Source of the DNA: an uncultured Acidimicrobiia bacterium
GTDB lineage: Bacteria > Acidobacteriota > Terriglobia > Versatilivoradales > Versatilivoraceae
Reading direction: 5' to 3'
Length of the DNA stretch: 64,000 nucleotides
Assembly (NCBI GenBank): GCA_963786955.1
Contig: CAWBAT010000003.1
Coordinates: 128,001-192,000 of the forward strand
The notes under the pieces are model-generated. The model had not been told where the DNA came from and did not search any database. It was given only the letters and a program-made list of their open reading frames with translations. Below are positions 1-64,000 of this stretch, in pieces. A program made the translations under genes and the position numbers. Positions within the stretch are counted from its first letter, which is position 1; every line of letters starts with the position of its first letter.

Positions 1-1
1 G

Positions 2-487
2 TGTGAGCCGAGTCAGGGTTTTCCCCGCATGCTTGAGATATTACCTTGGTTTAATCTGGGTAATGCCGCAATTTCGGTGGGGATTGCAGAGGCGGCCACG
101 CAGACGGCCGCTGCCCATTTAATCGCAGCGAAATTGGAACATATGAACAGTCGTTTATCGGATTTGCCCAATCTCCGTGCCCGACTGGCTCAGATGAGGA
201 TTGAAACAGACCGTGCCCGGGCCTATTTGCTGGCGACGCTGGATGCTCTAGAAGAGGGAGCTGCGAATGCGATGCTGTTGGTGCTCGGGTCCAAAGTGGC
301 GGGCGCAGAGGCCGCTATCCGTGTCACAGATTGGGGAATGCAGACCTGCGGTGGCGCGGCTTTCAGTAAACACCTCAGTTTAGAGCGCAACTTCCGAGAT
401 GCCCGAGCGTCCGGCGTCATGGCGCCAACCTCAGACGTCTTGCAGGAATTTATTGGACGGGCATTATGCGGCATGAACTTATTTTGA
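2..487 (+). CDS. Acyl-CoA dehydrogenase family protein, C-terminal part (5' truncated by window edge)
   Basis: Frame open from position 2; ACAD C-terminal helical domain motifs (GIAEAA, MQTCGGAAF, LERNFRDARA). Confidence 0.9.
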   Translation, partial: CEPSQGFPRMLEILPWFNLGNAAISVGIAEAATQTAAAHLIAAKLEHMNSRLSDLPNLRARLAQMRIETDRARAYLLATLDALEEGAANAMLLVLGSKVAGAEAAIRVTDWGMQTCGGAAFSKHLSLERNFRDARASGVMAPTSDVLQEFIGRALCGMNLF

Positions 488-534
488 CCTGAAACTGTCA
501 ACACCGATACAAAGTACACTCAAGGAGAATTTGA

Positions 535-1359
535 ATGCCTTCCCCCATCCTGGTTGGAGCCGTCGTTTACGATCCCAAAGTGGTCGTGATCTGGGAGATC
601 ATCAAGGATTTCTTTAAGTCCGAGGGCTGTCCCATGGATTCGGTTTTTTATTCGAACTATGAACTGCAAGTCGATGCTTTACTCGCCGGCCATATCCACA
701 TCGCTTGGAACTCGCCACTAGCCTGGGTGGACGCGCAACGGCGCAATTCCGGGAACTGCCGGGCCATTGCTATGCGCGACACCGATCGCGATCGCATCAC
801 CCATTGGGTTGTGCGGCAGCAAAGCGGCATTCAGCGGGTGGAAGACTTGCGCGGAAAGACGGTCGCGACGGGTGCCAAAGATTCCCCTCAGGCAACTTTG
901 CTTCCTTTGCATCATTTAGCCACGGCGGGACTGAAACCTTATAAAAATGTTCAAGTAAGACGCTTTGACATGATGGTGGGGAAACACGGAGATCATGTTG
1001 GAGGCGAATTAGAGGCCTTGCGCTGCCTCCAAAGTGGTGACTGCGACGCTTGTGCTATCCTGGACCTGAACTGGCAGACGTGGCAGGCGGATGGGACGGC
1101 GAATCCCGAAACGCTCGTGTCCCTGGCGACGACAGAACCCTTCGACCACTGCAATTTCACTGTCAAAGACAGCTTTCCAGTCGAACGGGAAGCACATTGG
1201 ATCGAGGCGCTGTTCCGAATGAGCTACAACAATCCTGATCATCGCATGATGATGGATATGGAGGGGCTTAAGGCATGGTTGCCAGGGCGTACGAGTGGCT
1301 ATCGTGCTTTGACTGAGGCAGTGGCTCAACAACATTTTTTTGAAGATCTCGAGAAGTGA
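535..1359 (+). CDS. PhnD/SsuA-like substrate-binding-fold protein without signal peptide
   Basis: AAGGAG RBS; PhnD-like segments (NYELQVDALLAGHIHIAWNSP, DLRGKTVATGAKDS); no hydrophobic N-terminal signal. Confidence 0.8.
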   Translation: MPSPILVGAVVYDPKVVVIWEIIKDFFKSEGCPMDSVFYSNYELQVDALLAGHIHIAWNSPLAWVDAQRRNSGNCRAIAMRDTDRDRITHWVVRQQSGIQRVEDLRGKTVATGAKDSPQATLLPLHHLATAGLKPYKNVQVRRFDMMVGKHGDHVGGELEALRCLQSGDCDACAILDLNWQTWQADGTANPETLVSLATTEPFDHCNFTVKDSFPVEREAHWIEALFRMSYNNPDHRMMMDMEGLKAWLPGRTSGYRALTEAVAQQHFFEDLEK

Positions 1360-2564
1360 TTTCCCCACCGACTCCACCCAAAATAAATCTGACCAAACCG
1401 CTGCCTCTCTTCCCCGTGACCACTGTCGGTAGCTGGCCGCGTTCTCTTGAAGTTCTTCGCGCTCAACGGCGGAAACAACGCGGTTTGATTTCCGAGGCCG
1501 ACTTTGAACGGATCGCCACTGCCGCGATTCTTGAAGTACTGCGCCTGCAAGAAGAGGCTGGCGTCGACTTGGTAACCGACGGGGAACAGCGGCGTGACAG
1601 TTTTTATTCATTTGTGGCTGAAAAGTTGAACGGTGTGCGGCTGACCTCGCTGGCTGAAATGCTGGATTGGGTAGAAGACAAGGCCGGGTTTGAGCGTATC
1701 CTTCAAACACTAGATGTCCCCGCCTTCGCCATCAACAATCCGACGTGCACAGGACGCCTCGAACGACGGCTCCCTCTTGCTGTGAATGAGTTTCGGTTTT
1801 TGCGTCAACATACAGACCGCTTCATTAAGATTCCGCTTCCGGGCCCCTACCTGCTGACAAGGGCGATGTGGGTTAAAGAGGTGACTCGCCCCATTTACCC
1901 TACCAAAGAAGACCTTGCCGAAGACGTTGTGCGTCTCTTACGCGCGGAAGTCTGCGAGTTGCGCGACGCAGGTGCGGATTTCATTCAATTGGACGAACCG
2001 GTATTGACGGAATTGGTCTTTACCCAGGGGCAGACCCGAACGTTTATGTGCGCAGCCTTGGCGGCGCGGAAGGATCCGGCGGAGGAATTGGAATTTGCCG
2101 TCGATCTGATCAATCGAGTGGTTGAAGGATTGTCGGATGTGCGAATCGGTCTGCACATTTGCCGGGGGAATTGGAGTCAGCAGGAGGCCATTTTACTGAA
2201 AGGGTCTTATCATCCGCTGACTTCGTATCTTTCCCGGTTAAAGGTGAAGCAACTGGTTCTGGAATTTGCGACACCCCGGGCCGGTGAGCTCGCGGCTCTG
2301 CTAAGTTCGAAGGAAATTGCAGAAAATAAGGAGCTGGGGCTAGGTGTGACAAATCCCCGGTCCCTAGAAATCGAGTCCGTTGCAGCCATCGTTTCTCGTG
2401 TTGAAGAGGCGCTCAATTATCTGCCTGCCGAACGAATCTTCCTGAATCCTGATTGTGGTTTTGGCACCTTCTCTTCACGTCCAGTCAGTAATGTCGAAAT
2501 TGCTACCCGAAAGCTGGAGGTGATGGTAAAAGCTGCGACCATCTTGCGTGAGCGTTATGGTTAG
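1356..2564 (+). CDS. Cobalamin-independent methionine synthase II (MetE C-terminal-like) family Zn enzyme
   Basis: TTVGSWPR, DLVTDGEQRR, IQLDEP, Zn ligands HIC (HICRGN) and NPDCGF; GTGA overlap with upstream stop. Confidence 0.88.
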   Translation: MISPPTPPKINLTKPLPLFPVTTVGSWPRSLEVLRAQRRKQRGLISEADFERIATAAILEVLRLQEEAGVDLVTDGEQRRDSFYSFVAEKLNGVRLTSLAEMLDWVEDKAGFERILQTLDVPAFAINNPTCTGRLERRLPLAVNEFRFLRQHTDRFIKIPLPGPYLLTRAMWVKEVTRPIYPTKEDLAEDVVRLLRAEVCELRDAGADFIQLDEPVLTELVFTQGQTRTFMCAALAARKDPAEELEFAVDLINRVVEGLSDVRIGLHICRGNWSQQEAILLKGSYHPLTSYLSRLKVKQLVLEFATPRAGELAALLSSKEIAENKELGLGVTNPRSLEIESVAAIVSRVEEALNYLPAERIFLNPDCGFGTFSSRPVSNVEIATRKLEVMVKAATILRERYG

Positions 2565-2782
2565 GGGAATTGTGTTTCAGCTATCTTCAATGATTACAAT
2601 CGATTGCCTCTACTACCGTTTCGAGAATAGAAATCAGATCATGAGCTGAAGTTCATCCTGGAGAGCGATTTAAAATAAATCCGAAGCAGCAGTTTCAAAA
2701 AAAGTGAGACTCAGAGTTTCTTTTGGCGGTAAAATACAATCATAGGAATTGAGTTGATCAATTTCTCTTCCAGGGGGAAGCT

Positions 2783-3334
2783 GTGAAACCAGCGCTAACG
2801 CTTTTTCTGCTCATGGGCATGCTTTTTGTTGGTCGTATGGAGGGTCAGGGGCGCGGGAATTTCGGGGCAGGCAGATCCCAACAGGGCGGACACCACGGGC
2901 ATGCTGGCTTCGGGGAGGGGCGTGGGCATTCTGGCTCCAATATTCGACCTTATGCGATTGGCGGCTTGAATGTCGGGTCTTCCTACCGGGGGGCTTACTC
3001 CCGCCACCGCCTTTATAGTCCGGGTTTCTTTTCCCCATTTTACTGGGGTGATGGTTACTCAGAGCCCTTCATCGACGCCGAACTTCTCCTGCCCGAGTCT
3101 CTAAATGGCGAAAAACTCTATTACCGAAGAGCACCTGCTCCGGATGTGGAACCGAACTGCAAGGATGCCTGGTCGGGAAATCCCCCGACCAATTCGGTGA
3201 GTCATACCATGAACCGGATATTTGAAATGCAGTGTGAGAACAGACATCCGAGCCCAGATACGGAGCTAAGACATCCGACTAGCGCCCCTTCCGGGACGTC
3301 GAACCCCTCGACAACGCCTGCTACAAGAGACTAA
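2783..3334 (+). CDS. Hypothetical secreted Gly-rich protein
   Basis: GGGGAAG RBS, hydrophobic N-terminal signal-like peptide, Gly-rich then Tyr/Pro-rich segment. Confidence 0.55.
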   Translation: MKPALTLFLLMGMLFVGRMEGQGRGNFGAGRSQQGGHHGHAGFGEGRGHSGSNIRPYAIGGLNVGSSYRGAYSRHRLYSPGFFSPFYWGDGYSEPFIDAELLLPESLNGEKLYYRRAPAPDVEPNCKDAWSGNPPTNSVSHTMNRIFEMQCENRHPSPDTELRHPTSAPSGTSNPSTTPATRD

Positions 3335-3403
3335 TTCGACTTCTTTGAGTTCTTTCCGATCGTCCTCGCAGGAGATCGACCCTTCTGGAGAGCAGCGGTA
3401 AAT

Positions 3404-5062
3404 TTAGAGGTATTCCACGCGAAGGATTGTGTCTGCGTTTTTCCAAGCAGACTCGAATTCCTTTTGCACCATTGCCGCAGCGTCCATCTTTTGCTGAGCC
3501 GCGAGACTTTTCATAAGACCAAACAGCATCCTGCCATTACGAGGGTGGCGGCGAAGTCCTTCTCTAAAGACAGCCTCAGCCTGAGCGGCCATGCCGGCGC
3601 GCAGCAGAGCCCCACCCAACGATTCCCGAACCGGGTAGAACCACGGAGGAGGCTCGTCATAAACAAGAGCATCCTCGAGCGCGACAGCGCGCTCCCAATA
3701 CGGGATGGATGCCCGGTCATTATCGGCCATTCGGGCTTCTAGAATAATGGAAGCTAAATCGAGAATGTCGTCTGACTTGTTATTTAGCCAAAGCCAATCT
3801 TTGGGAATAGTTCGGCGTGCAGCTTCAAACGAATTCTTTGCCTGAAGGGCGTCTTGACCTTTCCCTTTGGCTGTAAACGCAATCGCTCGTCCAAAATGCC
3901 AAAGGGCAGTGGAACTGACCAATTGCGGATCCGGGGCCTTGAGAGCGAGCAACGGATCCCATTGCTGGAATCGGAGCAAGGCAAAAAGCGGAGCCGACAC
4001 GAAGGCATCCACCATCATGGGCATTTCCTTGACAAGCGGCGACGTTGACTCACTGATGGTTTCAGCGGAACGAATGGCCTCTGTCATTCGGCCCTGCATT
4101 TGACGGGCGTAGGCAATGAAATGGAGATTGTGGACGTAGTACCCCGCATAAGAACTCCCGGAGACTCCGGTAAGCTTCATATATTCCCGGTCTCGTTCCG
4201 CGGCGTTTTCGTTGACTTCGGCGGCGAGCTCATAATCGCCCACGAGCAACCAGATATGCCCAGGCATATGGACCAGGTGACCTGCGGCTGGAACGGCTCC
4301 CATCAATCGTTGCGCACTGGGTATCGCTCTCTCCGGGGTTGGCGACATTTCCACGGCATGAATGTAGTAATGGTTGGCGCCAGGATGATCCGGATCTCGT
4401 CGCAGGACAGCTTCCAAAACCTTCACAGCCTCGTCCATCCCCTCTGCTGGCGTGCCATCAGGTAACCACCATTTCCAGCGGACTGGAATCATGAGACTCT
4501 CTGCATAGAGCGTGGCCGCATCCAGATCGTCTGGATATTTTTGTGAGAGTTCCCTCATCACCCGGATGTAATCGGCTGGACGATACTCCGGACAGCGCGA
4601 AGCCACTGCGTCAAAGTAACCGCGCTCTCGTTCCGAGCCATGGCTGCGCAGCGCCATGCCGGCTTGAACCGATTCACACGACTCTTTCATTTGGATACCT
4701 CCATCAAGATCAATATTGATGTAAGGTCCCTGTGCCATGGCCATCCCCCAGTAAGGCATCAGTGCCTCCGGATCCAATTCGGCAGCCCGTCGAAATAAAC
4801 GCAACGCTTCATACCGGTTGAATCCATATAACAGCGACAATCCTTGGTCAAAAAACTTTTGCGTTTCAGGATTTTGGGTGGTGATCGTGTGGGAATGAGT
4901 GCCGAGACCATTGAGAAGCATTGGGGGCTTTTCGCTTCCTGACTCATGCCGGTGTTGAGCAGAGGCCGGGTAAAGAAGAGAAAGCCATACTGCGGTCATC
5001 GCAAGAATGAAGGGCAGGGAATTGGCATGTTGTGAATTCTTAAATGATCGGGTAGTTGTCAT
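3404..5062 (-). CDS. Secreted tetratricopeptide-repeat (TPR) protein
   Basis: Signal peptide (LLYPASA-QH), helical TPR-like repeats, DHPGANHYYIH and HLVHMPGHI motifs; ATG at 5062 has an AAAGGA RBS. Confidence 0.8.
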   Translation of the reverse strand: MTTTRSFKNSQHANSLPFILAMTAVWLSLLYPASAQHRHESGSEKPPMLLNGLGTHSHTITTQNPETQKFFDQGLSLLYGFNRYEALRLFRRAAELDPEALMPYWGMAMAQGPYINIDLDGGIQMKESCESVQAGMALRSHGSERERGYFDAVASRCPEYRPADYIRVMRELSQKYPDDLDAATLYAESLMIPVRWKWWLPDGTPAEGMDEAVKVLEAVLRRDPDHPGANHYYIHAVEMSPTPERAIPSAQRLMGAVPAAGHLVHMPGHIWLLVGDYELAAEVNENAAERDREYMKLTGVSGSSYAGYYVHNLHFIAYARQMQGRMTEAIRSAETISESTSPLVKEMPMMVDAFVSAPLFALLRFQQWDPLLALKAPDPQLVSSTALWHFGRAIAFTAKGKGQDALQAKNSFEAARRTIPKDWLWLNNKSDDILDLASIILEARMADNDRASIPYWERAVALEDALVYDEPPPWFYPVRESLGGALLRAGMAAQAEAVFREGLRRHPRNGRMLFGLMKSLAAQQKMDAAAMVQKEFESAWKNADTILRVEYL

Positions 5063-5297
5063 CAAGCTGTCCTTTCGCAGGCCGGTTGAATTGATTTTCC
5101 CTGATTGAATCGAAGAATTCAAGGGATTGAAAGATGAAAACGTCTAAACAAAGGACGTGTTCTCATGCTGCAGAATAATCTAAACCCGTTAGGAAATGGG
5201 ACAGAGTTGACAAGCTCAACATGTCCCATGTCTTTTTGGCTGGGCAGGGGGTTTGCATTTGGCTACGTCTGCATAGGATGTGGCCCCTACTCCCCAC

Positions 5298-5443
5298 GCC
5301 CCTCTCCCCCTTGCTGAGGGCGAGTTTCAGACTGTTACTGCTAATCCGCGGGGGAGAGGGCTATATTTTGTTCGCCTGGGACCCAGGACGGCGGTCGCTC
5401 TGCTCCCTGGTCCTGGGCTAATTTCTGTGGCCCTTACAGGGCC
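5298..5443. repeat. Composite palindromic intergenic repeat (three consecutive hairpins), REP/MITE-like
   Basis: ccctctccccc (5300-5310) pairs with gggggagaggg (5350-5360); cccaggac/gtcctggg; ggccct-tac-agggcc. Confidence 0.6.
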
Positions 5444-5922
5444 AAAGGCTTCTGCCCGTGCGGCATTTTAACACCCCCTGTATCTAGTGATCGGAATTAT
5501 GGGCAACGATCAGGTTGATAATGTAGGATTACTGAGAGGCAAAGAATTACTGGCAAACAAAACATAATGCATCTGTATTAGAAAAGTGCATTCAATGTTT
5601 GGAAAGCAGTGAAAGGAGGAAGCCAGGACCGGGCCGGTGACCAGCCCTGGATGATCATTTTCTGCATAGCGGAAATCATGGCGGACAGCTTGCAAAAAGC
5701 TGAAAACGGTTGAGGGGTATCAGATTCGCAAATCTATTTTTGAATTGGATTTGCAGTGTCTTTTGAAGGAGTCGGATCTTCCTGAATTGAGTCGGTTGAC
5801 TTGCGCTCAACTGAGCAGTTTCGGGACATTCAGGTTGACACCCCGAACTTCGGTAACACCCAAATCTGCATGACGAGCCATAGCGCGATAAAAATCAACA
5901 ACCAGCTGCCTTCTTTCATAGA

Positions 5923-6390
5923 TTAAACCTCGTTTTCGAGCTGTTCTTCGGCCTTTACAAACTCAGTTTCCAACCTGACTTGGGTCTTGATCGAGTTCGA
6001 AATTAGACAATTCTTCTCTGCTTTCTCAAGCAAATGGTGAGCTTTCTCCAGATCCTTACTGTGGCGAATAACCAGGTGTGGGCGCAGCATAATCTCTGTC
6101 ATTTGATACCCCGCGCCTTCTACTTTGTCGAGCTTTCCCGTGGCCTTGGAATCGAAGCTGACGAACTCGAGTTTAGACATTTGGGCAATGGCCAGGAATG
6201 TTGTCATGAAACAGGAATTGACTGAAGCGACGAAGTAGTGTTCGGGGGTCCATATTCCTTCATGTCCTTGAAATTCAGGCGGGGAAGCCACCTGGAGGGG
6301 CGTTAAACCGGGCGCTTCTAATTCCCCCATTTTTTGTTCGGTCCACTCCACTTCCGTTTCGTAAAAGTATGGCAATGTTGCGGTTCCCAT
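5923..6390 (-). CDS. OsmC/Ohr family protein
   Basis: SPPEFQG, WTPEH, NSCF and AEKNCLISNS with the two conserved cysteines; GGAGG RBS. Confidence 0.88.
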   Translation of the reverse strand: MGTATLPYFYETEVEWTEQKMGELEAPGLTPLQVASPPEFQGHEGIWTPEHYFVASVNSCFMTTFLAIAQMSKLEFVSFDSKATGKLDKVEGAGYQMTEIMLRPHLVIRHSKDLEKAHHLLEKAEKNCLISNSIKTQVRLETEFVKAEEQLENEV

Positions 6391-6470
6391 GTTTCCTCCA
6401 GAGTAAACAGTTTCTTATCAAACCATTAGTTAACTCAAATCCATCAAAAAATTCTTCCGCACCCATTACC

Positions 6471-6499
6471 TTAGATTCGGAATGTGCCAGAAAGATTCA
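6471..6499 (-). promoter_or_regulatory. Putative ECF-sigma promoter (TGAATC...CGAATC) upstream of OsmC gene
   Basis: Minus strand TGAATCTTTCTGGCACATTCCGAATCTAA; same GAATC-N15-GAATC architecture as the copy at 6637. Confidence 0.5.
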
Positions 6500-6636
6500 T
6501 TTAAAAGATGTTTGCCCATCCCAGCTCCTGCGCCGCAAAAATCATCAGGAGCGACTCTGAGAGTCATTGACCACCACGATCTCGATTCAATAGAATCTCT
6601 TCCGAGAATATTTGTTCAATCCGGGTCGAAACATTG

Positions 6637-6665
6637 TGAATCTTTTCTGCGATGAATGAATCCAA
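6637..6665 (+). promoter_or_regulatory. Putative autoregulatory ECF-sigma promoter at 5' end of the sigma gene
   Basis: TGAATCTTTTCTGCGATGAATGAATCCAA matches the OsmC copy in sequence and spacing; overlaps the ATG at 6652. Confidence 0.4.
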
Positions 6666-7281
6666 TAGTCCAGGGCAGGAAGATCAGCTGGTGGCAAAAG
6701 CACGGTCTGGAGACCTCGAAAGCTTTGAAGCCCTTGTCAATCTGTACGCGAAACGCATTTTCCATATTGCTTACAAAATTGTTGAGTCTATCCACGATGC
6801 TGAAGATGTATTACAAGAAACCTTTCTTAAAGCTTTTGAGAACCTGCCCCAGTTTCGTGGGGAATCGAGCTTTTATACCTGGATCGTTCAAATTGCGGTG
6901 AATGGGGCGCTGCAGCGGGTAAAGAAGCGGCGGCTTCAAACAGTTTCCCTGGATGGACTGTACGGTGACGATGATGATTTCAGACCTGAAAGAATCGTGG
7001 CCTGGGATGACAATCCTGAAAAAATCTATTCCAGGAAAGAGACACAGCACATTCTTGAGGAGGCGATTGTTTCTCTCCCGATCCTCTATCGGACGGTGTT
7101 TCTTTTGAAGGACGTGGAAAACATGACGATGGCCAAGATTGCTAGGACCCTGGAGATCTCCCTGCCTGCGGCAAAATCGCGACTGATTCGGGCCCGGCTT
7201 GAACTCCGCGAAAAGTTGAGCCGGTACTTCCAGAAAAAAGGTGCCCCTGTCTATTCCGGAGCACATCCTCATGACCATTGA
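6652..7281 (+). CDS. ECF (sigma-70 group 4) RNA polymerase sigma factor
   Basis: Region 2 (DAEDVLQETFLKAF, FRGESSFYTWI) and region 4 (IARTLEISLPAAKSRLIRARLEL). Confidence 0.93.
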   Translation: MNESNSPGQEDQLVAKARSGDLESFEALVNLYAKRIFHIAYKIVESIHDAEDVLQETFLKAFENLPQFRGESSFYTWIVQIAVNGALQRVKKRRLQTVSLDGLYGDDDDFRPERIVAWDDNPEKIYSRKETQHILEEAIVSLPILYRTVFLLKDVENMTMAKIARTLEISLPAAKSRLIRARLELREKLSRYFQKKGAPVYSGAHPHDH

Positions 7282-7304
7282 AGCGTACGAAAGCGACTGA
7301 AGTT

Positions 7305-7544
7305 ATGGACTGCAAGCATATTCTGGAAGAATTGAATCTCTATATAGACGGAGAACTCGAGCAAGAATTGTGCCGGCAGTTGGAAGCTCATCTGAAAGGG
7401 TGCGATCGTTGTCGGATTGTATTGGATACAACCCAGCGTACGATCCAGCTCTACCGCGACCAAACCCCTATGGAGCTCCCGGAGGGTGTTAGGGACCGCC
7501 TGCAGGCTGTCTTGCGAGCTTGCTGGAATAAAACTCAATCCTAA
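7305..7544 (+). CDS. Soluble zinc-binding anti-sigma factor (zf-HC2/ZAS)
   Basis: MDC...YIDGEL...HLKGCDRC (HxxxCxxC); no transmembrane segment; alternative TTG start at 7278 overlaps the sigma stop. Confidence 0.88.
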   Translation: MDCKHILEELNLYIDGELEQELCRQLEAHLKGCDRCRIVLDTTQRTIQLYRDQTPMELPEGVRDRLQAVLRACWNKTQS

Positions 7545-7664
7545 CCTCCCTCCCGGCTGGGCTCCGCTCATGGGAAAACGGCCCCCGTCGTGCACTCTAT
7601 GAAGAACGTGATAGAATGTTGCCGGGGCGGTTAAGCGTTCATTATTTTTGAAAGGTTTAAACGA

Positions 7665-8647
7665 GTGGAACTACGCAAAGATCCCATTACTCAAAGCTGG
7701 GTCATTCAGGACCAGGGGGAACGCCTCTGGCAGCGGATGGATGTCTGTCCTTTATGCCCGGGGCAAGAATCCTACTGTCCGCAAACGATCTGTGCGTTGC
7801 CTCAAGGGCAGGCGAACTGGCAGGTACGGGTTGTCCCACATCTTTGGCCGCTCTATCAAATCGAAGGAGATGCTCAGCGCGCCGGGGAAGGGATCTACGA
7901 CAAAATGCGTAATCTCGGGGCCCACGAAATCGTGATCGAGCATCCGAACCACCATTTAACTCTCTCCCAGTTGAGTGTTGAGCATGTCGCCCTGGTATTA
8001 CAAGCTTATGTGACCCGGTCGATCGACCTGAGGAAAGACCGGCGTTTTCGATATGTCAATGTGTTTCGAAATCAAGGGACGCTAGCCGGGCAAGATTGGG
8101 AACATCCGCATTCCCAGATTATTGCCACGCCTTTTATCCCGCGCCGGGTGGGTTACGAGCTGCGCTCGACCAAGCGTTACTTTGAAATGAAGGAACGCTG
8201 TCTGATTTGCGATTGTGTGCAACAGGAATTGAAACAGCAGGTCAGAGTCGTTGAAGCGGACGAGCAATTCGTGGCATTTTGCCCTTTCGCCTCTCGGGTT
8301 CCGTATGAAACCTGGATATTGCCCATCCAGCACAGTGCTTCATTCGAACAGAACTTGGTCCCTTGGGAGCGGCAAGTGCAGTTTGCCCGCCTCCTCAAAT
8401 CAGTTCTTCAGAGATTGGAGGCGGTGACCAAAGCATATCATCTGGTTCTGCATACTCTCCCAGTATACCTCTAAAAGCGGAGCGGATGGGTAATTGGGAA
8501 ACACTGGAAGAGGATTACCATTGGCATTTCGAGATCCTTCCGATCGTTCCATCTAAGTCAAGGTCTTACAGCCTCAAAGAGGTCTATTACAATTCACTAT
8601 TACCGGAGACCGCGGCGGAAGAATTGCGCCGGGTTGTCCAATCATGA
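7665..8647 (+). CDS. galT: Galactose-1-phosphate uridylyltransferase-like protein (one frameshift near 8456)
   Basis: MELRKDPI, CPLCPGQE, GAHEIVIE, EHPHSQ catalytic motif; C-terminus (YHWHFEILP...PETAAEELR) continues in ORF 8363..8647. Confidence 0.85.
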
Positions 8648-9028
8648 TATGATGAAATGACGTTTTGAAAGGCGTGCAGTTTGTTACGACAGCAAAATTC
8701 TTAAACTTTTGTTGTTGCATGATCTTCTTTGCTCGCACAGCGCCGTCCGCATGAATGGAACAACTTAACTCGTTATCGTGATCAATATTTCAACATAGAA
8801 TCGTTGAGTAGTTCATCTCCGCAGTGTTTTTAAACAACGTGGCCTCTTCCAAAAACCGCTCCCATAATAGGTTTCTCTCGGCTCATTTTCCCCATTCAAG
8901 GGTGAAGTCACCCGCCCCCCTTTTTTGTACAGCTGCCCGTTGATGCACCTTCGGGGCGTCTGTGAAGATAACATTTAATTTACGATCAACACTCAGGCAT
9001 TATCTGCAATTACCCTCAAACATAGCAA

Positions 9029-9044
9029 TGGCTCGGTAATTGCT
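9029..9044 (+). promoter_or_regulatory. Sigma-54 (RpoN) -24/-12 promoter
   Basis: TGGCTCGGTAATTGCT: GG-N10-GC, near consensus TGGCACG-N4-TTGCW, about 85 bp upstream of etfB. Confidence 0.75.
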
Positions 9045-9129
9045 CAGTTGATCGGTAAGGGGGAGTGTCCCAAGGAAAAATATCTACTATTACAATTTAA
9101 AAAACAGGAACCAGGAAGGAGGAAAAACG

Positions 9130-9915
9130 ATGAACATCGCCGTCCTTCTGAAACAGGTACCTGACCTGGTCGAAGAATTGGGAGTAGACGAATCCGGCAG
9201 GGGGCTTGACCACTCCTGGCTGAGATTTGTTCTCAATGAATTCGATGCTCACGCGTTGGAGCAGGCTCTTGTTGCTCAAAGAGCAACAGCGGCGGAGCAA
9301 TCGTGGTCTTTGCACTGAATAGAGGTGAAGTTGATGAAACCCTATTTGCAGCTTTAGCAAAAGGTGCCGATTCGGCAGTTAAGATAACCGGTGATTTCGA
9401 CGAAGGTCTAGACAGCCATACTGCCGGGCGTATCTTCCAATCCATCCTTGGTAGTACCACTTACGATCTTATCCTTACAGGTGTTCAAACTAATGACGAT
9501 GTAGACGGGCAAGTCGGAGGGATCCTGGCCGGATACCTCCATCTTCCCTATGTCAGTGTTGTCAGTGGCCTCCGCATTTCCGAGGACCACAAAGTGGCAA
9601 CGGTGCGCAAGGAATTTCCTGGCGGGCTTCTTTCTGAGATTGCGATAAGAATGCCAGCCGTAATAGGCATTCAGGCGGCCTCCCAACCGCCGCGCTATGT
9701 CCCGATTGCTCGGTTGCGGCAAATCATGAAAACAGGACACATCGAAGAAGTCGCTGCCGATGTCGCCCGTGCAAGCAAGGAAAGTTCCAGGATTCCAAAT
9801 TCGGCGAATGTTCAAGCCAGAGGTGACAGGTCGAGCGGAAATTATTTCAGGAAGTCACGACGTAATTGCTAACCGAATTATCGGCATCCTTGCGGAAAAA
9901 GGGATCGTGAGGTGA
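9130..9915 (+). CDS. etfB: Electron transfer flavoprotein beta subunit (two frameshifts, near 9270-9300 and near 9785)
   Basis: MNIAVLLKQVPD, NEFDAHALEQAL, ALAKGAD, DLILTGVQ..D, PPRY; third-frame tail ends LAEKGIVR-stop at 9915. Confidence 0.88.
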
Positions 9916-9918
9916 GGC

Positions 9919-10902
9919 ATGAATAGAGATATTTATGTGTATGCCGAATACCAGAAAGGACAACTAGCGGAGGTTACCTTTGAGATGCTAGGCAAGGGTC
10001 GACAGCTGGCTGATCTTGCGGGAGGGCGGCTTTTTGCCATGTTAGCGGGGAAGGGTGTGTCAAGCCTGGCCATGCAAATGGCAGCGGCCGATGGGGTGGT
10101 CTATCTCGAAGATGAGCGGCTTGCCAATTTCACTCCCGAGGCTTATCAAATTGCTCTTGCCGAACTGATCAGAGAGAGACAGCCTTGGTTAATCCTTTTC
10201 GGCTCGACCTCGATAGGATTGGATCTGGCCGCCTATCTGTCGGCAGAGCTCGGGATACCTTTCATCGCCTACTGCAAAGATCTGTGCCTCGAGGACGGAG
10301 TTCCCCTTGCGACAAGCCGGCTATTCGGGGGCAAGATGTTTGTCGAAATAGCCATTGAGCACGAACAGGCTGTCCTCTCTGTTCTCCCAGGCGCTTTTCC
10401 TGTCGAGCCGGGATTGACCACCACTACTCCCCAAGTCGAACAATTGAAGCCGACTGCTCTCGACCAGGAGTTGCGAACGCATTTTGTACGCTTCATCGAA
10501 CCCGAAAAAACCGATGTGGACATTACGGCAGTTCCCATATTGGTTTCTCTTGGGCGCGGAATTGAAGCTAAAGAAAATGTTGCATTGGCTCAGGAATTGG
10601 CGGACGAACTCGGCGGGGCCTTAGCGGCATCTCGGCCGGTTGTTGACCAAGGATGGCTACCGATGAGCCGGCAAGTGGGAAGGTCGGGAGTGATTGTCAA
10701 ACCGAGACTGTATCTTGCCTTGGGGATCAGTGGGGCCCCGGAGCATACAGAAGGAATGCGCGGCGCTGAGTTAATCATCGCCATCAACAAAGATCCCCAA
10801 GCGCCCATTTTCGAGATCGCTCACTACGGGGTGCACGGCAATGTGCTGGACCTCGTTCCGGCTTTAACGGATGCGATAAAGTGCAGAAAACTTGCAGCGT
10901 AG
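9919..10902 (+). CDS. etfA: Electron transfer flavoprotein alpha subunit
   Basis: LVSLGRG, ASRPVVDQGW, QVGRSG, LYLALGISGAPEH, IAINKDPQAPIF. Confidence 0.95.
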   Translation: MNRDIYVYAEYQKGQLAEVTFEMLGKGRQLADLAGGRLFAMLAGKGVSSLAMQMAAADGVVYLEDERLANFTPEAYQIALAELIRERQPWLILFGSTSIGLDLAAYLSAELGIPFIAYCKDLCLEDGVPLATSRLFGGKMFVEIAIEHEQAVLSVLPGAFPVEPGLTTTTPQVEQLKPTALDQELRTHFVRFIEPEKTDVDITAVPILVSLGRGIEAKENVALAQELADELGGALAASRPVVDQGWLPMSRQVGRSGVIVKPRLYLALGISGAPEHTEGMRGAELIIAINKDPQAPIFEIAHYGVHGNVLDLVPALTDAIKCRKLAA

Positions 10903-10917
10903 CGAGGGGAGGGGACC

Positions 10918-12910
10918 ATGCATCCCTGCGTGCGCGAATACCTCTCAGTATCAGGAACAGTCTGGCTGTGGATCGCTTTTCTGACGTCGGCGGGGTTGTT
11001 CTCCTATCGGCTTGCTTTCTTTGTCCGCCTTCTGCAATTGGCGAGACAGGAAGATCGATCCAAACAGATTGTCACTCGACTCAAGATTTTTATTACAGAT
11101 GTATTTGTCCAGCCTAGACTCCGCGACGGCATGATCTGGCCGGCGCATCTTTTGATCTTCTGGGGGTTCTTACTTTTCGCGGCAGCCTTCGGATTCACCT
11201 TGTTCAAGGGGCTTTTCCCTTTTCTTCCCTATCCCTGGCCCGAAGATGTCGGCCCAGCCAATTTGATTCTTGAAGTAGGTGCGGTCTTCGTATTGATTGC
11301 GTTGGCGGTTGCCGCTTACCGGCGCTTTGTTGTGCGTCCGCCCGGAGTTAAGCAGACTCTGGATGCAGCCTTCATCCTCGTCTTGATAGGATTGCTGATG
11401 ATCACCTTTCTGTCAGCAGGAGCGTTCAAGAAACTTGGGGATGAAGACCAGGCTGCGATCTGGTCTCCGGTTTCGAGCACTTTGCTTTTTGGCTCAGCTA
11501 TTGGCAATGCCAGTAACTATGGCCTTCGCCCTCTCCGCTTGGATGTGGTGGGGACATGTTCTCCTCGTTTTGGGCTTTCTCGCTTACCTGCCATACTCAA
11601 AACACTTTCATCTGCTGGCTGCCCCCTTCAGCGTTTTCCTGACTGACCTGAACCCAAAGGGAAGGATGCTTCTTGAAGAGAGCCCGGATACAAATTTCGG
11701 AGAGCTTGGATTGAAGGATTTTACATGGCGAGAATTGATGTCTCCGCTGGCGTGTGCGGAATGCGGGCGGTGTGATCGAGTCTGCCCGGCATTCAACAGT
11801 GGCAGTCCCTTATCTCCACAAATTATCGTTCATCATCTGAAGGAACATCTATTGGAGGCCGGCCCCTTACTTTTGTCTAGACGCTCTAAATCGGAGTCTT
11901 TCCGTTCTCTTCTAGACGGAATTGTCTCCCCTGAAGAACTGCAGGCTTGTACTACTTGTTTGGCCTGCACGGAAAACTGTCCGGTTCGGAATGAACATCT
12001 TCCCTTGATCCTACGCATGCGCCGGCATTTAGTGGGGATGGGCAGGATTGAAGACAAAATTCAAGGTACCTTGGCGTATTTCAATCGTTACGGCAATTCT
12101 TTTGGAAAATCTGAGCGGATGCGGACTCAATGGACCCAGGGTCTGCCCTTCAAAATAAAAGATGCTCGAAAGGAGCCGGTGGAATACTTATGGTTTGTCG
12201 GGGATTATGCCTCCTACGATCCCCGGGCGCAAGGAGTCACGCGGACCGTGGCCCAGTTGTTTCACGCCGCCGGTCTGGATTTTGGCCTGCTGTATGAGGC
12301 GGAACGAAATTCTGGAAACGATCTCCGCCGGATTGGAGAAGAGGGGCTTTTTCAATTGATGGCGGAAAGGAACATTGCTTCTTTATCACGCTGCCAGTTC
12401 CACCGAATCGTCACTACAGACCCTCATACCTACAATACCCTTAAGAATGAATATTCTGACCTCGGAGCAAAGTATGAGGTCTGTCATTACACCGAATTGC
12501 TCTTCTCCGTGATTCGCGAAGGTCGCTTGGCCCTGAAGAGCAATGGGAAGTTGGCTGTGACTTATCATGATCCTTGCTACCTGGGCCGCTATAACGGAAT
12601 TTACGAAGAGCCTCGACAAGTTCTCAAGGCACTGGGTCATGAAATACTCGAAATGCCAAGAAACCGAAGTCAAGGGTATTGCTGCGGTGCCGGGGGAGGG
12701 CGGATCTGGGCGGAAGATAAAGGAAAGCTTACAGAACGGCCTGCGGAGAATCGTGTCCGAGAAGCAGCAACGCTCCAGGGAGTTCAAGTGATGGTTGTGA
12801 GTTGCCCTAAAGACCTCGTCATGTTTCAAGATGCAGCCAAAATTACGGGCAACGAAGGAAGGATTGCGATTAAAGATCTTGCTCAGCTGGTCTGGGAATA
12901 TGCGGCTTAA
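10918..12910 (+). CDS. Membrane-bound Fe-S/CCG oxidoreductase (HdrF/FadF/ETF:quinone oxidoreductase-like; frameshift near 11490)
   Basis: N-terminal TM helices with His (AHLLIFWGF, WWGH, SKHFH), two ferredoxin motifs (CAECGRCDRVCP, CTTCLACTENCP), C-terminal CCG domain (YHDPCYLGR, CCGAGGG, SCP). Confidence 0.88.
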
Positions 12911-13039
12911 CGCACGATCTGAGGAAGTGTGTCCACTGAAAGTATTTTGAAAAGATTCTGCCGTGCCGGGGAATGAGAAATTGACAATGCTCGTTGCCTG
13001 CAACACAGGGATAAGCATTGTGGAATCAAGGAGGAATCG

Positions 13040-14256
13040 GTGATGCCCACGACCACGCATGAAGTCATTGAATCATTATGGGGCGTGACTCTCGATAAAC
13101 TCCATGAGACCGAAGAAGGCAGACGCATTCTGTCCTGTATTCAATGCGGTGTGTGTGCCGGGACATGCCCTTACGGAGAATACATGGACTGGCCCCCGCG
13201 TCGGATTATCAAGATGCTGCAGTCAGGCCAATTGGAAGAAGTCTTCCGGTCGGACAGCCTTTTGAAGTGTGTGAACTGTTATGCCTGCATGGAGAAGTGC
13301 CCGCGGAATATCCGATCTAACGGAAATACTTCTCCCGCTGATTAAGGAACAAACAGTCTTGCGTCTTCCCCATGTACCTGCAGAGTTGCAGAAAGCGGTT
13401 GAAAATAGCTTACCGTTATGGCAATCCGATGGGAGAGTCTGGAAGAAAGCGGGCGGCGTGGGTGAAGACAACAAGTGTGCCAGTTCGCATTCTGGCTCAA
13501 GATCCTCGACCCACAGACGTCCTTTGGTTTCTGGAGTCTGATCTTTCCTATCACCCCGGGGACAAGATACGGCACGGGCAACCGCTAGAGTTTTCCACGA
13601 CTTGGGTGTCGATTTCGCCATCTTGGGGCCTGAAGAAAAAAGTGCCGGCGACTGTGGCCGTTTGTCATGGGAAAAAGGGCTGTCTGAAGTCCTCATCGAA
13701 TACAACATGGCCATTTTTGCCAAATATCAGTTTAACCAGATCGTAACCTCTGATCCGCATGCTTTGGACGCTTTCCGATATCGATATACGATGTTTGGAT
13801 TCGACTACAAAGTGACTCACATCGTCCCCTACGTCTTCTCCCACATTGAACAGCTTAAACCATTGCTGAAAAAGAAACTGAATCACAGGGTGACCTATCA
13901 CGACTCCTGCTGTCTGGGACGTCATAATAGCATCTATACCGAGCCAAGAGCTTTGCTGCAAGCCATACCAGGCATTCAGCTGTCTGAGATGGTGCACAAC
14001 CGCAACAACACTCTCTGTTGCGGCGGCGGTGGGCGGCGGGATGTGGCTCGATGCGTATTATAAGTCCAAAGGGATGGATCGACTTTCGGATAGGCGGATT
14101 CAAGAGGCAATCGACACCGGCGCCGATGTGCTGGCCGTGGCCTGTCCATACGAGGTTTCCCGATTCGAGGACTCCCTGAAGGTAACAGGCTATGAGGGGA
14201 AGATGATTGTGCGCGACATTATGGAGCTTTTGGCTGAATCGATGGGAGGTGAGTAA
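13040..14256 (+). CDS. Soluble HdrD-like (Fe-S + CCG) protein, about four frameshifts
   Basis: AAGGAGG RBS; CIQCGVCAGTCP, CVNCYACMEKCP; YGNPMGES; YHDSCCLGR, CCGGGG, VACPY pieced across five overlapping ORFs. Confidence 0.8.
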
Positions 14257-14257
14257 T

Positions 14258-16246
14258 ATGGAAGTTGCGTACGATCCCATCCGCATCGGCTTTTACATCT
14301 GCCATTGTGGGACGAACATAGCAGGAGTAATAGACGTCAAAACAGTAACTCAATTCGCTTCCGGCTTGCCTCACGTTGTTGTGTCTCGTGATTACAAATA
14401 CATGTGTTCTGATCCCGGGCAGGAAATGATCCAACAGGATATTATGGATCATCGACTCACGCGCGTTGTCGTTGCTTCCTGTTCCCCTTTGCTTCATGAA
14501 TCGACTTTTCGGAATGCTATCGCAAAAGGAGGGCTGAACCCTTTCTATTTGCAGATGGTCAATATCCGCGAGCATGATTCCTGGGTCCACGAAAACCGCC
14601 AGTCAGCAACAGAGAAGGCAATGGATTTGACTCGTGCCGCCGTGCTGAGAGTGGCGCTTCATCAACCCCTCGAACGCAAGCGAGTGCCCATCCGTTCTGA
14701 TGCGCTTGTTGTTGGAGGGGGAATTGCCGGAATTCATGCGGCTTTGACAATTGCGAATGCCGGCAAGCACGTCTATTTAGTGGAGCGGGAACCGACCATC
14801 GGCGGACACATGGCCCAGTTCGACAAAACATTCCCGACACTGGACTGTGCCGCCTGCATCCTCACGCCGAAGATGACTGCTGTGAAGGCACATCCGAATA
14901 TCACGCTCTGGACGTACTCGGAAGTGATTCATGTCAAAGGCTTCGTTGGGGATTACCAGGTCACCGTGCGACACAAGCCGCGCTATGTTTTGGAAGATCT
15001 CTGTGTAGGCTGTTTGGAGTGTATTGAAGCTTGCGTCTACAAGGATGCGCGGTTTCCGGATGAATTCAATCTGGGGCTGGGAAGACGTAAGCCGATCTAT
15101 ATCCCTTTTCCTCAAGCCGTGCCTCAAGTGGCGGTGATTGACAGGGAAGCATGTATTCAATTTAAATCGGGCAAATGCAAGCAGACCTGCGTCGAGGCTT
15201 GTGGAGACCGCCATGCGATTGATTTTAAACAGGAGGAATCGACAGAGGAAGTCCAGGTAGGCTCCGTCATCCTGGCAACCGGGTTTCAAGTTTTCGATGC
15301 TCACCGGGTTTCCTACTATGGCTACGGAACCTATCCCAACGTGTACACCGCACTTGAGGTCGAGCGATTGGTCAATGCATCCGGACCGACTGGCGGTGAA
15401 GTAGTCCTGCGCGATGGACGAAAACCAAAGTCGGTTGCGATCATTCACTGTGTGGGGTCTCGAGACGAGAATACGAATCGCTGGTGCTCGCGTGTGTGCT
15501 GCATGTACTCGCTAAAGCTGGCCCATCTTCTTAAGGAGCGGACTGGGGCGGAAATCTATAATTTCTACATTGATATCCGGGCTCCAGGGAAGAGCATGGA
15601 GGAGTTTTATAATCGTGTCGCCGAGGAAGGGGTGCATTTTATCCGAGGAAAAGTGGCAGATGTTTATCCGGCCATTCCAAAGGAGACGAACCGGCTCATT
15701 GTTCAGGGAGAAGATACACTCATTGGAAGGATAGTAAAGATTCCGGTGGACATGGTTATTCTATCAGTAGGACTTGAGCCCCAACCTGATACACCCAAGG
15801 TTCGCCGGATGTTCAATGTCTGTTGTGCATCAGAAGGATTTTTCATGGAGCGCCACCCGAAGCTCGCTCCGGTGAACACCTTCACGGACGGCATCTTTCT
15901 GGCGGGTGCCTGCCAGGGACCGAAGGATATCCCGGACACTGTTGCACAGGCCGGAGCAGCTGCCAGTGAAGCTCTAGCCCTGATTGACGCGGGATACATG
16001 GAGCTAGAGCCAAATGCTGCCATAATTGTGGAAGAGGATTGTTCAGGCTGCAAATCATGCATCCCACTTTGCCCCTATTCTGCAATTGATTTTGTTGAGG
16101 AAACCAAGAAAGCCAGAGTTCAAGAAGCTCTCTGCAAAGGATGCGGTGTCTGCGTAGCCGCCTGTCCGTCTGGATCCATTCGGCAGCCCATGTTTGAGGA
16201 TGAAGAGATTTACACTGAAATCAGAGGAGTGCTGGCTGGCGTCTAA
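14258..16246 (+). CDS. hdrA: Heterodisulfide reductase subunit A-like flavoprotein, copy 1
   Basis: IGFYICHCGTNI, GGGIAG, FDKTFPTLDCAACILTPKM, CSRVCCM, GACQGPKDIP, C-terminal ferredoxin; GGAGG RBS. Confidence 0.95.
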   Translation: MEVAYDPIRIGFYICHCGTNIAGVIDVKTVTQFASGLPHVVVSRDYKYMCSDPGQEMIQQDIMDHRLTRVVVASCSPLLHESTFRNAIAKGGLNPFYLQMVNIREHDSWVHENRQSATEKAMDLTRAAVLRVALHQPLERKRVPIRSDALVVGGGIAGIHAALTIANAGKHVYLVEREPTIGGHMAQFDKTFPTLDCAACILTPKMTAVKAHPNITLWTYSEVIHVKGFVGDYQVTVRHKPRYVLEDLCVGCLECIEACVYKDARFPDEFNLGLGRRKPIYIPFPQAVPQVAVIDREACIQFKSGKCKQTCVEACGDRHAIDFKQEESTEEVQVGSVILATGFQVFDAHRVSYYGYGTYPNVYTALEVERLVNASGPTGGEVVLRDGRKPKSVAIIHCVGSRDENTNRWCSRVCCMYSLKLAHLLKERTGAEIYNFYIDIRAPGKSMEEFYNRVAEEGVHFIRGKVADVYPAIPKETNRLIVQGEDTLIGRIVKIPVDMVILSVGLEPQPDTPKVRRMFNVCCASEGFFMERHPKLAPVNTFTDGIFLAGACQGPKDIPDTVAQAGAAASEALALIDAGYMELEPNAAIIVEEDCSGCKSCIPLCPYSAIDFVEETKKARVQEALCKGCGVCVAACPSGSIRQPMFEDEEIYTEIRGVLAGV

Positions 16247-16567
16247 GGGTTATCATTCGTTTTTACCAGTTCTGGCCGAATGCTTCACGGTGGCTTTCAA
16301 TTTCATTGCCATCGCCGATGTTGAATATTTCTATATCCCCCCCCCAAGGGCGGGGGCTGTGTGCAAGATTCGAGGATAGAACTGTCCCTCTTTGTTTTTC
16401 TTGCTTTTTCTTTACTCGAACGAATTTCCCCCAAATAAGGGTGAACTCACCCGCCTCTACCTTCATTTCTAATTTCAAACCGTTTCAAAATTATCACCTT
16501 TCTACAGCTTCTTTTGTTTCTATCACCGTTTTGCTCTACTCCTGACCAACATCCGCAATATTTCGAA

Positions 16568-16583
16568 TGGCGCGGAAATTGCA
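16568..16583 (+). promoter_or_regulatory. Sigma-54 (RpoN) -24/-12 promoter
   Basis: TGGCGCGGAAATTGCA: GG-N10-GC, near-perfect consensus, in the AT-rich spacer upstream of hdrC. Confidence 0.8.
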
Positions 16584-16725
16584 GATTATGAGAAGAAGTC
16601 ATTAGAAAAAGTGGAGGATATCGCAATTTCAATTGGGGCAGGGCAAAGTTGAAGAAGAGTTGGACAATGATGAATTCTTCAGCATAACAAGCAGAGCAGG
16701 TTGACCGAGTGAGGAGTCAAACTCT

Positions 16726-17295
16726 ATGGAAAGAACGATCAAGTACCAACGCGATGTTGATCCGGAGTGGACGCATCAAGTCAACGAACGACCCGGATGT
16801 GAGAGTCTCTTGGCATGCATGCAATGCGGAACCTGTTCTGGCGCCTGTCCGCTTTCAATTTACATGGATCTTTCTCCGCGTCGGATCATGGCATTGGTTC
16901 GCGAAGGATTTCGGGCTGAAGCTTTGAAATCCCAAACCATCTGGCTGTGTGCTTCCTGTTATGCCTGCGGTGTACACTGTCCACAAAAGATCAAAATTAC
17001 GGATGTGATGTACAGCTTGAAGAGAGAGGCGATCTCTTCGGGTCTTTACCCCCGGCATTTCCCCATTCCTGTGTTGTCGAGCGAGTTTTACAAAATGGTG
17101 AAACAACGCGGGCGCAATGCCGAGTTTTGGCTTGTCCTCCAGATGGCCTTGCGTTCCCATCCTTTGATGTTACTCGGCATGGTGAATTCAGGCTGGCATC
17201 TATGGCGAACAGGCCGGCTTTTCATGCGTCGGGATCGGATCAATCGTATTACTGAACTACAGCGGGCCCTCGGTTTTACCAAGGAGGACAATTGA
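16726..17295 (+). CDS. hdrC: Heterodisulfide reductase subunit C
   Basis: CMQCGTCSGACP and WLCASCYACGVHCP; GAGGAG RBS. Confidence 0.92.
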   Translation: MERTIKYQRDVDPEWTHQVNERPGCESLLACMQCGTCSGACPLSIYMDLSPRRIMALVREGFRAEALKSQTIWLCASCYACGVHCPQKIKITDVMYSLKREAISSGLYPRHFPIPVLSSEFYKMVKQRGRNAEFWLVLQMALRSHPLMLLGMVNSGWHLWRTGRLFMRRDRINRITELQRALGFTKEDN

Positions 17296-18207
17296 ATGGA
17301 ATCCCCGAATCAAGGTTACCTGTACTATCCTGGCTGCACCTTGAAGGCAAGCGCAATTGCTTATGAGGAAAGCCTGCTTACCCTTTATCGTCTCTTGGGT
17401 GTGCCGATCAAGGAACTTGAGGACTGGAATTGTTGTGGTGCCACCTCGTATATGTCTATTGAGGAGAGTTCAGCCTTCATTTTAGCGGCGAGAAATCTCT
17501 CTCTGGCGCACCAGGAAGGCTACCGAGAATTGATGACGCCATGTTCCGCCTGCTACCTGATTCTGAAGAAAGCCCAGGATTATGTGCAACGTTATCCGGC
17601 CATTGGCCGTCAGGTGGGGGAGGCGCTCCATCGGGCGGGTTTGCCGCCGATGGACTCGGTTCAAGTCCGTCATCCCCTGGAAATACTTTACAACGACATT
17701 GGAGTGGAGCGGATACGCTCAAAGGTTGCGCGCCACTGGCAAGGGGGGAGGGTCGCATGCTATTACGGATGTCAGATTGTTCGACCTTATTCCGAGGTGG
17801 ATACTCCCTACAACCCCACACGAATGGATGAACTCCTTCAGGCAGTCGGGATTCCCACTGTAGATTTCCCCTTGAAAACTAAGTGCTGTGGGGGGTCTCT
17901 GACGGGGACGATTCACTCCGTCGGAGTACGTCTCAATTACATTCTTCTCAAGGAAGCTGTCCGAAAGGGTGCTCAGGCTATTGTTACAGTATGCGGGCTC
18001 TGCCAATTCAACCTGGATGCCTATCAGTCGGAAATTCGCGGCGAGGCGCACGAACAGTACAATATACCTGTTTTTTACCTGCCCCAGGTCCTCGGTTGGC
18101 AATTAGGGGGCGACTATCGCTCTCTCGGACTTCATAGGGCAATCTCCGGCAGGCATCTCATCAAGCAGTGGTTCTCTGCAGAGAAAGAGGTAGAGGCATA
18201 TGTTTGA
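17296..18207 (+). CDS. hdrB: Heterodisulfide reductase subunit B
   Basis: Two complete CCG domains: YYPGC..WNCCG..PCSAC and YYGC..KCCG..VCGLC. Confidence 0.93.
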   Translation: MESPNQGYLYYPGCTLKASAIAYEESLLTLYRLLGVPIKELEDWNCCGATSYMSIEESSAFILAARNLSLAHQEGYRELMTPCSACYLILKKAQDYVQRYPAIGRQVGEALHRAGLPPMDSVQVRHPLEILYNDIGVERIRSKVARHWQGGRVACYYGCQIVRPYSEVDTPYNPTRMDELLQAVGIPTVDFPLKTKCCGGSLTGTIHSVGVRLNYILLKEAVRKGAQAIVTVCGLCQFNLDAYQSEIRGEAHEQYNIPVFYLPQVLGWQLGGDYRSLGLHRAISGRHLIKQWFSAEKEVEAYV

Positions 18208-20194
18208 AAATAATGGTCGGGCTCGGATTGGATTCTACATCTGTCATTGCGGCAGCAATATTGCAGGAATCGTCGATGTCAAATCTGTTGCGGAATATGT
18301 CGCCACACTGCCTGGCGTCGTCATTTCCAGAGACTATAAGTACATGTGTTCCGATCCCGGACAGGAACTCATCATACAGGATATCGAAGACAATGATCTG
18401 AACCGGATTGTGGTTGCTTCCTGTTCACCTCTTCTGCATGAGCACACTTTCCGAAAGGCAACGGCACGAGCCGGTTTGAATCCCTATTTTCTTCAGATGG
18501 TCAACATTCGCGAGCACGACTCTTGGGTCCATAGTGATAAGGCGAAAGCGACTACCAAAGCCAAAGATTTGGCTCGGGCGGCGGTCCGGCGGGTCGCCTC
18601 GCACAAACCCCTGGAGCAAAAAAGGGTACCCATCCATCCCAAAGTCCTGGTCCTCGGCGGCGGAATAGCTGGAATTCATGCCGCGTTGACATTGGCGGAT
18701 GCGGGAAAACATGTCTATCTCGTCGAGCGAGAGCCCAGCATTGGTGGGCACATGGCTCAGTTTGACAAGACTTTCCCAACTCTGGACTGTGCGGCTTGCA
18801 TCTTGACACCAAAGATGAGTGCGGTACGCGCTCATCCTAATATCACTTTATGGACCTACTCGGAAGTATCCCGGGTGGAAGGTTATGTCGGAAATTTCAA
18901 GGTGACCGTGACCCGCAACCCTCGCTACGTAAAAGAAGAGTTATGTGTCGGATGCCTGGAATGTGTTGAGGCCTGTGTCTATAAGGAAGCTCGATTTGTA
19001 GACGAGTTCAATGTCGGACTAGGGAAACGGAAACCGATCTATATTCCTTTCCCTCAGGCCACCCCGCAGATGGTGCTCATCGACCGTGAAGCTTGCATTC
19101 AATTCAAATCAGGAAAATGCAAGAAAACATGTGTGGAAGCGTGCGCGGATCGCAAAGCGATCGACTTTGGGCAACAGGAAAGGATCGAAGAGATCGAGGT
19201 GGGTGCCATTATTGTCGCCACGGGATTTCAAACCTTTGATGCACGCCGGATACCGTATTACGGTTATGGGACGAATCCTAGCGTTTACACGGCGCTGGAA
19301 ATTGAACGGCTGGTAAATGCCTCTGGCCCTACAGGTGGTGAAGTCATTCTTCGAGACGGAAGCCATCCCAAGGCCGTCGGAATCATCCATTGTGTGGGAT
19401 CGAGAGATGAAAACACCAATCGATGGTGCTCACGTGTCTGCTGCATGTACTCGTTGAAACTGGCGCACCTGATCAAAGAGCATACCGATGCAGAAGTATT
19501 CAACTTCTACATTGATATCCGTACGCCGGGGAAAGGATTTGAAGAGTTCTACCAAAAGCTGCGCAATGAAGGGGTGCATTTCATCCGGGGGCGTGTGGCG
19601 GAAGTTACGGATTGGGCGCTAGACCCATCTGAAGAGGGCAAAGCCGTCATCCGTGTAGAAGATACCTTGACGGGATTTGTTCGCAGAATTCCCGTCGATA
19701 TGGTGGTGTTAGCGGTAGGGCTAGAACCCCAAGCCGACTCCCAGGAAGTACGTCGTTTGTTCAACATCAGCTGTTCTACAGAAGGGTTCTTCCTGGAACG
19801 CCATCCTAAGCTTGCGCCAGTCAATACTTTTACCGATGGCATTTTCATAGCAGGTGCCTGTCAGGGGCCGAAAGATATTCCAGATACTGTAGCCCAAGCT
19901 GGAGCCGCTGCCGGGGAGGCCCTAGCCTTGATTGATCGGGGTTTCATGGAACTGGAACCCAATACAGCCTACATCGTCGAAGAAGACTGCTCCGGCTGTA
20001 AGTCGTGTATACCCCTCTGCTCCTATAACGCGATTACTTTTGTAGAGGAAAAGAACAAGGCTGCCATTCAAGAGGCTCTGTGCAAAGGATGCGGCACCTG
20101 TGTTGCGGCGTGCCCGTCGGGCTCCATTCGACAACATCTTTTCGAAGACGAGGAGATCTATGGGGAGATTGAAGGGATACTAACTCCGGTGTAG
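18200..20194 (+). CDS. hdrA: Heterodisulfide reductase subunit A-like flavoprotein, copy 2
   Basis: Same motifs as copy 1 with long identical peptide stretches; overlaps hdrB stop. Confidence 0.95.
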   Translation: MFENNGRARIGFYICHCGSNIAGIVDVKSVAEYVATLPGVVISRDYKYMCSDPGQELIIQDIEDNDLNRIVVASCSPLLHEHTFRKATARAGLNPYFLQMVNIREHDSWVHSDKAKATTKAKDLARAAVRRVASHKPLEQKRVPIHPKVLVLGGGIAGIHAALTLADAGKHVYLVEREPSIGGHMAQFDKTFPTLDCAACILTPKMSAVRAHPNITLWTYSEVSRVEGYVGNFKVTVTRNPRYVKEELCVGCLECVEACVYKEARFVDEFNVGLGKRKPIYIPFPQATPQMVLIDREACIQFKSGKCKKTCVEACADRKAIDFGQQERIEEIEVGAIIVATGFQTFDARRIPYYGYGTNPSVYTALEIERLVNASGPTGGEVILRDGSHPKAVGIIHCVGSRDENTNRWCSRVCCMYSLKLAHLIKEHTDAEVFNFYIDIRTPGKGFEEFYQKLRNEGVHFIRGRVAEVTDWALDPSEEGKAVIRVEDTLTGFVRRIPVDMVVLAVGLEPQADSQEVRRLFNISCSTEGFFLERHPKLAPVNTFTDGIFIAGACQGPKDIPDTVAQAGAAAGEALALIDRGFMELEPNTAYIVEEDCSGCKSCIPLCSYNAITFVEEKNKAAIQEALCKGCGTCVAACPSGSIRQHLFEDEEIYGEIEGILTPV

Positions 20195-20333
20195 CGGAAT
20201 ATCAGAGCCAAGCTCGCCGAGCTCGAGCATGCATGAATTCAAAGTGGTGTCCGGATCGATGAGTCTTACAAAACCAGCAAGGAGATTAGCCATAGATCGT
20301 CATTAGAGACGAGTTGAAAGAGTCGAGGCCTCA

Positions 20334-20819
20334 ATGAACACATACGCATTGATCCAAGAATTTCTGGACCAAAAAAAATCGCGATGGTCGGGGTTTCCCG
20401 GGACCCGAAGCATTTCAGCCGCAAGCTGTTTAGGACACTGAGTGAGCGCGGTCATGCCATGCTGCCGGTGAATCCGAGTGCCCTAGAAATCGACGGGATT
20501 CATTGTTATCCGAGTATCGAAGCGATCCCCTTCCCAGTGAAGTGTGCCTTGTTGATGACCCCTCGGAAGGTAACCGATCATGTCGTGGAAGAGTGTGCCT
20601 CGGCCGGAAGCGACTTGGTTTGGATCTATGGGATCTCAGGGCCAAAACAGGTCAGTGCCCACACACTCAGGATTTGTGAACAGCATGGATCTAGGGGTTA
20701 TTCCGGGGTATTGCCCGTATATGTTCCTTGGTAATGGTGCGTTTTTCCATCGTCTCCATGGATTCGTCTTGAAGGCGACAGGGAAATATCCGAAATTAGG
20801 AATGCCGATGAGGACATAG
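20334..20819 (+). CDS. CoA-binding protein (YccU-like), two frameshifts
   Basis: MNTYALIQEFLDQK, shift in an A run to IAMVGVSRDPKHFS...PVNP...CYPSI, second shift to VIPGYCPYMFL. Confidence 0.78.
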
Positions 20820-20929
20820 CCCAAAATTGCTCTATGACCCGTCAGAAATGGATGAAGAGCGGAAAGGAAACACATAAGCTCATAAAGTGAGCCCGCGTTA
20901 CAAGGTGGCAATAGGAGGCCCAGATATGG

Positions 20930-21439
20930 ATGAGAAAGCGAAGGCGGATACCGAAAAGGGCGAGAGAGTGGGAACCACGTATCGTGGCATTTTTTTGTAA
21001 CTGGTGCACTTACACGGCTGCTGATTTGGCTGGAGTCTCGAGAATGCGTCATGCTCCCAACGCACGTGTCATCCGTGTCATGTGTTCCGGGCGAGTCGAT
21101 CCTCAATTTATTCTGGACGCATTTGCCCGAGGCGCCGACGGAGTGCTGATCGGTGGCTGCCATCCGGGTGATTGCCATTATGCGGAGGGCAATTACAAGA
21201 CTTTACGGCGGTTTCAGCTCTTGAAGCGTCTGGTAAAAGACATGGGGATCGAAGAAGATCGCCTTCGCCTCGAGTGGATTTCCGCTTCCGAAGGCGAGAA
21301 GGTAAAGATCGTCATCAACGACTTGGTCGAGAAGGTTCGCCTTTTGGGGCCTCTTGCGATGCCCCATCAGTTCGAGACCTGGGATGAGGAACTACAGTCT
21401 ATTGCGGGAGAGGAAACGGAGGTGAGCACTCATGTCTGA
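20930..21439 (+). CDS. mvhD: Methyl-viologen-reducing hydrogenase delta subunit (MvhD/FlpD, 2Fe-2S)
   Basis: FFCNWCTYTAAD, RVMCSGRV, GCHPGDCHY, WISASEG; true start may be ATG 20926 with an indel. Confidence 0.93.
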   Translation: MRKRRRIPKRAREWEPRIVAFFCNWCTYTAADLAGVSRMRHAPNARVIRVMCSGRVDPQFILDAFARGADGVLIGGCHPGDCHYAEGNYKTLRRFQLLKRLVKDMGIEEDRLRLEWISASEGEKVKIVINDLVEKVRLLGPLAMPHQFETWDEELQSIAGEETEVSTHV

Positions 21440-22398
21440 GAAGCCCAAAGTTGCTTTTTACTGGTGCGCTTCTTGTGGCGGCTGTGAGGAGTCAATCGTT
21501 GATCTTGGCTGAAGACCTTCTCGAGGTGGTCGGAGCAATAGAGATTGTTCTCTGGCCGGTGGCAATGGACTTCAAAAAACATGATATTGAAGGGATGCCC
21601 GACTCTTCGATCCTGGCAGCTTTGGTTAACGGCAGCATCCGGACTTCAGAGCAGGAAGAGATGGCACGGCTATTGCGTCGCAAGAGCAAGATTCTCGTGG
21701 CCTATGGATCCTGTGCCCAATTAGGCGGTATTCCCAGTTTGGCAAACCAGTTTGGTAAGGAGCAAATCCTGGAGTACGTTTATCAACAATCACCCTCGGT
21801 CGTGAACGAATCTAAGCTGTTTCCCCAAAGGGAAACTCAAGTCAACGGCTTCAATGCAATACTTCCCCGGTTCCACACTCTCGTTCGTTCCTTGGACCAG
21901 ATCGTCGAAGTGGATTATTATCTCCCGGGCTGCCCTCCGACACCTAAATTGATTAAGCAAGCCTTGACAACTCTTCTTTCCGGCGATGCTCCTCCCAAAG
22001 GGACTGTTTTGGCGCCTGACGTCGCTCTTTGTGAGGAATGCGCCAGGAAATCATCGAAGCCTACCGACTTGCACTTCTCTCGTTTCAAACGCCCGCATGA
22101 AATCATGATTGATCCGGACAAATGTTTGCTGGCACAAGGGGTCTTATGTATGGGCCCTGCAACTCGAGGAGGATGTGAAGCGCTTTGTGTGCAGGGAAAC
22201 ATGCCTTGCACGGGCTGTTTTGGCCCTACGTCACGGGTCCGAGACCAAGGTGCTAAAATGCTTTCAAGCCTGGCCTCCTCTGTTGACGCCAAAGAGAAAA
22301 AGGAAATTGACGAGATTCTTGCGGGGATCCCGGATCCTGTTGGGAGTTTCTATCGATATGGTATGGCAAAGTCCTTGCTTAGAGGCAAATTAAATTGA
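21432..22398 (+). CDS. mvhG: Group 3c [NiFe] hydrogenase small subunit (frameshift near 21505)
   Basis: MSEKPKVAFYWCASCGGCEES from ATG 21432, then GSCA..GGIP, PGCPP, CMGPATRGGCEALC..MPCTGCFG. Confidence 0.9.
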
Positions 22399-22501
22399 TC
22401 GGGAAATAAAGAAGAATTTCAACTTATTAAGTTGCGACTGAGTGCGCCAGAGTCGCCGGGACGTTTTAAGGAAACTATTGGAAGGCGTTGGAGGTAGAGA
22501 G

Positions 22502-24052
22502 ATGGATGAAAGTATTCGCACCGTTTGGAGCGAAGCCCAGAAAAAGGCAAATGCGAGCTACATGCAAACTCGCCGAATCACGATTGATCCCATTACACGG
22601 CTGGAAGGACATGGGAAGATCGACATTTTTTTGGATGATCAAGGTGAGGTGGAGAAGGCTTATTTTCAAGTACCGGAACTTCGAGGGTTTGAGGTGTTCA
22701 GTATTGGACGTCCGGCTGAAGACATGCCACAGATTACAAGTCGTATCTGTGGGGTCTGTCCCACTGCTCATCATATGGCGGCTACCAAAGCCCTGGACGA
22801 TCTTTATAAGGTCGAACCTCCTCCTGCAGCGAAGAAAATACGGGAGCTAGTTTATAGTACATTCATGTTGGAGGACCATGCTCTCCATGTGTATTTGCTG
22901 GGAGGGCCGGATTTTATTGTCGGCCCGGATGCTCCTCGCGAACTCAGAAACGTACTGGGGGTTATTGATAAAGTGGGACTTGAAACTGGCAAGAAGGTCA
23001 TCAGCATGCGCCGCCGATTACGCGAACTCATCACCTACGTCGGCGGAAAGGTGATTCATCCGGTTCTTGGCTTGCCGGGAGGGGTCGCCAAGGGGATCAC
23101 CTCTGATGAGCTCCCTCGATTCCAGCAACTCGCAAAAGACGGCCTGGAGTTTGCTCTTTTCACTCTCCAGGTTTTCAAAGACATTGTCCTAAAGAACAAG
23201 GACTATGTGAATCTCATTTCTTCAGATATCTATACTCACAACACTTATTATATGGGCCAAGTGGATGAATCCAACCGGGTAAATTTCTACGACGGGATGC
23301 TAAGAGTCGTAGACCCCAATGGCGTGGAGTTTGTCAAATTTCGAGCGCAAGACTATCTGAATCAGATTGCGGAACGCGTTGAAACATGGAGTTATGTGAA
23401 GTTTTGTTATCTCAAATCAGTGGGTTGGCATGGCTTTACTGATGGAAAAGAAAGCGGAATCTACTGTGTGGCCCCGTTGGCGAGATTGAATGCGTCCGTG
23501 GGAATGGCTACTGCAAAAGCACAACAGGCTTATGAGGAATTTTACACAACTTTAGGAGGCAAACCCGTTCAGCACACCTTGGCAAATCATTGGGCAAGGA
23601 TCGTCGAAATGATTTATGCAGCAGAAAGAATGAACGAATTGCTCAATGATCGCGAAATCACTAGCAAAGACCTTCGAGTGATCCCCACCATGACTCCCAC
23701 CTCGGGGATTGGTGTTGTAGAAGCTCCTCGCGGCACACTCTTCCATCATTATGAGACCGATGACAATGGAATCATCCGGAAAGCAAACTTGATCGTTGCA
23801 ACGCAAAACAACTCTGCCCGGATGGCCATGAGCGTTGAAAAAGCAGCCAAAGGTGTCATTCATCATGGTGAAGTTTCTGAAGGGTTGTTAAATCGAATCG
23901 AGATGGCATTTCGAGCCTATGATCCCTGCCACGCTTGTGCCACTCACTCCCTTCCAGGAAACATGCCGCTCATCGTACGGGTGCGTGATCAAAGGGGTGA
24001 AACGTTGAGCATCCTGCAACGCGATCCGGACGGAAAGATATCCAGGAGTTAA
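22502..24052 (+). CDS. mvhA: Group 3c [NiFe] hydrogenase large subunit
   Basis: IDPITRLEGHG, L1 SRICGVCPTAH, EAPRGTL, L2 RAYDPCHACATH plus cleavable C-terminal extension; GGAGG RBS before ATG 22502. Confidence 0.93.
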   Translation: MDESIRTVWSEAQKKANASYMQTRRITIDPITRLEGHGKIDIFLDDQGEVEKAYFQVPELRGFEVFSIGRPAEDMPQITSRICGVCPTAHHMAATKALDDLYKVEPPPAAKKIRELVYSTFMLEDHALHVYLLGGPDFIVGPDAPRELRNVLGVIDKVGLETGKKVISMRRRLRELITYVGGKVIHPVLGLPGGVAKGITSDELPRFQQLAKDGLEFALFTLQVFKDIVLKNKDYVNLISSDIYTHNTYYMGQVDESNRVNFYDGMLRVVDPNGVEFVKFRAQDYLNQIAERVETWSYVKFCYLKSVGWHGFTDGKESGIYCVAPLARLNASVGMATAKAQQAYEEFYTTLGGKPVQHTLANHWARIVEMIYAAERMNELLNDREITSKDLRVIPTMTPTSGIGVVEAPRGTLFHHYETDDNGIIRKANLIVATQNNSARMAMSVEKAAKGVIHHGEVSEGLLNRIEMAFRAYDPCHACATHSLPGNMPLIVRVRDQRGETLSILQRDPDGKISRS

Positions 24053-24361
24053 TGGATCCATCCTTCAATGAGAAAAATCAAGTCGCATTCGTATGGTTAT
24101 GGAAGACCTTGGAAACACAATCCCTGTTTATTCCTCCAACCCCTCTCTTTAACGGAAAGGGTCGTTCGCCAGACGGCAGACCGGGTGACCTCGACTCGAC
24201 GTGTCTGTCTATTTGCAACTTGGTACAAAACCCGGAGACAGAGAGAAGATCTCTGAGAATCAAGATTCAATATCGAGGAATAGAGGCGTCATTTCGCTCC
24301 ACCGGTTTTTGTAAGAGTAGAAGGGGAGCGACTGCCCTATGCCTGTATCAAATATGGAAAT

Positions 24362-24844
24362 ATGGGAATGATACCGAAAATTCTAGTTTTGGGACTGGGA
24401 AACGAGCTCCTGAGTGACGATGGAGTTGGAATTAAAGCTGCCCGAGCTCTGCGAGAAGAGCTTCAGTCCCAGGTCGATGTCATCGAATGTTCTGAATCCG
24501 GTTTATCCCTGTTGGATGTTCTGGAGGGATATGAGCGAGTCCTGCTCCTCGATGCGATTTTAACCGGCCAACACCCCCCCGGAACCGTCTTAGAGTTTTG
24601 CGCGCAAGATTTTCCTGATACGGTCATCCTTTCACCCCACTCCGCTGGGATTCCAGAACTCCTCCAACTGGCCAAAAGGCTGGGAATCCACTTTCCTGAA
24701 AAACTGTACATCCTTGCCATAGAGGTAGAAAATCTGTTTGAACTGGGGGAAAAGTTGACCCCAGCGGTGGAAGCCGCTCTCCCTGAATTTATTTCCAAGG
24801 GAAAGGAACTCATAGGCAGGCTGGAATGCCACACTACCCGCTGA
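24362..24844 (+). CDS. Hydrogenase maturation protease
   Basis: LVLGLGNELLSDDGVG, LLLDAI, SPH motif of the HyaD/HycI family. Confidence 0.92.
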   Translation: MGMIPKILVLGLGNELLSDDGVGIKAARALREELQSQVDVIECSESGLSLLDVLEGYERVLLLDAILTGQHPPGTVLEFCAQDFPDTVILSPHSAGIPELLQLAKRLGIHFPEKLYILAIEVENLFELGEKLTPAVEAALPEFISKGKELIGRLECHTTR

Positions 24845-24897
24845 CTGCCGACCTTTCGCCATAGGGATTCAGGTGATTTGAACAGGAGAGTAAACCC

Positions 24898-26523
24898 ATG
24901 ATGACCGTTGCTGAACTCATCATCGCGGATGCCCATGCCCGAGGACTGCGTCATTTCTTTGGCCTTCCAGGCGGCGGTTTCCCGTTGGATATGATGGAGG
25001 CGGGGCGAAGGTTTGGAGTTGACTTTGTGTCGACGAGCCACGAATCTTCTGCAGCGATAATGGCTGCTTACTATGGAGTGTTGAAGCAGACTGCGGGCCT
25101 GGCGCTATCGGTCAGAGGTGTAGGGGCCGGAAACCTGCTGGGTGGAGTCGTCAATGCGCATTTTGAACGCGTTCCTGTCGTGGCGGTGTGCGAAACCGTT
25201 CCAACATCGATGGCGGCTTATCCATCAATTCAATACTGCGACCAGTTAAGCTGTTATCAGGGGATTTGCAAATATGCCGCTGCTGTCTCGAAAGAGGACG
25301 CAGCTGCTCAAATACAAGCATCTGTCTATCATTCATTGGAAGGCCGGCCAGGCCCGACTTTGTTAAATGTTCCGGCAGATCTCAATCAAACGGCTTGGGA
25401 TGCTCCTCTCTCATCCAAGCCCGTCGCTTCTCCTTCTCCTGCTAGTTCTGCCCAAATCGCTTTAGCCCGAACCTTTCTTGGTGAAAAAAAACGTCTAGTT
25501 GTAATTGCCGGTGCTGATGTGATTCGCGCCGGTGCCACTGAGGAGCTCCGCGAGCTGGTGGAGTCGTTAGAGGCGGTGGTCCTCGTAACAATGGATGCCC
25601 GCGGGGTTTTCCATGAACGGCATCGTCGCTGGGCGGGAGTGCTGGTGGGTTCGTTTAACCCCAATATTATTGAGTCGAAAGTATTGGCCAAAGCCGATGG
25701 CGTGCTCGTAGTGGGTGCAGATGCCATGATGACCCACGCTGCTTGGAATGTTAACCTGCCTGTCTGCGAGCTGTCTGCCCGATCTGAATATGCTGCTCTC
25801 TCGGTCCACCCCGAATTGCGAGTTGACGGCGAGCTCAGAAGTTCATTACGGGCCATGGGGGATCTTAATCAGCAGGGGTTTCCTTTAGAAGAGATTCAAG
25901 CATTGCGCCGCGACATTTTGTTTTACTTCAAACGGCCCGGGCAGGCTCGCTTGGCTGCTCAGGATGTCATTGAGATTGTGCGGCGCATTCTTCCACCCGA
26001 AGGGATTCTTTTTTCGGAAACGGGCGCCTTTGTCTGTATGCTCGAGCACATTTGGTCGGTTGAACACCCAGGCACCTATTACGGAACTTCCGGAGGCCGC
26101 ACCATGGGTCTCATGTTGCCCGCGATCCTTGGAGCCCGGCTGGCAGAGCAGAAACGGCCCATGGTCGGGATTGGTGCCGATGGGAGTTTGTTGATGAGAC
26201 TCGGTGAATTGGAGGTCCTCAAGCGTTCGGGGGTGGCCGTTCCTCTTGTAATCCTGAATGACCAGGCTCTCGGCACCATGAAATCTCGCCAGAAATCTCG
26301 CGGCATGCCAGATTACGGTCTCGATTTTTCACCAGTGGACTTTGCCGCTATTGCCCGGGCCTGTGGCCTCCAGGGTGTCCAGGTAGACTGCCCGGAGGCC
26401 TTGGAGAAGGAACTGCAGCGAGCGATGGTTTCTTCAACCTCGACTTTGATTGATGCTCGAGTAGATTCTCAAATCTATCAGGACAGCTTTGGGCCTGCAA
26501 TCGGGGTCTTGAGTCCAAATTAG
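24898..26523 (+). CDS. Thiamine-diphosphate-dependent enzyme (acetolactate synthase-like superfamily)
   Basis: FGLPGG, HESSAAIMA, GVGAGN, variant TPP motif ADG...LND; AGGAG RBS. Confidence 0.88.
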   Translation: MMTVAELIIADAHARGLRHFFGLPGGGFPLDMMEAGRRFGVDFVSTSHESSAAIMAAYYGVLKQTAGLALSVRGVGAGNLLGGVVNAHFERVPVVAVCETVPTSMAAYPSIQYCDQLSCYQGICKYAAAVSKEDAAAQIQASVYHSLEGRPGPTLLNVPADLNQTAWDAPLSSKPVASPSPASSAQIALARTFLGEKKRLVVIAGADVIRAGATEELRELVESLEAVVLVTMDARGVFHERHRRWAGVLVGSFNPNIIESKVLAKADGVLVVGADAMMTHAAWNVNLPVCELSARSEYAALSVHPELRVDGELRSSLRAMGDLNQQGFPLEEIQALRRDILFYFKRPGQARLAAQDVIEIVRRILPPEGILFSETGAFVCMLEHIWSVEHPGTYYGTSGGRTMGLMLPAILGARLAEQKRPMVGIGADGSLLMRLGELEVLKRSGVAVPLVILNDQALGTMKSRQKSRGMPDYGLDFSPVDFAAIARACGLQGVQVDCPEALEKELQRAMVSSTSTLIDARVDSQIYQDSFGPAIGVLSPN

Positions 26524-26549
26524 TGACAGGCGCATCCATGTCTTTTGCT

Positions 26550-26602
26550 GTAGCCGGGGCCGCTGGCCCCGGAAATAGACAGGCCGGGAGGCCTGTCTCT
26601 AC
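26550..26602. repeat. Inverted pair of GTAG-hairpin REP-like units
   Basis: GTAG-ccggggcc-gct-ggccccgg on plus and GTAG-agacaggcc-tccc-ggcctgtct on minus, between convergent genes. Confidence 0.65.
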
Positions 26603-26741
26603 CCGGCCACCGCCGATCTTTCTATTTCGATGGAATGCGCGCCCGCGAACGCCGTCCCCCGCTTCCGCGTTTGTTGAGCGTGCGTCGGAGCGCCCGCTCC
26701 ACCACACTGCGCTAAAGCAAATTCGGGATTGGGTTTAATAA

Positions 26742-27782
26742 TTAATGCGGGAGTTGGACTCCGTAGTTGTGTGCCACTTCGGCGATTTGTCTCCAGGTCT
26801 CGTCATCGATGGGGATGCCCGCTTCTTGGCGTCTGGCTTTTTCCCTGGCCTCCGGTTCCCCCGGAATCAAGATGGAATCAAACCCTGGCGCCAAAGCGCT
26901 GCTTTTGACGAATTCGATGAGCCCTTCAACATCGAAATAAAATGCGGCTTCCGGGCGGAATCGCTCGATATGGATCACAATCCCTAGAAAAGCATTGCCT
27001 ACGCGATCGGCGTCCTTTCGGCTGCATCCAGCGCCAGATAAGGCCCCTGCCAGAATATCCGTGACCAGTCCTAAGGCAAAGCCCTTATGGCCTCCAAACG
27101 GGAGCAATGCTCCTTCCGGTGGGCCGTAGAATGTGGCAGGGTCTGTCGTAGGATTTCCATTGGAATCGATGATGTTGCCCGGCGGAACCGGGATTTTCTT
27201 GTTGAGCATCGTGCGCACTTTACCTTCCGCGATGGAACAGGTGGAGAGATCCAACAGAATAGGCCAGCTGTCCTTCCTGGGGATGGCGGCGGCAATGGGA
27301 TTTGCCGATAGCCTTCTTTCTCTGCCTCCCCAGGGAGCCACCAATTTACCTCCCCCATGGGTATTCACAAATAGCAGAGCAATCATTCCTTTATTTGCGG
27401 CCATTTGAGGATATTCGCCGATGCGACCTAAGTGGCAACTCTGGCGGACCGAAACGATCCCGATCCCTGCCCGCTCTGCTTTTTGGATGGCTAGATTCAT
27501 CGACTCTTCCCCGATGACCTGACCAAATCCCCATCCTCCATCAATGATGGCCAGGGTATCGGTTTCGTGCACAACACGCGCATGGGCTCCCAAAGTGACG
27601 AGCTTCTGCTCCATCCATCGCACATATTCAGGGATTCTCAGGACTCCGTGAGAGTCGTGCCCCACCAGATTGGCTTCCACGAGGGAACCGGCAACACGGT
27701 TGGCCTCATTTAAATCTGCTCCGGCTTCATGAAAGATCTGGCTGGTAAATTGTATTAACACTCCGGCTGGTAAAATTGGCAT
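26742..27782 (-). CDS. Ldh_2 family (malate/L-lactate/sulfolactate-type) NAD(P)-dependent oxidoreductase
   Basis: GHDSHG, DGGWGFGQ, HLGRIG, NPIA, LPFGGHKG, IPGEPE. Confidence 0.92.
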   Translation of the reverse strand: MPILPAGVLIQFTSQIFHEAGADLNEANRVAGSLVEANLVGHDSHGVLRIPEYVRWMEQKLVTLGAHARVVHETDTLAIIDGGWGFGQVIGEESMNLAIQKAERAGIGIVSVRQSCHLGRIGEYPQMAANKGMIALLFVNTHGGGKLVAPWGGRERRLSANPIAAAIPRKDSWPILLDLSTCSIAEGKVRTMLNKKIPVPPGNIIDSNGNPTTDPATFYGPPEGALLPFGGHKGFALGLVTDILAGALSGAGCSRKDADRVGNAFLGIVIHIERFRPEAAFYFDVEGLIEFVKSSALAPGFDSILIPGEPEAREKARRQEAGIPIDDETWRQIAEVAHNYGVQLPH

Positions 27783-28438
27783 TAATTAACCTCCATCGCA
27801 ATTGCGCGGACAGGGGAAGCTTCCCGTCCACTGAGTTTCAAAGGAATGGCCATGAGATGAAATACATCGGAGGGGATCAGGTCCAGGCGAGTCAAGTTTT
27901 CGAGGATGACAACATCGTGCCCCAGCAGTTCCAGGTGTGCTTCAAAAGGAGTGCGATCCACAGAGGGCAGGTCGACTCCCAATAAGTGAACTCCACAACG
28001 AACCAGGTATTGTGCGGCTTCTCCGGTCAAGATTGGGTGTTGTTCGAAATAATTCTGATCCCCCCAATGCCGGCTCCACCCTGTCCACAACACCACCTTT
28101 CTCAAGGAACGAAGTGAGTGCTCATGCCTGTCGAGGTCTTTTTTCTCAATGGGGGCATTGGGCGGTAGAGTTGAAAGGTTTATGAGAAGTGTCAGTCCGA
28201 TGCACTGGCTGAAAGAAATCTGATCAATCGTGTGGCCATTTTTGAAGAAATGAAACGGGGAATCCATGTGAGTTCCACAATGCAACCCCAATTCGATGCT
28301 ACTGCTTTTCAAGGTTCTTCGGCCGCTGGAATCGTCGCCCGCGGTTTCCGTCATGCGGGCTCGGAATGGAGGGTAGTCAGGATAGACCGGAGTTGATTCC
28401 TGCAGATCGTAGCTCAGATCAATGTAACGCGATGGCAT
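27782..28438 (-). CDS. Cyclase family metal hydrolase (kynurenine formamidase-like)
   Basis: HCGTHMDSPFH motif, GVDLPSVD, ILENL, EASPVRA. Confidence 0.9.
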   Translation of the reverse strand: MPSRYIDLSYDLQESTPVYPDYPPFRARMTETAGDDSSGRRTLKSSSIELGLHCGTHMDSPFHFFKNGHTIDQISFSQCIGLTLLINLSTLPPNAPIEKKDLDRHEHSLRSLRKVVLWTGWSRHWGDQNYFEQHPILTGEAAQYLVRCGVHLLGVDLPSVDRTPFEAHLELLGHDVVILENLTRLDLIPSDVFHLMAIPLKLSGREASPVRAIAMEVN

Positions 28439-28553
28439 TAGGCTCCCCTTTGGTAGAAAGACTGTAATGGCCCGCCTGATTCTAGGATAGCCCTCAGCCG
28501 AATCAAAGGAGTATTTGCAAAATTTGGAGGCCCGAACTCCGCGAAACCGCTCG

Positions 28554-28597
28554 GTAGGGGCGAAGCATCCGTCAACTGGCGGATGCTTCGCCCCTAC
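28554..28597. repeat. Perfect 18-bp inverted repeat starting GTAG (REP-like)
   Basis: gtaggggcgaagcatccg-N8-cggatgcttcgcccctac. Confidence 0.75.
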
Positions 28598-28710
28598 ATA
28601 TTCAACCCCACAGTGTCATCTACCTCGGACGGCGATGGACGAGATGGATCTTCTCCAGGAGAATCATTAGACAAACGACAAGATTTTAAGGAATATAAGT
28701 TGCCGTTATT

Positions 28711-29686
28711 TTGAACCACATTCCAAATTATCCAAAAGGATTTAGCCGAGGAAGACCTTTGCAGGAAGGGAAAAAGTCCCGCCGTATAGCTGTCTTAGTT
28801 GTAATAATTGGCCTGGTGGTCATCAAGCTTATTGCCCCATCTTTTTTTGGGATTGGAAACCTGACCAATTTGTTACGTCAGGTCTCCATTAATGGGGTCA
28901 TCGCCTGCGGCATGACAATCTTGATCATCTCTGGTGGATTTGACCTCTCCGTTGGCGCCATGCTCGCTTTTTCCGGAGTCCTGGCGATTCATTTTGCTCA
29001 ACAGGGCACTTGTCCTGGCAATCCTGGTCCCTCTTTCGATTGGAGTCCTCGGAGGATGTGCGAATGGGATTCTAGTCAGCTGGTTTTCGATTAATCCGTT
29101 AATCGTGACGCTCGGATTTCGATATCTCTTGTATGCAGCCGCAAATCTTTTTACTGCGGGATTCATCCAATATAACCAAAACCCTGATTTTCTTCCCTTA
29201 GGTCGGAGCCATCTCTTTGGAGTCCCGGCGCCTGGGATCATCTTTCTTGGCCTGGCTCTGCTGTCTCACTTCGTTCTGCATTACACCCGGTTAGGGTTGT
29301 CGTTCTTTGCGGTCGGGAGTAACGAGCGGGCTGCCTATTTTTCCGGCTTGCCGACGCGGAGAATCCGGGTGTTGGGGTACCTCGCTTCTGGTCTCTGTGC
29401 CGCCTTGGCTGGGGTCGTCCTCGCTTCACGGTTGGGCGTCGCTGCTCCGGATGCAGGAGAAGGCTACGAACTAGAGGCGATCGCGGCAGTGGTCGTTGGA
29501 GGTACCAGCTTATTCGGCGGTTCTGGAGGGATTGGTAAGACAATATTGGGTGTTGGGTTGTTGGGGATCCTGAGTAATTTACTCGTTCTGGCTGGACAAT
29601 CTTACGAAACGCAGCGAATCGCAACTGGAACGATCATTGTGCTGGCAGTCGCCGTGGACGTTCACCTTCGCAAAAAGGCGGCATGA
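28711..29686 (+). CDS. Sugar (RbsC-type) ABC permease 1 (frameshift near 29005)
   Basis: GGFDLSVGA in first ORF; GSNERAAYFSG and YELEAIAAVVVGGTSLFGG in second; start uncertain. Confidence 0.85.
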
Positions 29687-30625
29687 GAAGACAATCGCAT
29701 TATTGGGAAAAATCAAGAACCGCGGTCATCCTCTGTTTACTCATTGCCCTAATGGCCTGCCTGGAGCCGCGCTTTCTGAGTCCTTCAAATATTTCCAATG
29801 TTCTCTTACAAGTTTCCATTGAAGGAATTGTAGCGACAGGTTTAACCCTGGTGGTCCTTACGGGAGGCCTGGACTTGTCTGTGGGAGCCGTGACTGCGTT
29901 GAGTGGAGTGATCTTTGTTCTCTCGGCTCCGCTGGGGTTGGCATGGGCCGGTCTGATTGCTCTCCTTTCGGGCACTCTGGTCGGAATGGTCAATGGCTTT
30001 TTGATCGGACCCTGCAAACTGAATTCATTTATTGTCACCCTGGGAGCCATGGCAGGAGTTCAAGGGATTGCTTTGTGGATCAGTCGAGGGTATCCACTCG
30101 CGGGAACTGGCGGCGATTTTGAAATGCTGGGCGGAGGTTTTTTTCTTCATATTCCACTTCCGATTGTCTTCTATTCGTGTATCTTGATTCCCTCGCATCT
30201 TCTTGTTGTCCCATACACAATTTGGAAGGGACCTCTATGCGATTGGGGGAAATCGAAAAGCGGCAAAACTGGCTGATATCGATATCGTTCAGCGGGAGTG
30301 GGTTGCCTATGTTCTCTGTTCGATACTGGCCGCGTTCTCTGGAATGATTCTGGCTTCGCGTTTGAATACAGGGTCTCCAATTATTGGACAGGATTTGCCC
30401 TTGCAGGCTATTGCCGCGATCGTTTTGGGGGGGACGAGCCTCTATGGAGGCCGGGGAGGAACGATTCGAACAATGGTCGGAATTTTGACCATCGGAGTTC
30501 TTTCCAACGGATTAAACCTGCTGAACGTATCTCCCGCTTATCAATGGGGCATCAAAGGCTCCGTCTTGATCTTAGTGGCGGGGATCGATAGTGCCCGAGG
30601 AAGAATGCGCTCACAGACTGTTTAG
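29683..30625 (+). CDS. Sugar (RbsC-type) ABC permease 2 (frameshift near 30200)
   Basis: GGLDLSVGA; FGRDLYAIGGN; AIAAIVLGGTSLYGG. Confidence 0.85.
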
Positions 30626-30740
30626 GGTAAACGAATTTCAGAGTATCGCGTCCGGCGGGCGTCGGTCCCGTGAGTTGAGTAGGAATGAATTGAGGCTGAA
30701 AAGAAGTTAAACCCATCCAGCTAAAAACTAAGGAGGCAAT

Positions 30741-31847
30741 TTGCAACAATATTCGCGAAGACTATGGCTTACTTATTCTTCACTCGTCGCATGGGGAATT
30801 GCTTTTGCACAAGGCGGCTGTCAGAAACCGAGTGGAAGCTCGCCCTCTCCCTCCACGGCTTCGATGCCTCCGGTCGGGGTTTCACAGCAAAGCCAATTGC
30901 GAGGCGCCGAGGCAGTCATCGAGAAACTCCCGGCAGTGCTTCCGGAGCAAGCTCCTGCAAGTTGGGAGTGGCTTGAGAACAAACCAGTGACCATTGGTCT
31001 GCTCATGATTTCCACGGCCGCCCCCTATCTTGCCGGCTATCGGAAAGCTTTTGACGTTGAAGCCAAGCGGTTGAATCTGAATGTCATTGCCCTGGACGCC
31101 AACAATGATCCGGCCCGGCAAGCGGCTCAGGCCGAAGATTTGATCGGGAAGGGAGTCGCAGTCTTATGTTTTTGGCCGGTGGATGCAAAAGCGATTGTTC
31201 CCAGTGTGAGGAAAGCCTATGAAGCGGGGATCCCTCTGGTATGCACCAATACATGGACAGAGCCCTCGGCATTGAACTATTTCAAGGGATTCGTTGGGGC
31301 CAGCATGATCGAAGAAGGAATCATTGCTGCTCAATTGATGTCAGAGGCACTCACTGGGAAAGGGAAGGTGGCGATCATCGAAGGGAACCCAGGACAAGAT
31401 GCTACCTATTGGCGGTCTACCGCGTTTATTGACGAATTGAAACGCATTGCTCCGGGAATCCAAGTTTTGGATCGGCAGACGGCTCGCTGGGATAGAGCCC
31501 GGGCGACGGCAGTCGCTGAGAACTTTTTAACAACCTATGCTGACCTGAACGCGATCATGGCGCAGGACGACAATATGGCTATGGGTGCGTTACAAGCCAT
31601 CAAGGCTGCTGGAAAGTCTGCTGTCGTCCGATTGATCTCTATCAATGCCAGTAAAGAGGGGCTCGAGGCGATTCGGGACGGCGAGATTTATGGCAGTTGC
31701 ACGCAGTCTCCAACCTTTGAGGGAATCTATACCGCGCGGGTCATCAGGGATGTGGCGAATGGATGGCCTCCCGTTCCCCGATGGATTCGCAACCCGGTGC
31801 TGCGAGTCGATCGAAGGAATGCCCATCAAGTCTTCGGGGAGTGGTGA
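30741..31847 (+). CDS. Sugar ABC transporter periplasmic binding protein (likely lipoprotein)
   Basis: AAGGAGG RBS; signal with GGC, DANNDPARQ, IEGNPG, AQDDNMAMGA (RbsB fold). Confidence 0.88.
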   Translation: MQQYSRRLWLTYSSLVAWGIAFAQGGCQKPSGSSPSPSTASMPPVGVSQQSQLRGAEAVIEKLPAVLPEQAPASWEWLENKPVTIGLLMISTAAPYLAGYRKAFDVEAKRLNLNVIALDANNDPARQAAQAEDLIGKGVAVLCFWPVDAKAIVPSVRKAYEAGIPLVCTNTWTEPSALNYFKGFVGASMIEEGIIAAQLMSEALTGKGKVAIIEGNPGQDATYWRSTAFIDELKRIAPGIQVLDRQTARWDRARATAVAENFLTTYADLNAIMAQDDNMAMGALQAIKAAGKSAVVRLISINASKEGLEAIRDGEIYGSCTQSPTFEGIYTARVIRDVANGWPPVPRWIRNPVLRVDRRNAHQVFGEW

Positions 31848-31983
31848 AATGCCCTCCGGCAAATTTGCCTCGGTTTTAAGGAATAGTCGGCAGTGTTGGG
31901 TTCCTGGCGCCGTCGATTGAGCGATTCGTGAATTGCCGGTACTCTATGAATCCCGCCGGCTGTTTGGGCATTGTGGATGGGTC

Positions 31984-32171
31984 GTAACCCCTCGATTTAT
32001 CGAGGGGGTGGAGAATATTCAGAAACCAATAACCGCTTCAGCGGTTTTTCAAAATAGAACAATAGGAATTGCTTGCTACGGTGACTCCTGTTTGTGAGGA
32101 CGCGGTAAACCGTTGAAACGGTTTCCTGATTGAATGTGCCCTGTGACCCCTCGATGAATCGAGGGGTTAAT
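31984..32171. repeat. Symmetric four-palindrome intergenic element (MITE/REPIN-like) inside the ABC operon
   Basis: cccctcgat-tt-atcgagggg, aaccgcttcagcggtt, aaaccgttgaaacggttt, cccctcgat-ga-atcgagggg in A-B-B'-A' order. Confidence 0.75.
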
Positions 32172-32229
32172 CCAATGTCCAAACCCCAGGCTGGAGTTCC
32201 CAGAGCGCAGCCACAGCAATTTCACAGCT

Positions 32230-33735
32230 ATGATAGAAGAAAATCTTCCCTTGGAACTGAAGGGTGTTACCTGCGAATTCCCCGGAGTTCGGGCGCTGGA
32301 CGACGTCACTCTTGCCTTTTTGCCCGGTGAAATTCATGCGCTGGCGGGCGAAAATGGAGCCGGAAAATCAACTTTGCTTAAAGTGATTTCCGGCCTGGTG
32401 ATCCCAACGAAGGGAAGTGTCCAGATCGCAGGCCGGTCCTACTGCAGTGTCAGGCATCCCCGGCTTTTTGGAATTCGCGTCATTCCCCAGGAGCCGGAGC
32501 TGGCACTCGACCTTTCGATAGCCGAAAACATTTTGCTGGGTCAGCTCCCCAAGACTCGTTGGAAAACTGTCGATTGGCGACAGGCTTTCTTGCAGGCCCA
32601 AGAATTGTTAACCAGGGTTGGATTGGGAGAACGATCTCCGCAGCTGCCAGTCTCCCAGCTTGGATTGGCGGAACAACAACTCGTTGAGATCGCCAGAGCG
32701 CTGGCAGAAAACGGACAGATTTTTCTTTTTGATGAACCGACCGCTTGCCTTACCCTTCCAGACGTCGCCAGACTGGGAGAGATACTAAAAGAGCTCAAAC
32801 AGATGGGAAAGCTTGTCCTTTACGTTTCCCATCGATTGGAAGAGATTTTTTCTCTCTGTGATTGTGTCAGCATCCTGCGTGATGGGCAATTAGTCGGGTC
32901 AAAACGGGTTTCTGAAACCAATCCACAGGAATTGATTCAAATGATGGTCGGCCGGGAAATTGTCGCGAGTCAGGCTCCGGAGGGATCCGATTCCCGGGAG
33001 ATTGTCCTGCGAGTCGAAAAAATCAGTTCCGACCGGTTCCCGCGAAACGTTAGTCTGGAAGTGCGGCGTGGTGAAATCGTTGGGATTGCAGGCTTAGTAG
33101 GGGCGGGACGTACAGAACTTCTCCAGACAATATTCGGGGCAAGACCGGTCAAGACCGGGAAAGTCTTCGTCTCTGAGCATGAAGTTCAGACTCAATCTCC
33201 CCAGGATTCGATCGATGCCGGCATTGCCTATGTCCCCGAAGATCGTAAACGGGACGGTCTTGCGCCAGGCCTTTCGATTGCGGACAATATCAGTTTGCCA
33301 AACATGAAATCTCTAGAACGCTACGGCTTATTGCGAAGCCGAAGGAAAAACGAACTGGCAGAGCGGATGGCCCGACAACTGGACATCCGTCATTCCGGGG
33401 TCGACGGCCTGGCTCTGCATCTCAGCGGCGGGAACCAACAAAAAGTCGTTTTGGGGAAATGGTTGGCAAGAGCGCCGTCGATTCTCCTTCTAGATGAGCC
33501 CACCCGGGGAATCGATATCGGCGCTAAAGCGGAAATTCACAGTCGAATTCGCGAACTCGCCAAGGCAGGAATGGCGATCCTTCTGGTCTCTTCTGAATTG
33601 CCGGATCTACTCTCTCTAAGCGACCGGATCCTGGTCCTGCGGGAAGGTGAGATTGCAGGGGAGCTGGAGCGGCCAAATTTTCACGAAGAATCTGTTATGC
33701 GGCTGGCAACGCCGGGCTACCAGGATATTTATTGA
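32230..33735 (+). CDS. Sugar ABC transporter ATP-binding protein (RbsA-type, two NBDs)
   Basis: GENGAGKST, FDEPT, GLVGAGRTE, LSGGNQQKV, LDEPTRGID. Confidence 0.95.
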   Translation: MIEENLPLELKGVTCEFPGVRALDDVTLAFLPGEIHALAGENGAGKSTLLKVISGLVIPTKGSVQIAGRSYCSVRHPRLFGIRVIPQEPELALDLSIAENILLGQLPKTRWKTVDWRQAFLQAQELLTRVGLGERSPQLPVSQLGLAEQQLVEIARALAENGQIFLFDEPTACLTLPDVARLGEILKELKQMGKLVLYVSHRLEEIFSLCDCVSILRDGQLVGSKRVSETNPQELIQMMVGREIVASQAPEGSDSREIVLRVEKISSDRFPRNVSLEVRRGEIVGIAGLVGAGRTELLQTIFGARPVKTGKVFVSEHEVQTQSPQDSIDAGIAYVPEDRKRDGLAPGLSIADNISLPNMKSLERYGLLRSRRKNELAERMARQLDIRHSGVDGLALHLSGGNQQKVVLGKWLARAPSILLLDEPTRGIDIGAKAEIHSRIRELAKAGMAILLVSSELPDLLSLSDRILVLREGEIAGELERPNFHEESVMRLATPGYQDIY

Positions 33736-34121
33736 GCTCCAGAATGGGTGATCTGCATAGTCTCATCAATGGAATAAACCGGCCAGCCCAGTTTCCCAGG
33801 ATCATTTGGGGTTGCTGTTATTTTGAAGTGCGCCCCATCCTGTACTTCCGAAACATACTGATATCCACGGCGGTTCGCCCCGGAGAATGTTAGATCTCCT
33901 TCGTTTTGAAGTTGTTCCAAACTGGCATAGCTCCCTGAATTTGCAAAATACAATCTTTCCGCTTGAGCGATGGAAAGCAAGTCACTTTGGACACCCGTGG
34001 TATCGATGATTTGCTTTGGCGGGGCTTTCGTCACAGAATTTCGCGTGAGCTGAACCTGGTAAATGTAATAACCGATTCCCAACGCGATCACCAGTCCTAG
34101 CAATGCAGCGCCTCGTCCCAT
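33729..34121 (-). CDS. Pilin-like membrane-anchored hypothetical protein
   Basis: GGAGG RBS, N-terminal TM, DLLSIAQAERLYFANSGSYASL resembles a type IV pilin alpha1-C segment; no GFxxxE cleavage motif. Confidence 0.55.
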   Translation of the reverse strand: MGRGAALLGLVIALGIGYYIYQVQLTRNSVTKAPPKQIIDTTGVQSDLLSIAQAERLYFANSGSYASLEQLQNEGDLTFSGANRRGYQYVSEVQDGAHFKITATPNDPGKLGWPVYSIDETMQITHSGAQ

Positions 34122-34673
34122 CTTTTCCTCCCTCCTCTTTGTAACTTCTCCTATTTGACCTTGGAATCCAATCTGCGCCGGGGACAACGCTTCCCACAAT
34201 CAAAACGTGCGGCCGCACTCAAGTGCCCAGTCCTGAGGGGGAAGGCAGCCTTCCCTGCCAGCCTCAGCCGGATCTGCGATTCATGTCAGATCGCTTCGCT
34301 GCCTGTCGTCGAGAGGTTACGGACCTAAACTCTAGAATGTTAACCACGCAACAACTTTAGCTCAGAAGGTCGTGGCATGACAATACCCATACAAACGTGT
34401 TTTCAGCCGGTAGTCTCTCATCCCAAGTCTGAAAATTGGGAATTAAGAAGATTCTATTGGATGACGATTACCCATGGTAAGATATTGGGGTTTCGTGACC
34501 TTATTTATTCTCCTGGCCTTCCACAGAGATCTCGTGAAACCTGTGACGGTCCAAACTTCACCTTTCCAGTCTTTTGACCTTAGCCTGACTGTTATATTCT
34601 TGCATGATGGAGTCAAAGCAAGGCTTCTTCGGCCGGTAATTCATGGAAAAATACTACATCCTCGGAGGTACCT

Positions 34674-36638
34674 GTGATGAAAATCCTTTTCAATTCCTCC
34701 CGAACACCTCGTCGGCTATTCCAAATAATTCTTATCTTGCTCTTCCTGTGTTTGGCCTGGACGGCTTTGCCGCTGACGGCCCAGCAGGCTTCCCAGCCCA
34801 AGGATCAAGCTCAAGATCGGAAAGAGAGTTTTGGCGGTTCATTCAAGACTCTCAACCCCGAACAACAAAAACTGGTGGTTAATCTGGTTCAGGCCTACGG
34901 CCGCGCGGCGAAAACTCAAGTGGATCCTGAAAGGGTCTATGACGCGAGTCGTCAATCTGTCAGAAGCACATTCGATGCGGTAACACATGCCCTGTGGAAC
35001 ACGAAGTTGACCAGCTCAGATGGGAAATCGTTGGGTACCGCGCTTGATTTGATCGATGCTGTGGAAGATATTGCAGGGGAAGTCCCCGAGGCCCGAGGCG
35101 ATCGACAATTCCGCATCTATGTCCATTTGAAGCCGAATGCCATTGAGACGCTTGGCGCCAGCCGGGAATTCAAGCGAGAGGGAGACAATACGCACTATCA
35201 CTTCGGTTTCCCCATTTGCTTCCGGATGAAGGGTGGGCCACCCTCTATTCAGTGTTCCATTTCGCGAGATGGCAAGCGAGGCGATTTTGACGTGGATTAC
35301 CGCTCTTCTTCATTTCCGTCGGCTGCATTCAACGGGCATCTGAGTGCAGCGAACTCCGATGTGCGAGCGGGTGACAATCTGGACCGGCACGACGGGCGCT
35401 GGTCTGGGCTCACCGGTTGGTGGCAAGGCCTTTTTAGCCTGCCTCTTCAATCCTCTTCAACTTCCGATCCCACTCTAGGCTCATCCAGGATTCCTCCCAA
35501 CCCTCGTATTTCTGAAAAAGAAGGTCTGGACGCGGCCGTCAATGATTTTCTTACTTCTTGGATCATTGAGCAGCAGCCCAATCTTACCGTCGCTTATTTC
35601 TCCCCCCGCAGCTTCTCATGCCTCGAAGAAATGGCCAGTAAGAGAGGGAAGCCTTTTGAGCCTGGAATAGTGAAAGCGCAGCTGATGGTGCGTTTGGCTG
35701 CCTTCAATAAAAAAGTAGGGAAACCCGCTAAAGTTGAAGACGTCCTTGAGAACGTCAAGCCATGGAATCCTCGGCTCAAACCGGTGAAGAATCGGTATGA
35801 GTCAGAGTTCCTCTTATTCGCCGTACCGAACGATATTGCGGCTGCCGTAGATTGTGCGGAACAGAACGCGGTTGAGCCTACACCGGCAAAGAAGAAGGCC
35901 TCCAAGGACTATGGGGATTATTTCGGCTCGGCGTTCCGCCTCAAGGCTGGGGACAGTAAGGGCACTACCGTCTATTTCCTCTGGAGCAAGGAAGGCAATT
36001 ACTGGAAGATCGTTGCATTGAAGACAGCGGATGAAGCCGATCCCAAAATGGTCGCTACAGCAGCAAGTACCGCCGCTCCAAAAGTTCCTACCACGCCACG
36101 GGTGAATGGCGATCCAAAGTTAATCCAAGCAGTGCAACAATTCCTCTCCGCGTGGTTCGTAAAGCAAGAGTATGAAACGGCTCTCTCGTTCTTGTCTCCG
36201 AAATCTTACGTTTGCTTGGATTTCTCAGAAGACCCGGCCAAAAAGGGACTCGCCCCGGAACAGGCCCGCAAAGCAATCACCGACGGATTAGAGAAGGCAG
36301 AACAAGCCATCGGCAAGAAAGCGAATCTGGATGATGCCATCAAAGCCGTCCCGGCACAGCACGAGCTCATTAAGATTGTTACCCATAAAGACGAGAACGT
36401 CTATTCCTTGATCAGCCTTCCGGACGGAATGGCCGAGGATCGCATGTGCAGTAATGCCGATCGAGGAAAGGGGAAGGAGTCGGAACTCGATGATCCCCGC
36501 AATAAGATCTATGGTCACTACTTTGTCAGTTCCTTCGAGCTTAAAATAAGCGGTGGTGAGCCAGCCTCACTCCATTGCATGTGGGGACTGGAAGATGGGA
36601 GCTGGAAGATTCTTGCCTGGAAGGTGGCCAGCGACTAG
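34674..36638 (+). CDS. Secreted hypothetical protein with an internally duplicated domain
   Basis: GGAGG RBS, signal peptide; AVNDFLTSW..FSPRSFSCL..WKIVA repeated as AVQQFLSAW..LSPKSYVCL..WKILA. Confidence 0.75.
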   Translation: MMKILFNSSRTPRRLFQIILILLFLCLAWTALPLTAQQASQPKDQAQDRKESFGGSFKTLNPEQQKLVVNLVQAYGRAAKTQVDPERVYDASRQSVRSTFDAVTHALWNTKLTSSDGKSLGTALDLIDAVEDIAGEVPEARGDRQFRIYVHLKPNAIETLGASREFKREGDNTHYHFGFPICFRMKGGPPSIQCSISRDGKRGDFDVDYRSSSFPSAAFNGHLSAANSDVRAGDNLDRHDGRWSGLTGWWQGLFSLPLQSSSTSDPTLGSSRIPPNPRISEKEGLDAAVNDFLTSWIIEQQPNLTVAYFSPRSFSCLEEMASKRGKPFEPGIVKAQLMVRLAAFNKKVGKPAKVEDVLENVKPWNPRLKPVKNRYESEFLLFAVPNDIAAAVDCAEQNAVEPTPAKKKASKDYGDYFGSAFRLKAGDSKGTTVYFLWSKEGNYWKIVALKTADEADPKMVATAASTAAPKVPTTPRVNGDPKLIQAVQQFLSAWFVKQEYETALSFLSPKSYVCLDFSEDPAKKGLAPEQARKAITDGLEKAEQAIGKKANLDDAIKAVPAQHELIKIVTHKDENVYSLISLPDGMAEDRMCSNADRGKGKESELDDPRNKIYGHYFVSSFELKISGGEPASLHCMWGLEDGSWKILAWKVASD

Positions 36639-36666
36639 CTTTAGCTTGTGTCCGATTGCAGGCAGT

Positions 36667-36695
36667 TGCAGACCCCCGCCAAGCGGAGGTCTGCA
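36667..36695. terminator. Hairpin between convergent genes (possible terminator)
   Basis: tgcagacc-c-ccgc-caa-gcgg-a-ggtctgca; no clear U-tract. Confidence 0.4.
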
Positions 36696-36712
36696 GGACC
36701 ATTGAGGGGAAA

Positions 36713-36931
36713 CTAACTGGGCAGCTTGTGGCCATTCTTTTGGAATGCCTTCCCGAAGTCGGTGAGATTGGGATCTGTAGCACCTTTCGCGGGAACCTTG
36801 GTATGGCATTCTGTGCATTTCTTGCCGGTTTCCTTGGCATATTTCTGAGTTGCCGTGACGGGATTTGAAGACCAGACTGTAATCACCGCCAAACTCGTCA
36901 TAAGAACGACAAACACCCTAAGCATTTTCAT
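36713..36931 (-). CDS. Small secreted monoheme cytochrome c
   Basis: AGGAGG RBS, signal peptide, YAKETGKKCTECH...PNLTDFGKAFQKNG. Confidence 0.8.
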   Translation of the reverse strand: MKMLRVFVVLMTSLAVITVWSSNPVTATQKYAKETGKKCTECHTKVPAKGATDPNLTDFGKAFQKNGHKLPS

Positions 36932-36955
36932 TGACTCCTCCTGTGAGTTTGAATT

Positions 36956-37606
36956 TTAAAAGGGTTTGGCAATTTTCTTTACGCCCTTCTCAGTTGCTTT
37001 GCCTGCGTCTTTGGCTCCTTCTCCAACTGCTTCTCCTGTTTTTGCAGCCCCTTTGGCCGTACCTTTGGCTGCCGCCTTCGTCCCATCAGCCGTCGCGTCA
37101 GCGGCTTTCACGGTGCCTTTAGCCGTTGCATCCGCTGCGCCCTTTGCGCCTTTGGCTGTACCTTTGGCTGCCACTTTCGTGCCGTCAGCCGTCGCGTCGG
37201 CGGCTTTCACTGTACCCTTGGCAGTCGCATCGCCAGCTTTGGTAACTCCTTTGGCCGTACCTTTGGCTGCCGCTTTCGTGCCGTCAGCCGTCGCATCGGC
37301 GGCTTTCACTGTACCCTTGGCAGTCGCATCGCCAGCCTTGGTAACTCCTTTGGCCGTACCTTTGGCTGCCGCTTTCGTGCCGTCAGCCGTCGCATCGGCG
37401 GCTTTCACTGTGCCCTTGGCAGTTGCATCCGCGGCCTTGGTAACTCCTTTAGCCGTACCTTTGGCTGCCGCCTTCGTACCATCAGCCGTTGCGTCGGCCG
37501 CCTTTTCTGTGTCTTTCGCAGCCTGGCTGCTGCACAGGGCAGACGTACAGATGCCCGCTAAAAGCAGGACGGCCAGACCCAAAGCCATTTGAAGGTTCTT
37601 CTTCAT
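36956..37606 (-). CDS. Secreted Ala/Lys/Thr-rich repeat protein (LEA-like 11-mer repeats)
   Basis: GAGGAG RBS, signal peptide; 33-aa unit KAADATADGTKAAAKGTAKGVTKAGDATAKGTV; 99-bp DNA period (e.g. 37254 and 37353). Confidence 0.8.
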   Translation of the reverse strand: MKKNLQMALGLAVLLLAGICTSALCSSQAAKDTEKAADATADGTKAAAKGTAKGVTKAADATAKGTVKAADATADGTKAAAKGTAKGVTKAGDATAKGTVKAADATADGTKAAAKGTAKGVTKAGDATAKGTVKAADATADGTKVAAKGTAKGAKGAADATAKGTVKAADATADGTKAAAKGTAKGAAKTGEAVGEGAKDAGKATEKGVKKIAKPF

Positions 37607-37938
37607 AAGTATTGTTTCTCCTCGGTTAAATATTAAACTACGTTTCCCTAACTAAAAAGAGCCACCTATTCCTGTCCAAAACAAGACAGGTCTTAGTCTT
37701 CATTGGAAAAAATATATCAAATGCTCTTTGATCACCAGGTTTTTTTTGAAATTTTTGGGGAACTAATTGTGACCACCTTTAATTTAGAAACAGAGTGCGG
37801 AGCAGGTGAAAGGGACCGGCTTGGGGGGAGGAGCGACTTTGGAAAATGATGAATATGGGAGCAGCGGACCTACCCGCATGTCAACCAGCCAAAATTGGTT
37901 TATGGTCTCGTCGATTACACTCCGGCTTTCACAACGGC

Positions 37939-39381
37939 TTATGCCAGGATATCTTTGACGACTTCACCGTGCACATCGGTGAGACGATAGTCCCGACCCT
38001 GGAAACGGTAGGTGAGTTTGGTGTGATCAAAGCCCAGCAAGTACATGATAGTGGCGTGCAAATCATGGACGTGAACTTTATCTTTCACCACATTAAACCC
38101 GAGCTCGTCACTTTCGCCCAAAGTAAAGCCGGCCTTGACCCCGCCTCCTGCGAGCCACATGGTAAACGCGTTGGGGTGGTGGTCGCGTCCATCACTACCA
38201 CCCTGGACCATGGGGGTGCGGCCAAATTCGCCGCCCCAAATCACCAATGTATCGTCTAGCATGCCGCGCTGTTTGAGATCTTTAATCAAGGCAGCGCAAG
38301 CTTTGTCGGTATCGAGACAATTCTGCTTGATATCGCGGACTAAGTTCCCGTGCTGGTCCCAAGCTTCATGATAGAGCTGGACAATCCGCACGCCCCGCTC
38401 TACCAAACGCCTGGCGAGGAGGCAATTGTTAGCGAATGAGGGCTTGCCTAATTCAGCCCCGTACATTTCAAGGACCTGTTTAGGTTCCTTGGAAAGATCC
38501 ATGAGTTCCGGTGCGCTGCTCTGCATGCGAAACGCCATCTCAAAAGAATTAATGCGCGTGGCAATTTCAGGGTCCCCGCTAATTCCCAAATGCATTTGAT
38601 TGAGTCGGCGAATGGAGTCTAGCGAATCCCGCTGCAGTTCTTGATCAACACCCCGAGGATTGGAAAGGTAAAGCACCGGGTCGCCGCTCCCGCGGAACTG
38701 GACTCCTTGATAAACGGTGGGGAGAAAACCACTCCCCCAGCAGGAGTTCCCGCCACTGGGACCCTTTTTCCCGGAGCTGAAAACGACGAAGGCCGGCAGA
38801 TCCTGGGATTCGCTACCTAAACCATAAGTGACCCAGGCTCCCATGCTTGGTCTTCCAAACTGGGGTGTTCCCGTATTCATCATCAACTGCCCGGGAGCAT
38901 GGTTAAAGGCATCTGTAACCAGGGACTTCACAATCGTCAGTTCATCGACAACTCCTGCGGTATGAGGCAGTATTTCCGATACGTCGGCCCCCGACTTGCC
39001 ATACTTTGCAAACTTAAATTTAGGGCCTAGTAATTTGGAATTAGGGTTGATGAATGCCGAGCGGTATTCCTTGAGTAATTCGGGAGGAGGGAGTGTCCCA
39101 TCAAATTTTTCCAATTGAGGCTTGTAATCAAATAGTTCCATATGGCTCGGTCCGCCAGCCATAAAGAGGTAAATGATGTTCTTTGCTTTTGGAGAATGAT
39201 GCGGCTTTCTGGGTGCAAGCGGGTTGGGTGGAGCCGGATTCTCGCCGGCGGCAAAGCCGGCACTATTGAGGAGCTGGCCGAGAGCCAGAGTGCCTAAACC
39301 GACACGGCATTGCTCAAAAAACCAACGGCGTGTCACCAGCTGAGGAGGAAGATGTCGATTAAGATTATCCTGACAATTCAT
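37939..39381 (-). CDS. DUF1501 family protein
   Basis: TRRWFF twin-arginine-like leader, [45 protein letters not shown]. Confidence 0.92.
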
Positions 39382-39409
39382 TTAATTACTCCGTATTCTA
39401 GTCTCGATG

Positions 39410-39451
39410 GTTAATAGTCCGTAGTTTAAGGTTCAAGGATCAAGGTTTAAA
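39410..39451 (+). repeat. Degenerate heptamer tandem array (GTTYAAG) downstream of the four-helix-bundle gene
   Basis: gttaata gtccgta gtttaag gttcaag gatcaag gtttaaa. Confidence 0.75.
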
Positions 39452-39454
39452 CCA

Positions 39455-39884
39455 TTAGGTTCCATGCCTTGCAGGTGGCGCTTGGATTTCAGAAGGCTTG
39501 TATTTTGAACCACGCAGATCAGAATGTCTAAGGTACCCCATTAATCCTGAAATCATTCTGCTGACTCTTTTCGTTTGCTCAATGAGGTCATCAAAATCAG
39601 TCTGCTTCATGTAACCTCTGTCAGATGCCAAATAAAGCTGGGCACGGAGTTCCCCCGCGGACCCTTTTGCCTGCGAAAGAAATCTGCAGGAACTCCCGAT
39701 TTCCCCCTCTTTCAAACCCTTCAGCAATGTTTGAAAGAATCGATACAGCAGCGCGACGAATTTGATTACGAAGTTCAAAGTCTCTAGAAAATGGGTGAAG
39801 TTCGGATAAATCGTAAATCAAGTTAGCAAGAACACGAGCCTCTTTCCAAGCATCCATATCCTCAAAGGTTGTGATCCTCGCCAT
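39455..39884 (-). CDS. Four helix bundle protein (23S rRNA IVS-protein-like), frameshift near 39683
   Basis: FEDMDAWKEA, QIRRAAVSILSNIAEGFERG..EF, then FLSQAKGSAGELRAQLYLA in the second frame. Confidence 0.88.
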
Positions 39885-39915
39885 ACATTCAATTTCTAAG
39901 AATAATTCTAAGCAA

Positions 39916-39971
39916 TTCGAACCTTGAACCTTGAACCTTAAACCTTTGACTTTCGACCTTAGACTTTTGAC
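39916..39971 (-). repeat. Eight-unit heptamer tandem array upstream of the four-helix-bundle gene, inverted relative to the 39410 array
   Basis: Plus strand ttcgaac cttgaac cttgaac cttaaac ctttgac tttcgac cttagac ttttgac. Confidence 0.85.
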
Positions 39972-39973
39972 AG

Positions 39974-42900
39974 TCACTCTTTTGTTATCGTTTCATCCAA
40001 ATTGAGAAGCACCCTTGAAACCGTCATCCAGGCAGCCAGTTGGACAGGGGTTGCTCCCTTTGGAAGCGCAGGGAGTTGTCCGTCATGGATTCCCGCCAAG
40101 TCCCATGGACTGATCCATCCATCTATCAGGCGTTGCTTTTGTTTGTTCAGTAGACCCAGCAATTCAGCCGACTCTTGTTCCGTTGGGGTTCTGGACAGAC
40201 AGCGTCGAAAAGCGTAGGTCAACCGGTTCTCGTCCGTTTCCCCGCCTTCTTGAAGCGTCCGCAAAGCTAGAGCCTGGGCAGTTTCGACAAAGAGCGGCTC
40301 ATTCAACATTGTTAATGCCTGCAGGGGTGTGTTGGATCGAGAACGCCGAACGCAAGACATGTCACCATTGGGCGTATCAAATACCTGCAACATCGGGTAG
40401 GGAACAGAACGGAACCGGAAGGTATAGAGTGCCCGGCGATAGCGGTCTTCGCCTTTGGCCTCATACCAGTTCTTCGGACCATAGCTGGCCGGAGGGACAA
40501 ACAAAAATTCCGGGGCTGGCGGATAGACACTCGGTCCTCCAATCTTGGGATTTAGCAGGCCGCTTGCCGACAACGCGATATCCCGCACAATCTCTCCGTC
40601 GACTCGAAATCGAGGGCCCCTGGCCAGCAGACGGTTATAGGGATCCCGAGCATAGAGTTCCGGTGTGACCTTAGAAGATTGCCGGTACGTTGCTGAAGTC
40701 ACTATCAGCCGGTGCAACTTCTTCATGCTCCAGCCGCGGTCCATGAATTCGACGGCCAACCAATCCAACAACTCCGGATGAGACGGCGGGTCGCATTGTC
40801 TTCCAAGGTCTTCGGCGGTACTGACGATTCCAGTACCAAAGTAGGACTGCCAGGTCCGGTTGACGATGGCACGCGCTGTGGTTGGAGCTTGACGATCCAC
40901 GATCCATTTTGCAAAAGTCAGGCGGGTGGGTGGTGCATTAGGCGGCAGGGGATTCAGGAAAGCGGGCACACCCTCAGTCACCACTTTAGCCGGTTTCAGA
41001 AAATCGCCCCGGGTCAGAATATGGGTCTCGCGTGGTTCTGTGCGAGCCTGGAGCACCAATTGTGACGAGCTTTCAGGATGCTCCCGCCACATTCCCTCAA
41101 TTTTTGTATTGGCTTCCTGCCAATCCGGGATAGTGGTTCGCCAGTAACTGAATACGGCCTGAACCTGGGCGGGGCTCCTTTGATCCTTAGGAATAGCCAG
41201 GATGTCTCGAACATTCTGAGGCACCGGATCCGCCGTAGGATTCGGTGCGGTGGTGATGGAGAGACGAAAACGGCCTAGATTGTGAGTTGTATTGTCGTCG
41301 CTATTCCATCCGCCGTGATTTTCCGTCAAAAATATTCTCAGTACATTTCCCTGCGGATTTGAAATGGGCTGTTCTGCCTGGAAGACCGCTTTTCGCGGGA
41401 GGTTGCGGCGAACCGGGCCCACATCAATCCCCCAGGCGGTCTCGTCTTTGCCGTCAATGGCAAATGTGACGGGTCCGGTCACGCGCCCGCGGTCTGTTTT
41501 ATCGTAGAAAATCGGTTCCAGTGGAGTCTCCGGCGGGTTCACGTCAGCCGTCGCCTTGACCATTTTTACTTTTGTGAATTTGTCAGGAGTTTCTTCCGCT
41601 GCGGCTTCGACTTCGAACTCGGTCAGAGCCCCGGTCCCTTTAGTCGAACGACCGGGCCCTCCTAACGGAAGGTTTGGATCGTTCATCAGTTCCAGACGGA
41701 AACCGGTAATATTCTCAACATCCGTCTTGACGGTCAACTTTACGCGATGTTTTCCGGGAGCGTAGCCTCTGGCACAGGAAGGAACCATCTTTCATGGGCA
41801 GGTACTTCTGCCCTCCGGCAGTATCCGCTTCCACGCTCGGGAGGATAACAATCCACTCCGGTAGATCGTGGCTGCCTTTTTCTTCCCATTGAGCCATCCG
41901 TTCCTGCCAACCTGGATTGCGATGCTGGAGTTCTGCTTCCACTTCACCGATCTTCCGGTAAATTTCTGCCCGCTTCATTTGCTGATCTGGTGTGTAGACC
42001 GCCACGTTTGCTTCATATGAATTATTCAGAAAGGCAAAAATCTGGTAATACTCTTCCTGCTTCAGCGGGTCATATTTATGGTTATGGCACTGGGCACATT
42101 GAATCGTGATGCCCAGGATGCTCTTCCCGACTGCATCCATGCGATCGAACATGGCTTCCATGCGAAACTGCTCCGGATCAATGCCACCCTCCTCATTAAT
42201 CATGGAATTCCGCAAGAATCCGGTGGCCACGATCTGATCTTGGGTCGGATTGGGGAGCTGATCTCCGGCCAGTTGATCGATAATAAATTGATTGTAAGGC
42301 AAATCCCGGTTCAAGGATTTAATCACCCAATCCCGATAAAACCAGACCCAGCGCTGTTTGTCTTTTTCATAGCCATCAGAGTCTGCGTAACGCGCCGCAT
42401 CCAGCCAACTGCGTCCCCAACGTTCTCCATAGTGAGGTGAGCCTAAGAGTCTGTCGACTTGTTTCTCATAGGCATCCTTGCTTGTGTCCTTGAGAAAGGC
42501 ATCGATTTCTTCAAGAGTGGGAGGGAGTCCCACTAGGTCGAGGCTCAGCCGCCTCAGAAGTGTCACTCGATCCGCTTCCGGTGAGGGTTTCAGCCCTTCC
42601 TTCTCGAGGCGTGCCAAGACAAAGAAGTCGATGGGGTTTAAAGGCCATTTGGAATCCTGAACCGTTGGCAAAGGCGGAAGGACTGGAGGGATGAAAGCCC
42701 AGTGCTTTTTGACTTCTGCTCCAGCAACTCCCACTCCTTCCGGCCAGTCGGAACCCTGGTCGATCCAGGCCTTGATGAGAGCGATCTGGGCGGCAGGTAG
42801 AGCTTCGCCGCCCATGGGCATCCTGGGCTGGTCTCCGAGGCCGGCGACCCGCTGATACAGGTGGCTATCAGACGAATTGCCAGGAACAATGCTTTTCCCC

Positions 42901-43148
42901 CCCAAGGCGAGCTGACGGGAATCAAGCCGAAGTCCTCCCATCTGCATTTTTTCGCCATGGCAGCTGTAACAAGACTTCTCAAAAATGGGCTGAATGTCTT
43001 TGACGAAGTCAACTTTAGCCGGAGTGGCTGCTGCCGGGGTTCCTTGAGCCCAGATTATTGCCACCCAACCCACCAGGGCAGCGAAAAATAAGGCAAATCT
43101 AGGTGCAGCCATTTTCCTGTATCTCGCTGATTTTATCTTCCCACTCAT
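39974..43148 (-). CDS. Planctomycete cytochrome c / DUF1549 / DUF1553 protein (frameshift near 41765)
   Basis: CYSCHG..GGLRLD, HWAF, NPIDFFV, WLDAARYADSDG, CAQCHNHKYDP; PSHPELLDWLA, SNTPLQAL, VLLNLDE. Confidence 0.9.
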
Positions 43149-43704
43149 GATCGGTTATCAATCCTTAAGTATAATAGCTTCAAATTCATGAACGCTTATT
43201 CCATCCTAAACCAAAGACGAATTGGAATTCGTCAAGAGAAAAGCCTATCTATTCCTTCAAACCTACTATGATACATAAACTTAGTCCAAATTTCACCTCA
43301 AGACAAGGGAGTTTGTTTCTCCTTAACTTGTGATTTTGATGGTTAAAGGTAAAGTGCAGTTTATTGGCGCAGTTTAGATCTATTGCTTTCTTTTAGTGTT
43401 CTTACAGAGGATTTAGTCTATAAGATGCACACTTCGCTGATTTTTATGCTTCTGAGCAGTTAATCTTCTTGGACTCAAATCGGTGTTTCTTTAAAGCAAA
43501 TGGGGCCAAGTGGAATTTTACGCGACGCAAACTCTGCAAGCGATCTTGGTGAGTACATTTCCACGACGCCGTATCTTCATGAGCCCATACCGTTCTTTTG
43601 CATTCTTAAGAGGTGGCTCGATCACCTTTTGTTACCCAGATCCGGACCGTGACGAAGGCCGGGGGAACTAGAGACTTAATCTATTCAAATTTAAGGGGAA
43701 AATT

Positions 43705-44253
43705 ATGAAAAAAGTATTTTGGATTAGCTGCTTGGTGCTGCTGCTCGCGGTGCCGGTTAGCGCCCAGAGAGTGAAAGTAAAGACAGGGTATGATAAGCAA
43801 ATTGATTTCTCGAAGTACAAGACCTATAAGTTCGGACTGGGTTTGCCCGTAGCCAATATGACCGTCAACCAGCAAATCTTTGCCAACATGGAACAGTCAT
43901 TGACTGCCCTCGGCCTGACAAAGGTAGATGGATCCACGAAGGCGGATATCGAGGTGAGCTATTTTGGAGGTCTCGGCTCACCATTGACAATCCCCCCGCG
44001 AGCGGAATACGTTGCTCCAGCTTGGGTGGGATATTGGGCGCCAGTATACACAACAATGGTGGCCCAGACGTCTGCCGTAGTTACAGGTGAACTTCAGTTT
44101 GAAATTCGCGATCTCAGCACGAATCATCTGGTCTGGCAAACCTATGCATCACAGAACATCCTGGATTCCACTCTGACGAATCCCAAGAAGCTATCCGAAG
44201 TCGTGCACAATATGATTGAGAAGGTCTTCGACAAATATCCCAAAAATAAATGA
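43705..44253 (+). CDS. DUF4136-like secreted protein
   Basis: Signal peptide, YDKQIDFSKYKTY, GELQFEIRD..LVWQ, VFDKYP. Confidence 0.75.
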   Translation: MKKVFWISCLVLLLAVPVSAQRVKVKTGYDKQIDFSKYKTYKFGLGLPVANMTVNQQIFANMEQSLTALGLTKVDGSTKADIEVSYFGGLGSPLTIPPRAEYVAPAWVGYWAPVYTTMVAQTSAVVTGELQFEIRDLSTNHLVWQTYASQNILDSTLTNPKKLSEVVHNMIEKVFDKYPKNK

Positions 44254-44310
44254 GTGTGGAGTTGCCTTAGAATGTGAAGACAAGCCAGCTTGGCCTGAGC
44301 AGGAACCACA

Positions 44311-44660
44311 ATGAGCGCTGACTTGGTAAGCGCCACTAAGGGCATCATCACTTTAAAGGTTTCGGGCAAGCTGACGCAACCCGAGTTGGACGCCGTCCAG
44401 GAAAAGGCACTAGCGGGGGCGTCCGCCAATTCGGGAAAATGCGCCTGCTTATACTCGCCGGGGATTTCCAGAGCTGAAAGCGGGGAGGCGACTAGGGAGA
44501 TCTGTCGTTTTTCGATGAGAGCGACGAATATCTGGAAAAGATCGCCATTGTCGGAGACAAGAAGTGGGGAAATTTGGTGCTGATCCTTATTGGTAAAGGC
44601 TTGCGGCGTTAGTACTTTCACCCTGAAGAAGCCGCCAATGCCCAAGCTGGGTTGATGGAG
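44311..44660 (+). pseudogene. Degraded SpoIIAA-like (STAS/SEC14) gene
   Basis: ITLKVSGKLT in one frame, EKIAIVGDKKW...GKGLRR-stop-YFHPEE in another; both a frameshift and an in-frame stop. Confidence 0.55.
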
Positions 44661-45044
44661 AACTCGTCGCATCTCAACCGCTGCTTCATGCCCGCCAGTG
44701 TTACTCGACTACTTCGATCAGGCGCCGATCTCCTTTTACAGGAATCCGAGTACCAAGGTCGCGAATCCGGATTGACCAGAGCACGGGTGGCTGCCGCGCC
44801 GAGTTGGGCGCGGGCTGATCCGGTCTATCCCGCGACTTCACTGCGGACGCCATAGATATCGCAAACAATTGAGGACATCATCGGCAGTGGATCCATGACC
44901 CGAGCTGAAATTTCCTGTTTGGTACTATTTTGTAATCTGACTATTCAATTGCCGGATGTTACCGAAAAGGAGTGTACGGAAGTCGGTGTGGATTGAATTC
45001 CAGTCGCAGGGTTAGGCAGTGTGGTTTGCTAAAGAGAGTCAGAC

Positions 45045-45593
45045 TTGAAAAGCGCAATATCCTACCCAGATTGGGTCCTTGAAATTGTATCTCCCGGCGT
45101 TGTTCACAAGAGCCCGGAGGATTTGATGCGAATCTGCATCAGGATTGCGTTAGCCAATATCAAAAGGACGAAGGGAGGACCTTTTGGTGCAATTATGGCA
45201 ACGGACAAAGGGGAAGTTGTTTCCATCGGTTACAACCAGGTTGTCCCATGCAATGATTCCACCAGCCACGCCGAAATAGTAGCCCTTCGACATGCCGAGC
45301 AACTGTTTGGAACATTCTGCCTCAGAAGTCATGGACTACCTAAGCTCCGCCTTTTTACCAGCTGCGCTCCCTGCATCATGTGTACTGGCGCAATCCACTG
45401 GGCCGGAGTTCCTGAAGTAGTTGCGGGTGCCCGCCGTGAAGATGCAGAGGGTATTGGGTTCCTCGAGGGGCCCACGGATATGGATGTTCCGGGATTTATG
45501 AAAAAGAGAGAGATCACCTATCAATGCGACTTTTTGCGGGACGAAGTCCTCGAGGTGTTTAAACAATACAAGGGCTTGATTTACAATGGATAG
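45045..45593 (+). CDS. Nucleoside/nucleobase deaminase (cytidine-deaminase fold, GuaD-like)
   Basis: GGPFGA, HAEIVALR, CAPCIMC, AIHWAG. Confidence 0.88.
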   Translation: MKSAISYPDWVLEIVSPGVVHKSPEDLMRICIRIALANIKRTKGGPFGAIMATDKGEVVSIGYNQVVPCNDSTSHAEIVALRHAEQLFGTFCLRSHGLPKLRLFTSCAPCIMCTGAIHWAGVPEVVAGARREDAEGIGFLEGPTDMDVPGFMKKREITYQCDFLRDEVLEVFKQYKGLIYNG

Positions 45594-45860
45594 TTAGATT
45601 TTGCTCCTTATCCATTTTCCGCGACCCGGATTCCACGAGAGTTTGCAAGGCGTCCAGCTTGTTCGACCAGCTGAGTCGAGGAATTTCCCAAAAGGGTCTG
45701 CGTCCATTGGAGACGGCTTCAGTCATTGCATTCCCGCAATGGTATCGAGAATTGGCCTCGCTTCGGTTGGTCTCTTATTGTTTGAATTGACTTGGCGCGA
45801 GGCGGCTTCGTCAGGTTCAGTGGGACTCATGCCGGATGTTTTGGTTAAGTACGGGACAAG

Positions 45861-48611
45861 ATGAAGGGAAAACCAGAAATCGAGAGACAAGGGGTTGGCC
45901 CTGGTCGATTGATCAGACCCGGTAACCCTTTTTCTGAATTCCGACGCGAGGACATCGAACAGTCCATTCCAGCGCGATTCTCCCAGCGGGTCGCTCTTGC
46001 TCCAGATGCAATTGCCGTCAGCACGGAAGGTGGCTCACTCACTTATTCCGAGCTTGACCGGTTGAGCAATCGGATTGCACATAGCATCTTAGAGTTCTCT
46101 GGGGTGGGGGCGGAGCCCGTGCCCTTCCTTCTCGATCAGGGAGCCACGGCGGTTGCGGCTATCCTCGGAGTGTTGAAAGCCGGCAAGTTTTACGTGCCCC
46201 TAGAACCTTCTCACCCACCATCAAGAATCGCGGCCGTGCTTGTGGATGCTGGTGCGAGACTTATTATCACGGCAGGTGAACACCGCCGTTTGGCGGAGCA
46301 ACTGGGTGGGCAGTTGAAGGTCGTTGACCTCGATAGTCTCGACGTTGGATTCCCATCCGATTCACCAGCGGTTTCGCTCGGTCCTGATCACTTGGCTTAC
46401 CTTTTTTACACTTCGGGTTCCACCGGCAAACCGAAGGGCGTCTTCGACAACCATCGGAACGTCTTGCACAATGTCCTGCGATACACCAACACACTTCACA
46501 TCGCTTCCACGGATCGGTTGAGCCTTCTACAATCGTGTAGTTTTAGCGGCACGGTATCGAGCCTCTTCAGTGCTCTCCTGAACGGAGGCTCAGTCTGCCC
46601 TCTCAACATTCAGGGCGCAGGGCCATCGGAGCTAGCCAATTGGATCAATCATCTGGAAATTACGATATATCATTCTGTTCCTGCCCTGTTCCGAAGTTTT
46701 CTCGAAGGCGACCGGTATTTTCCGACCGTGAGGCTCATCCGCCTGGAAGGCGATCAGGCCGCGAAGATGGATTTCGAACTCTTTCGGAGACATTTTTCGC
46801 CTGCCTGTATCCTGGTCAACGGGCTCGGAACAACGGAGACTGGAATTGCCAGCCAGTTCTTTATGGACCGAGAAAGCATTGTAGAGAGTGCGCACCTTCC
46901 GATAGGTTTTCCGACTCCCGATGTGAAGCTCTTGCTGTTGGATCATGACGGCCAGCCAATAGCGAATGGCCACGTCGGCGAGATCGGGGTCCAGAGCGAT
47001 TTTCTCGCCCTCGGATATTGGCAAAATCCCGAACTGACCCAGACTGCCTTCGCGTCGTCATCTCTACCGGACAGTCAGCGTCTTTACAGGACCGGCGATC
47101 GGGCCCGGCTCGGCTCCGACGGTTGCTTCGAGTACTTAGGGCGTGAAGATTTCAGGATCAAGATCCTCGGTCAGACGGTTGAAGCCGCCGAGGTGGAATC
47201 AGCACTCACCGGGCTCTCGGCAGTCAAGGACGCTCTTGTGGTAGCCCGCGAAGATCCCCGGGGGGAACGTCAGCTTGTCGCATACATTATCCCGGCTTTG
47301 GCCGTTCGACCCACTGTGACACAAATTCGCCGCATGCTCCTTGGCTTGCTTCCCAGCTTTATGGTTCCCTCACACTATATCTTTCTCGAGGAATTTCCTC
47401 TTAGCTCAAACAAAAAAGTAGACCGTCGGAAGTTGCCCGAACCCGGCTGGTCAACCGTCCTTGCGGATCGGCCGCCCATCGCACCCCGTTCTCTACTTGA
47501 GACTCAACTCGTCCAAATTTGGGAAGAGATTCTGGGCGTCGGTCCCATTGGCCTGACTGACGACTTTTTCGAAATAGGCGGACACTCGTTGCTTGCGGCT
47601 CGGATGCTGGAATCCATCGAGACGATGTTTGGGAAGAGGATTCCACCCTCTTTTCTGCTTGGCGGTGCAACCGTCGATCGCTTGACTCACGCTCTCACGA
47701 GCGACTCAGTCGATCTTCGTTTGCCTTTCGTTGAGATCCGTCGAGGCCGAATTAGCCCGCCATTCTTCTTTTTGCACGGAGACTATAATAGTGGGGGGTT
47801 TTACTGTCTTAACTTATCCCGGTTTTTGAATGCCGACGAGACTTTCTACGCCCTTCCTCCTCAGCATACTGACCTCCCGACGTTTCCGCGGACATTTGAG
47901 GCGATGTCGAATGCATATGTTGACACGTTGCAACGGCTCCAACCACAGGGGCCGTATTTCCTGGGTGGTGTCTGTAACGGCGGTCACGTCGCGTTCGAGA
48001 TGGCGCGGTCGCTCGAAGCAAGAGGCCAACAGGTTGCGTTGCTGGTGATTATCCGGGCCACGGCTACAAACGTCCGACACGTTGGCGCATGGCGGCTGTT
48101 GAAGTCATTAGGGATTCTCTTGGATCGGGACAACGAATGGCAGAGAGAATGGTTTCAACGCTGGCGATGGTTCGTCCAAAACCTTGAGAACTGCCCAAAG
48201 AAGGCGCGCCCCGCATTCGTGCTAGAAAAGCTCAGAAGACTTGCCGAGCGGTTGAGTTCGAGCCTCTCACAAAGCTCGAACTCAAAGTTTGCACTTTCCC
48301 GGGACGCACTGCCAGAGCCTGCCAGCACGGAGGCTTCTCTCACCTCTAGCTTATCCGAGCCCTATCGCTACCTCGAGGAGACCTTTGTTCCGAGAAATTA
48401 CTCAGGACGGATCACGCTTTTCTGGCCGACGGATGATGAGGAGAGCCCCCAGGATGCGGCCTCCCGCTGGAGCAAAGTTGCTCGGGACGTTGAACTCCAT
48501 GTCCTCCCCGGCGATCACCTCACGTGCCTCACGAAACATGCATCTGTGCTGTCTCGGGAGCTGCAAACTTGCCTATCGAAAGCGAGGCACAGTTTGATTG
48601 CCGCGAAGTGA
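45861..48611 (+). CDS. Stand-alone NRPS-like protein, A-PCP-TE, no condensation domain
   Basis: YTSGSTGKPKG, YRTGD, KKVDR; PCP DDFFEIGGHSLLA; TE GPYFLGGVCNGG and PGDH. Confidence 0.92.
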   Translation: MKGKPEIERQGVGPGRLIRPGNPFSEFRREDIEQSIPARFSQRVALAPDAIAVSTEGGSLTYSELDRLSNRIAHSILEFSGVGAEPVPFLLDQGATAVAAILGVLKAGKFYVPLEPSHPPSRIAAVLVDAGARLIITAGEHRRLAEQLGGQLKVVDLDSLDVGFPSDSPAVSLGPDHLAYLFYTSGSTGKPKGVFDNHRNVLHNVLRYTNTLHIASTDRLSLLQSCSFSGTVSSLFSALLNGGSVCPLNIQGAGPSELANWINHLEITIYHSVPALFRSFLEGDRYFPTVRLIRLEGDQAAKMDFELFRRHFSPACILVNGLGTTETGIASQFFMDRESIVESAHLPIGFPTPDVKLLLLDHDGQPIANGHVGEIGVQSDFLALGYWQNPELTQTAFASSSLPDSQRLYRTGDRARLGSDGCFEYLGREDFRIKILGQTVEAAEVESALTGLSAVKDALVVAREDPRGERQLVAYIIPALAVRPTVTQIRRMLLGLLPSFMVPSHYIFLEEFPLSSNKKVDRRKLPEPGWSTVLADRPPIAPRSLLETQLVQIWEEILGVGPIGLTDDFFEIGGHSLLAARMLESIETMFGKRIPPSFLLGGATVDRLTHALTSDSVDLRLPFVEIRRGRISPPFFFLHGDYNSGGFYCLNLSRFLNADETFYALPPQHTDLPTFPRTFEAMSNAYVDTLQRLQPQGPYFLGGVCNGGHVAFEMARSLEARGQQVALLVIIRATATNVRHVGAWRLLKSLGILLDRDNEWQREWFQRWRWFVQNLENCPKKARPAFVLEKLRRLAERLSSSLSQSSNSKFALSRDALPEPASTEASLTSSLSEPYRYLEETFVPRNYSGRITLFWPTDDEESPQDAASRWSKVARDVELHVLPGDHLTCLTKHASVLSRELQTCLSKARHSLIAAK

Positions 48612-48731
48612 ACTGAGCTTTGTATCATTCCGCGTTGAACCGGCAAGAATTCTCCCCACAAATGGCGGTGGGCGGAGATGGGTACACAGTGCGGCAATTT
48701 AACTGGCCCGATTCCTCCCCACGGTGGCCTA

Positions 48732-49577
48732 TCAACCCCTCTTCAAACGCGCCTCGATGAGTCCGGATGGTGTCTCCGTCGGCACAAAGATTTCCCCATC
48801 GTTTTCGAGACCGAACGGCGAAAGATCGATGAGTAGACAGTGACGATTTGGAAGGGAGAGCAGGATCTCGCCGATTGCGTCGTTCTGTTCCAGAACAGCA
48901 CTACCGAGGACATGAAGCGTTTGCTGAAGCGAGGCGCTCTGGTGGGTTGCAAATCGCTCGAGCAACAGAACTCGTGCCTGCTGCCAGCAACTGTCAAAGT
49001 CGATCTCGGTATTGAGGTATGACCAGAGGGCATGAATCTCCGTGGACAGAATTCGGCTGCTCGCATCCTCGAGCGTCGTGTAGTCGTCGCGGAGAAAGCC
49101 TTCGAAGCGAGAATCGCTGGTCTTGAGGACCGCCAGGCCTTCAATCCCCGAGGCGATACTGACCTGTTCTCGGGTACCGCTCACCCTGGCCAGGCGCCGC
49201 TCTCCAGCTTTCCTGTAGAAGGCAGTCCCATGAGACTCCCCTGCCGCTTCGATGCGTTCCCAAAGCACTCCTGAGAAGTTGATTGTTAGTTGCATTATTT
49301 GCTGGTGGTCGTCGAGGAACTGGCGCAGGAGTCTCAAACCGAACTGTTCCATGCTCTCGCCCCCATGACCGCGAGCCATAGCATAGATCCTGTTCCGCAT
49401 ACTGTCCGTCGGGAGAACTTTCCTGTTGTCTCCATGGGTGTATGTGTCCTCGAAGTCGCCACTCGCGCTGACGTCTACTGACCAGTCGTCCAGTTCGTGG
49501 CGGTCGGGAAAGCGCTTCACTCGGAGAAGTCGAACGCCGGTCTTGCCGTAATTATTATCGACGAGAACTGCAACCAT
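48732..49577 (-). CDS. pucL: Urate oxidase (uricase)
   Basis: YGKTGVR, GDN..VLPTDSMRN, VLKTSDSRFEGF, SASLQ, LPNRH, PSGLIE. Confidence 0.9.
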   Translation of the reverse strand: MVAVLVDNNYGKTGVRLLRVKRFPDRHELDDWSVDVSASGDFEDTYTHGDNRKVLPTDSMRNRIYAMARGHGGESMEQFGLRLLRQFLDDHQQIMQLTINFSGVLWERIEAAGESHGTAFYRKAGERRLARVSGTREQVSIASGIEGLAVLKTSDSRFEGFLRDDYTTLEDASSRILSTEIHALWSYLNTEIDFDSCWQQARVLLLERFATHQSASLQQTLHVLGSAVLEQNDAIGEILLSLPNRHCLLIDLSPFGLENDGEIFVPTETPSGLIEARLKRG

Positions 49578-49580
49578 CTG

Positions 49581-49925
49581 TCACCTCCCGCGGTAAGTTG
49601 AGTATCCGTAAGGACTCAAAAGAAGGGGAATGTGGTAGTGCTCGATTGGGTCTTCAATATGGAACGTGACCGTAACTTCAGTATAGAAACTTGCTGTGCC
49701 GAGAGAACGGAAATATTCGGCCGTTTCGAAGGTAAGACGATAGGTTCCCGTCGTGAGAACCTGTTGCACGTCGAGTAGATCAGGGATGCGACCATCCCCA
49801 TCCGTGATTCTGCTGGCCAACAACTCCCATTGATTTGCGGAGGAGAGATGATGCAGCCATACCGCGATGCCGCTCGCGGGCTGACCGCGCATGGTATCCA
49901 GAACATGGATCGTGATTGCGCTCAT
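49581..49925 (-). CDS. uraH: 5-hydroxyisourate hydrolase (transthyretin-like)
   Basis: HVLD..GQPA, TDGDGR, HYHIPLLLSPYGYSTYRG. Confidence 0.93.
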   Translation of the reverse strand: MSAITIHVLDTMRGQPASGIAVWLHHLSSANQWELLASRITDGDGRIPDLLDVQQVLTTGTYRLTFETAEYFRSLGTASFYTEVTVTFHIEDPIEHYHIPLLLSPYGYSTYRGR

Positions 49926-50440
49926 ATTTCTAAAAGGAGCTTTCGCAGTCTGAGCTGTGTGATCTTGCTTTGCTCTTCGGCTGCAGTTTGGAGCTCCCCC
50001 TCCTTATCTTTCTTCAGCCGCTCGATCAGCAGCTGCAAAATCTCTTGGTAGCTTTTCCCGGTCGCACAGATGACGAATGGGAATCCAAATTTATCCAGGT
50101 AGGCTCGGTTGAGCTCTCCGAGGGCATCCAAGGCTCGTTGAGTCGCAACCTGAACGCCTGATTGTTCCTCGGTCGACCATTGTTTTGTGTCTTTCGGTTG
50201 TGAGGAAGCTGATGAGGTTTCGCCGATCTTCGGATGAGCCCACAGAGCTTCCTGCCAATCGTCTGGCCCGAGATACGACCAGACTTGGTCTGCTGCGTCG
50301 AAAAGCTCCTGGACAGATCGAAACGGGCGTTTCTTTAACATTTGCCGCGCCCATTGAGTCGAACTGCAGCATCTCATGAATTCGCGTTCCACGCTTCGAT
50401 CATCAGCCGTATTGAGTCGAAGAAGTCCTGGCTTCAGCAT
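49922..50440 (-). CDS. uraD: OHCU decarboxylase
   Basis: AHPKIG, EQSGV, NRAYLDKFGFPFVICATG, EQSKITQLRL. Confidence 0.92.
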   Translation of the reverse strand: MLKPGLLRLNTADDRSVEREFMRCCSSTQWARQMLKKRPFRSVQELFDAADQVWSYLGPDDWQEALWAHPKIGETSSASSQPKDTKQWSTEEQSGVQVATQRALDALGELNRAYLDKFGFPFVICATGKSYQEILQLLIERLKKDKEGELQTAAEEQSKITQLRLRKLLLEI

Positions 50441-50478
50441 AGCCGCATCAACCTGTGCCGTCTTCTAGTAGGGTCGAG

Positions 50479-51909
50479 CTAGTGTGCATTACTGGGTGAA
50501 ACGCATGACTTTGACCCTCGCAGGAGCAAAACTCCGGTCGGTTCTGCAGAAAACCCTGTTCCATCGAAGATTTGCTTGCCGCGCAGATACGTGGCTCGTA
50601 CGATACCCTTCAGCCGGTACCCAACGTAAGGTGTCACGTTGTGTCTATGATGAATTCGAGACTGCGGGGCCGGTTTCTCCTCCGGAGCCTCGATTCTGCC
50701 GTTTGCCGTCACGCGGAATTCTGCCTCTGGATCGAAAACCACGAGATCGGCATCAAACCCTACTTCTATCGCTCCTTTGCGACTGCCAAGCCCGGCGAGC
50801 CGGGCAGGCGCTCCTGCCATCCACGTTGCTAGCCGGTGGAGCGGCAGTCCACGCTCGCTCGCCGCGGTCCACACTACAGAGAGACTAACCTGGAGCGACG
50901 AGATACCTCCCCAGGCCTCGAAGAAATTACCAGACTCAAGTCGCTTCAACGTCTCAGGGCAAGGCGAATGGTCCGAGGCAAGGACGTCGATGAGTTCTTC
51001 GTCGACAGCCTGCCATAGTTTTTCCCGGTTTTCACCATTCCGAATGGGCGGGGCACATTTGAACTGGGTAGCACCCGCGGCAACGTTCTCCGCGGAGAAA
51101 AAGAGATAATGGGGACAGGTCTCGACCGTGACCTGGAGCCCTTCTGCCTTGGCCTCCCGTAGCTGCTCGAGGACAGAGGCGGATGAAAGGTGAACAATGT
51201 GCACCGGGCAGCCTGTTTCACGACACAAGCGGATGAGGAGCGCTACGGCCTTGTCTTCCATCTCCGGCGGTCGCGATTGCAGATATACGGAGTACTGCCG
51301 TTCCATGCTGGGCTGGAGGTTTGGGACTTTGTTATTGGCCTGAGGGAGCTCTGCGTGTGCCAGGAGCACAGCCCCTAATGATGACAGCTCCGCCATGGCT
51401 GGCCTGAGTTCGACCTCTGTCACACAGGGGAACTCATCGACACCTGAAGGGATAAGGAAACACTTGAATCCCAACACTCCTTGCTCATGGAGGGGGCGCA
51501 GCTCCAAAATGTTTCCAGGAACCAGGCCACCCCAGAAACCGACGTCGATCCAGCACTGACCGCCCGCCGCGTCGATTTTCATTTGCAGTCCCTTGCCATC
51601 GGTGACGGGGGGGATGCTGTTCAAAGGCATGTCGACGATTGTGGTCACTCCGCCCGCTGCGGCCGCTCGGGTCGCGGTTTGGAACCCCTCCCACTCTGTG
51701 CGTCCTGGTTCGTTCACGTGGACATGGGTGTCGACAAGGCCCGGCAGGACAACTGAGTTCCCGACGTCGACGCAGGGCCCATCCGCCGGCGTCTCATGGT
51801 GAGCAGTCAATGCGGCGATAACGCCGTTTCTTACGTGAATGCATGCCGGTGCCACTCCCCCTCGGCATACCACGCGAGTGCTTCGAATCAGGAGATCAGG
51901 TGGAAGCAT
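50479..51909 (-). CDS. allB: Allantoinase
   Basis: DTHVHVNEPGRTEWEGF, DMPLNS, GFKCFL, VETCPHY, KCAPPIR, SDHSP, AWGGISSLQ. Confidence 0.93.
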   Translation of the reverse strand: MLPPDLLIRSTRVVCRGGVAPACIHVRNGVIAALTAHHETPADGPCVDVGNSVVLPGLVDTHVHVNEPGRTEWEGFQTATRAAAAGGVTTIVDMPLNSIPPVTDGKGLQMKIDAAGGQCWIDVGFWGGLVPGNILELRPLHEQGVLGFKCFLIPSGVDEFPCVTEVELRPAMAELSSLGAVLLAHAELPQANNKVPNLQPSMERQYSVYLQSRPPEMEDKAVALLIRLCRETGCPVHIVHLSSASVLEQLREAKAEGLQVTVETCPHYLFFSAENVAAGATQFKCAPPIRNGENREKLWQAVDEELIDVLASDHSPCPETLKRLESGNFFEAWGGISSLQVSLSVVWTAASERGLPLHRLATWMAGAPARLAGLGSRKGAIEVGFDADLVVFDPEAEFRVTANGRIEAPEEKPAPQSRIHHRHNVTPYVGYRLKGIVRATYLRGKQIFDGTGFSAEPTGVLLLRGSKSCVSPSNAH

Positions 51910-52774
51910 ATTTCGATCTCACCTTGCGCAGAAATGATTCCAAGAGGTTTCCCAGGACTTGCCGGCGATACCGGGCGGTCGAGCGGAGGTCGTCGATGCA
52001 AGAGACTTCGTTGAGTAGCAAGTCCTGCGCTCCCTTGAAGTCACCGATAGCTCCTGTGCCATCCTTCAAGAACGCTTCGGTTTTTAGACAACGAATAGCG
52101 GTCGGCGCGACGCTACCAACGGCGATGCGGATATCCCGAATGCCCTTGCCTTCAAACTCCGCAAGCCCAGCGAAGGTGACTTTGGATATTGCCCGCCCGT
52201 TGGAAGCAGCCACCTTGCGATAGAATGCGATACAGTCCCTCTTCAACCGCGGGAGGCGAATCCCTCGCAGGAGTTCTCCTGGGTTCAGCGCTACGCGACG
52301 GTATCCCTTGAAAAAAGCCCCGCAGGGAACCCAGCGGGCGCCTTGTGCCGATACGAGCTCCAGTTCCGCCTCATAGACCATGAGTGCTGGCGGAGAGTCC
52401 GCCGCGGGTGACGCATTCACTAGATTTCCGCCTAGAGTTCCGCGGTTCTGGATGGAAAGGCCACCAGTCAAGCTTCCTGCCACACACAAAACCGGGAACT
52501 CTTGCCGAAGCGTTGTGTCTGCCTCTATCTCCGTAAACGTGGTCGTCGCACCAAGATCAACTGCGTCTGCAGTCACGATGACCCCTCTCAGTTCGGATAG
52601 ATGATGGAGGCTCAGCAGTTTTCGGTGTGACAGCGCTCCAGCGTTGAAGAGAACCATCAAATCTGTGCCCCCTGCCATGGGTTTCCAGGCGTCTGGGTCG
52701 CTGGCGAGCAGGTTCAGTGTCTCTCCGAGGTCGCGAGGGGCCCTGAGCTCGTATCCGGGGACGTAGGCTCTCAT
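51896..52774 (-). CDS. Xanthine dehydrogenase-family FAD-binding subunit
   Basis: AGGTDLM, IQNRGTLGGN..NASPAAD, IDDLRST. Confidence 0.9.
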   Translation of the reverse strand: MRAYVPGYELRAPRDLGETLNLLASDPDAWKPMAGGTDLMVLFNAGALSHRKLLSLHHLSELRGVIVTADAVDLGATTTFTEIEADTTLRQEFPVLCVAGSLTGGLSIQNRGTLGGNLVNASPAADSPPALMVYEAELELVSAQGARWVPCGAFFKGYRRVALNPGELLRGIRLPRLKRDCIAFYRKVAASNGRAISKVTFAGLAEFEGKGIRDIRIAVGSVAPTAIRCLKTEAFLKDGTGAIGDFKGAQDLLLNEVSCIDDLRSTARYRRQVLGNLLESFLRKVRSKYAST

Positions 52775-53262
52775 CCATCGCCTCCCTCTTGCTGCAATAC
52801 GTTTACGATCGCCGCTAAGATCTTCGTGTATCCCGTACAGCGACAGAGCATTCCTGCAAGCTCGGAACGCACTAAATCCACGTTAGGTTTTGGCTCCCTG
52901 TGGAGTAGCGATACGGCGGCAAGTATCATTCCGGGTGTGCAGAACCCGCACTGCACAGCGCCATTAGCCCAAAATGCCTCCTGCACACGGTGAAGTGACA
53001 TGCTGCCAGCAAGGCCCTCAATTGTACAGATCTCTGCGCCTTGCACCTGAAGGATTGGGACGAGACAGCTATTTACAAGCTTCCCGTCAATGAGGACCGC
53101 ACAGGTCCCACACTCTCCCTCACCACAACCCTCCTTCGTGCCGGTAAGCCCCAATTCCTCGCGGAGGACGTCGAGTAACCGGGCCATGGGATAGGTGCGC
53201 ACGCTACGCGTCTGTTGGTTTACGCGAAGAATGACGTCGATTTTGGGGACGCGTTCAATCAC
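52771..53262 (-). CDS. Xanthine dehydrogenase-family 2Fe-2S subunit
   Basis: GTKEGCGEGECGTC, QCGFCTPG, LCRCTGY; GTG at 53262 overlaps the Mo-subunit stop. Confidence 0.9.
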   Translation of the reverse strand: MIERVPKIDVILRVNQQTRSVRTYPMARLLDVLREELGLTGTKEGCGEGECGTCAVLIDGKLVNSCLVPILQVQGAEICTIEGLAGSMSLHRVQEAFWANGAVQCGFCTPGMILAAVSLLHREPKPNVDLVRSELAGMLCRCTGYTKILAAIVNVLQQEGGDG

Positions 53263-55489
53263 GGGCGGCCTCGGTTTCAATCGCTTCAAGGAGAGATTCA
53301 GGCGTAACCGGTACGTGAAAAAGGTGAATTCCGGTGGCATTTTCAATGGCGTTGACAATCGCTGGAGCTGGACCGTCGATCGGCAGTTCTCCGATACCCT
53401 TTGCCCCTGAAGGTCCACGCCCGGAAAGTTTTTCTTCGAAATGAATCTTGATGGTCGGAATATCCACGGCCGTAGGGATAAAGTAATCAGACAGCCTCGG
53501 ATTGGCCATCTGCCCGTCACGCCAGACCACGTTCTCAGAAAGGGCGAATCCGATCCCCTGTGCAACGCCCCCCTCGATCTGTCCTTCAGCGAGTACCGGA
53601 TGGATGACTTTCCCGACTTCTTGCACCGCGACGTAGTTGTCAACCTTCGTCTCGTAAGTATCAAGGTCCACTGTGACCTCCGCCACATGGACGGCCCAGG
53701 CGTAGGCCTCGTACGCGTCGCCATGGCAGCACTCGTCATCCCAAGAGAACTCTGCGGGAGGCGCGTACTGGCTTTCCGATCTCAGGGACCCGCGCCTCAT
53801 GATGTATTGCTGGCAGGCCGAGAGAAATTCGTCTGGACCGGAGTCGTCGTGCAGTAACCCATCCTTGAGGAGGATCTCCTTCATCTTTTGGGCTGCATTC
53901 TCGACAAGTCTACCAACAATCATGCAGGTGCGAGAGGCAACGGTAGGACCGCTGTTTGGAACCTTGGCCGTGTCCGGCTGCGAAATATCCACCTTTTGGT
54001 AATCAATCCCTAGGGCGTCGGCGGCGATCTGGCAGAGGATCGTGTTGGTTCCCTGGCCAAACTCAGTGCTGGCCACCCGGATGCTAATCCGCCCTTCACG
54101 GGTCGCCTCGAGCTCGACGACTGATCTTAAGAGATCCTCGCCCTTTCCGGTGAACCCCGCGCCGTGCATATAGACGGAAAGGCCGATCCCCTTCTTTGCA
54201 CGACTGGAGCGGTTATACGCCGCAAAGCGCTCGCGCTTGGCCTGGTAATCCGAAAGCTCGATTGCGCGGTCGAGCAGTTGATCGAGGTCAACATCGCCGC
54301 TGACGCGCTGACCAATGGCGAGTGACTGTCCAGAGTGAATGAAGTTACGACGCCGAAATTCGTCCGGCGGAAGGCCGAGCGCGTGGGCGACCCGGTCAAA
54401 ATGTCGTTCCAGGGCGAAGATGCTCTGCGGGGCTCCAAAGCCGCGAAAAGCTCCATTCGGCGGGGTGTTCGTCGCTACCGCTCGGCTGCGAATGCGAATG
54501 TTTGGACAATGATAGACTCCCGCAGCATGGATCGTGCCGCGCGCGAGGACGACAGGAGAGAGGGTTGCGTAGGCGCCACCGTCGATGACAAAATCAATTT
54601 CCATCCCGAGTAGAGAGCCGTCCTTGCCGAGGGCAGTGCGATGCTTCGTGCAAGAGGGGTGCCTCTTTGTCGTGGCCAGCATGTCTTCGGTTCGATCGTA
54701 AACAAGCTTGACCGGTCGCCCCGATTTCCATGCGAGGAGCGCAGCATGCCCCGCAATCATTGACGGATACTCTTCTTTGCCGCCGAATCCGCCGCCGGTC
54801 TCCGTCTGAATGACGCGAATTTTTTCGTCCGGGAAACCGAAGAGTCTTTTGACTGCCTTATGGACGTAGTAAGGGCACTGCAAGGAACCCCAAACGGTAA
54901 CTCCCTCGATCGAGTCGAAAACTGCGACCATCCCATTGGTCTCTAAATAAAGCTGTTCCTGTGCTCCCGTCCGGTACTCACCTTCAACGACGACCTCGGC
55001 TTGGTTCCAGATTGCGTCGATATTTCCCTTGTTGACGGTATAGGTCTTCAAGACGTTGTCTTTGCCCCACACGATCGGATCCTGTTTCAGAGATTCCTCA
55101 ATGGACAAGACTGGAGTCAATGGCTCGATCTCAAACCGCACCCGCCGGCGAGCGTCCTCAAGTAAATACTTGTCTTTGTGGGCGAGGAGGACAACAGGCT
55201 CCCCTGCGTGGTTGACGAACCTGTCCGCCAGGTATGGCTGGTCATCGAGAATTAATGAGACGAGGTTTTCTCCAGGGATGTCTCTGGCTGTCACGATCGT
55301 AAATTCTTCCCAGGGGACATCCGGATCGAAGTGTACTTTAACAATCTTCCCCCGGGCGCACGAACTGCGGACAGTTGCTCCGTGGATGAGGTCTGGCAGA
55401 ACGAGGTCATCAACAAACCGAGATTCACCTATGACCTTTCCATGTCCTTCCTTGCGCGGGACAGGAGAACCGATAGTCTTGTCATTCAT
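53255..55489 (-). CDS. Xanthine dehydrogenase-family molybdopterin-binding subunit
   Basis: GGGFGGKE, AFRGFGAPQ, TEFGQG, PTVASR, GQIEGG, AKGIGE. Confidence 0.93.
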   Translation of the reverse strand: MNDKTIGSPVPRKEGHGKVIGESRFVDDLVLPDLIHGATVRSSCARGKIVKVHFDPDVPWEEFTIVTARDIPGENLVSLILDDQPYLADRFVNHAGEPVVLLAHKDKYLLEDARRRVRFEIEPLTPVLSIEESLKQDPIVWGKDNVLKTYTVNKGNIDAIWNQAEVVVEGEYRTGAQEQLYLETNGMVAVFDSIEGVTVWGSLQCPYYVHKAVKRLFGFPDEKIRVIQTETGGGFGGKEEYPSMIAGHAALLAWKSGRPVKLVYDRTEDMLATTKRHPSCTKHRTALGKDGSLLGMEIDFVIDGGAYATLSPVVLARGTIHAAGVYHCPNIRIRSRAVATNTPPNGAFRGFGAPQSIFALERHFDRVAHALGLPPDEFRRRNFIHSGQSLAIGQRVSGDVDLDQLLDRAIELSDYQAKRERFAAYNRSSRAKKGIGLSVYMHGAGFTGKGEDLLRSVVELEATREGRISIRVASTEFGQGTNTILCQIAADALGIDYQKVDISQPDTAKVPNSGPTVASRTCMIVGRLVENAAQKMKEILLKDGLLHDDSGPDEFLSACQQYIMRRGSLRSESQYAPPAEFSWDDECCHGDAYEAYAWAVHVAEVTVDLDTYETKVDNYVAVQEVGKVIHPVLAEGQIEGGVAQGIGFALSENVVWRDGQMANPRLSDYFIPTAVDIPTIKIHFEEKLSGRGPSGAKGIGELPIDGPAPAIVNAIENATGIHLFHVPVTPESLLEAIETEAARD

Positions 55490-55930
55490 ATTGAGTAACT
55501 GAGGATTTCAGGATGATGTGAAGATCCTTCTGAGACCGTGAGCTCATGCCGTGTCTAAACCTACAACTCGACTACTTCCTCGTCAACGGATATTGTCAAT
55601 AAAAGAATACTGTCACCTTGTGAGCTTCTTGTGAAGCTGCATCGCCTGCCATGTGCTAAACAACGAAGAAGCAGTGGAAGGTGCTGCCGAGGTTTCCTGC
55701 AAAAACGCGGACGCTGAATTAGCTTAAGCTATCAACGCCGGAGATGGGCATTACGTTTTTTTTGTTGGGCTGAAGAATTAGGGTCGGAGTGTGCAATCAG
55801 GTATCGGGCCCCTGACAACCCGGCACAACGCCCTGTTCTCTGCGGTCCTCATTCGTGTGACAGCCGGAGGGCAAATCGTTTCGTTCCATAACACTTTGGC
55901 TTTTCCACCGGATGGACACTAGCTGCAGTT

Positions 55931-55952
55931 GTAGCGGCGCTCTCAGGCGCCG
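55931..55952 (+). repeat. GTAG-hairpin REP-like unit
   Basis: GTAG-cggcgc-tctcag-gcgccg; nearby ccccctt-c-aaggggg hairpin at about 55983-55997. Confidence 0.45.
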
Positions 55953-56159
55953 AGCAAGGCACAAAAGGGACATCCCCCTACACCCCCTTCAAGGGGGAAT
56001 CATTTCATTCTGCTGTCTAAGTGGCAGTGTAAGTGGTTTGATATAAGCCGCAGCATCTTCCTATCTCAAGGAAACCCATGATCCTGATATAATGAGCAGC
56101 GCAGTGTTCCCGTAAGTGAACCGTTTGGCCAACCTCATTAGTGGAGAGGAAGAAAAGGC

Positions 56160-56858
56160 ATGTGTAGAACATTTTCCTTCATCGGGTCATTGGTCTTTAT
56201 TGCGATTTCCCTCTTCGGAGATTCAGGGAAGTCAGAGGCTCTGACGATCAACGAACAGCTCATTAGCGCCGCCGAACAAGGAGACACTTCCATGGTCTTG
56301 AAACTTCTTTCGAATGGAGCAGACATCAATGGACGGGACGCGCGCGGTCGCACCCCCGTTATGGCTGCCACGCATGGCAACCGCGTCACAACCGTCAAAG
56401 CCCTCATTCAGGCAGGAGCAGATATCAATTTGCGCGACAACATGCTGGACAATCCCTTTTTGTATTCGGGGGCCGAAGGGCTGCTGGATATCTTGAAGCT
56501 TACCATCGCGGCTGGAGCCGATCCAAAGTTGACAAATCGGTTTGGGGGGACTGCCCTCATCCCGGCGGCCCAACGTGGACACGTGGAGGTTGTGCGAGAG
56601 ATTTTGGTGCACACCCAGGTGGACATCAACCATATTAACCGGCCAGGATGGACGGCGTTACTCGAGGCGATTGTGTTGACGGATGGAGGCGTCAAGCATC
56701 AGCAGATCGTGCAATTGTTAGTGGATCACGGGGCAGACGTGACGATTCCGGATAAGGAGGGCGTCACGCCGCTCCAGCATGCACAGAAGAAGAATTTTAC
56801 CGCCATCGTAGATATTTTAACTAAGGCCGGCGCCAAGAGTACAGTCTCGCCCCAGTAG
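56160..56858 (+). CDS. Ankyrin repeat protein with N-terminal signal
   Basis: Repeats GRTPVMAA, GGTALIPAA, GWTALLEA, GVTPLQHA, GADIN. Confidence 0.92.
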   Translation: MCRTFSFIGSLVFIAISLFGDSGKSEALTINEQLISAAEQGDTSMVLKLLSNGADINGRDARGRTPVMAATHGNRVTTVKALIQAGADINLRDNMLDNPFLYSGAEGLLDILKLTIAAGADPKLTNRFGGTALIPAAQRGHVEVVREILVHTQVDINHINRPGWTALLEAIVLTDGGVKHQQIVQLLVDHGADVTIPDKEGVTPLQHAQKKNFTAIVDILTKAGAKSTVSPQ

Positions 56859-56929
56859 TCATTAGCGCGCTGGCTCTTAACGAATTTCTCACAATACAAT
56901 CTGCCCGATGGAGTCACAAACCTACCCCC

Positions 56930-57694
56930 ATGCATTACCAGTTTGCCACGGAACAGCAGAATTATTCGGACCTCGCCAGCGGCCGAGTGTTTTACAGTCG
57001 GCCCGGGCATCCTGCTTTCCCAATCCGGCTTGCAAGTGAAATATTTCAGCGCTGCATGGCCATCCGAACCGCGGAGCGTTTGTCAACTCCGTGCGTTCTT
57101 TTCGACCCCTGCTGTGGCGGTGCGTATCACCTGAGTGTGCTGACCTACCTGCACCGGGACTGCATCCGGGAGGTCATTGGCTCTGACGTTGATAAAGAAG
57201 CGGTCGCGTTAGCCCAGCGAAACCTTGAACTACTGAGCGTCAGCGGCCTAGATCAGCGAATCCAAGAGATCACCGAGATGATCAGTCGATTTGGAAAAAC
57301 TTCTCATGAGGAAGCCCTGAAAAGCGCAGCTGTTTTGCGACAGACCGTCTCTTCTTGGGAAGAAAGATTACCTCTTAAGATCAGCACTTTTCTGGCCAAC
57401 GCCGGAGACGGCATTACACTGTGTGATAACCTTAAAGGGGTGAAAGTGGATATCGTTCTCACGGATGTTCCTTATGGTCAATGTTCCAGTTGGAGCAGTT
57501 CCAATTCCGAGGTCTCACCTTCCGAACCCCTGTGGTCGATGCTCACCGCATTGTTGGGGATACTATCGCCAACTGGCATCGTGGCCATAGTTTCCGATAA
57601 AAGTCAGAAGATCAAGCATCAGAATTACGAAAGGCTGGAACAGTTCCAGGTTGGTAAGCGGCGAGTCGGCATCCTGCGGCCGGTAGTTTCGTAG
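56930..57694 (+). CDS. AviRa-like 23S rRNA methyltransferase
   Basis: DLASGRVFYSRPGHPAFPIRLASEIFQR, DPCCG, SDVD..LAQRNL, TDVPYG closely parallel my recollection of Streptomyces AviRa. Confidence 0.82.
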   Translation: MHYQFATEQQNYSDLASGRVFYSRPGHPAFPIRLASEIFQRCMAIRTAERLSTPCVLFDPCCGGAYHLSVLTYLHRDCIREVIGSDVDKEAVALAQRNLELLSVSGLDQRIQEITEMISRFGKTSHEEALKSAAVLRQTVSSWEERLPLKISTFLANAGDGITLCDNLKGVKVDIVLTDVPYGQCSSWSSSNSEVSPSEPLWSMLTALLGILSPTGIVAIVSDKSQKIKHQNYERLEQFQVGKRRVGILRPVVS

Positions 57695-57720
57695 ATGGAC
57701 GAACGTCTGCTGAATCCTTA

Positions 57721-60525
57721 ATGGAGTCAATGTTCATGATTCAAAACAAATCCGCATCCCAGCAGCAGACCGACAAACGCTCATTATCTTCCCCTCTCTT
57801 TACCGAAGCAGCTTGCTGGATTTGGGATCAAAGTGACCGTTGGAGTTATCACCATTACGTGCAAGCCCGGCGCCGCTTTACTCTTGACGCGCTTGCCTGG
57901 CAGGAGATTATTTCCGGTCAAGGCGCCAAATTAAGAATTACGGCCGACGCCTATTATCAAGCCTGGTTGAATGACAGGATTGTCGGCCACGGCCCTGCCA
58001 AATCGGCTGAAGGCAGGCGTTCCGTGGACACTTACGACATTACCGAACACTTGAAGAACGGAAGCAACGAAATATTAATCTTGGCGCTTGGTATGGGAGT
58101 TGGCACGGAAGCCTATTGTCCAGGGGAGGCGGGCTTGATCTTCGAGCTGGACCTGGTCTCGCAAAAGATTGCGAGCGACGGCAAGACAGAAGTCAGTTCC
58201 GATCCGGCTCGTCGCAAACGGACCGTGAGACGTTGGATCATGCCCTGCATAGAGGATTATGATGCCACGGCCAAAGAAGAAGGCTGGGTGCCTGCCACGG
58301 TAGTCGAGAAGAAGATTACACTATATCCCCGCCGCGTCCCCCTGCCTACACGCGAAGAGCTTACGCCGAAACGTTTTATCCTGGCAGAAAAGGTGCGATT
58401 GCCAAATGTTGCAGTCACCATGCGTCTTCGTCCTTACCTCACGGACGGAGAGCAGAAGCATCGCTGCAATGAGTTTAGTACGTCGGCCTACCTGGTTACC
58501 GACATCCATTCTCCGATCGATCAATCCTTAACCTTTACACCAGCTTTGGGTCAGGTCAGCTGGTACTTTCACGGGCGCAAGTTGTTCGAGGGAAGAGGCT
58601 GGAGATGCTGGGTACAAACCAAACCTCCCGTTTGTATCGATTTGAAGAAAGGAGCCAACCGTCTCATCGGCCTGCATAATCACCGCAATCATTTTGAAGA
58701 TATCAATCTGGCCGGCTATGCCGAGCAACCGGTAGAGTTTGTCAACCCCTTTGGCAAAGGCGGATTTCAGGTTGTGCGAATGGGTCGCCCGGAAGATTTG
58801 GTGGAAGGTCCGGAAATGGAGAGGATCGATTGGGATGGTCTTCGCCCTCATATGGCAGACATGGATCCTCTCGACACGATGCCATTTGGAAACAGTTATG
58901 ACCTGGTCTATGGCGCAGAGCGACTGGAACCGAATGACCTGTCATTGCAACAATTCATGGAAACGGCAGCTTCTGACCCGATACAAATTCCTTCTGCGTC
59001 GACAAATGAAGCCGCACGTCTCATTGTCGATCTCGGCGTTCTCCACAATGGCTGGCTGGCTTTCGATGTTGAAGGGCATGAGAAGAGCAGGCTGATTATT
59101 GCCATGTTTGAGGGTCTTGACCCTGGGCCTCCTATGCGCATCCAGTGGCCCAATGCCGGTCACAACGCTGTCACCTACCGCCTGCATAACGGGTATCAAT
59201 CCTACGAGAGTTTTTTCCCTTATGGAGTTCGTTACATTGCCATTCATCACACTGGACCGGAACCGGCCATTTTAAAGAACCTTCGGGTCTACACGGCCAA
59301 CTGTGGCTCCATCATGCGAGGCTCCTTGCTATGCGATGAAGAGCTCGTCAATTCGATTTATCGGATTTGTGCCCAATCAGTCATTTCCGGGGTGGATGAT
59401 ACCTTTACTGACTGCCCAACCTGGGAGCAGGTGAATTGGAATTGTGACAACGCCCTCGCGGCACAAGCTGATGCAGTGACCTGCTTTAACCAGGCAGTGG
59501 TCCGGAACACCATCGAATTATTCGCTGAAGACACTCGTTACCGGGGCCTGGTGCGTAGCCAGTATCCCAGCGCCTGGGAATCTCAGATCCCGTTATGGTC
59601 GTTCCATTGGCTGATGTTTTGTCGTGATTTCTATTGGCGTACGAGGGATACCCAATTTCTGCAACGGATCATGCCGCGGGTGACGGCAGGCATCGAAGAG
59701 GGATTGTCAAAAATTGGATCCCGAGGTCTGCTGGAATGGGCCAACGTTTGGCACTTTATCGAGTGGAGCAACGGGCGTGACGATAAACATGCCATCATGA
59801 CTGCTGAACAGGGCGGTTTTGCCGGAGCGCTGGCTTCGGCCAGTGAGTTAGCAGAGCAAGCGGGCAGGCCCTTTTCGCAACAGGCAGACCGGTGGCGAAG
59901 TGCTCGAGAAAACTTGATCCGAGCGATCAATGCCAGTCTGTGGGATCCCACCCGAAAAGCTTACGCGGATAGCCTCCATGAGGACGGTTCATTGTCCCCG
60001 GTCTCCAGTCAAGCCACCAATGCTGCGCTGATCATCTATGGGGCGGTGCCGGAAGAACGCGGCAGAATCTTAGCCGCGCGTATCCTTGCCAAGGACAAAC
60101 AGCTTCTCCACTACGGGAGTCCATATGGTTTGTATTATATTCTGGAAATGCTCGATCGGTTTGGAGACGTCGAAAACATCTTTAGGTTGGTGCGCGAGCG
60201 TTGGGGCGCAATGGTCTTGGCGGGGGATACTTGTACTTGGGAGACCTTCGCGGAATTTGGATATGACGATTGGCCGACTCGCAGCCGTTGCCATCCCTTC
60301 GCCGCTTACGTAGCCAAATATATGGCCAAGTATATGTTGGGAATCATCATGTTAGAACCAGGTTATCAGAGATTTCGGGTGGACCCAAAGCCACCTAAGG
60401 GAATTGCATTTTGCCACGGCGCCGTGCCAACGGCGAAGGGGCTCATCCGCGTGGGTTGGGAAAATCGCGGAGGAGTCGTCGATCTTATGGTGGAACACCC
60501 GGCAGAGTTGCAGAGAGTTCTATAA
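57721..60525 (+). CDS. Glycoside hydrolase family 78 (alpha-L-rhamnosidase-like)
   Basis: ITADAYY, DCPTWEQ, FIEWS, WETF..SRCHP, C-terminal GAVPTAKGLIRVGW; no signal peptide. Confidence 0.82.
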   Translation: MESMFMIQNKSASQQQTDKRSLSSPLFTEAACWIWDQSDRWSYHHYVQARRRFTLDALAWQEIISGQGAKLRITADAYYQAWLNDRIVGHGPAKSAEGRRSVDTYDITEHLKNGSNEILILALGMGVGTEAYCPGEAGLIFELDLVSQKIASDGKTEVSSDPARRKRTVRRWIMPCIEDYDATAKEEGWVPATVVEKKITLYPRRVPLPTREELTPKRFILAEKVRLPNVAVTMRLRPYLTDGEQKHRCNEFSTSAYLVTDIHSPIDQSLTFTPALGQVSWYFHGRKLFEGRGWRCWVQTKPPVCIDLKKGANRLIGLHNHRNHFEDINLAGYAEQPVEFVNPFGKGGFQVVRMGRPEDLVEGPEMERIDWDGLRPHMADMDPLDTMPFGNSYDLVYGAERLEPNDLSLQQFMETAASDPIQIPSASTNEAARLIVDLGVLHNGWLAFDVEGHEKSRLIIAMFEGLDPGPPMRIQWPNAGHNAVTYRLHNGYQSYESFFPYGVRYIAIHHTGPEPAILKNLRVYTANCGSIMRGSLLCDEELVNSIYRICAQSVISGVDDTFTDCPTWEQVNWNCDNALAAQADAVTCFNQAVVRNTIELFAEDTRYRGLVRSQYPSAWESQIPLWSFHWLMFCRDFYWRTRDTQFLQRIMPRVTAGIEEGLSKIGSRGLLEWANVWHFIEWSNGRDDKHAIMTAEQGGFAGALASASELAEQAGRPFSQQADRWRSARENLIRAINASLWDPTRKAYADSLHEDGSLSPVSSQATNAALIIYGAVPEERGRILAARILAKDKQLLHYGSPYGLYYILEMLDRFGDVENIFRLVRERWGAMVLAGDTCTWETFAEFGYDDWPTRSRCHPFAAYVAKYMAKYMLGIIMLEPGYQRFRVDPKPPKGIAFCHGAVPTAKGLIRVGWENRGGVVDLMVEHPAELQRVL

Positions 60526-61061
60526 CGGATTGTTCCAAGCGATGAAACCCAGTATTCAGTGACACCGCTTTGCGATAGTTATTTCAAGTCGGCGGTTAGG
60601 TGGGTTCCGACCAAAGCTCATGACCAAAGTCAGCTCCTGCTTACTCAGCAAAGAGTGAAGAAGGTTTTTTCGGTCTGCTTTTCCAATGACAAGCCGGGAT
60701 TGACGCGGATCCTTGTATCAATCAAAAAGACCAGGGTCAAAGGCGGGCTATCGAAAAATGTGGCCTGCCATCGTACAACTGTTCGCTAGAGAACGAGAAC
60801 AAGTCGGTCATTCCAGCGGGTTGTCTCCCTGCCTTTTCAGGCAATGCCTGTTACTCTCCCACCCAGTCATTCCTTTCAAATATAATATCCCGATAAGAGT
60901 GTCCGATCAGTATTACTGGGCAGTCCGCTGCAAGATCCATTGAATCCTAGATGGCCTTTCGGTACGAAAGAACAACTCTTGGTTCAGATTACGGCTATTG
61001 GTGCACTGAGATAGTTTATTAAGACATACCCACTTTATTTTTTTTAGAGAAAGCTGCGCGA

Positions 61062-62435
61062 ATGTCAGAAAATCTTTTTACTTATTTGTTTTGTGCGCTC
61101 GTTCTAGCGGTTCCCTTGATCCTTTACCTGAAAAGCCTAAAGAACAGGGAACGGCGAGCGCAGGAGGCTGCAGAAAAGGGGAAGCTGTATTCCGAGGGGC
61201 CCAGAGCCCAGCATCCTCACATCGACACAACTTATTGCATTGGCTGTCAAAGTTGCACGATGGTGTGTCCGGAGGGGGATGTCCTCGCCATGTTAGGCGG
61301 CAAAGCGGTCATCGTAAACGGTTACAAATGTATCGGGCATAGCCTATGCGCCGAAGCCTGTCCAGTCGGCGCCATTACAATGGTGATGGCCGAACCGAGC
61401 ATGAGTGCCGACATGCCATTTATAACGCCTGAGTATGAGACGAGTGTCCAGAACCTGTTCATTGTTGGTGAGCTCGGCGGTCTAGCCTTAATCAAGAACG
61501 CCATTAACCAAGGGCGTGATTGCATTGATACGGTCACGAATCGAATCGCAACGATGGGGGCTTCAGAATTGGTCCCGGGTGTTTACGATGTATTGATCAT
61601 CGGGGCTGGTCCGGCAGGGATCAGCGCTTCGCTTCGTGCCATCGAGAGGAAACTCAATTACATCGCCATCGAGCGGGATGAGATCGGGGGCACGGTCGCG
61701 AAGTATCCCCGCCAGAAGCTGGTGATGACGAGCCCAGTTGAATTTCCTTTGTCTGGGAAATTCAGGAAGACGGAACTCTCTAAGGAAGACCTCCTATCGT
61801 TTTGGAACTCTGTTTTGCAACGAGTTGATTTCAATGTTCGTGCAAATGAAAACGTGGAGAATATTCAGAAGGGGGAGGACGGTATCTTCGTAATCTTAAC
61901 AAACAAGGGACAATACCGCTCTCGCGCCGTGGTCCTGGCGCTGGGAAGGACCGGAACTCCGCGGAAACTCGGAGTCAAAGGAGAGGAACTGCCCAAGGTC
62001 ATGTACCGTCTGATCGAGGCGGATCATTACATCAACAAGAAAATCCTCGTGGTCGGCGGAGGTGACAGCGCTATAGAGGCAGCCATGGGGCTTGGGCACC
62101 AAAGAGGGAACAAGGTAGTTCTTTCGTATCGAAAAGAATCTTTCAGCCGGATCAAAGACCGAAACGCCAAACGCCTCGCAGACTGTGTTCGTACCGGGAA
62201 AGTTCATGTGCTATTCAACTCACACCCCGTGGAGTTCACCGAAGATACGGTTGCTCTCGAAGTCAATGGCGAGCAGTTGGAGATTACTAACGATTTCGTT
62301 TGGATCTTTGCCGGAGGCACGCCTCCGAATGACTTCCTTAAGAAAATCGGTGTCGAATTTGGAGTGCGGGACATGACCTTGGAGGCAAGCAGCGAGGCTA
62401 AACAAGCCGCTCTCGCTAAGTACTCTGGTTCATGA
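61062..62435 (+). CDS. Membrane-anchored ferredoxin-domain / FAD-NAD(P) oxidoreductase (TrxR/YpdA-like fold)
   Basis: N-terminal TM, CIGCQSCTMVCP, CIGHSLCAEACP, IIGAGPAG, VVGGGDSA. Confidence 0.85.
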   Translation: MSENLFTYLFCALVLAVPLILYLKSLKNRERRAQEAAEKGKLYSEGPRAQHPHIDTTYCIGCQSCTMVCPEGDVLAMLGGKAVIVNGYKCIGHSLCAEACPVGAITMVMAEPSMSADMPFITPEYETSVQNLFIVGELGGLALIKNAINQGRDCIDTVTNRIATMGASELVPGVYDVLIIGAGPAGISASLRAIERKLNYIAIERDEIGGTVAKYPRQKLVMTSPVEFPLSGKFRKTELSKEDLLSFWNSVLQRVDFNVRANENVENIQKGEDGIFVILTNKGQYRSRAVVLALGRTGTPRKLGVKGEELPKVMYRLIEADHYINKKILVVGGGDSAIEAAMGLGHQRGNKVVLSYRKESFSRIKDRNAKRLADCVRTGKVHVLFNSHPVEFTEDTVALEVNGEQLEITNDFVWIFAGGTPPNDFLKKIGVEFGVRDMTLEASSEAKQAALAKYSGS

Positions 62436-62617
62436 CTGCATTCGTGTATTTTTAACCAGAGTGCTTAGTTTGTTGCCTGCCTCAATTTCCGGCATGAGGA
62501 TGGCGGATTCTGAGGGGCCAATTTGGGTGGGAAAATGAGATGCGAATCAGATTGGAGATTCGCTTGCTCTTAACCGACAAATAGATTATTGATGCTCGGT
62601 CGATCAAAAGCGGATTG

Positions 62618-64000
62618 ATGAAACGATTGGCACTTCGCCCCATTCTCTTGAGTTCATTATTTCTGTTGCTCGCGACGCCAGTTCGCTCGGCCTTCGCGCA
62701 GGTCTCACCGGGACCTCTTTCCAAAGCCCATAGTTCCTTGAACGGCCTCACGTAACTGCACTTCCTGCCACAGCTTTGGTGGAGGGGCGGGTAAGTTCAA
62801 ATGCGTTGAGTGCCACAAAGAGATTCTTCAACGAGTTCAAGAAAATAAGGGATATCACGCGCGAGTCGTCGATAGGAGTAAGGGGGGCCAGGATTGCATT
62901 CGCTGCCACGCCGAGCATTTAGGAGAAGACTTTGCCATAGTTCATTGGGAGCCGAGCCGCGAAAACTTTGACCACCGACAGACTGCTTACCCGCTCCTGG
63001 GAAAGCACGCCACTCTCGAATGTAGCCGCTGTCATAATCCTTCTCACATCGGTGCCGCCGAGTTGCGCGTTTTGCAGGGGAAAGATCTGAAGAAGACTTT
63101 TCTCGGGTTATCACAACAGTGCGTCGCTTGTCATAAAGATGTGCACAACGGCCAATTGGGTGAGAATTGCACTTCCTGTCATACCTTCCAGTCCTGGAAG
63201 GAGAAAGGAGGGTTCGATCATCAGCGGACTTCGTTTCCGTTGACCGGGCTGCACCAGCAAGTTCCCTGTCAGAAATGTCATCTCCTGCCCGAGAACGGCA
63301 CAGCTGTGGCGAAATACAAGGGAATAGCCTTTAGCCGCTGCACAGACTGTCACCGCGACCCCCACCAAGGTGCGTTTCAAGCGGCCTGCCATACCTGCCA
63401 TACGACAGGAGGGTGGAAACAAGTCAAGAAACTTTCCGGTTTTGACCATCAATTAACGAAGTTTCCATTGAAGGGGATGCATGCGGAGGTGGTCTGCGCA
63501 AAATGTCATCCAACCAGTAATTTCAAGCAGCCACTGCCTCATGCGCTGTGTGTGGATTGCCATAAAGTAGATCCTCACAACGGACAATTTGCGAAATCGC
63601 ACGGATCATGGCGAATGTGGAAGTTGTCATGTGGAAAAGGGATTTAAACCAGCGACATTCGCCTTGGAACATCATCAGAAAACGAGCTATCCACTGACGG
63701 GAAAACACGAAGCGGTCGTCTGCGCTAAATGCCATATTCCTAATGGAGCCAAGACGCTTTATCGTCTCAAGTACGAAGCCTGTCTGGACTGTCATAAGGA
63801 TGTCCATGACGGCCAATTTGCCGGCTCTGGATTACGGAACCGCTGTCAATCCTGCCATACGGTACAAGGGTTTCAACCCAGCACTTTTACACTTGCCCGG
63901 CATAGTGAGACTCGCTTCCGACTGACGGATGGTCATATCGCTGTGCCTTGTCTGGAGTGTCACAAGAGGCCGGCAAACCGTTATCCGCTGCCCCCGGCAC
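62618..64000 (+). CDS. Large multiheme cytochrome c (at least 16 CxxCH; frameshifts near 62753 and 63600; 3' truncated)
   Basis: Signal peptide then QVSPGPLSKAH; CTSCH, CVECH, CIRCH, CSRCH, CVACH, CTSCH, CQKCH, CTDCH, CHTCH, CAKCH, CVDCH, CGSCH, CAKCH, CLDCH, CQSCH, CLECH. Confidence 0.9.

Follow-up and report, generated by a model that had tools for sequence, protein, structure and literature searches.

Bacterial clusters that join a group 3c hydrogenase to Hdr genes are routinely annotated as reducing an unknown disulfide. One such 16-kb cluster lies in a 64,000-nt stretch of DNA (the window, the whole stretch analysed) from a host that is likely an acidobacterium, and it raises the question of where the electrons of H2 would go. 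A first-pass annotation saw a single coupled locus of two modules, linking H2, a disulfide, ferredoxin, ETF/acyl-CoA and the quinone pool. By ORF calls and profile searches, all 13 genes that it named were confirmed, all on the + strand and in the order given: etfB, etfA, the membrane FeS/CCG protein, the HdrD-like protein and hdrA1 in module 1, and hdrC, hdrB, hdrA2, the CoA-binding protein, mvhD, mvhG, mvhA and the protease in module 2. The features are as follows.

8900..8913, +, palindrome GGGTGAAGTCACCC, predicted enhancer (activator) site of module 1, within a 32-nt repeat whose other copy, 16424-16455, is 84% alike; the sigma54-type motif follows after 115 nt
9029..9044, +, predicted sigma54 (-24/-12) promoter of module 1, TGGC-N7-TTGCT (motif match)
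9130..9915, +, etfB, likely of non-bifurcating type, frameshifted near 9271-9290 and 9781 (PF01012, three-frame reading, relatives' indels, motif comparison)
9919..10902, +, etfA (PF01012 and PF00766)
10918..12910, +, EMO/EtfD-family membrane heme-b FeS protein, with its frame broken near 11481-11507 (EtfD 9ojn is the best match among solved structures, E 2.9e-80; residue columns)
13040..14256, +, HdrD/BamD-like soluble protein with an HdrC-like ferredoxin domain and an EMO-type CCG domain, split over 4-5 reading-frame pieces (intact orthologs, ortholog model)
14258..16246, +, hdrA1, ETF-linked clade (profile search, tree, residue comparison)
16439..16452, +, palindrome GGGTGAACTCACCC, predicted enhancer site of module 2 (repeat shared with module 1, kept in the genus relative G002)
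16568..16583, +, predicted sigma54 promoter of module 2, TGGC-N7-TTGCA (also present in G002, where the spacing is 114 nt)
16726..17295, +, hdrC (best-scoring family TIGR03290, under its cut-off)
17296..18207, +, hdrB with all ten non-cubane-cluster cysteines (profile search, cysteine alignment)
18200..20194, +, hdrA2, HdrBC-linked acidobacterial clade (structure-sequence match, tree)
20334..20819, +, CoA-binding-domain protein, frameshifted, a genus-specific passenger (PF13380)
20930..21439, +, mvhD, sole copy found in the genome (PF02662, genome tblastn)
21432..22398, +, mvhG, frameshifted near 21503 (profile search; intact in G002)
22502..24052, +, mvhA, [NiFe]-hydrogenase large subunit with MvhA L1 and L2 motifs (motifs, profile search)
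24362..24844, +, hydrogenase maturation protease (TIGR00072, above cut-off)
48732-49577, uricase (profile search)

Integrity of the cluster

The annotation had named a misassembly joined at the similar hdrA copies as what could undo it. This is ruled out: hdrA1 and hdrA2 share 75% amino acid and 69% nucleotide identity with a longest exact common stretch of 17 nt, and an 814-nt contig from run X10, an independent bridge of the module junction, joins the 3' end of hdrA1 to hdrC. The cluster is real. In this assembly, etfB, the membrane protein gene, the HdrD-like gene (the one with the most frameshifts), the CoA-binding gene and mvhG are frameshifted, which had gone unmentioned. Short-read contigs from close relatives differ by one-base indels at no fewer than nine positions among the matches listed (8454, 9271, 9290, 9781, 11481, 11507, 13317, 20691 and 21503). 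The mvhG gene is intact at the same location in G002, and 7 of 43 listed G002 ORFs outside the cluster are split in this genome, two of the seven being opposite-strand shadows. On these grounds the frame breaks are most likely assembly errors, and look like long-read indels.

Predicted electron outlets of the two modules

Intact orthologs of the HdrD-like protein have an HdrC-like N terminus and an EtfD-like CCG part, and the best match of an ortholog structure model is 9ojn (TM 0.81). A catalytic HdrD or DsrK would have a five-cysteine non-cubane site and an open pocket; here the CCG site reads CPYE, with Glu368 and His237 present in 26/26 orthologs and Trp332 and Tyr367 each in 23/26. In the gene of this genome, Ser replaces two cysteines that all 26 orthologs share. 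In BamD, His230, Trp325 and Tyr356 are described as occupying the CoM-S-S-CoB site, and the protein as relaying electrons from an HdrA-type flavin to ETF and on to EMO and menaquinone (bioRxiv 10.64898/2026.04.10.717634). The HdrD-like protein likewise is an HdrBC fusion with the His, Trp and Tyr and a disrupted distal cluster, as matched by residue spacing, BamD itself standing outside the alignment. It is predicted to have the features of a non-catalytic ETF-docking subunit, which leaves the disulfide question to module 2; module 1 can probably do without a disulfide and without acyl-CoA.

The EtfB family consensus is QAIDDLDG, and the best PDB match is 1o94; EtfB of this genome reads DDVDGQVGG, keeping the QVG part of the bifurcating motif. 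The full loop, which we take to be DGDTxQVGP, is absent, and measured by this assumed motif the module 1 ETF looks non-bifurcating.

The membrane protein shares with EMO, EtfD and FadF (Syntrophus EMO, mycobacterial EtfD 9ojn) the three heme-b histidines (kept in 28/28 members of its clade), two cubanes, a CCG domain with a blocking His, and adjoining etfAB. Unlike them, it does not have five cysteines and a His at the proximal non-cubane cluster: it reads CPKD instead of CPFC, the fifth cysteine (the Cys712 equivalent) being Asp in 27/28 and Glu in 1/28, and it is tied to hydrogenase genes, not to beta-oxidation. The CPKD form came from Mvh genomes in 14/14 loci, the CPFC form in 0/16. Judged by these residues, it is a dedicated EMO clade. 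All four distal-cluster cysteines are absent, as in FadF (PMC13083937); this loss was rejected as a signature of the module 1 EMO, being found also in 5 of 16 ordinary EMOs.

In module 2, MvhA carries L1 as ICGVCPTAHH and L2 as AYDPCHACATH, in agreement with the group 3c large-subunit motifs ICGxCxxxH and AYDPCxxCATH (PMC6085437). Both motifs occur in 58 of 67 close homologs and L1 only in the other 9. The best solved relative is HydL of Acetomicrobium (381 bits), followed by MvhA/VhuA (337-355; MvhA 349-355) and HoxH (320), and the best NCBIfam is VhuA, below its cut-off. With MvhD, MvhG and HdrABC all encoded, the expected group 3c type is supported. HdrB has all ten cysteines of the two non-cubane clusters, bridging ones included; its six cysteine motifs are kept in 54/61 homologs, and it scores 150 bits against a TIGR03288 cut-off of 345. 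By gene content and residues, module 2 is an ordinary MvhAGD-HdrABC, with all six subunits of the methanogen complex (PDB 5odc, 8rvu), HdrA2 (712 bits to 8rvu_a) retaining cluster and flavin motifs. It differs from that complex in its bacterial host and in the adjoining second HdrA with another outlet, and also in that DsrA, DsrC and ComA (the one CoM gene searched for) were not found in the 93%-complete genome. This extends the earlier remark that the window has no CoM/CoB or DsrC gene for the disulfide. The CoA-binding gene, present in G002 and weakly matched in 1 of 80 other loci, is ruled out as a clue to a CoA disulfide, since it is not conserved beyond the genus. Among neighbour ORFs of at least 100 aa, to which the clustering was confined, no recurring sulfur or lipoate carrier was seen; two-component regulators, hyp genes, other hydrogenases and NrfD-like genes recur, and there is one receiver-GcvH fusion.

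The genome encodes menaquinone (futalosine) genes, hypD, three 2-oxoacid:ferredoxin oxidoreductases, two heme-copper oxidases, NosZ and a group 3b hydrogenase. The menaquinone genes and the co-encoded EMO-like protein support the proposed link to the quinone pool. No link to acyl-CoA is required, because the five acyl-CoA dehydrogenases are all encoded outside the cluster and the genome has another ETF as well as a conventional ETF-QO elsewhere. The BamB/AOR family (PF01314), and with it a class II benzoyl-CoA reductase, was not found in the genome, and Rnf gave below-cut-off matches only. The uricase that had been contrasted with Mvh-Hdr is present, although such a combination with O2-using enzymes is not new.

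Paralogs, promoters and distribution

In both HdrA copies the Glu and Lys that align with methanogen HdrA are retained, as are the four-domain cluster-binding motifs, consistent with the bifurcating role given to them; the flavin Lys is called the hallmark of bifurcating HdrA (bioRxiv 10.64898/2026.04.10.717634). In a midpoint-rooted FastTree of 83 full-length rows, built without an outgroup or clade test, they fall in different clades, one ETF-linked and one HdrBC-linked and acidobacterial. A recent tandem duplication is thereby ruled out: HdrA is indeed present twice, but as paralogs from separate clades brought together, not by local duplication.

A predicted sigma54 promoter and an upstream palindrome, at a conserved distance, are common to both modules; the promoters were identified by the -24/-12 consensus as we assume it to be. 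The changes listed for the X10 contig spare the TGGC and TTGCA of the module 2 promoter. Sigma54 control of both modules is predicted, and the co-regulation expected beforehand is supported by these elements. As a general rule across phyla such control is weak, since, of 78 upstream regions taken from distant loci, only 3 have the motif (0.33 expected). There are 22 strong candidates for the activator, none singled out. Scans for sigma70 promoters and terminators gave chance level only.

The cluster recurs in other genomes, as a search for its gene order had been expected to reveal. Members of the genus have both modules, module 2 alone (as G002) or neither, and each module occurs alone with Mvh in many genomes. 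Among 201 class genomes, all related, so that the counts are not independent, 21 have MvhA of this type and 13 an intact HdrD-like protein, all 13 with MvhA. Five of the 13 lack HdrB at E<=1e-40, which suggests that HdrD can stand in for HdrBC. HdrBC and HdrD share a single hdrA in 9 of 80 loci, so a strict split of one HdrA per outlet is not general; two further loci have both arms and two hdrA. The idea of a single coupled locus thus stands as regards the shared promoter elements and falls as regards one obligatory system, the modules being gained and lost separately.

Proposed electron flow and its alternatives

Our main reading, at a probability of about 60%, is that one MvhAGD hydrogenase serves two HdrA paralogs, each likely forming its own bifurcating complex with a different high-potential outlet. 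It draws on the gene content, order, residues, clades, co-occurrence and promoter elements observed above. Both complexes would oxidise H2 via MvhAGD and reduce ferredoxin. As in methanogens, HdrA2-HdrBC would use catalytic non-cubane clusters to pass the high-potential electron to a disulfide; HdrA1 and the HdrD-like subunit would send it to the co-encoded non-bifurcating ETF. Reduced ETF would be re-oxidised by the EMO-like protein, reducing menaquinone, so that electrons would feed respiration through the N2O or O2 reductases encoded. The module 1 path would run from H2 through MvhAGD to HdrA1, and thence to ferredoxin and, by way of HdrD, ETF and EMO, to menaquinone. Here we infer every protein contact, bifurcation itself, the direction of flow and ferredoxin as the low-potential acceptor.

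Close to the idea of the first-pass annotation, a single supercomplex could instead couple H2, disulfide, ferredoxin and quinone through an HdrA1-HdrA2 heterodimer that binds HdrBC with one half and HdrD with the other. The single mvhD, the common promoter elements, and the nine loci with one hdrA and two with two hdrA for both arms would agree with this, and HdrA is dimeric in solved complexes. BamE is described as a fused HdrA dimer (bioRxiv 10.64898/2026.04.10.717634), but both copies here have the flavin Lys, unlike its second half, and the separate occurrence of each module with Mvh, with G002 having module 2 only, makes the supercomplex unlikely.

We also consider reverse operation improbable, in which a fermenting cell would evolve H2 by confurcating the electrons of reduced ferredoxin with those of an ETF reduced by acyl-CoA oxidation or menaquinol. 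Five acyl-CoA dehydrogenases and three ferredoxin-reducing oxidoreductases are at hand, Syntrophus EMO works in both directions, and group 3 hydrogenases are described as possibly bidirectional (10.1101/197269). However, by a hand calculation with the mean donor potential (ferredoxin -450 to -500 mV, ETF ~ +16 mV), H2 would be released only below about 0.02-0.2 Pa; the group 3b enzyme is available for H2 release, and the cluster has no acyl-CoA dehydrogenase in a genome with a separate ETF and ETF-QO.

There is little to recommend a hydrogenase-independent module 1 that would oxidise a thiol or other donor at HdrA1-HdrD and pass electrons through ETF to quinone, as has been suggested for sulfur-oxidising Hdr-ETF clusters. 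The module has its own promoter and no mvhD, 3 of 80 loci have the ETF module without an mvh gene in the fetched stretch, and a Hdr-ETF thiol-oxidation model has been put forward for Thermomicrobium (PMC6776052). Against this, MvhA accompanies the HdrD-like protein in 13/13 class genomes, the CCG site appears to be closed off, the neighbours (ORFs of at least 100 aa) include no recurrent sulfur-carrier family, and HdrA1, judged via the 75% alike HdrA2, is of full-length methanogen type, not a short sHdrA. Decay of module 1 in this strain, with module 2 alone working, is very improbable even though the module holds most of the frameshifts, has two Cys-to-Ser changes in the HdrD-like gene and is lacking in G002, as relatives' contigs have compensating indels at several breaks, similar breaks affect unrelated genes nearby, hdrA1 and etfA are intact, and a relative retains the junction and promoter (X10 contig).

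Under the main reading of separate complexes, module 1 is best read as the high-potential branch of class II benzoyl-CoA reductase placed on a hydrogenase. According to the preprint (bioRxiv 10.64898/2026.04.10.717634), the BamDEF-ETF(BamOP)-EMO branch likewise has an HdrA-type flavoprotein, an HdrBC fusion with the site His/Trp/Tyr and a degenerate distal cluster, a non-bifurcating ETF and an EMO to menaquinone. Unlike that branch, the cluster lacks BamGHI and the genome yielded no BamB/AOR, the input is a [NiFe]-hydrogenase, HdrA is single-length rather than a fused dimer, and the fifth proximal ligand is Glu rather than Cys. The gene association was known before: Chloroflexi clusters of group 3c hydrogenase-HdrA2B2C2D-EtfAB-ETF-QO, the same gene set, were called possibly bifurcating (bioRxiv 10.1101/2021.08.23.457424), with no route assigned in the accessible part of that report; here there are two hdrA paralogs, separable modules and other phyla. 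In Acidobacteria, group 3c hydrogenases were known from peat (10.1101/197269) and, with HdrABC, from family UBA6911 (10.1101/2021.04.09.439258), in whose main text 'ETF' does not appear; the ETF/EMO/HdrD module was found here. No earlier proposal of the Mvh-HdrA-HdrD-ETF-EMO wiring was found in a search thin on subscription papers.

Tentatively, at somewhat less than even odds, module 1 with MvhAGD may be a distinct and widespread H2-driven bifurcating system with ETF/menaquinone, not a disulfide, as outlet and an undescribed Asp/Glu non-cubane ligand. With it, facultative anaerobes of several phyla would reduce ferredoxin at H2 levels 10 to several hundred times below the limit of the methanogen enzyme, and this strain would change outlet by swapping HdrA paralogs on one hydrogenase. 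In about a third of the loci examined, residues point to ETF and menaquinone, with no new cofactor needed, and the CPxD/E motif can be used as a marker in sequences and may supply non-cubane clusters with a new ligand. If true, the HdrA-to-ETF route recently demonstrated for the 1-MDa benzoyl-CoA reductase would have its simplest natural example here, and in Acidobacteriota and Verrucomicrobiota the respiration of N2O or O2 would be linked with the scavenging of H2 and the supply of ferredoxin. Such bacteria would then make a strong reductant from scarce hydrogen.

Gene content, host and assembly

All genes named in the first-pass annotation are present and in the order it gave: etfB-etfA-EMO-like membrane protein-HdrD-like-hdrA1 in module 1 (the ETF arm), and hdrC-hdrB-hdrA2-CoA-binding-mvhD-mvhG-mvhA-protease in module 2 (the HdrBC arm). 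The host genome, G000 (5.65 Mb, nine contigs, 93% complete), likely belongs to the Acidobacteriota, because its 16S gene exactly matches an Acidobacteria primer site and, among 83 HdrA proteins placed in a tree, the named ones closest to HdrA2 are Acidobacteriota. Five cluster genes carry frameshifts in this assembly. Assembly error is the likely cause, since contigs of close relatives reveal one-base indels at nine of the broken places (galT included), mvhG is unbroken in the same-genus genome G002, and unrelated genes near the cluster show similar splits. Residues of broken genes were therefore analysed on intact orthologs and then compared with the pieces in the window.

A misassembly joined at the similar hdrA copies, which the annotation had raised, is ruled out: the copies share 69% DNA identity (75% in protein) and no exact match longer than 17 nt, and a relative's contig from sequencing run X10 spans the junction from the end of hdrA1 to hdrC. 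HdrA had also been called duplicated, but the copies are diverged and fall in separate sets of the 83-protein tree, which rules out a recent duplication. HdrA1 belongs to a 14-member set with 13 ETF-linked members (support 99), and HdrA2 to a 12-member set that is entirely HdrB-linked (support 96). The ETF link is clustered on this tree, not confined to one single clade, because the ETF label requires 8 changes.

G000 also encodes a second ETF, ETF-QO, five acyl-CoA dehydrogenases, futalosine menaquinone genes, group 1 and 3b-type hydrogenases, NosZ and two heme-copper oxidases. The annotation had proposed checking the genome for hyp and bam genes; hypD is present, and AOR/BamB was not found in the 93% complete genome. 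An anaerobic respiration island (loci L103-L105) lies on contig C4, an RnfC-like gene below the family cut-off lies near a LutA-like CCG gene (G000:C6:374900-376300), and contig C5 carries a tRNA-Sec.

Other features of the host genome and the window
G000:C4:830000-872000, hyp genes and a multiheme cytochrome c
G000:C4:830000-872000, group 1 hydrogenase and its cytochrome b, preceded by a TGGC-N7-TTGCT motif and a sigma54 activator
G000:C4:830000-872000, NosZ with nosD/L; Rieske and cytochrome b genes
G000:C4:830000-872000, group 3b-type hydrogenase
window 37939-43148, Planctomycete-type DUF1549/DUF1553 cytochrome gene with one frameshift, and DUF1501
window 45861-48611, stand-alone adenylation-carrier-thioesterase protein
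window 48732-55489, purine catabolism operon: xanthine dehydrogenase-like subunits, amidohydrolase, OHCU decarboxylase, HIUase, uricase
window 56930-57694, AviRa-like rRNA methyltransferase (PF11599), possible resistance gene

Separable modules and their upstream repeat

Judged from gene content, the cluster (window 8634-24872) is an accessory island. In a relative's contig from sequencing run X6 galT is joined directly to the TPP-enzyme gene and the whole 16-kb cluster is absent, and genome G001 lacks both modules. G002 carries module 2 in the same position, and nothing in it matched the module 1 membrane protein. No mobility gene is visible at the island.

The best 80 of at least 595 HdrA loci, from Acidobacteriota, Verrucomicrobiota, Bacteroidota, Gemmatimonadota, Armatimonadota, Chloroflexota and other phyla, were surveyed. 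HdrB and Mvh only were found in 44, the ETF module and Mvh without HdrB in 9 (one with a broken hdrA), and both arms with a single hdrA in 9; 16 were partial, many truncated at contig ends. Both arms with two hdrA genes, the arrangement whose occurrence elsewhere had been in question, were found in two (L018 and L050). L044 (Limisphaera sp. 4302-co, whose record carries no MAG label) is an organism with module 2 alone. The proposal of one coupled two-module locus stands in part: both arms recur together at other loci, but G002 has module 2 alone, and the modules are separable on this comparison. The ETF-side HdrA proteins of L018 and L050 are not sister to HdrA1, which suggests repeated origins of the arrangement with two hdrA genes. 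In G120, G187, G127 and G180:C30, hdrB and mvhA are separated by 10-12 kb that contain no full-length HdrA match of this type, possibly another variant in which HdrA is large or split.

The palindrome GGGTGAAnTCACCC lies upstream of each module, followed after exactly 115 nt by TGGC-N7-TTGCW; G002 has both elements, spaced by 114 nt. The two spacers are no more alike (47%) than shuffled sequence (mean 46%), so the conserved part, as aligned, is the motifs and their distance, not the spacer sequence. Set against the sigma54 consensus, we read these as two predicted sigma54 promoters under one activator. The genome holds 22 strong sigma54 activator candidates, 156 occurrences of the loose motif on both strands, and only three perfect palindromes. 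The third (G000:C3:98087; L110:10088) lies ~90 nt before a 111-aa ORF, and no matching sigma54 motif was found there. A further TGGC-N7-TTGCT match within the end of mvhG (window 22364-22379), 123 nt before mvhA, is probably a coding coincidence. Among distant loci the motif is not general (3/78 upstream regions). Upstream of the palindrome, the intergenic sequence of G002 resembles that of module 1 (72%); downstream of the promoter it is nearer module 2 (62%) than module 1 (50%). This places the gain or loss of the module close to the repeat.

Two-component genes recur beside the cluster (downstream in L016, L057 and L062; also in L021, L034, L049, L051-L053, L079-L081 and L085). An NtrC-type activator and kinase adjoin the closest HdrA2 relatives, and at other loci a Cache-domain kinase with hybrid and single receivers adjoins the cluster.

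Two predicted electron outlets

Module 2 should reduce a disulfide, as predicted from its residues. MvhA carries the L1 and L2 motifs (defined in PMC6085437), HdrA2 aligns with methanogen HdrA over its whole length, and HdrB keeps ten of ten cysteines, with all six HdrB motif tests passed by 54/61 homologs. The annotation saw no CoM/CoB or DsrC gene in the window; in the G000 genome (93% complete), ComA, DsrC and also DsrA were not found. One TusA-family gene lies away from the cluster.

In module 1, the HdrD-like protein has an HdrC-like N terminus and an EtfD-like CCG domain, and the model of its L069 ortholog (pLDDT 84.7) matches EtfD best (TM 0.81; HdrB 0.50). All 26 orthologs compared have His237, while Trp332 is kept in 23 and Tyr367 likewise in 23; Glu stands at the fifth proximal cysteine in all 26, and two or more cysteines are missing from the distal site. 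The module 1 ETF, nearest to 1o94, lacks the DGDTxQVGP loop of bifurcating ETFs. The membrane protein has three heme histidines and a blocking His in 28/28 sequences compared, with Asp or Glu replacing the fifth proximal cysteine in 28/28 and no cysteine at four distal positions. Five ordinary EMO-family proteins (L127, L129, L131, L133, L135) keep CPFC and lack the distal-cluster cysteines. His237 has a counterpart in EtfD and Syntrophus EMO, where it is described as rendering the cluster non-catalytic (PMC13083937, 10.64898/2026.08.18.745454). In BamD of class II benzoyl-CoA reductase, His230, Trp325 and Tyr356 occupy the substrate site, and BamD accepts the high-potential electron of the HdrA-type flavin and hands it on to a non-bifurcating ETF, which EMO likely re-oxidises (10.64898/2026.04.10.717634).

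H2 would most likely be oxidised by MvhAG, with electrons passing through MvhD to the HdrA flavin and splitting there; we infer all protein contacts and the direction of flow. The low-potential electron would reach ferredoxin. The high-potential electron would leave HdrA2 through HdrBC to a disulfide, and HdrA1 through HdrD, ETF and EMO to menaquinone. Published potentials are -414 mV for H2 and -140 mV for heterodisulfide (PMC8880783), -450 mV for ferredoxin and -74 mV for menaquinone (PMC10734219), and +16 mV for ETF (10.64898/2026.04.10.717634). Calculated by hand from literature potentials, standard-state H2 thresholds are ~10 Pa (disulfide), ~1 Pa (menaquinone) and <0.1 Pa (ETF).

Co-occurrence and precedent

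Among 201 genomes of the host's class, an intact HdrD-like protein occurs in 13 (G000, its own gene broken, is not among them) and MvhA of the cluster type in 21; all 13 fall among the 21, and 5/13 lack HdrB at E<=1e-40. G033 and G051 are examples of genomes with an intact HdrD-only cluster. In the best 30 of 44 EMO-family matches, the CPKD form (Asp for the fifth proximal cysteine) was found at 14 loci, the window's own included, all 14 from MvhA-positive genomes, and CPFC at 16, none from such genomes. These counts are descriptive only, because the genomes are related and the EMO profile was built from cluster-type proteins.

MvhAGD-HdrABC (10.1101/2021.04.09.439258) and group 3c hydrogenase (10.1101/197269) are known in Acidobacteria. 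In Chloroflexi, group 3c hydrogenase, HdrABC, HdrD, EtfAB and ETF-quinone oxidoreductase are reported as associated and possibly bifurcating (10.1101/2021.08.23.457424). The portions covered of PMC6776052, PMC5736913, 10.1101/2024.08.04.606487 and PMC9723716 describe Hdr or ETF clusters of other kinds. No paper in the literature searched, whose coverage stops short of the Chloroflexi supplement, had the proposed wiring or the Asp/Glu signature. The cluster is real, widespread and already described in part, and its ETF arm offers a specific mechanism open to testing.

Follow-up and report, generated by a model that had tools for sequence, protein, structure and literature searches.

The locus described here raises the question of what a small four-helix-bundle gene, enclosed by two arrays of heptamers in inverted orientation, is doing between a DUF1553 gene and a DUF1501 gene. 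It lies in a 64,000-nucleotide stretch of DNA (the window) on contig C3 of the genome under study, G000, and every gene of the region is encoded on the minus strand. The upstream host gene encodes a planctomycete-type PSCyt1 / PSCyt2 (DUF1549) / PSD1 (DUF1553) protein. In the congeners G002 and G001 the gene is undivided (an ORF of 1057-1059 aa), but in this assembly it is divided between two frames that overlap by 74 nt, an N-terminal part with the PSCyt1 cytochrome c and PSCyt2/DUF1549 domains (41715..43148, from the ORF list and family profiles) and a C-terminal part with PSD1/DUF1553 (39974..41788; PF07587, 329.8 bits), whose stop codon TGA is at 39976-39974. The "DUF1553 gene" of the first-pass annotation is the C-terminal part of a longer, split gene. 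The downstream host gene is a DUF1501 gene of 480 aa (37939..39381; 544.9 bits). Between the two lies an insert of 592 nt (39382..39973), where relatives have only 6-36 nt from the DUF1553 stop to the DUF1501 start. The insert has a GC content of 42.2%, compared with 52.3% for DUF1501 and 54.5% for DUF1553, and the PF05635 (23S_rRNA_IVP / S23p) four-helix-bundle gene is the only ORF in it with a family match in the ORF list and family profile search. The description of the insert as AT-richer than its flanks and devoid of a transposase was thus accurate.

The 5′ arm (39916..39971) consists of eight tandem heptamers on the sense strand, running from 39971 to 39916 as GTCAAAA GTCTAAG GTCGAAA GTCAAAG GTTTAAG GTTCAAG GTTCAAG GTTCGAA and starting two bases past the TGA, exactly the units that had been listed as following the DUF1553 stop. 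A 29-nt spacer separates this array from the ATG of the PF05635 gene (39455..39886; ATG at 39886), which is broken by one extra base and ends with TAA at 39457-39455. The 3′ arm, an inverted heptamer array of 3.4 units (39447-39424), begins 7 nt further on, and the DUF1501 start codon (39381) follows 42 nt past its end. On the plus strand the 3′ array reads GTTTAAGGTTCAAGGATCAAGGTT and its upstream counterpart GTTTAAGGTTCAAGGTTCAAGGTT, with one mismatch between them, so that the core arms are complementary at 23 of 24 positions, as the earlier reading of a reverse-complement array with a single mismatch had it; the partners of the 3′ arm are the inner four, GTT-type heptamers of the 5′ arm. 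A repeat search extended the arms to 39404-39447 and 39920-39963 (44 nt, 77% complementarity, with a 28-nt core at 82%). Tandem Repeats Finder assigned period 7 to 39424-39447 and 39919-39946, and over 39942-39971 it gave a period of 14, equal to two heptamers. The ungapped inverted score of the arms is 21; among 1500 intervals of like geometry placed at random in the same genome, just 4 scored 14 or more. The PF05635 gene set in inverted heptamer arrays between DUF1553 and DUF1501 is thereby confirmed as a real, non-random cassette.

The first-pass annotation was right in calling the gene a four-helix-bundle gene, although it missed a frameshift of one base at about 39684. PF05635 gives two profile matches of 67.7 and 45.7 bits against a curated cut-off of 33.8, and they fall in different frames, one (39621-39884) covering profile positions 1-60 and the other (39455-39778) positions 55-106. 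Alignment with three orthologues, two from congeners (G001, G002) and one from a metagenome locus (L121), places the extra base of G000 in alignment column 203 (39683..39685). No uninterrupted frame crosses the PF05635 domain in G000. The ORF is intact in G002 and L121, and that of G001 has a frame break in its tail. The intact G002 orthologue matches PDB 2GSC with an E-value of 9e-15, and the four-helix-bundle protein of the 2GSC type is a homopentamer according to PMC4990558. The extra base may be a sequencing or assembly error. An assembly with indel errors is suggested by the split PSCyt gene, by the 4 of 22 DUF1501 paralogues of G000 that are in pieces, and by a second of the eight PF05635 loci of the genome that is also split. 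It may also be that the copy in G000 is dead. Four sequencing runs contain part of the locus (as assembled contigs), the best with 0.36 of the sampled words; in the frameshift region their depth was nil over 39505-39678 and 2.5, in one run, over 39679-39852.

The first-pass annotation had proposed a discrete insertion between normally adjacent partners and suggested that orthologous loci be compared for empty sites. Such sites exist. All three genomes of the genus (G000, G001, G002) carry a heptamer-armed cassette at the DUF1553-DUF1501 site, and the site is empty, with the two genes 6-36 nt apart, in four other genera, three of the same family (G004, G005, G009) and one of the same class (G019); DUF1553/DUF1501 pairs are multi-copy in the genomes compared, so orthology here rests on best adjacent matches. 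Metagenomes gave a concordant picture. Of 80 loci gathered by the DUF1501 protein at 72-87% identity, 68 were searched with a profile over at most 1500 nt of upstream DNA, and two of these, L121 and L147, proved to have the four-helix-bundle gene, both with inverted arms of the GTCCAAG type. Where 700 nt or more of upstream sequence was available (52 loci), the gap between the host genes was 18 nt or less in 36, 46-194 nt in 10, and 416-1585 nt in 6. Two of these six are the cassettes, and the remaining larger inserts (416, 628, 1524 and 1585 nt) are unrelated sequence. The ten loci with spacers of 46-194 nt contained no heptamer hairpin or landing pad of the GTCCAAG type. The spacer of locus L160 carries a direct array of CCACTCA-type heptamers and, separately, a hairpin that is not made of heptamers.

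These comparisons show that the cassette entered the short DUF1553-DUF1501 spacer in an ancestor of the genus. We saw no target-site duplication when filled and empty sites were compared by eye, the sites being only about 70% identical. The history of the site may include more than one event, since the L147 four-helix-bundle protein is 55-59% identical to the orthologues at this site and 64% identical to a paralogue elsewhere in G000, a hint of replacement or of a second insertion; the DUF1501 proteins of L147 and L121 are 80% and 84% identical, respectively. A further junction came from an RNA library, in which a 400-nt contig skips 590 nt of the window, passing from 39381 to 39972 through 54 letters of different sequence. 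This contig departs from the window sequence at 7 of 70 positions in one matched part and at 18 of 254 in the other (about 92-93% identity), and it is therefore most simply explained as coming from a relative that lacks the cassette and not as processed RNA. Assembled contigs of this kind cannot show RNA ends.

The G000 arms are GGTTCAAGG and CCTTGAACC, and those of G001, G002 and L121 are GGTCCAAGG and CCTTGGACC. The paired units are GTTCAAG/CTTGAAC in G000 and GTCCAAG/CTTGGAC in the other three, so that the same unit position differs (GTC to GTT) in several copies of both arms. The two arms have thus stayed complementary through a joint change between species. The suggestion that the arrays pair and loop out the ORF also agrees with structure prediction for the sense RNA of the cassette, where the arrays are paired and the ORF lies in the loop in both the minimum free energy and the centroid structure (-178.2 kcal/mol, z -3.66), and none of 100 shuffled sequences folds as well. 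However, an RNA stem under selection is expected to favour G:U mismatches, and no such preference is seen. Fifty-nine clear stems from across the family, each in its best register, contain 1621 Watson-Crick pairs, 60 G:U, 57 A:C and 99 other mismatches (G:U vs A:C, p 0.85), and stem by stem G:U exceeds A:C in 18 loci, A:C exceeds G:U in 16 and the two are equal in 25. Without a G:U excess on the sense strand, complementarity is shown but RNA pairing is not demonstrated. An RNA signal could be masked by fast turnover of the arrays through slippage and conversion. Comparing duplex energies was of no help on this point, since the advantage of sense over antisense arms (52 of 78 loci) was equally present in shifted control intervals (45:30, 42:29, 41:36 and 50:22), which makes the comparison uninformative.

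The question then becomes whether this packaging is peculiar to one locus. The first-pass annotation had advised a survey of all four-helix-bundle genes of the genome for inverted 7-mer arrays, and such arms were found at seven of eight. All eight PF05635 loci of G000 have period-7 tracts on both sides, with a unit that differs at most loci; the inverted score is at least 14 at the seven and 10 at the eighth. Other cassettes occupy unrelated operons, for example HupE/UreJ operons, or lie beside an ORF with an FtsK-gamma domain. The six intact copies of G000 are 17-51% identical in protein sequence to the G002 orthologue at our site, and the only similar PF05635 pair in the genome sits in duplicated HupE/UreJ operons. 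Comparison of the eight loci revealed no near-identical cassette copies that would attest recent mobility. An insertion sequence or MITE can be set aside, there being no transposase, no near-identical copies among the eight loci and no target duplication visible between sites that are only about 70% identical.

Across phyla we took the best 80 of 526 matches to one subfamily, of which 79 were usable; many are from Pyrinomonadaceae and the loci are non-independent. In this sample of the best 80 of 526, the inverted score was at least 12 at 55 of 79 loci, compared with 8 of 296 shifted control intervals, and at least 15 at 46 of 79, compared with 2 of 296. The period is specific as well, the best-window signal of the same best 80 of 526 being 0.62/0.59 for period 7 and 0.37-0.45 for periods 5, 6, 8 and 9. 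At the 59 loci with a clear stem the median stem is 28 nt long and the median cassette 516 nt, and the median distance from stem to ORF is 21 nt on the start-codon side and 13 nt on the stop-codon side. Packaging in inverted arrays is typical of the whole PF05635 family. With crude ORF calling, a larger ORF beside the cassette was on the cassette's strand upstream in 68 of 74 cases and downstream in 53 of 60, and where the two neighbours were co-directional the cassette was sense in 46 cases and antisense in none (again with crude ORF calling). Such a sense-only orientation suits an element living on the transcripts of its host. Polarity is also seen in the arms themselves. At 50 of the 59 loci the 5′-arm consensus unit includes GT without AC, at 2 AC without GT, at 2 both and at 5 neither, and a count of dinucleotides in the 5′-arm units gives 250 GT and 39 AC. 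Part of this polarity reflects descent, because the cassette is inherited whole; the GTY core has persisted even though the remaining positions have diverged to give 33 consensus units.

Heptamer arrays are, in addition, far more numerous in G000 than the genes they flank. The genome contains 182 merged period-7 arrays of at least 21 nt, of which 14 are within 300 nt of a four-helix-bundle gene and 168 are away from one. The latter lie between ordinary genes, for instance in HupE/UreJ operons, in a polysaccharide gene cluster and beside PIN genes. An inverted partner within 300 nt was present for 29 of the 168 and for none in a reversed-flank control; these gene-less inverted pairs have 14-150 nt between their arms. 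The unit families that flank the PF05635 genes are also the large dispersed families of the genome. Among 61 genomes of the class, at least two hits to three consecutive GTYNAAR units were found in 15 of the 41 with PF05635 and in none of the 20 without it, and at least 19 hits in 8 of the 9 genomes with at least nine PF05635 matches. The number of PF05635 matches correlates with the number of these hits (Spearman rho 0.51) over 61 genomes that are related and non-independent, and for one unit family; some gene-rich genomes (G007, G013, G048) have no such hit. These counts show that genomes with PF05635 genes are where dispersed arrays of this heptamer type are mostly found.

The closest known thing to the cassette is the ORF-bearing intervening sequence (IVS) of 23S rRNA, as in Coxiella burnetii and Leptospira; it was in rRNA intervening sequences that the PF05635 family first came to light. 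According to PMC4990558, the C. burnetii IVS is 428 nt long, lies in helix 45 of the 23S rRNA, and is closed by a stem of 28-bp terminal inverted repeats that is cut by RNase III; upstream of its S23p ORF there are two or three tandem heptamers and one degenerate copy, their number varying among strains, its GC content is below that of the genome, and the ORF is apparently decaying. The resemblance is extensive. Both elements hold an S23p/PF05635 ORF in a loop closed by inverted repeats, with a stem of 28 bp in Coxiella and a median of 28 nt over our 59 loci. Both have tandem heptamers in variable number upstream of the ORF, between it and the stem, and both are a few hundred nucleotides long, of lower GC than the host, patchy among relatives and prone to decay of the ORF. 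The differences are that the G000 cassette stands between two protein-coding genes and not in a helix of 23S or 16S rRNA, that its array of eight units is longer and its arms are unequal in length, and that RNase III cutting is established for the rRNA IVS but only presumed for the cassette. The comparison with an mRNA intervening sequence made in the first-pass annotation is accordingly a fair analogy, the cassette and the rRNA IVS having the same build, but excision, circles and any bringing together or rejoining of the cistrons on either side find no support; in the rRNA case RNase III cuts the fragments.

The explanation that we favour, with moderate confidence, is that the locus is one copy of a widespread compact cassette with the same build as the ORF-bearing IVS of 23S rRNA, acting through read-through transcription, an RNA stem and RNase III cutting. 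The cassette would have no promoter of its own and would be transcribed by read-through from the host operon. A promoter scan returned three promoter-like sites, compared with 1.0 expected, none of them meaningfully placed on the sense strand, and a terminator scan found no cassette-specific terminator. In the transcript the arms may pair as a stem of 24-44 bp of double-stranded RNA that closes a loop of about 470 nt, and RNase III, a gene for which is present in G000, would cut this stem as it does in rRNA intervening sequences. Such a cut would release the mRNA of the four-helix-bundle gene and part the DUF1553 message from that of DUF1501. The protein, a relative of the nucleic-acid-binding pentamer Avd, probably acts on its own and on the dispersed heptamer arrays and not on the host operon.

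A DNA-level element is a possible but less convincing account of the same observations. The arms would then act as single-strand hairpins or as homologous tracts, any RNA stem would be a by-product, and the cassette would spread or be exchanged by homologous recombination between arrays of like unit, with gene-less arrays and hairpins as landing pads. The strand symmetry of the mismatches, with 60 G:U and 57 A:C, is what such an element would show, and gene conversion would give just the joint change of arms seen between species. The 168 further arrays of the same unit families, including the gene-less inverted pairs, would supply the substrates, the closer similarity of the L147 protein to a G000 paralogue (64%) than to the orthologues at the site (55-59%) hints at a replacement or a second insertion, and neither a transposase nor a target-site duplication is visible. 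What this account does not lead one to expect is the 46-to-0 sense orientation, because recombination between symmetric inverted arrays would also invert the loop. Moreover, a loop of about 470 nt would make extrusion of a cruciform from duplex DNA unlikely, and the ten metagenome loci with spacers of 46-194 nt have no GTCCAAG-type hairpin or landing pad. Coincidence, in which the heptamer arrays are generic intergenic repeats and the small gene merely happens to lie between two of them, might draw on the same abundance, given that only 14 of the 182 arrays of G000 are within 300 nt of a four-helix-bundle gene. This reading is very improbable and is already contradicted by inverted arms at seven of eight family genes as against 4 of 1500 random intervals, by the 55 of 79 loci in other phyla as against 8 of 296 controls (best 80 of 526), and by arms that in the orthologues stay complementary while the unit changes.

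It is rather unlikely, in our judgement, that the cassette has become a domesticated regulator, kept by the host in order that the stem, with or without the protein, sets the ratio or the stability of the DUF1553 and DUF1501 messages. That three species and L121 retain the cassette at the site, and that its ORF is unbroken in G002 and L121, is compatible with such a role, as are the constant sense orientation of the cassette to the operon and the way in which the arms hug the ORF (median distances of 21 nt to the start codon and 13 nt from the stop codon). However, most relatives (36 of 52) have the two genes at most 18 nt apart and without the cassette, the same cassette is found in the unrelated HupE/UreJ operons and beside the FtsK-gamma-domain ORF, and the frame is broken in G000 and in the tail of G001. 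A last candidate is the accessory gene avd of a diversity-generating retroelement (DGR). PF05635 resembles Avd, the DGR accessory protein (PDB 4DWL), according to PMC10053308, and the two belong to a related four-helix-bundle fold family; the PF05635 representative 2GSC is matched by the G002 orthologue (E 9e-15). The cassette gene, unlike Avd, stands alone within its repeat arms, with no reverse transcriptase, template or variable repeat nearby, and the RVT_1 matches in G000 are confined to contigs C5 (465-4564) and C4 (876181-876744), with none on C3, the contig of the window. That the gene is a DGR accessory gene is hence scarcely credible.

Returning to the cassette as an IVS-like element on host transcripts, a more speculative extension, to which we give little credence, is that the four-helix-bundle protein is a trans-acting partner of the heptamer arrays and that the cassette is the "mother" of the dispersed arrays. 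The pentamer would read the GTY core of the 5′ arm on single-stranded RNA or DNA, in an arrangement like that of RAYT and REP but without a nuclease or transposase fold. REP sequences and RAYT genes (REPINs) consist of a gene flanked by an inverted short repeat that is also scattered in intergenic DNA, the REP being a palindrome of 20-40 nt and RAYT an HUH/Y1 transposase. The cassette is similar in having an inverted short repeat around a gene, dispersed copies, and a repeat abundance that follows the presence of the gene; it differs in that PF05635 is its only family match, with no HUH/Y1 transposase, and in that its repeats are tandem heptamers with a unit of their own for each cassette. Tandem 7-nt repeats between genes are also familiar from cyanobacteria, where they are called STRR. 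Direct repeats of the intergenic heptamer TAACTGA, for which there is no explanation, are described from Beggiatoaceae, cyanobacteria and Bacteroidetes in another paper (PMC4679880). These repeats and STRR resemble the cassette arrays as intergenic tandem 7-nt repeats that are patchy over phyla and have no known function, but the cassette arrays, unlike the TAACTGA repeats, form inverted pairs around one gene family. A term search of the text of PMC4679880 gave no mention of an IVS or of four-helix-bundle genes. Our literature search, made in full texts with subscription journals largely outside its scope, likewise returned no paper that links PF05635 to heptamer arrays outside rRNA. Within that scope, a packaging known from rRNA has hardly been described outside ribosomal RNA.

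To our knowledge no function has been assigned to PF05635, a very large family, and we know of no explanation for the tandem heptamer repeats that have been seen between bacterial genes for decades. Set against the cassettes described here, the intervening sequence of rRNA would appear to be a special landing site for a cassette of general occurrence, most copies of which lie within protein-coding operons. Should RNase III indeed cut the stems, many operons in many phyla would contain a processing site of their own that annotations overlook. Were the protein to act on the arrays, it would represent a new kind of system for spreading repeats, and the trans-acting reading, if true, would assign a role at once to a very large "unknown" protein family and to heptamer repeats that have long lacked an explanation. 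At the locus itself, DUF1501 would keep, after such a separation of the messages, the purine-rich GGAG that lies a few bases before its ATG. This purine-rich stretch could be its ribosome-binding site, and by eye, in an unscored comparison, GGAG or GGGGA is seen upstream of the DUF1501 ATG in G000, G001, G002 and G004, with or without the insert.

Four-helix-bundle cassettes are also present in two paralogous HupE/UreJ operons on other contigs of the same genome, G000 (G000:C5:10673-12449 and G000:C4:381224-382996), where each sits between the two HupE-type genes of its operon. In these copies the small gene has heptamer hairpins both before and after it, and an additional heptamer array lies upstream of the first gene of each operon. 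About 7 kb from the C5 cassette, the beginning of that contig (G000:C5:465-4564) carries a cluster of three reverse-transcriptase-like matches, one of which contains stop codons.

The DUF1553-DUF1501 site itself varies in what it holds. A metagenome relative, L147, has a cassette at this site (L147:763-1306), and the encoded protein is 64% identical to a G000 paralogue from another locus, as against 55-59% to the site orthologues, that is, the four-helix-bundle proteins encoded between DUF1553 and DUF1501 in related genomes. L147 may represent a second insertion or a swapped cassette. In the cassette-free site from the nearest other genus (L015, genome G004), the spacer between the DUF1553 stop and the DUF1501 start includes GGTAAAAGTCAAAGG, two heptamer-like units of the cassette-arm type; these could be what remains of a cassette since lost, or a seed that was there beforehand. 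In a further metagenome relative the intergenic site is occupied by a 195-nt insert (L160:2306-2501) that contains a direct heptamer array, with four copies of CCACTCA and two of CTCCTCA, and a hairpin separate from the array, and the DUF1501 start codon follows only a few bases past the end of the array.

Heptamer arrays are found away from the cassette as well. At G000:C4:772380-774648 (L024:1380-3648) a 137-151 nt unit composed of GTCAAAG-type heptamers is directly repeated about ten times, with copies on either side of a PIN-domain gene that is preceded by a small ORF. In sequencing runs X1, X2, X3 and X19, contig depth summed to 750-3400 in the bin at window 39853-40026, which contains the upstream heptamer array, and stayed below 15 in the adjoining bins. 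Arrays built from units of this type evidently abound in these sediment metagenomes.

In G000 the PSCyt1-DUF1549-DUF1553 gene is spread over two frames (ORFs 41715-43148 and 39974-41788, overlapping at window 41715-41788), but two congeners carry it as one ORF of 1057-1059 aa; 4 of the 22 DUF1501 paralogues in G000 are fragmented. The G000 assembly probably contains indel errors.

Elsewhere in the window, ORF 34674-36638 (654 aa) has no Pfam match, nor does any Pfam family match either of two open frames on opposite strands, 36956-37606 (minus) and 36966-37592 (plus). Both frames contain a 99-nt tandem repeat (window 37050-37498; 4.5 copies, 89% matches, TRF score 646).
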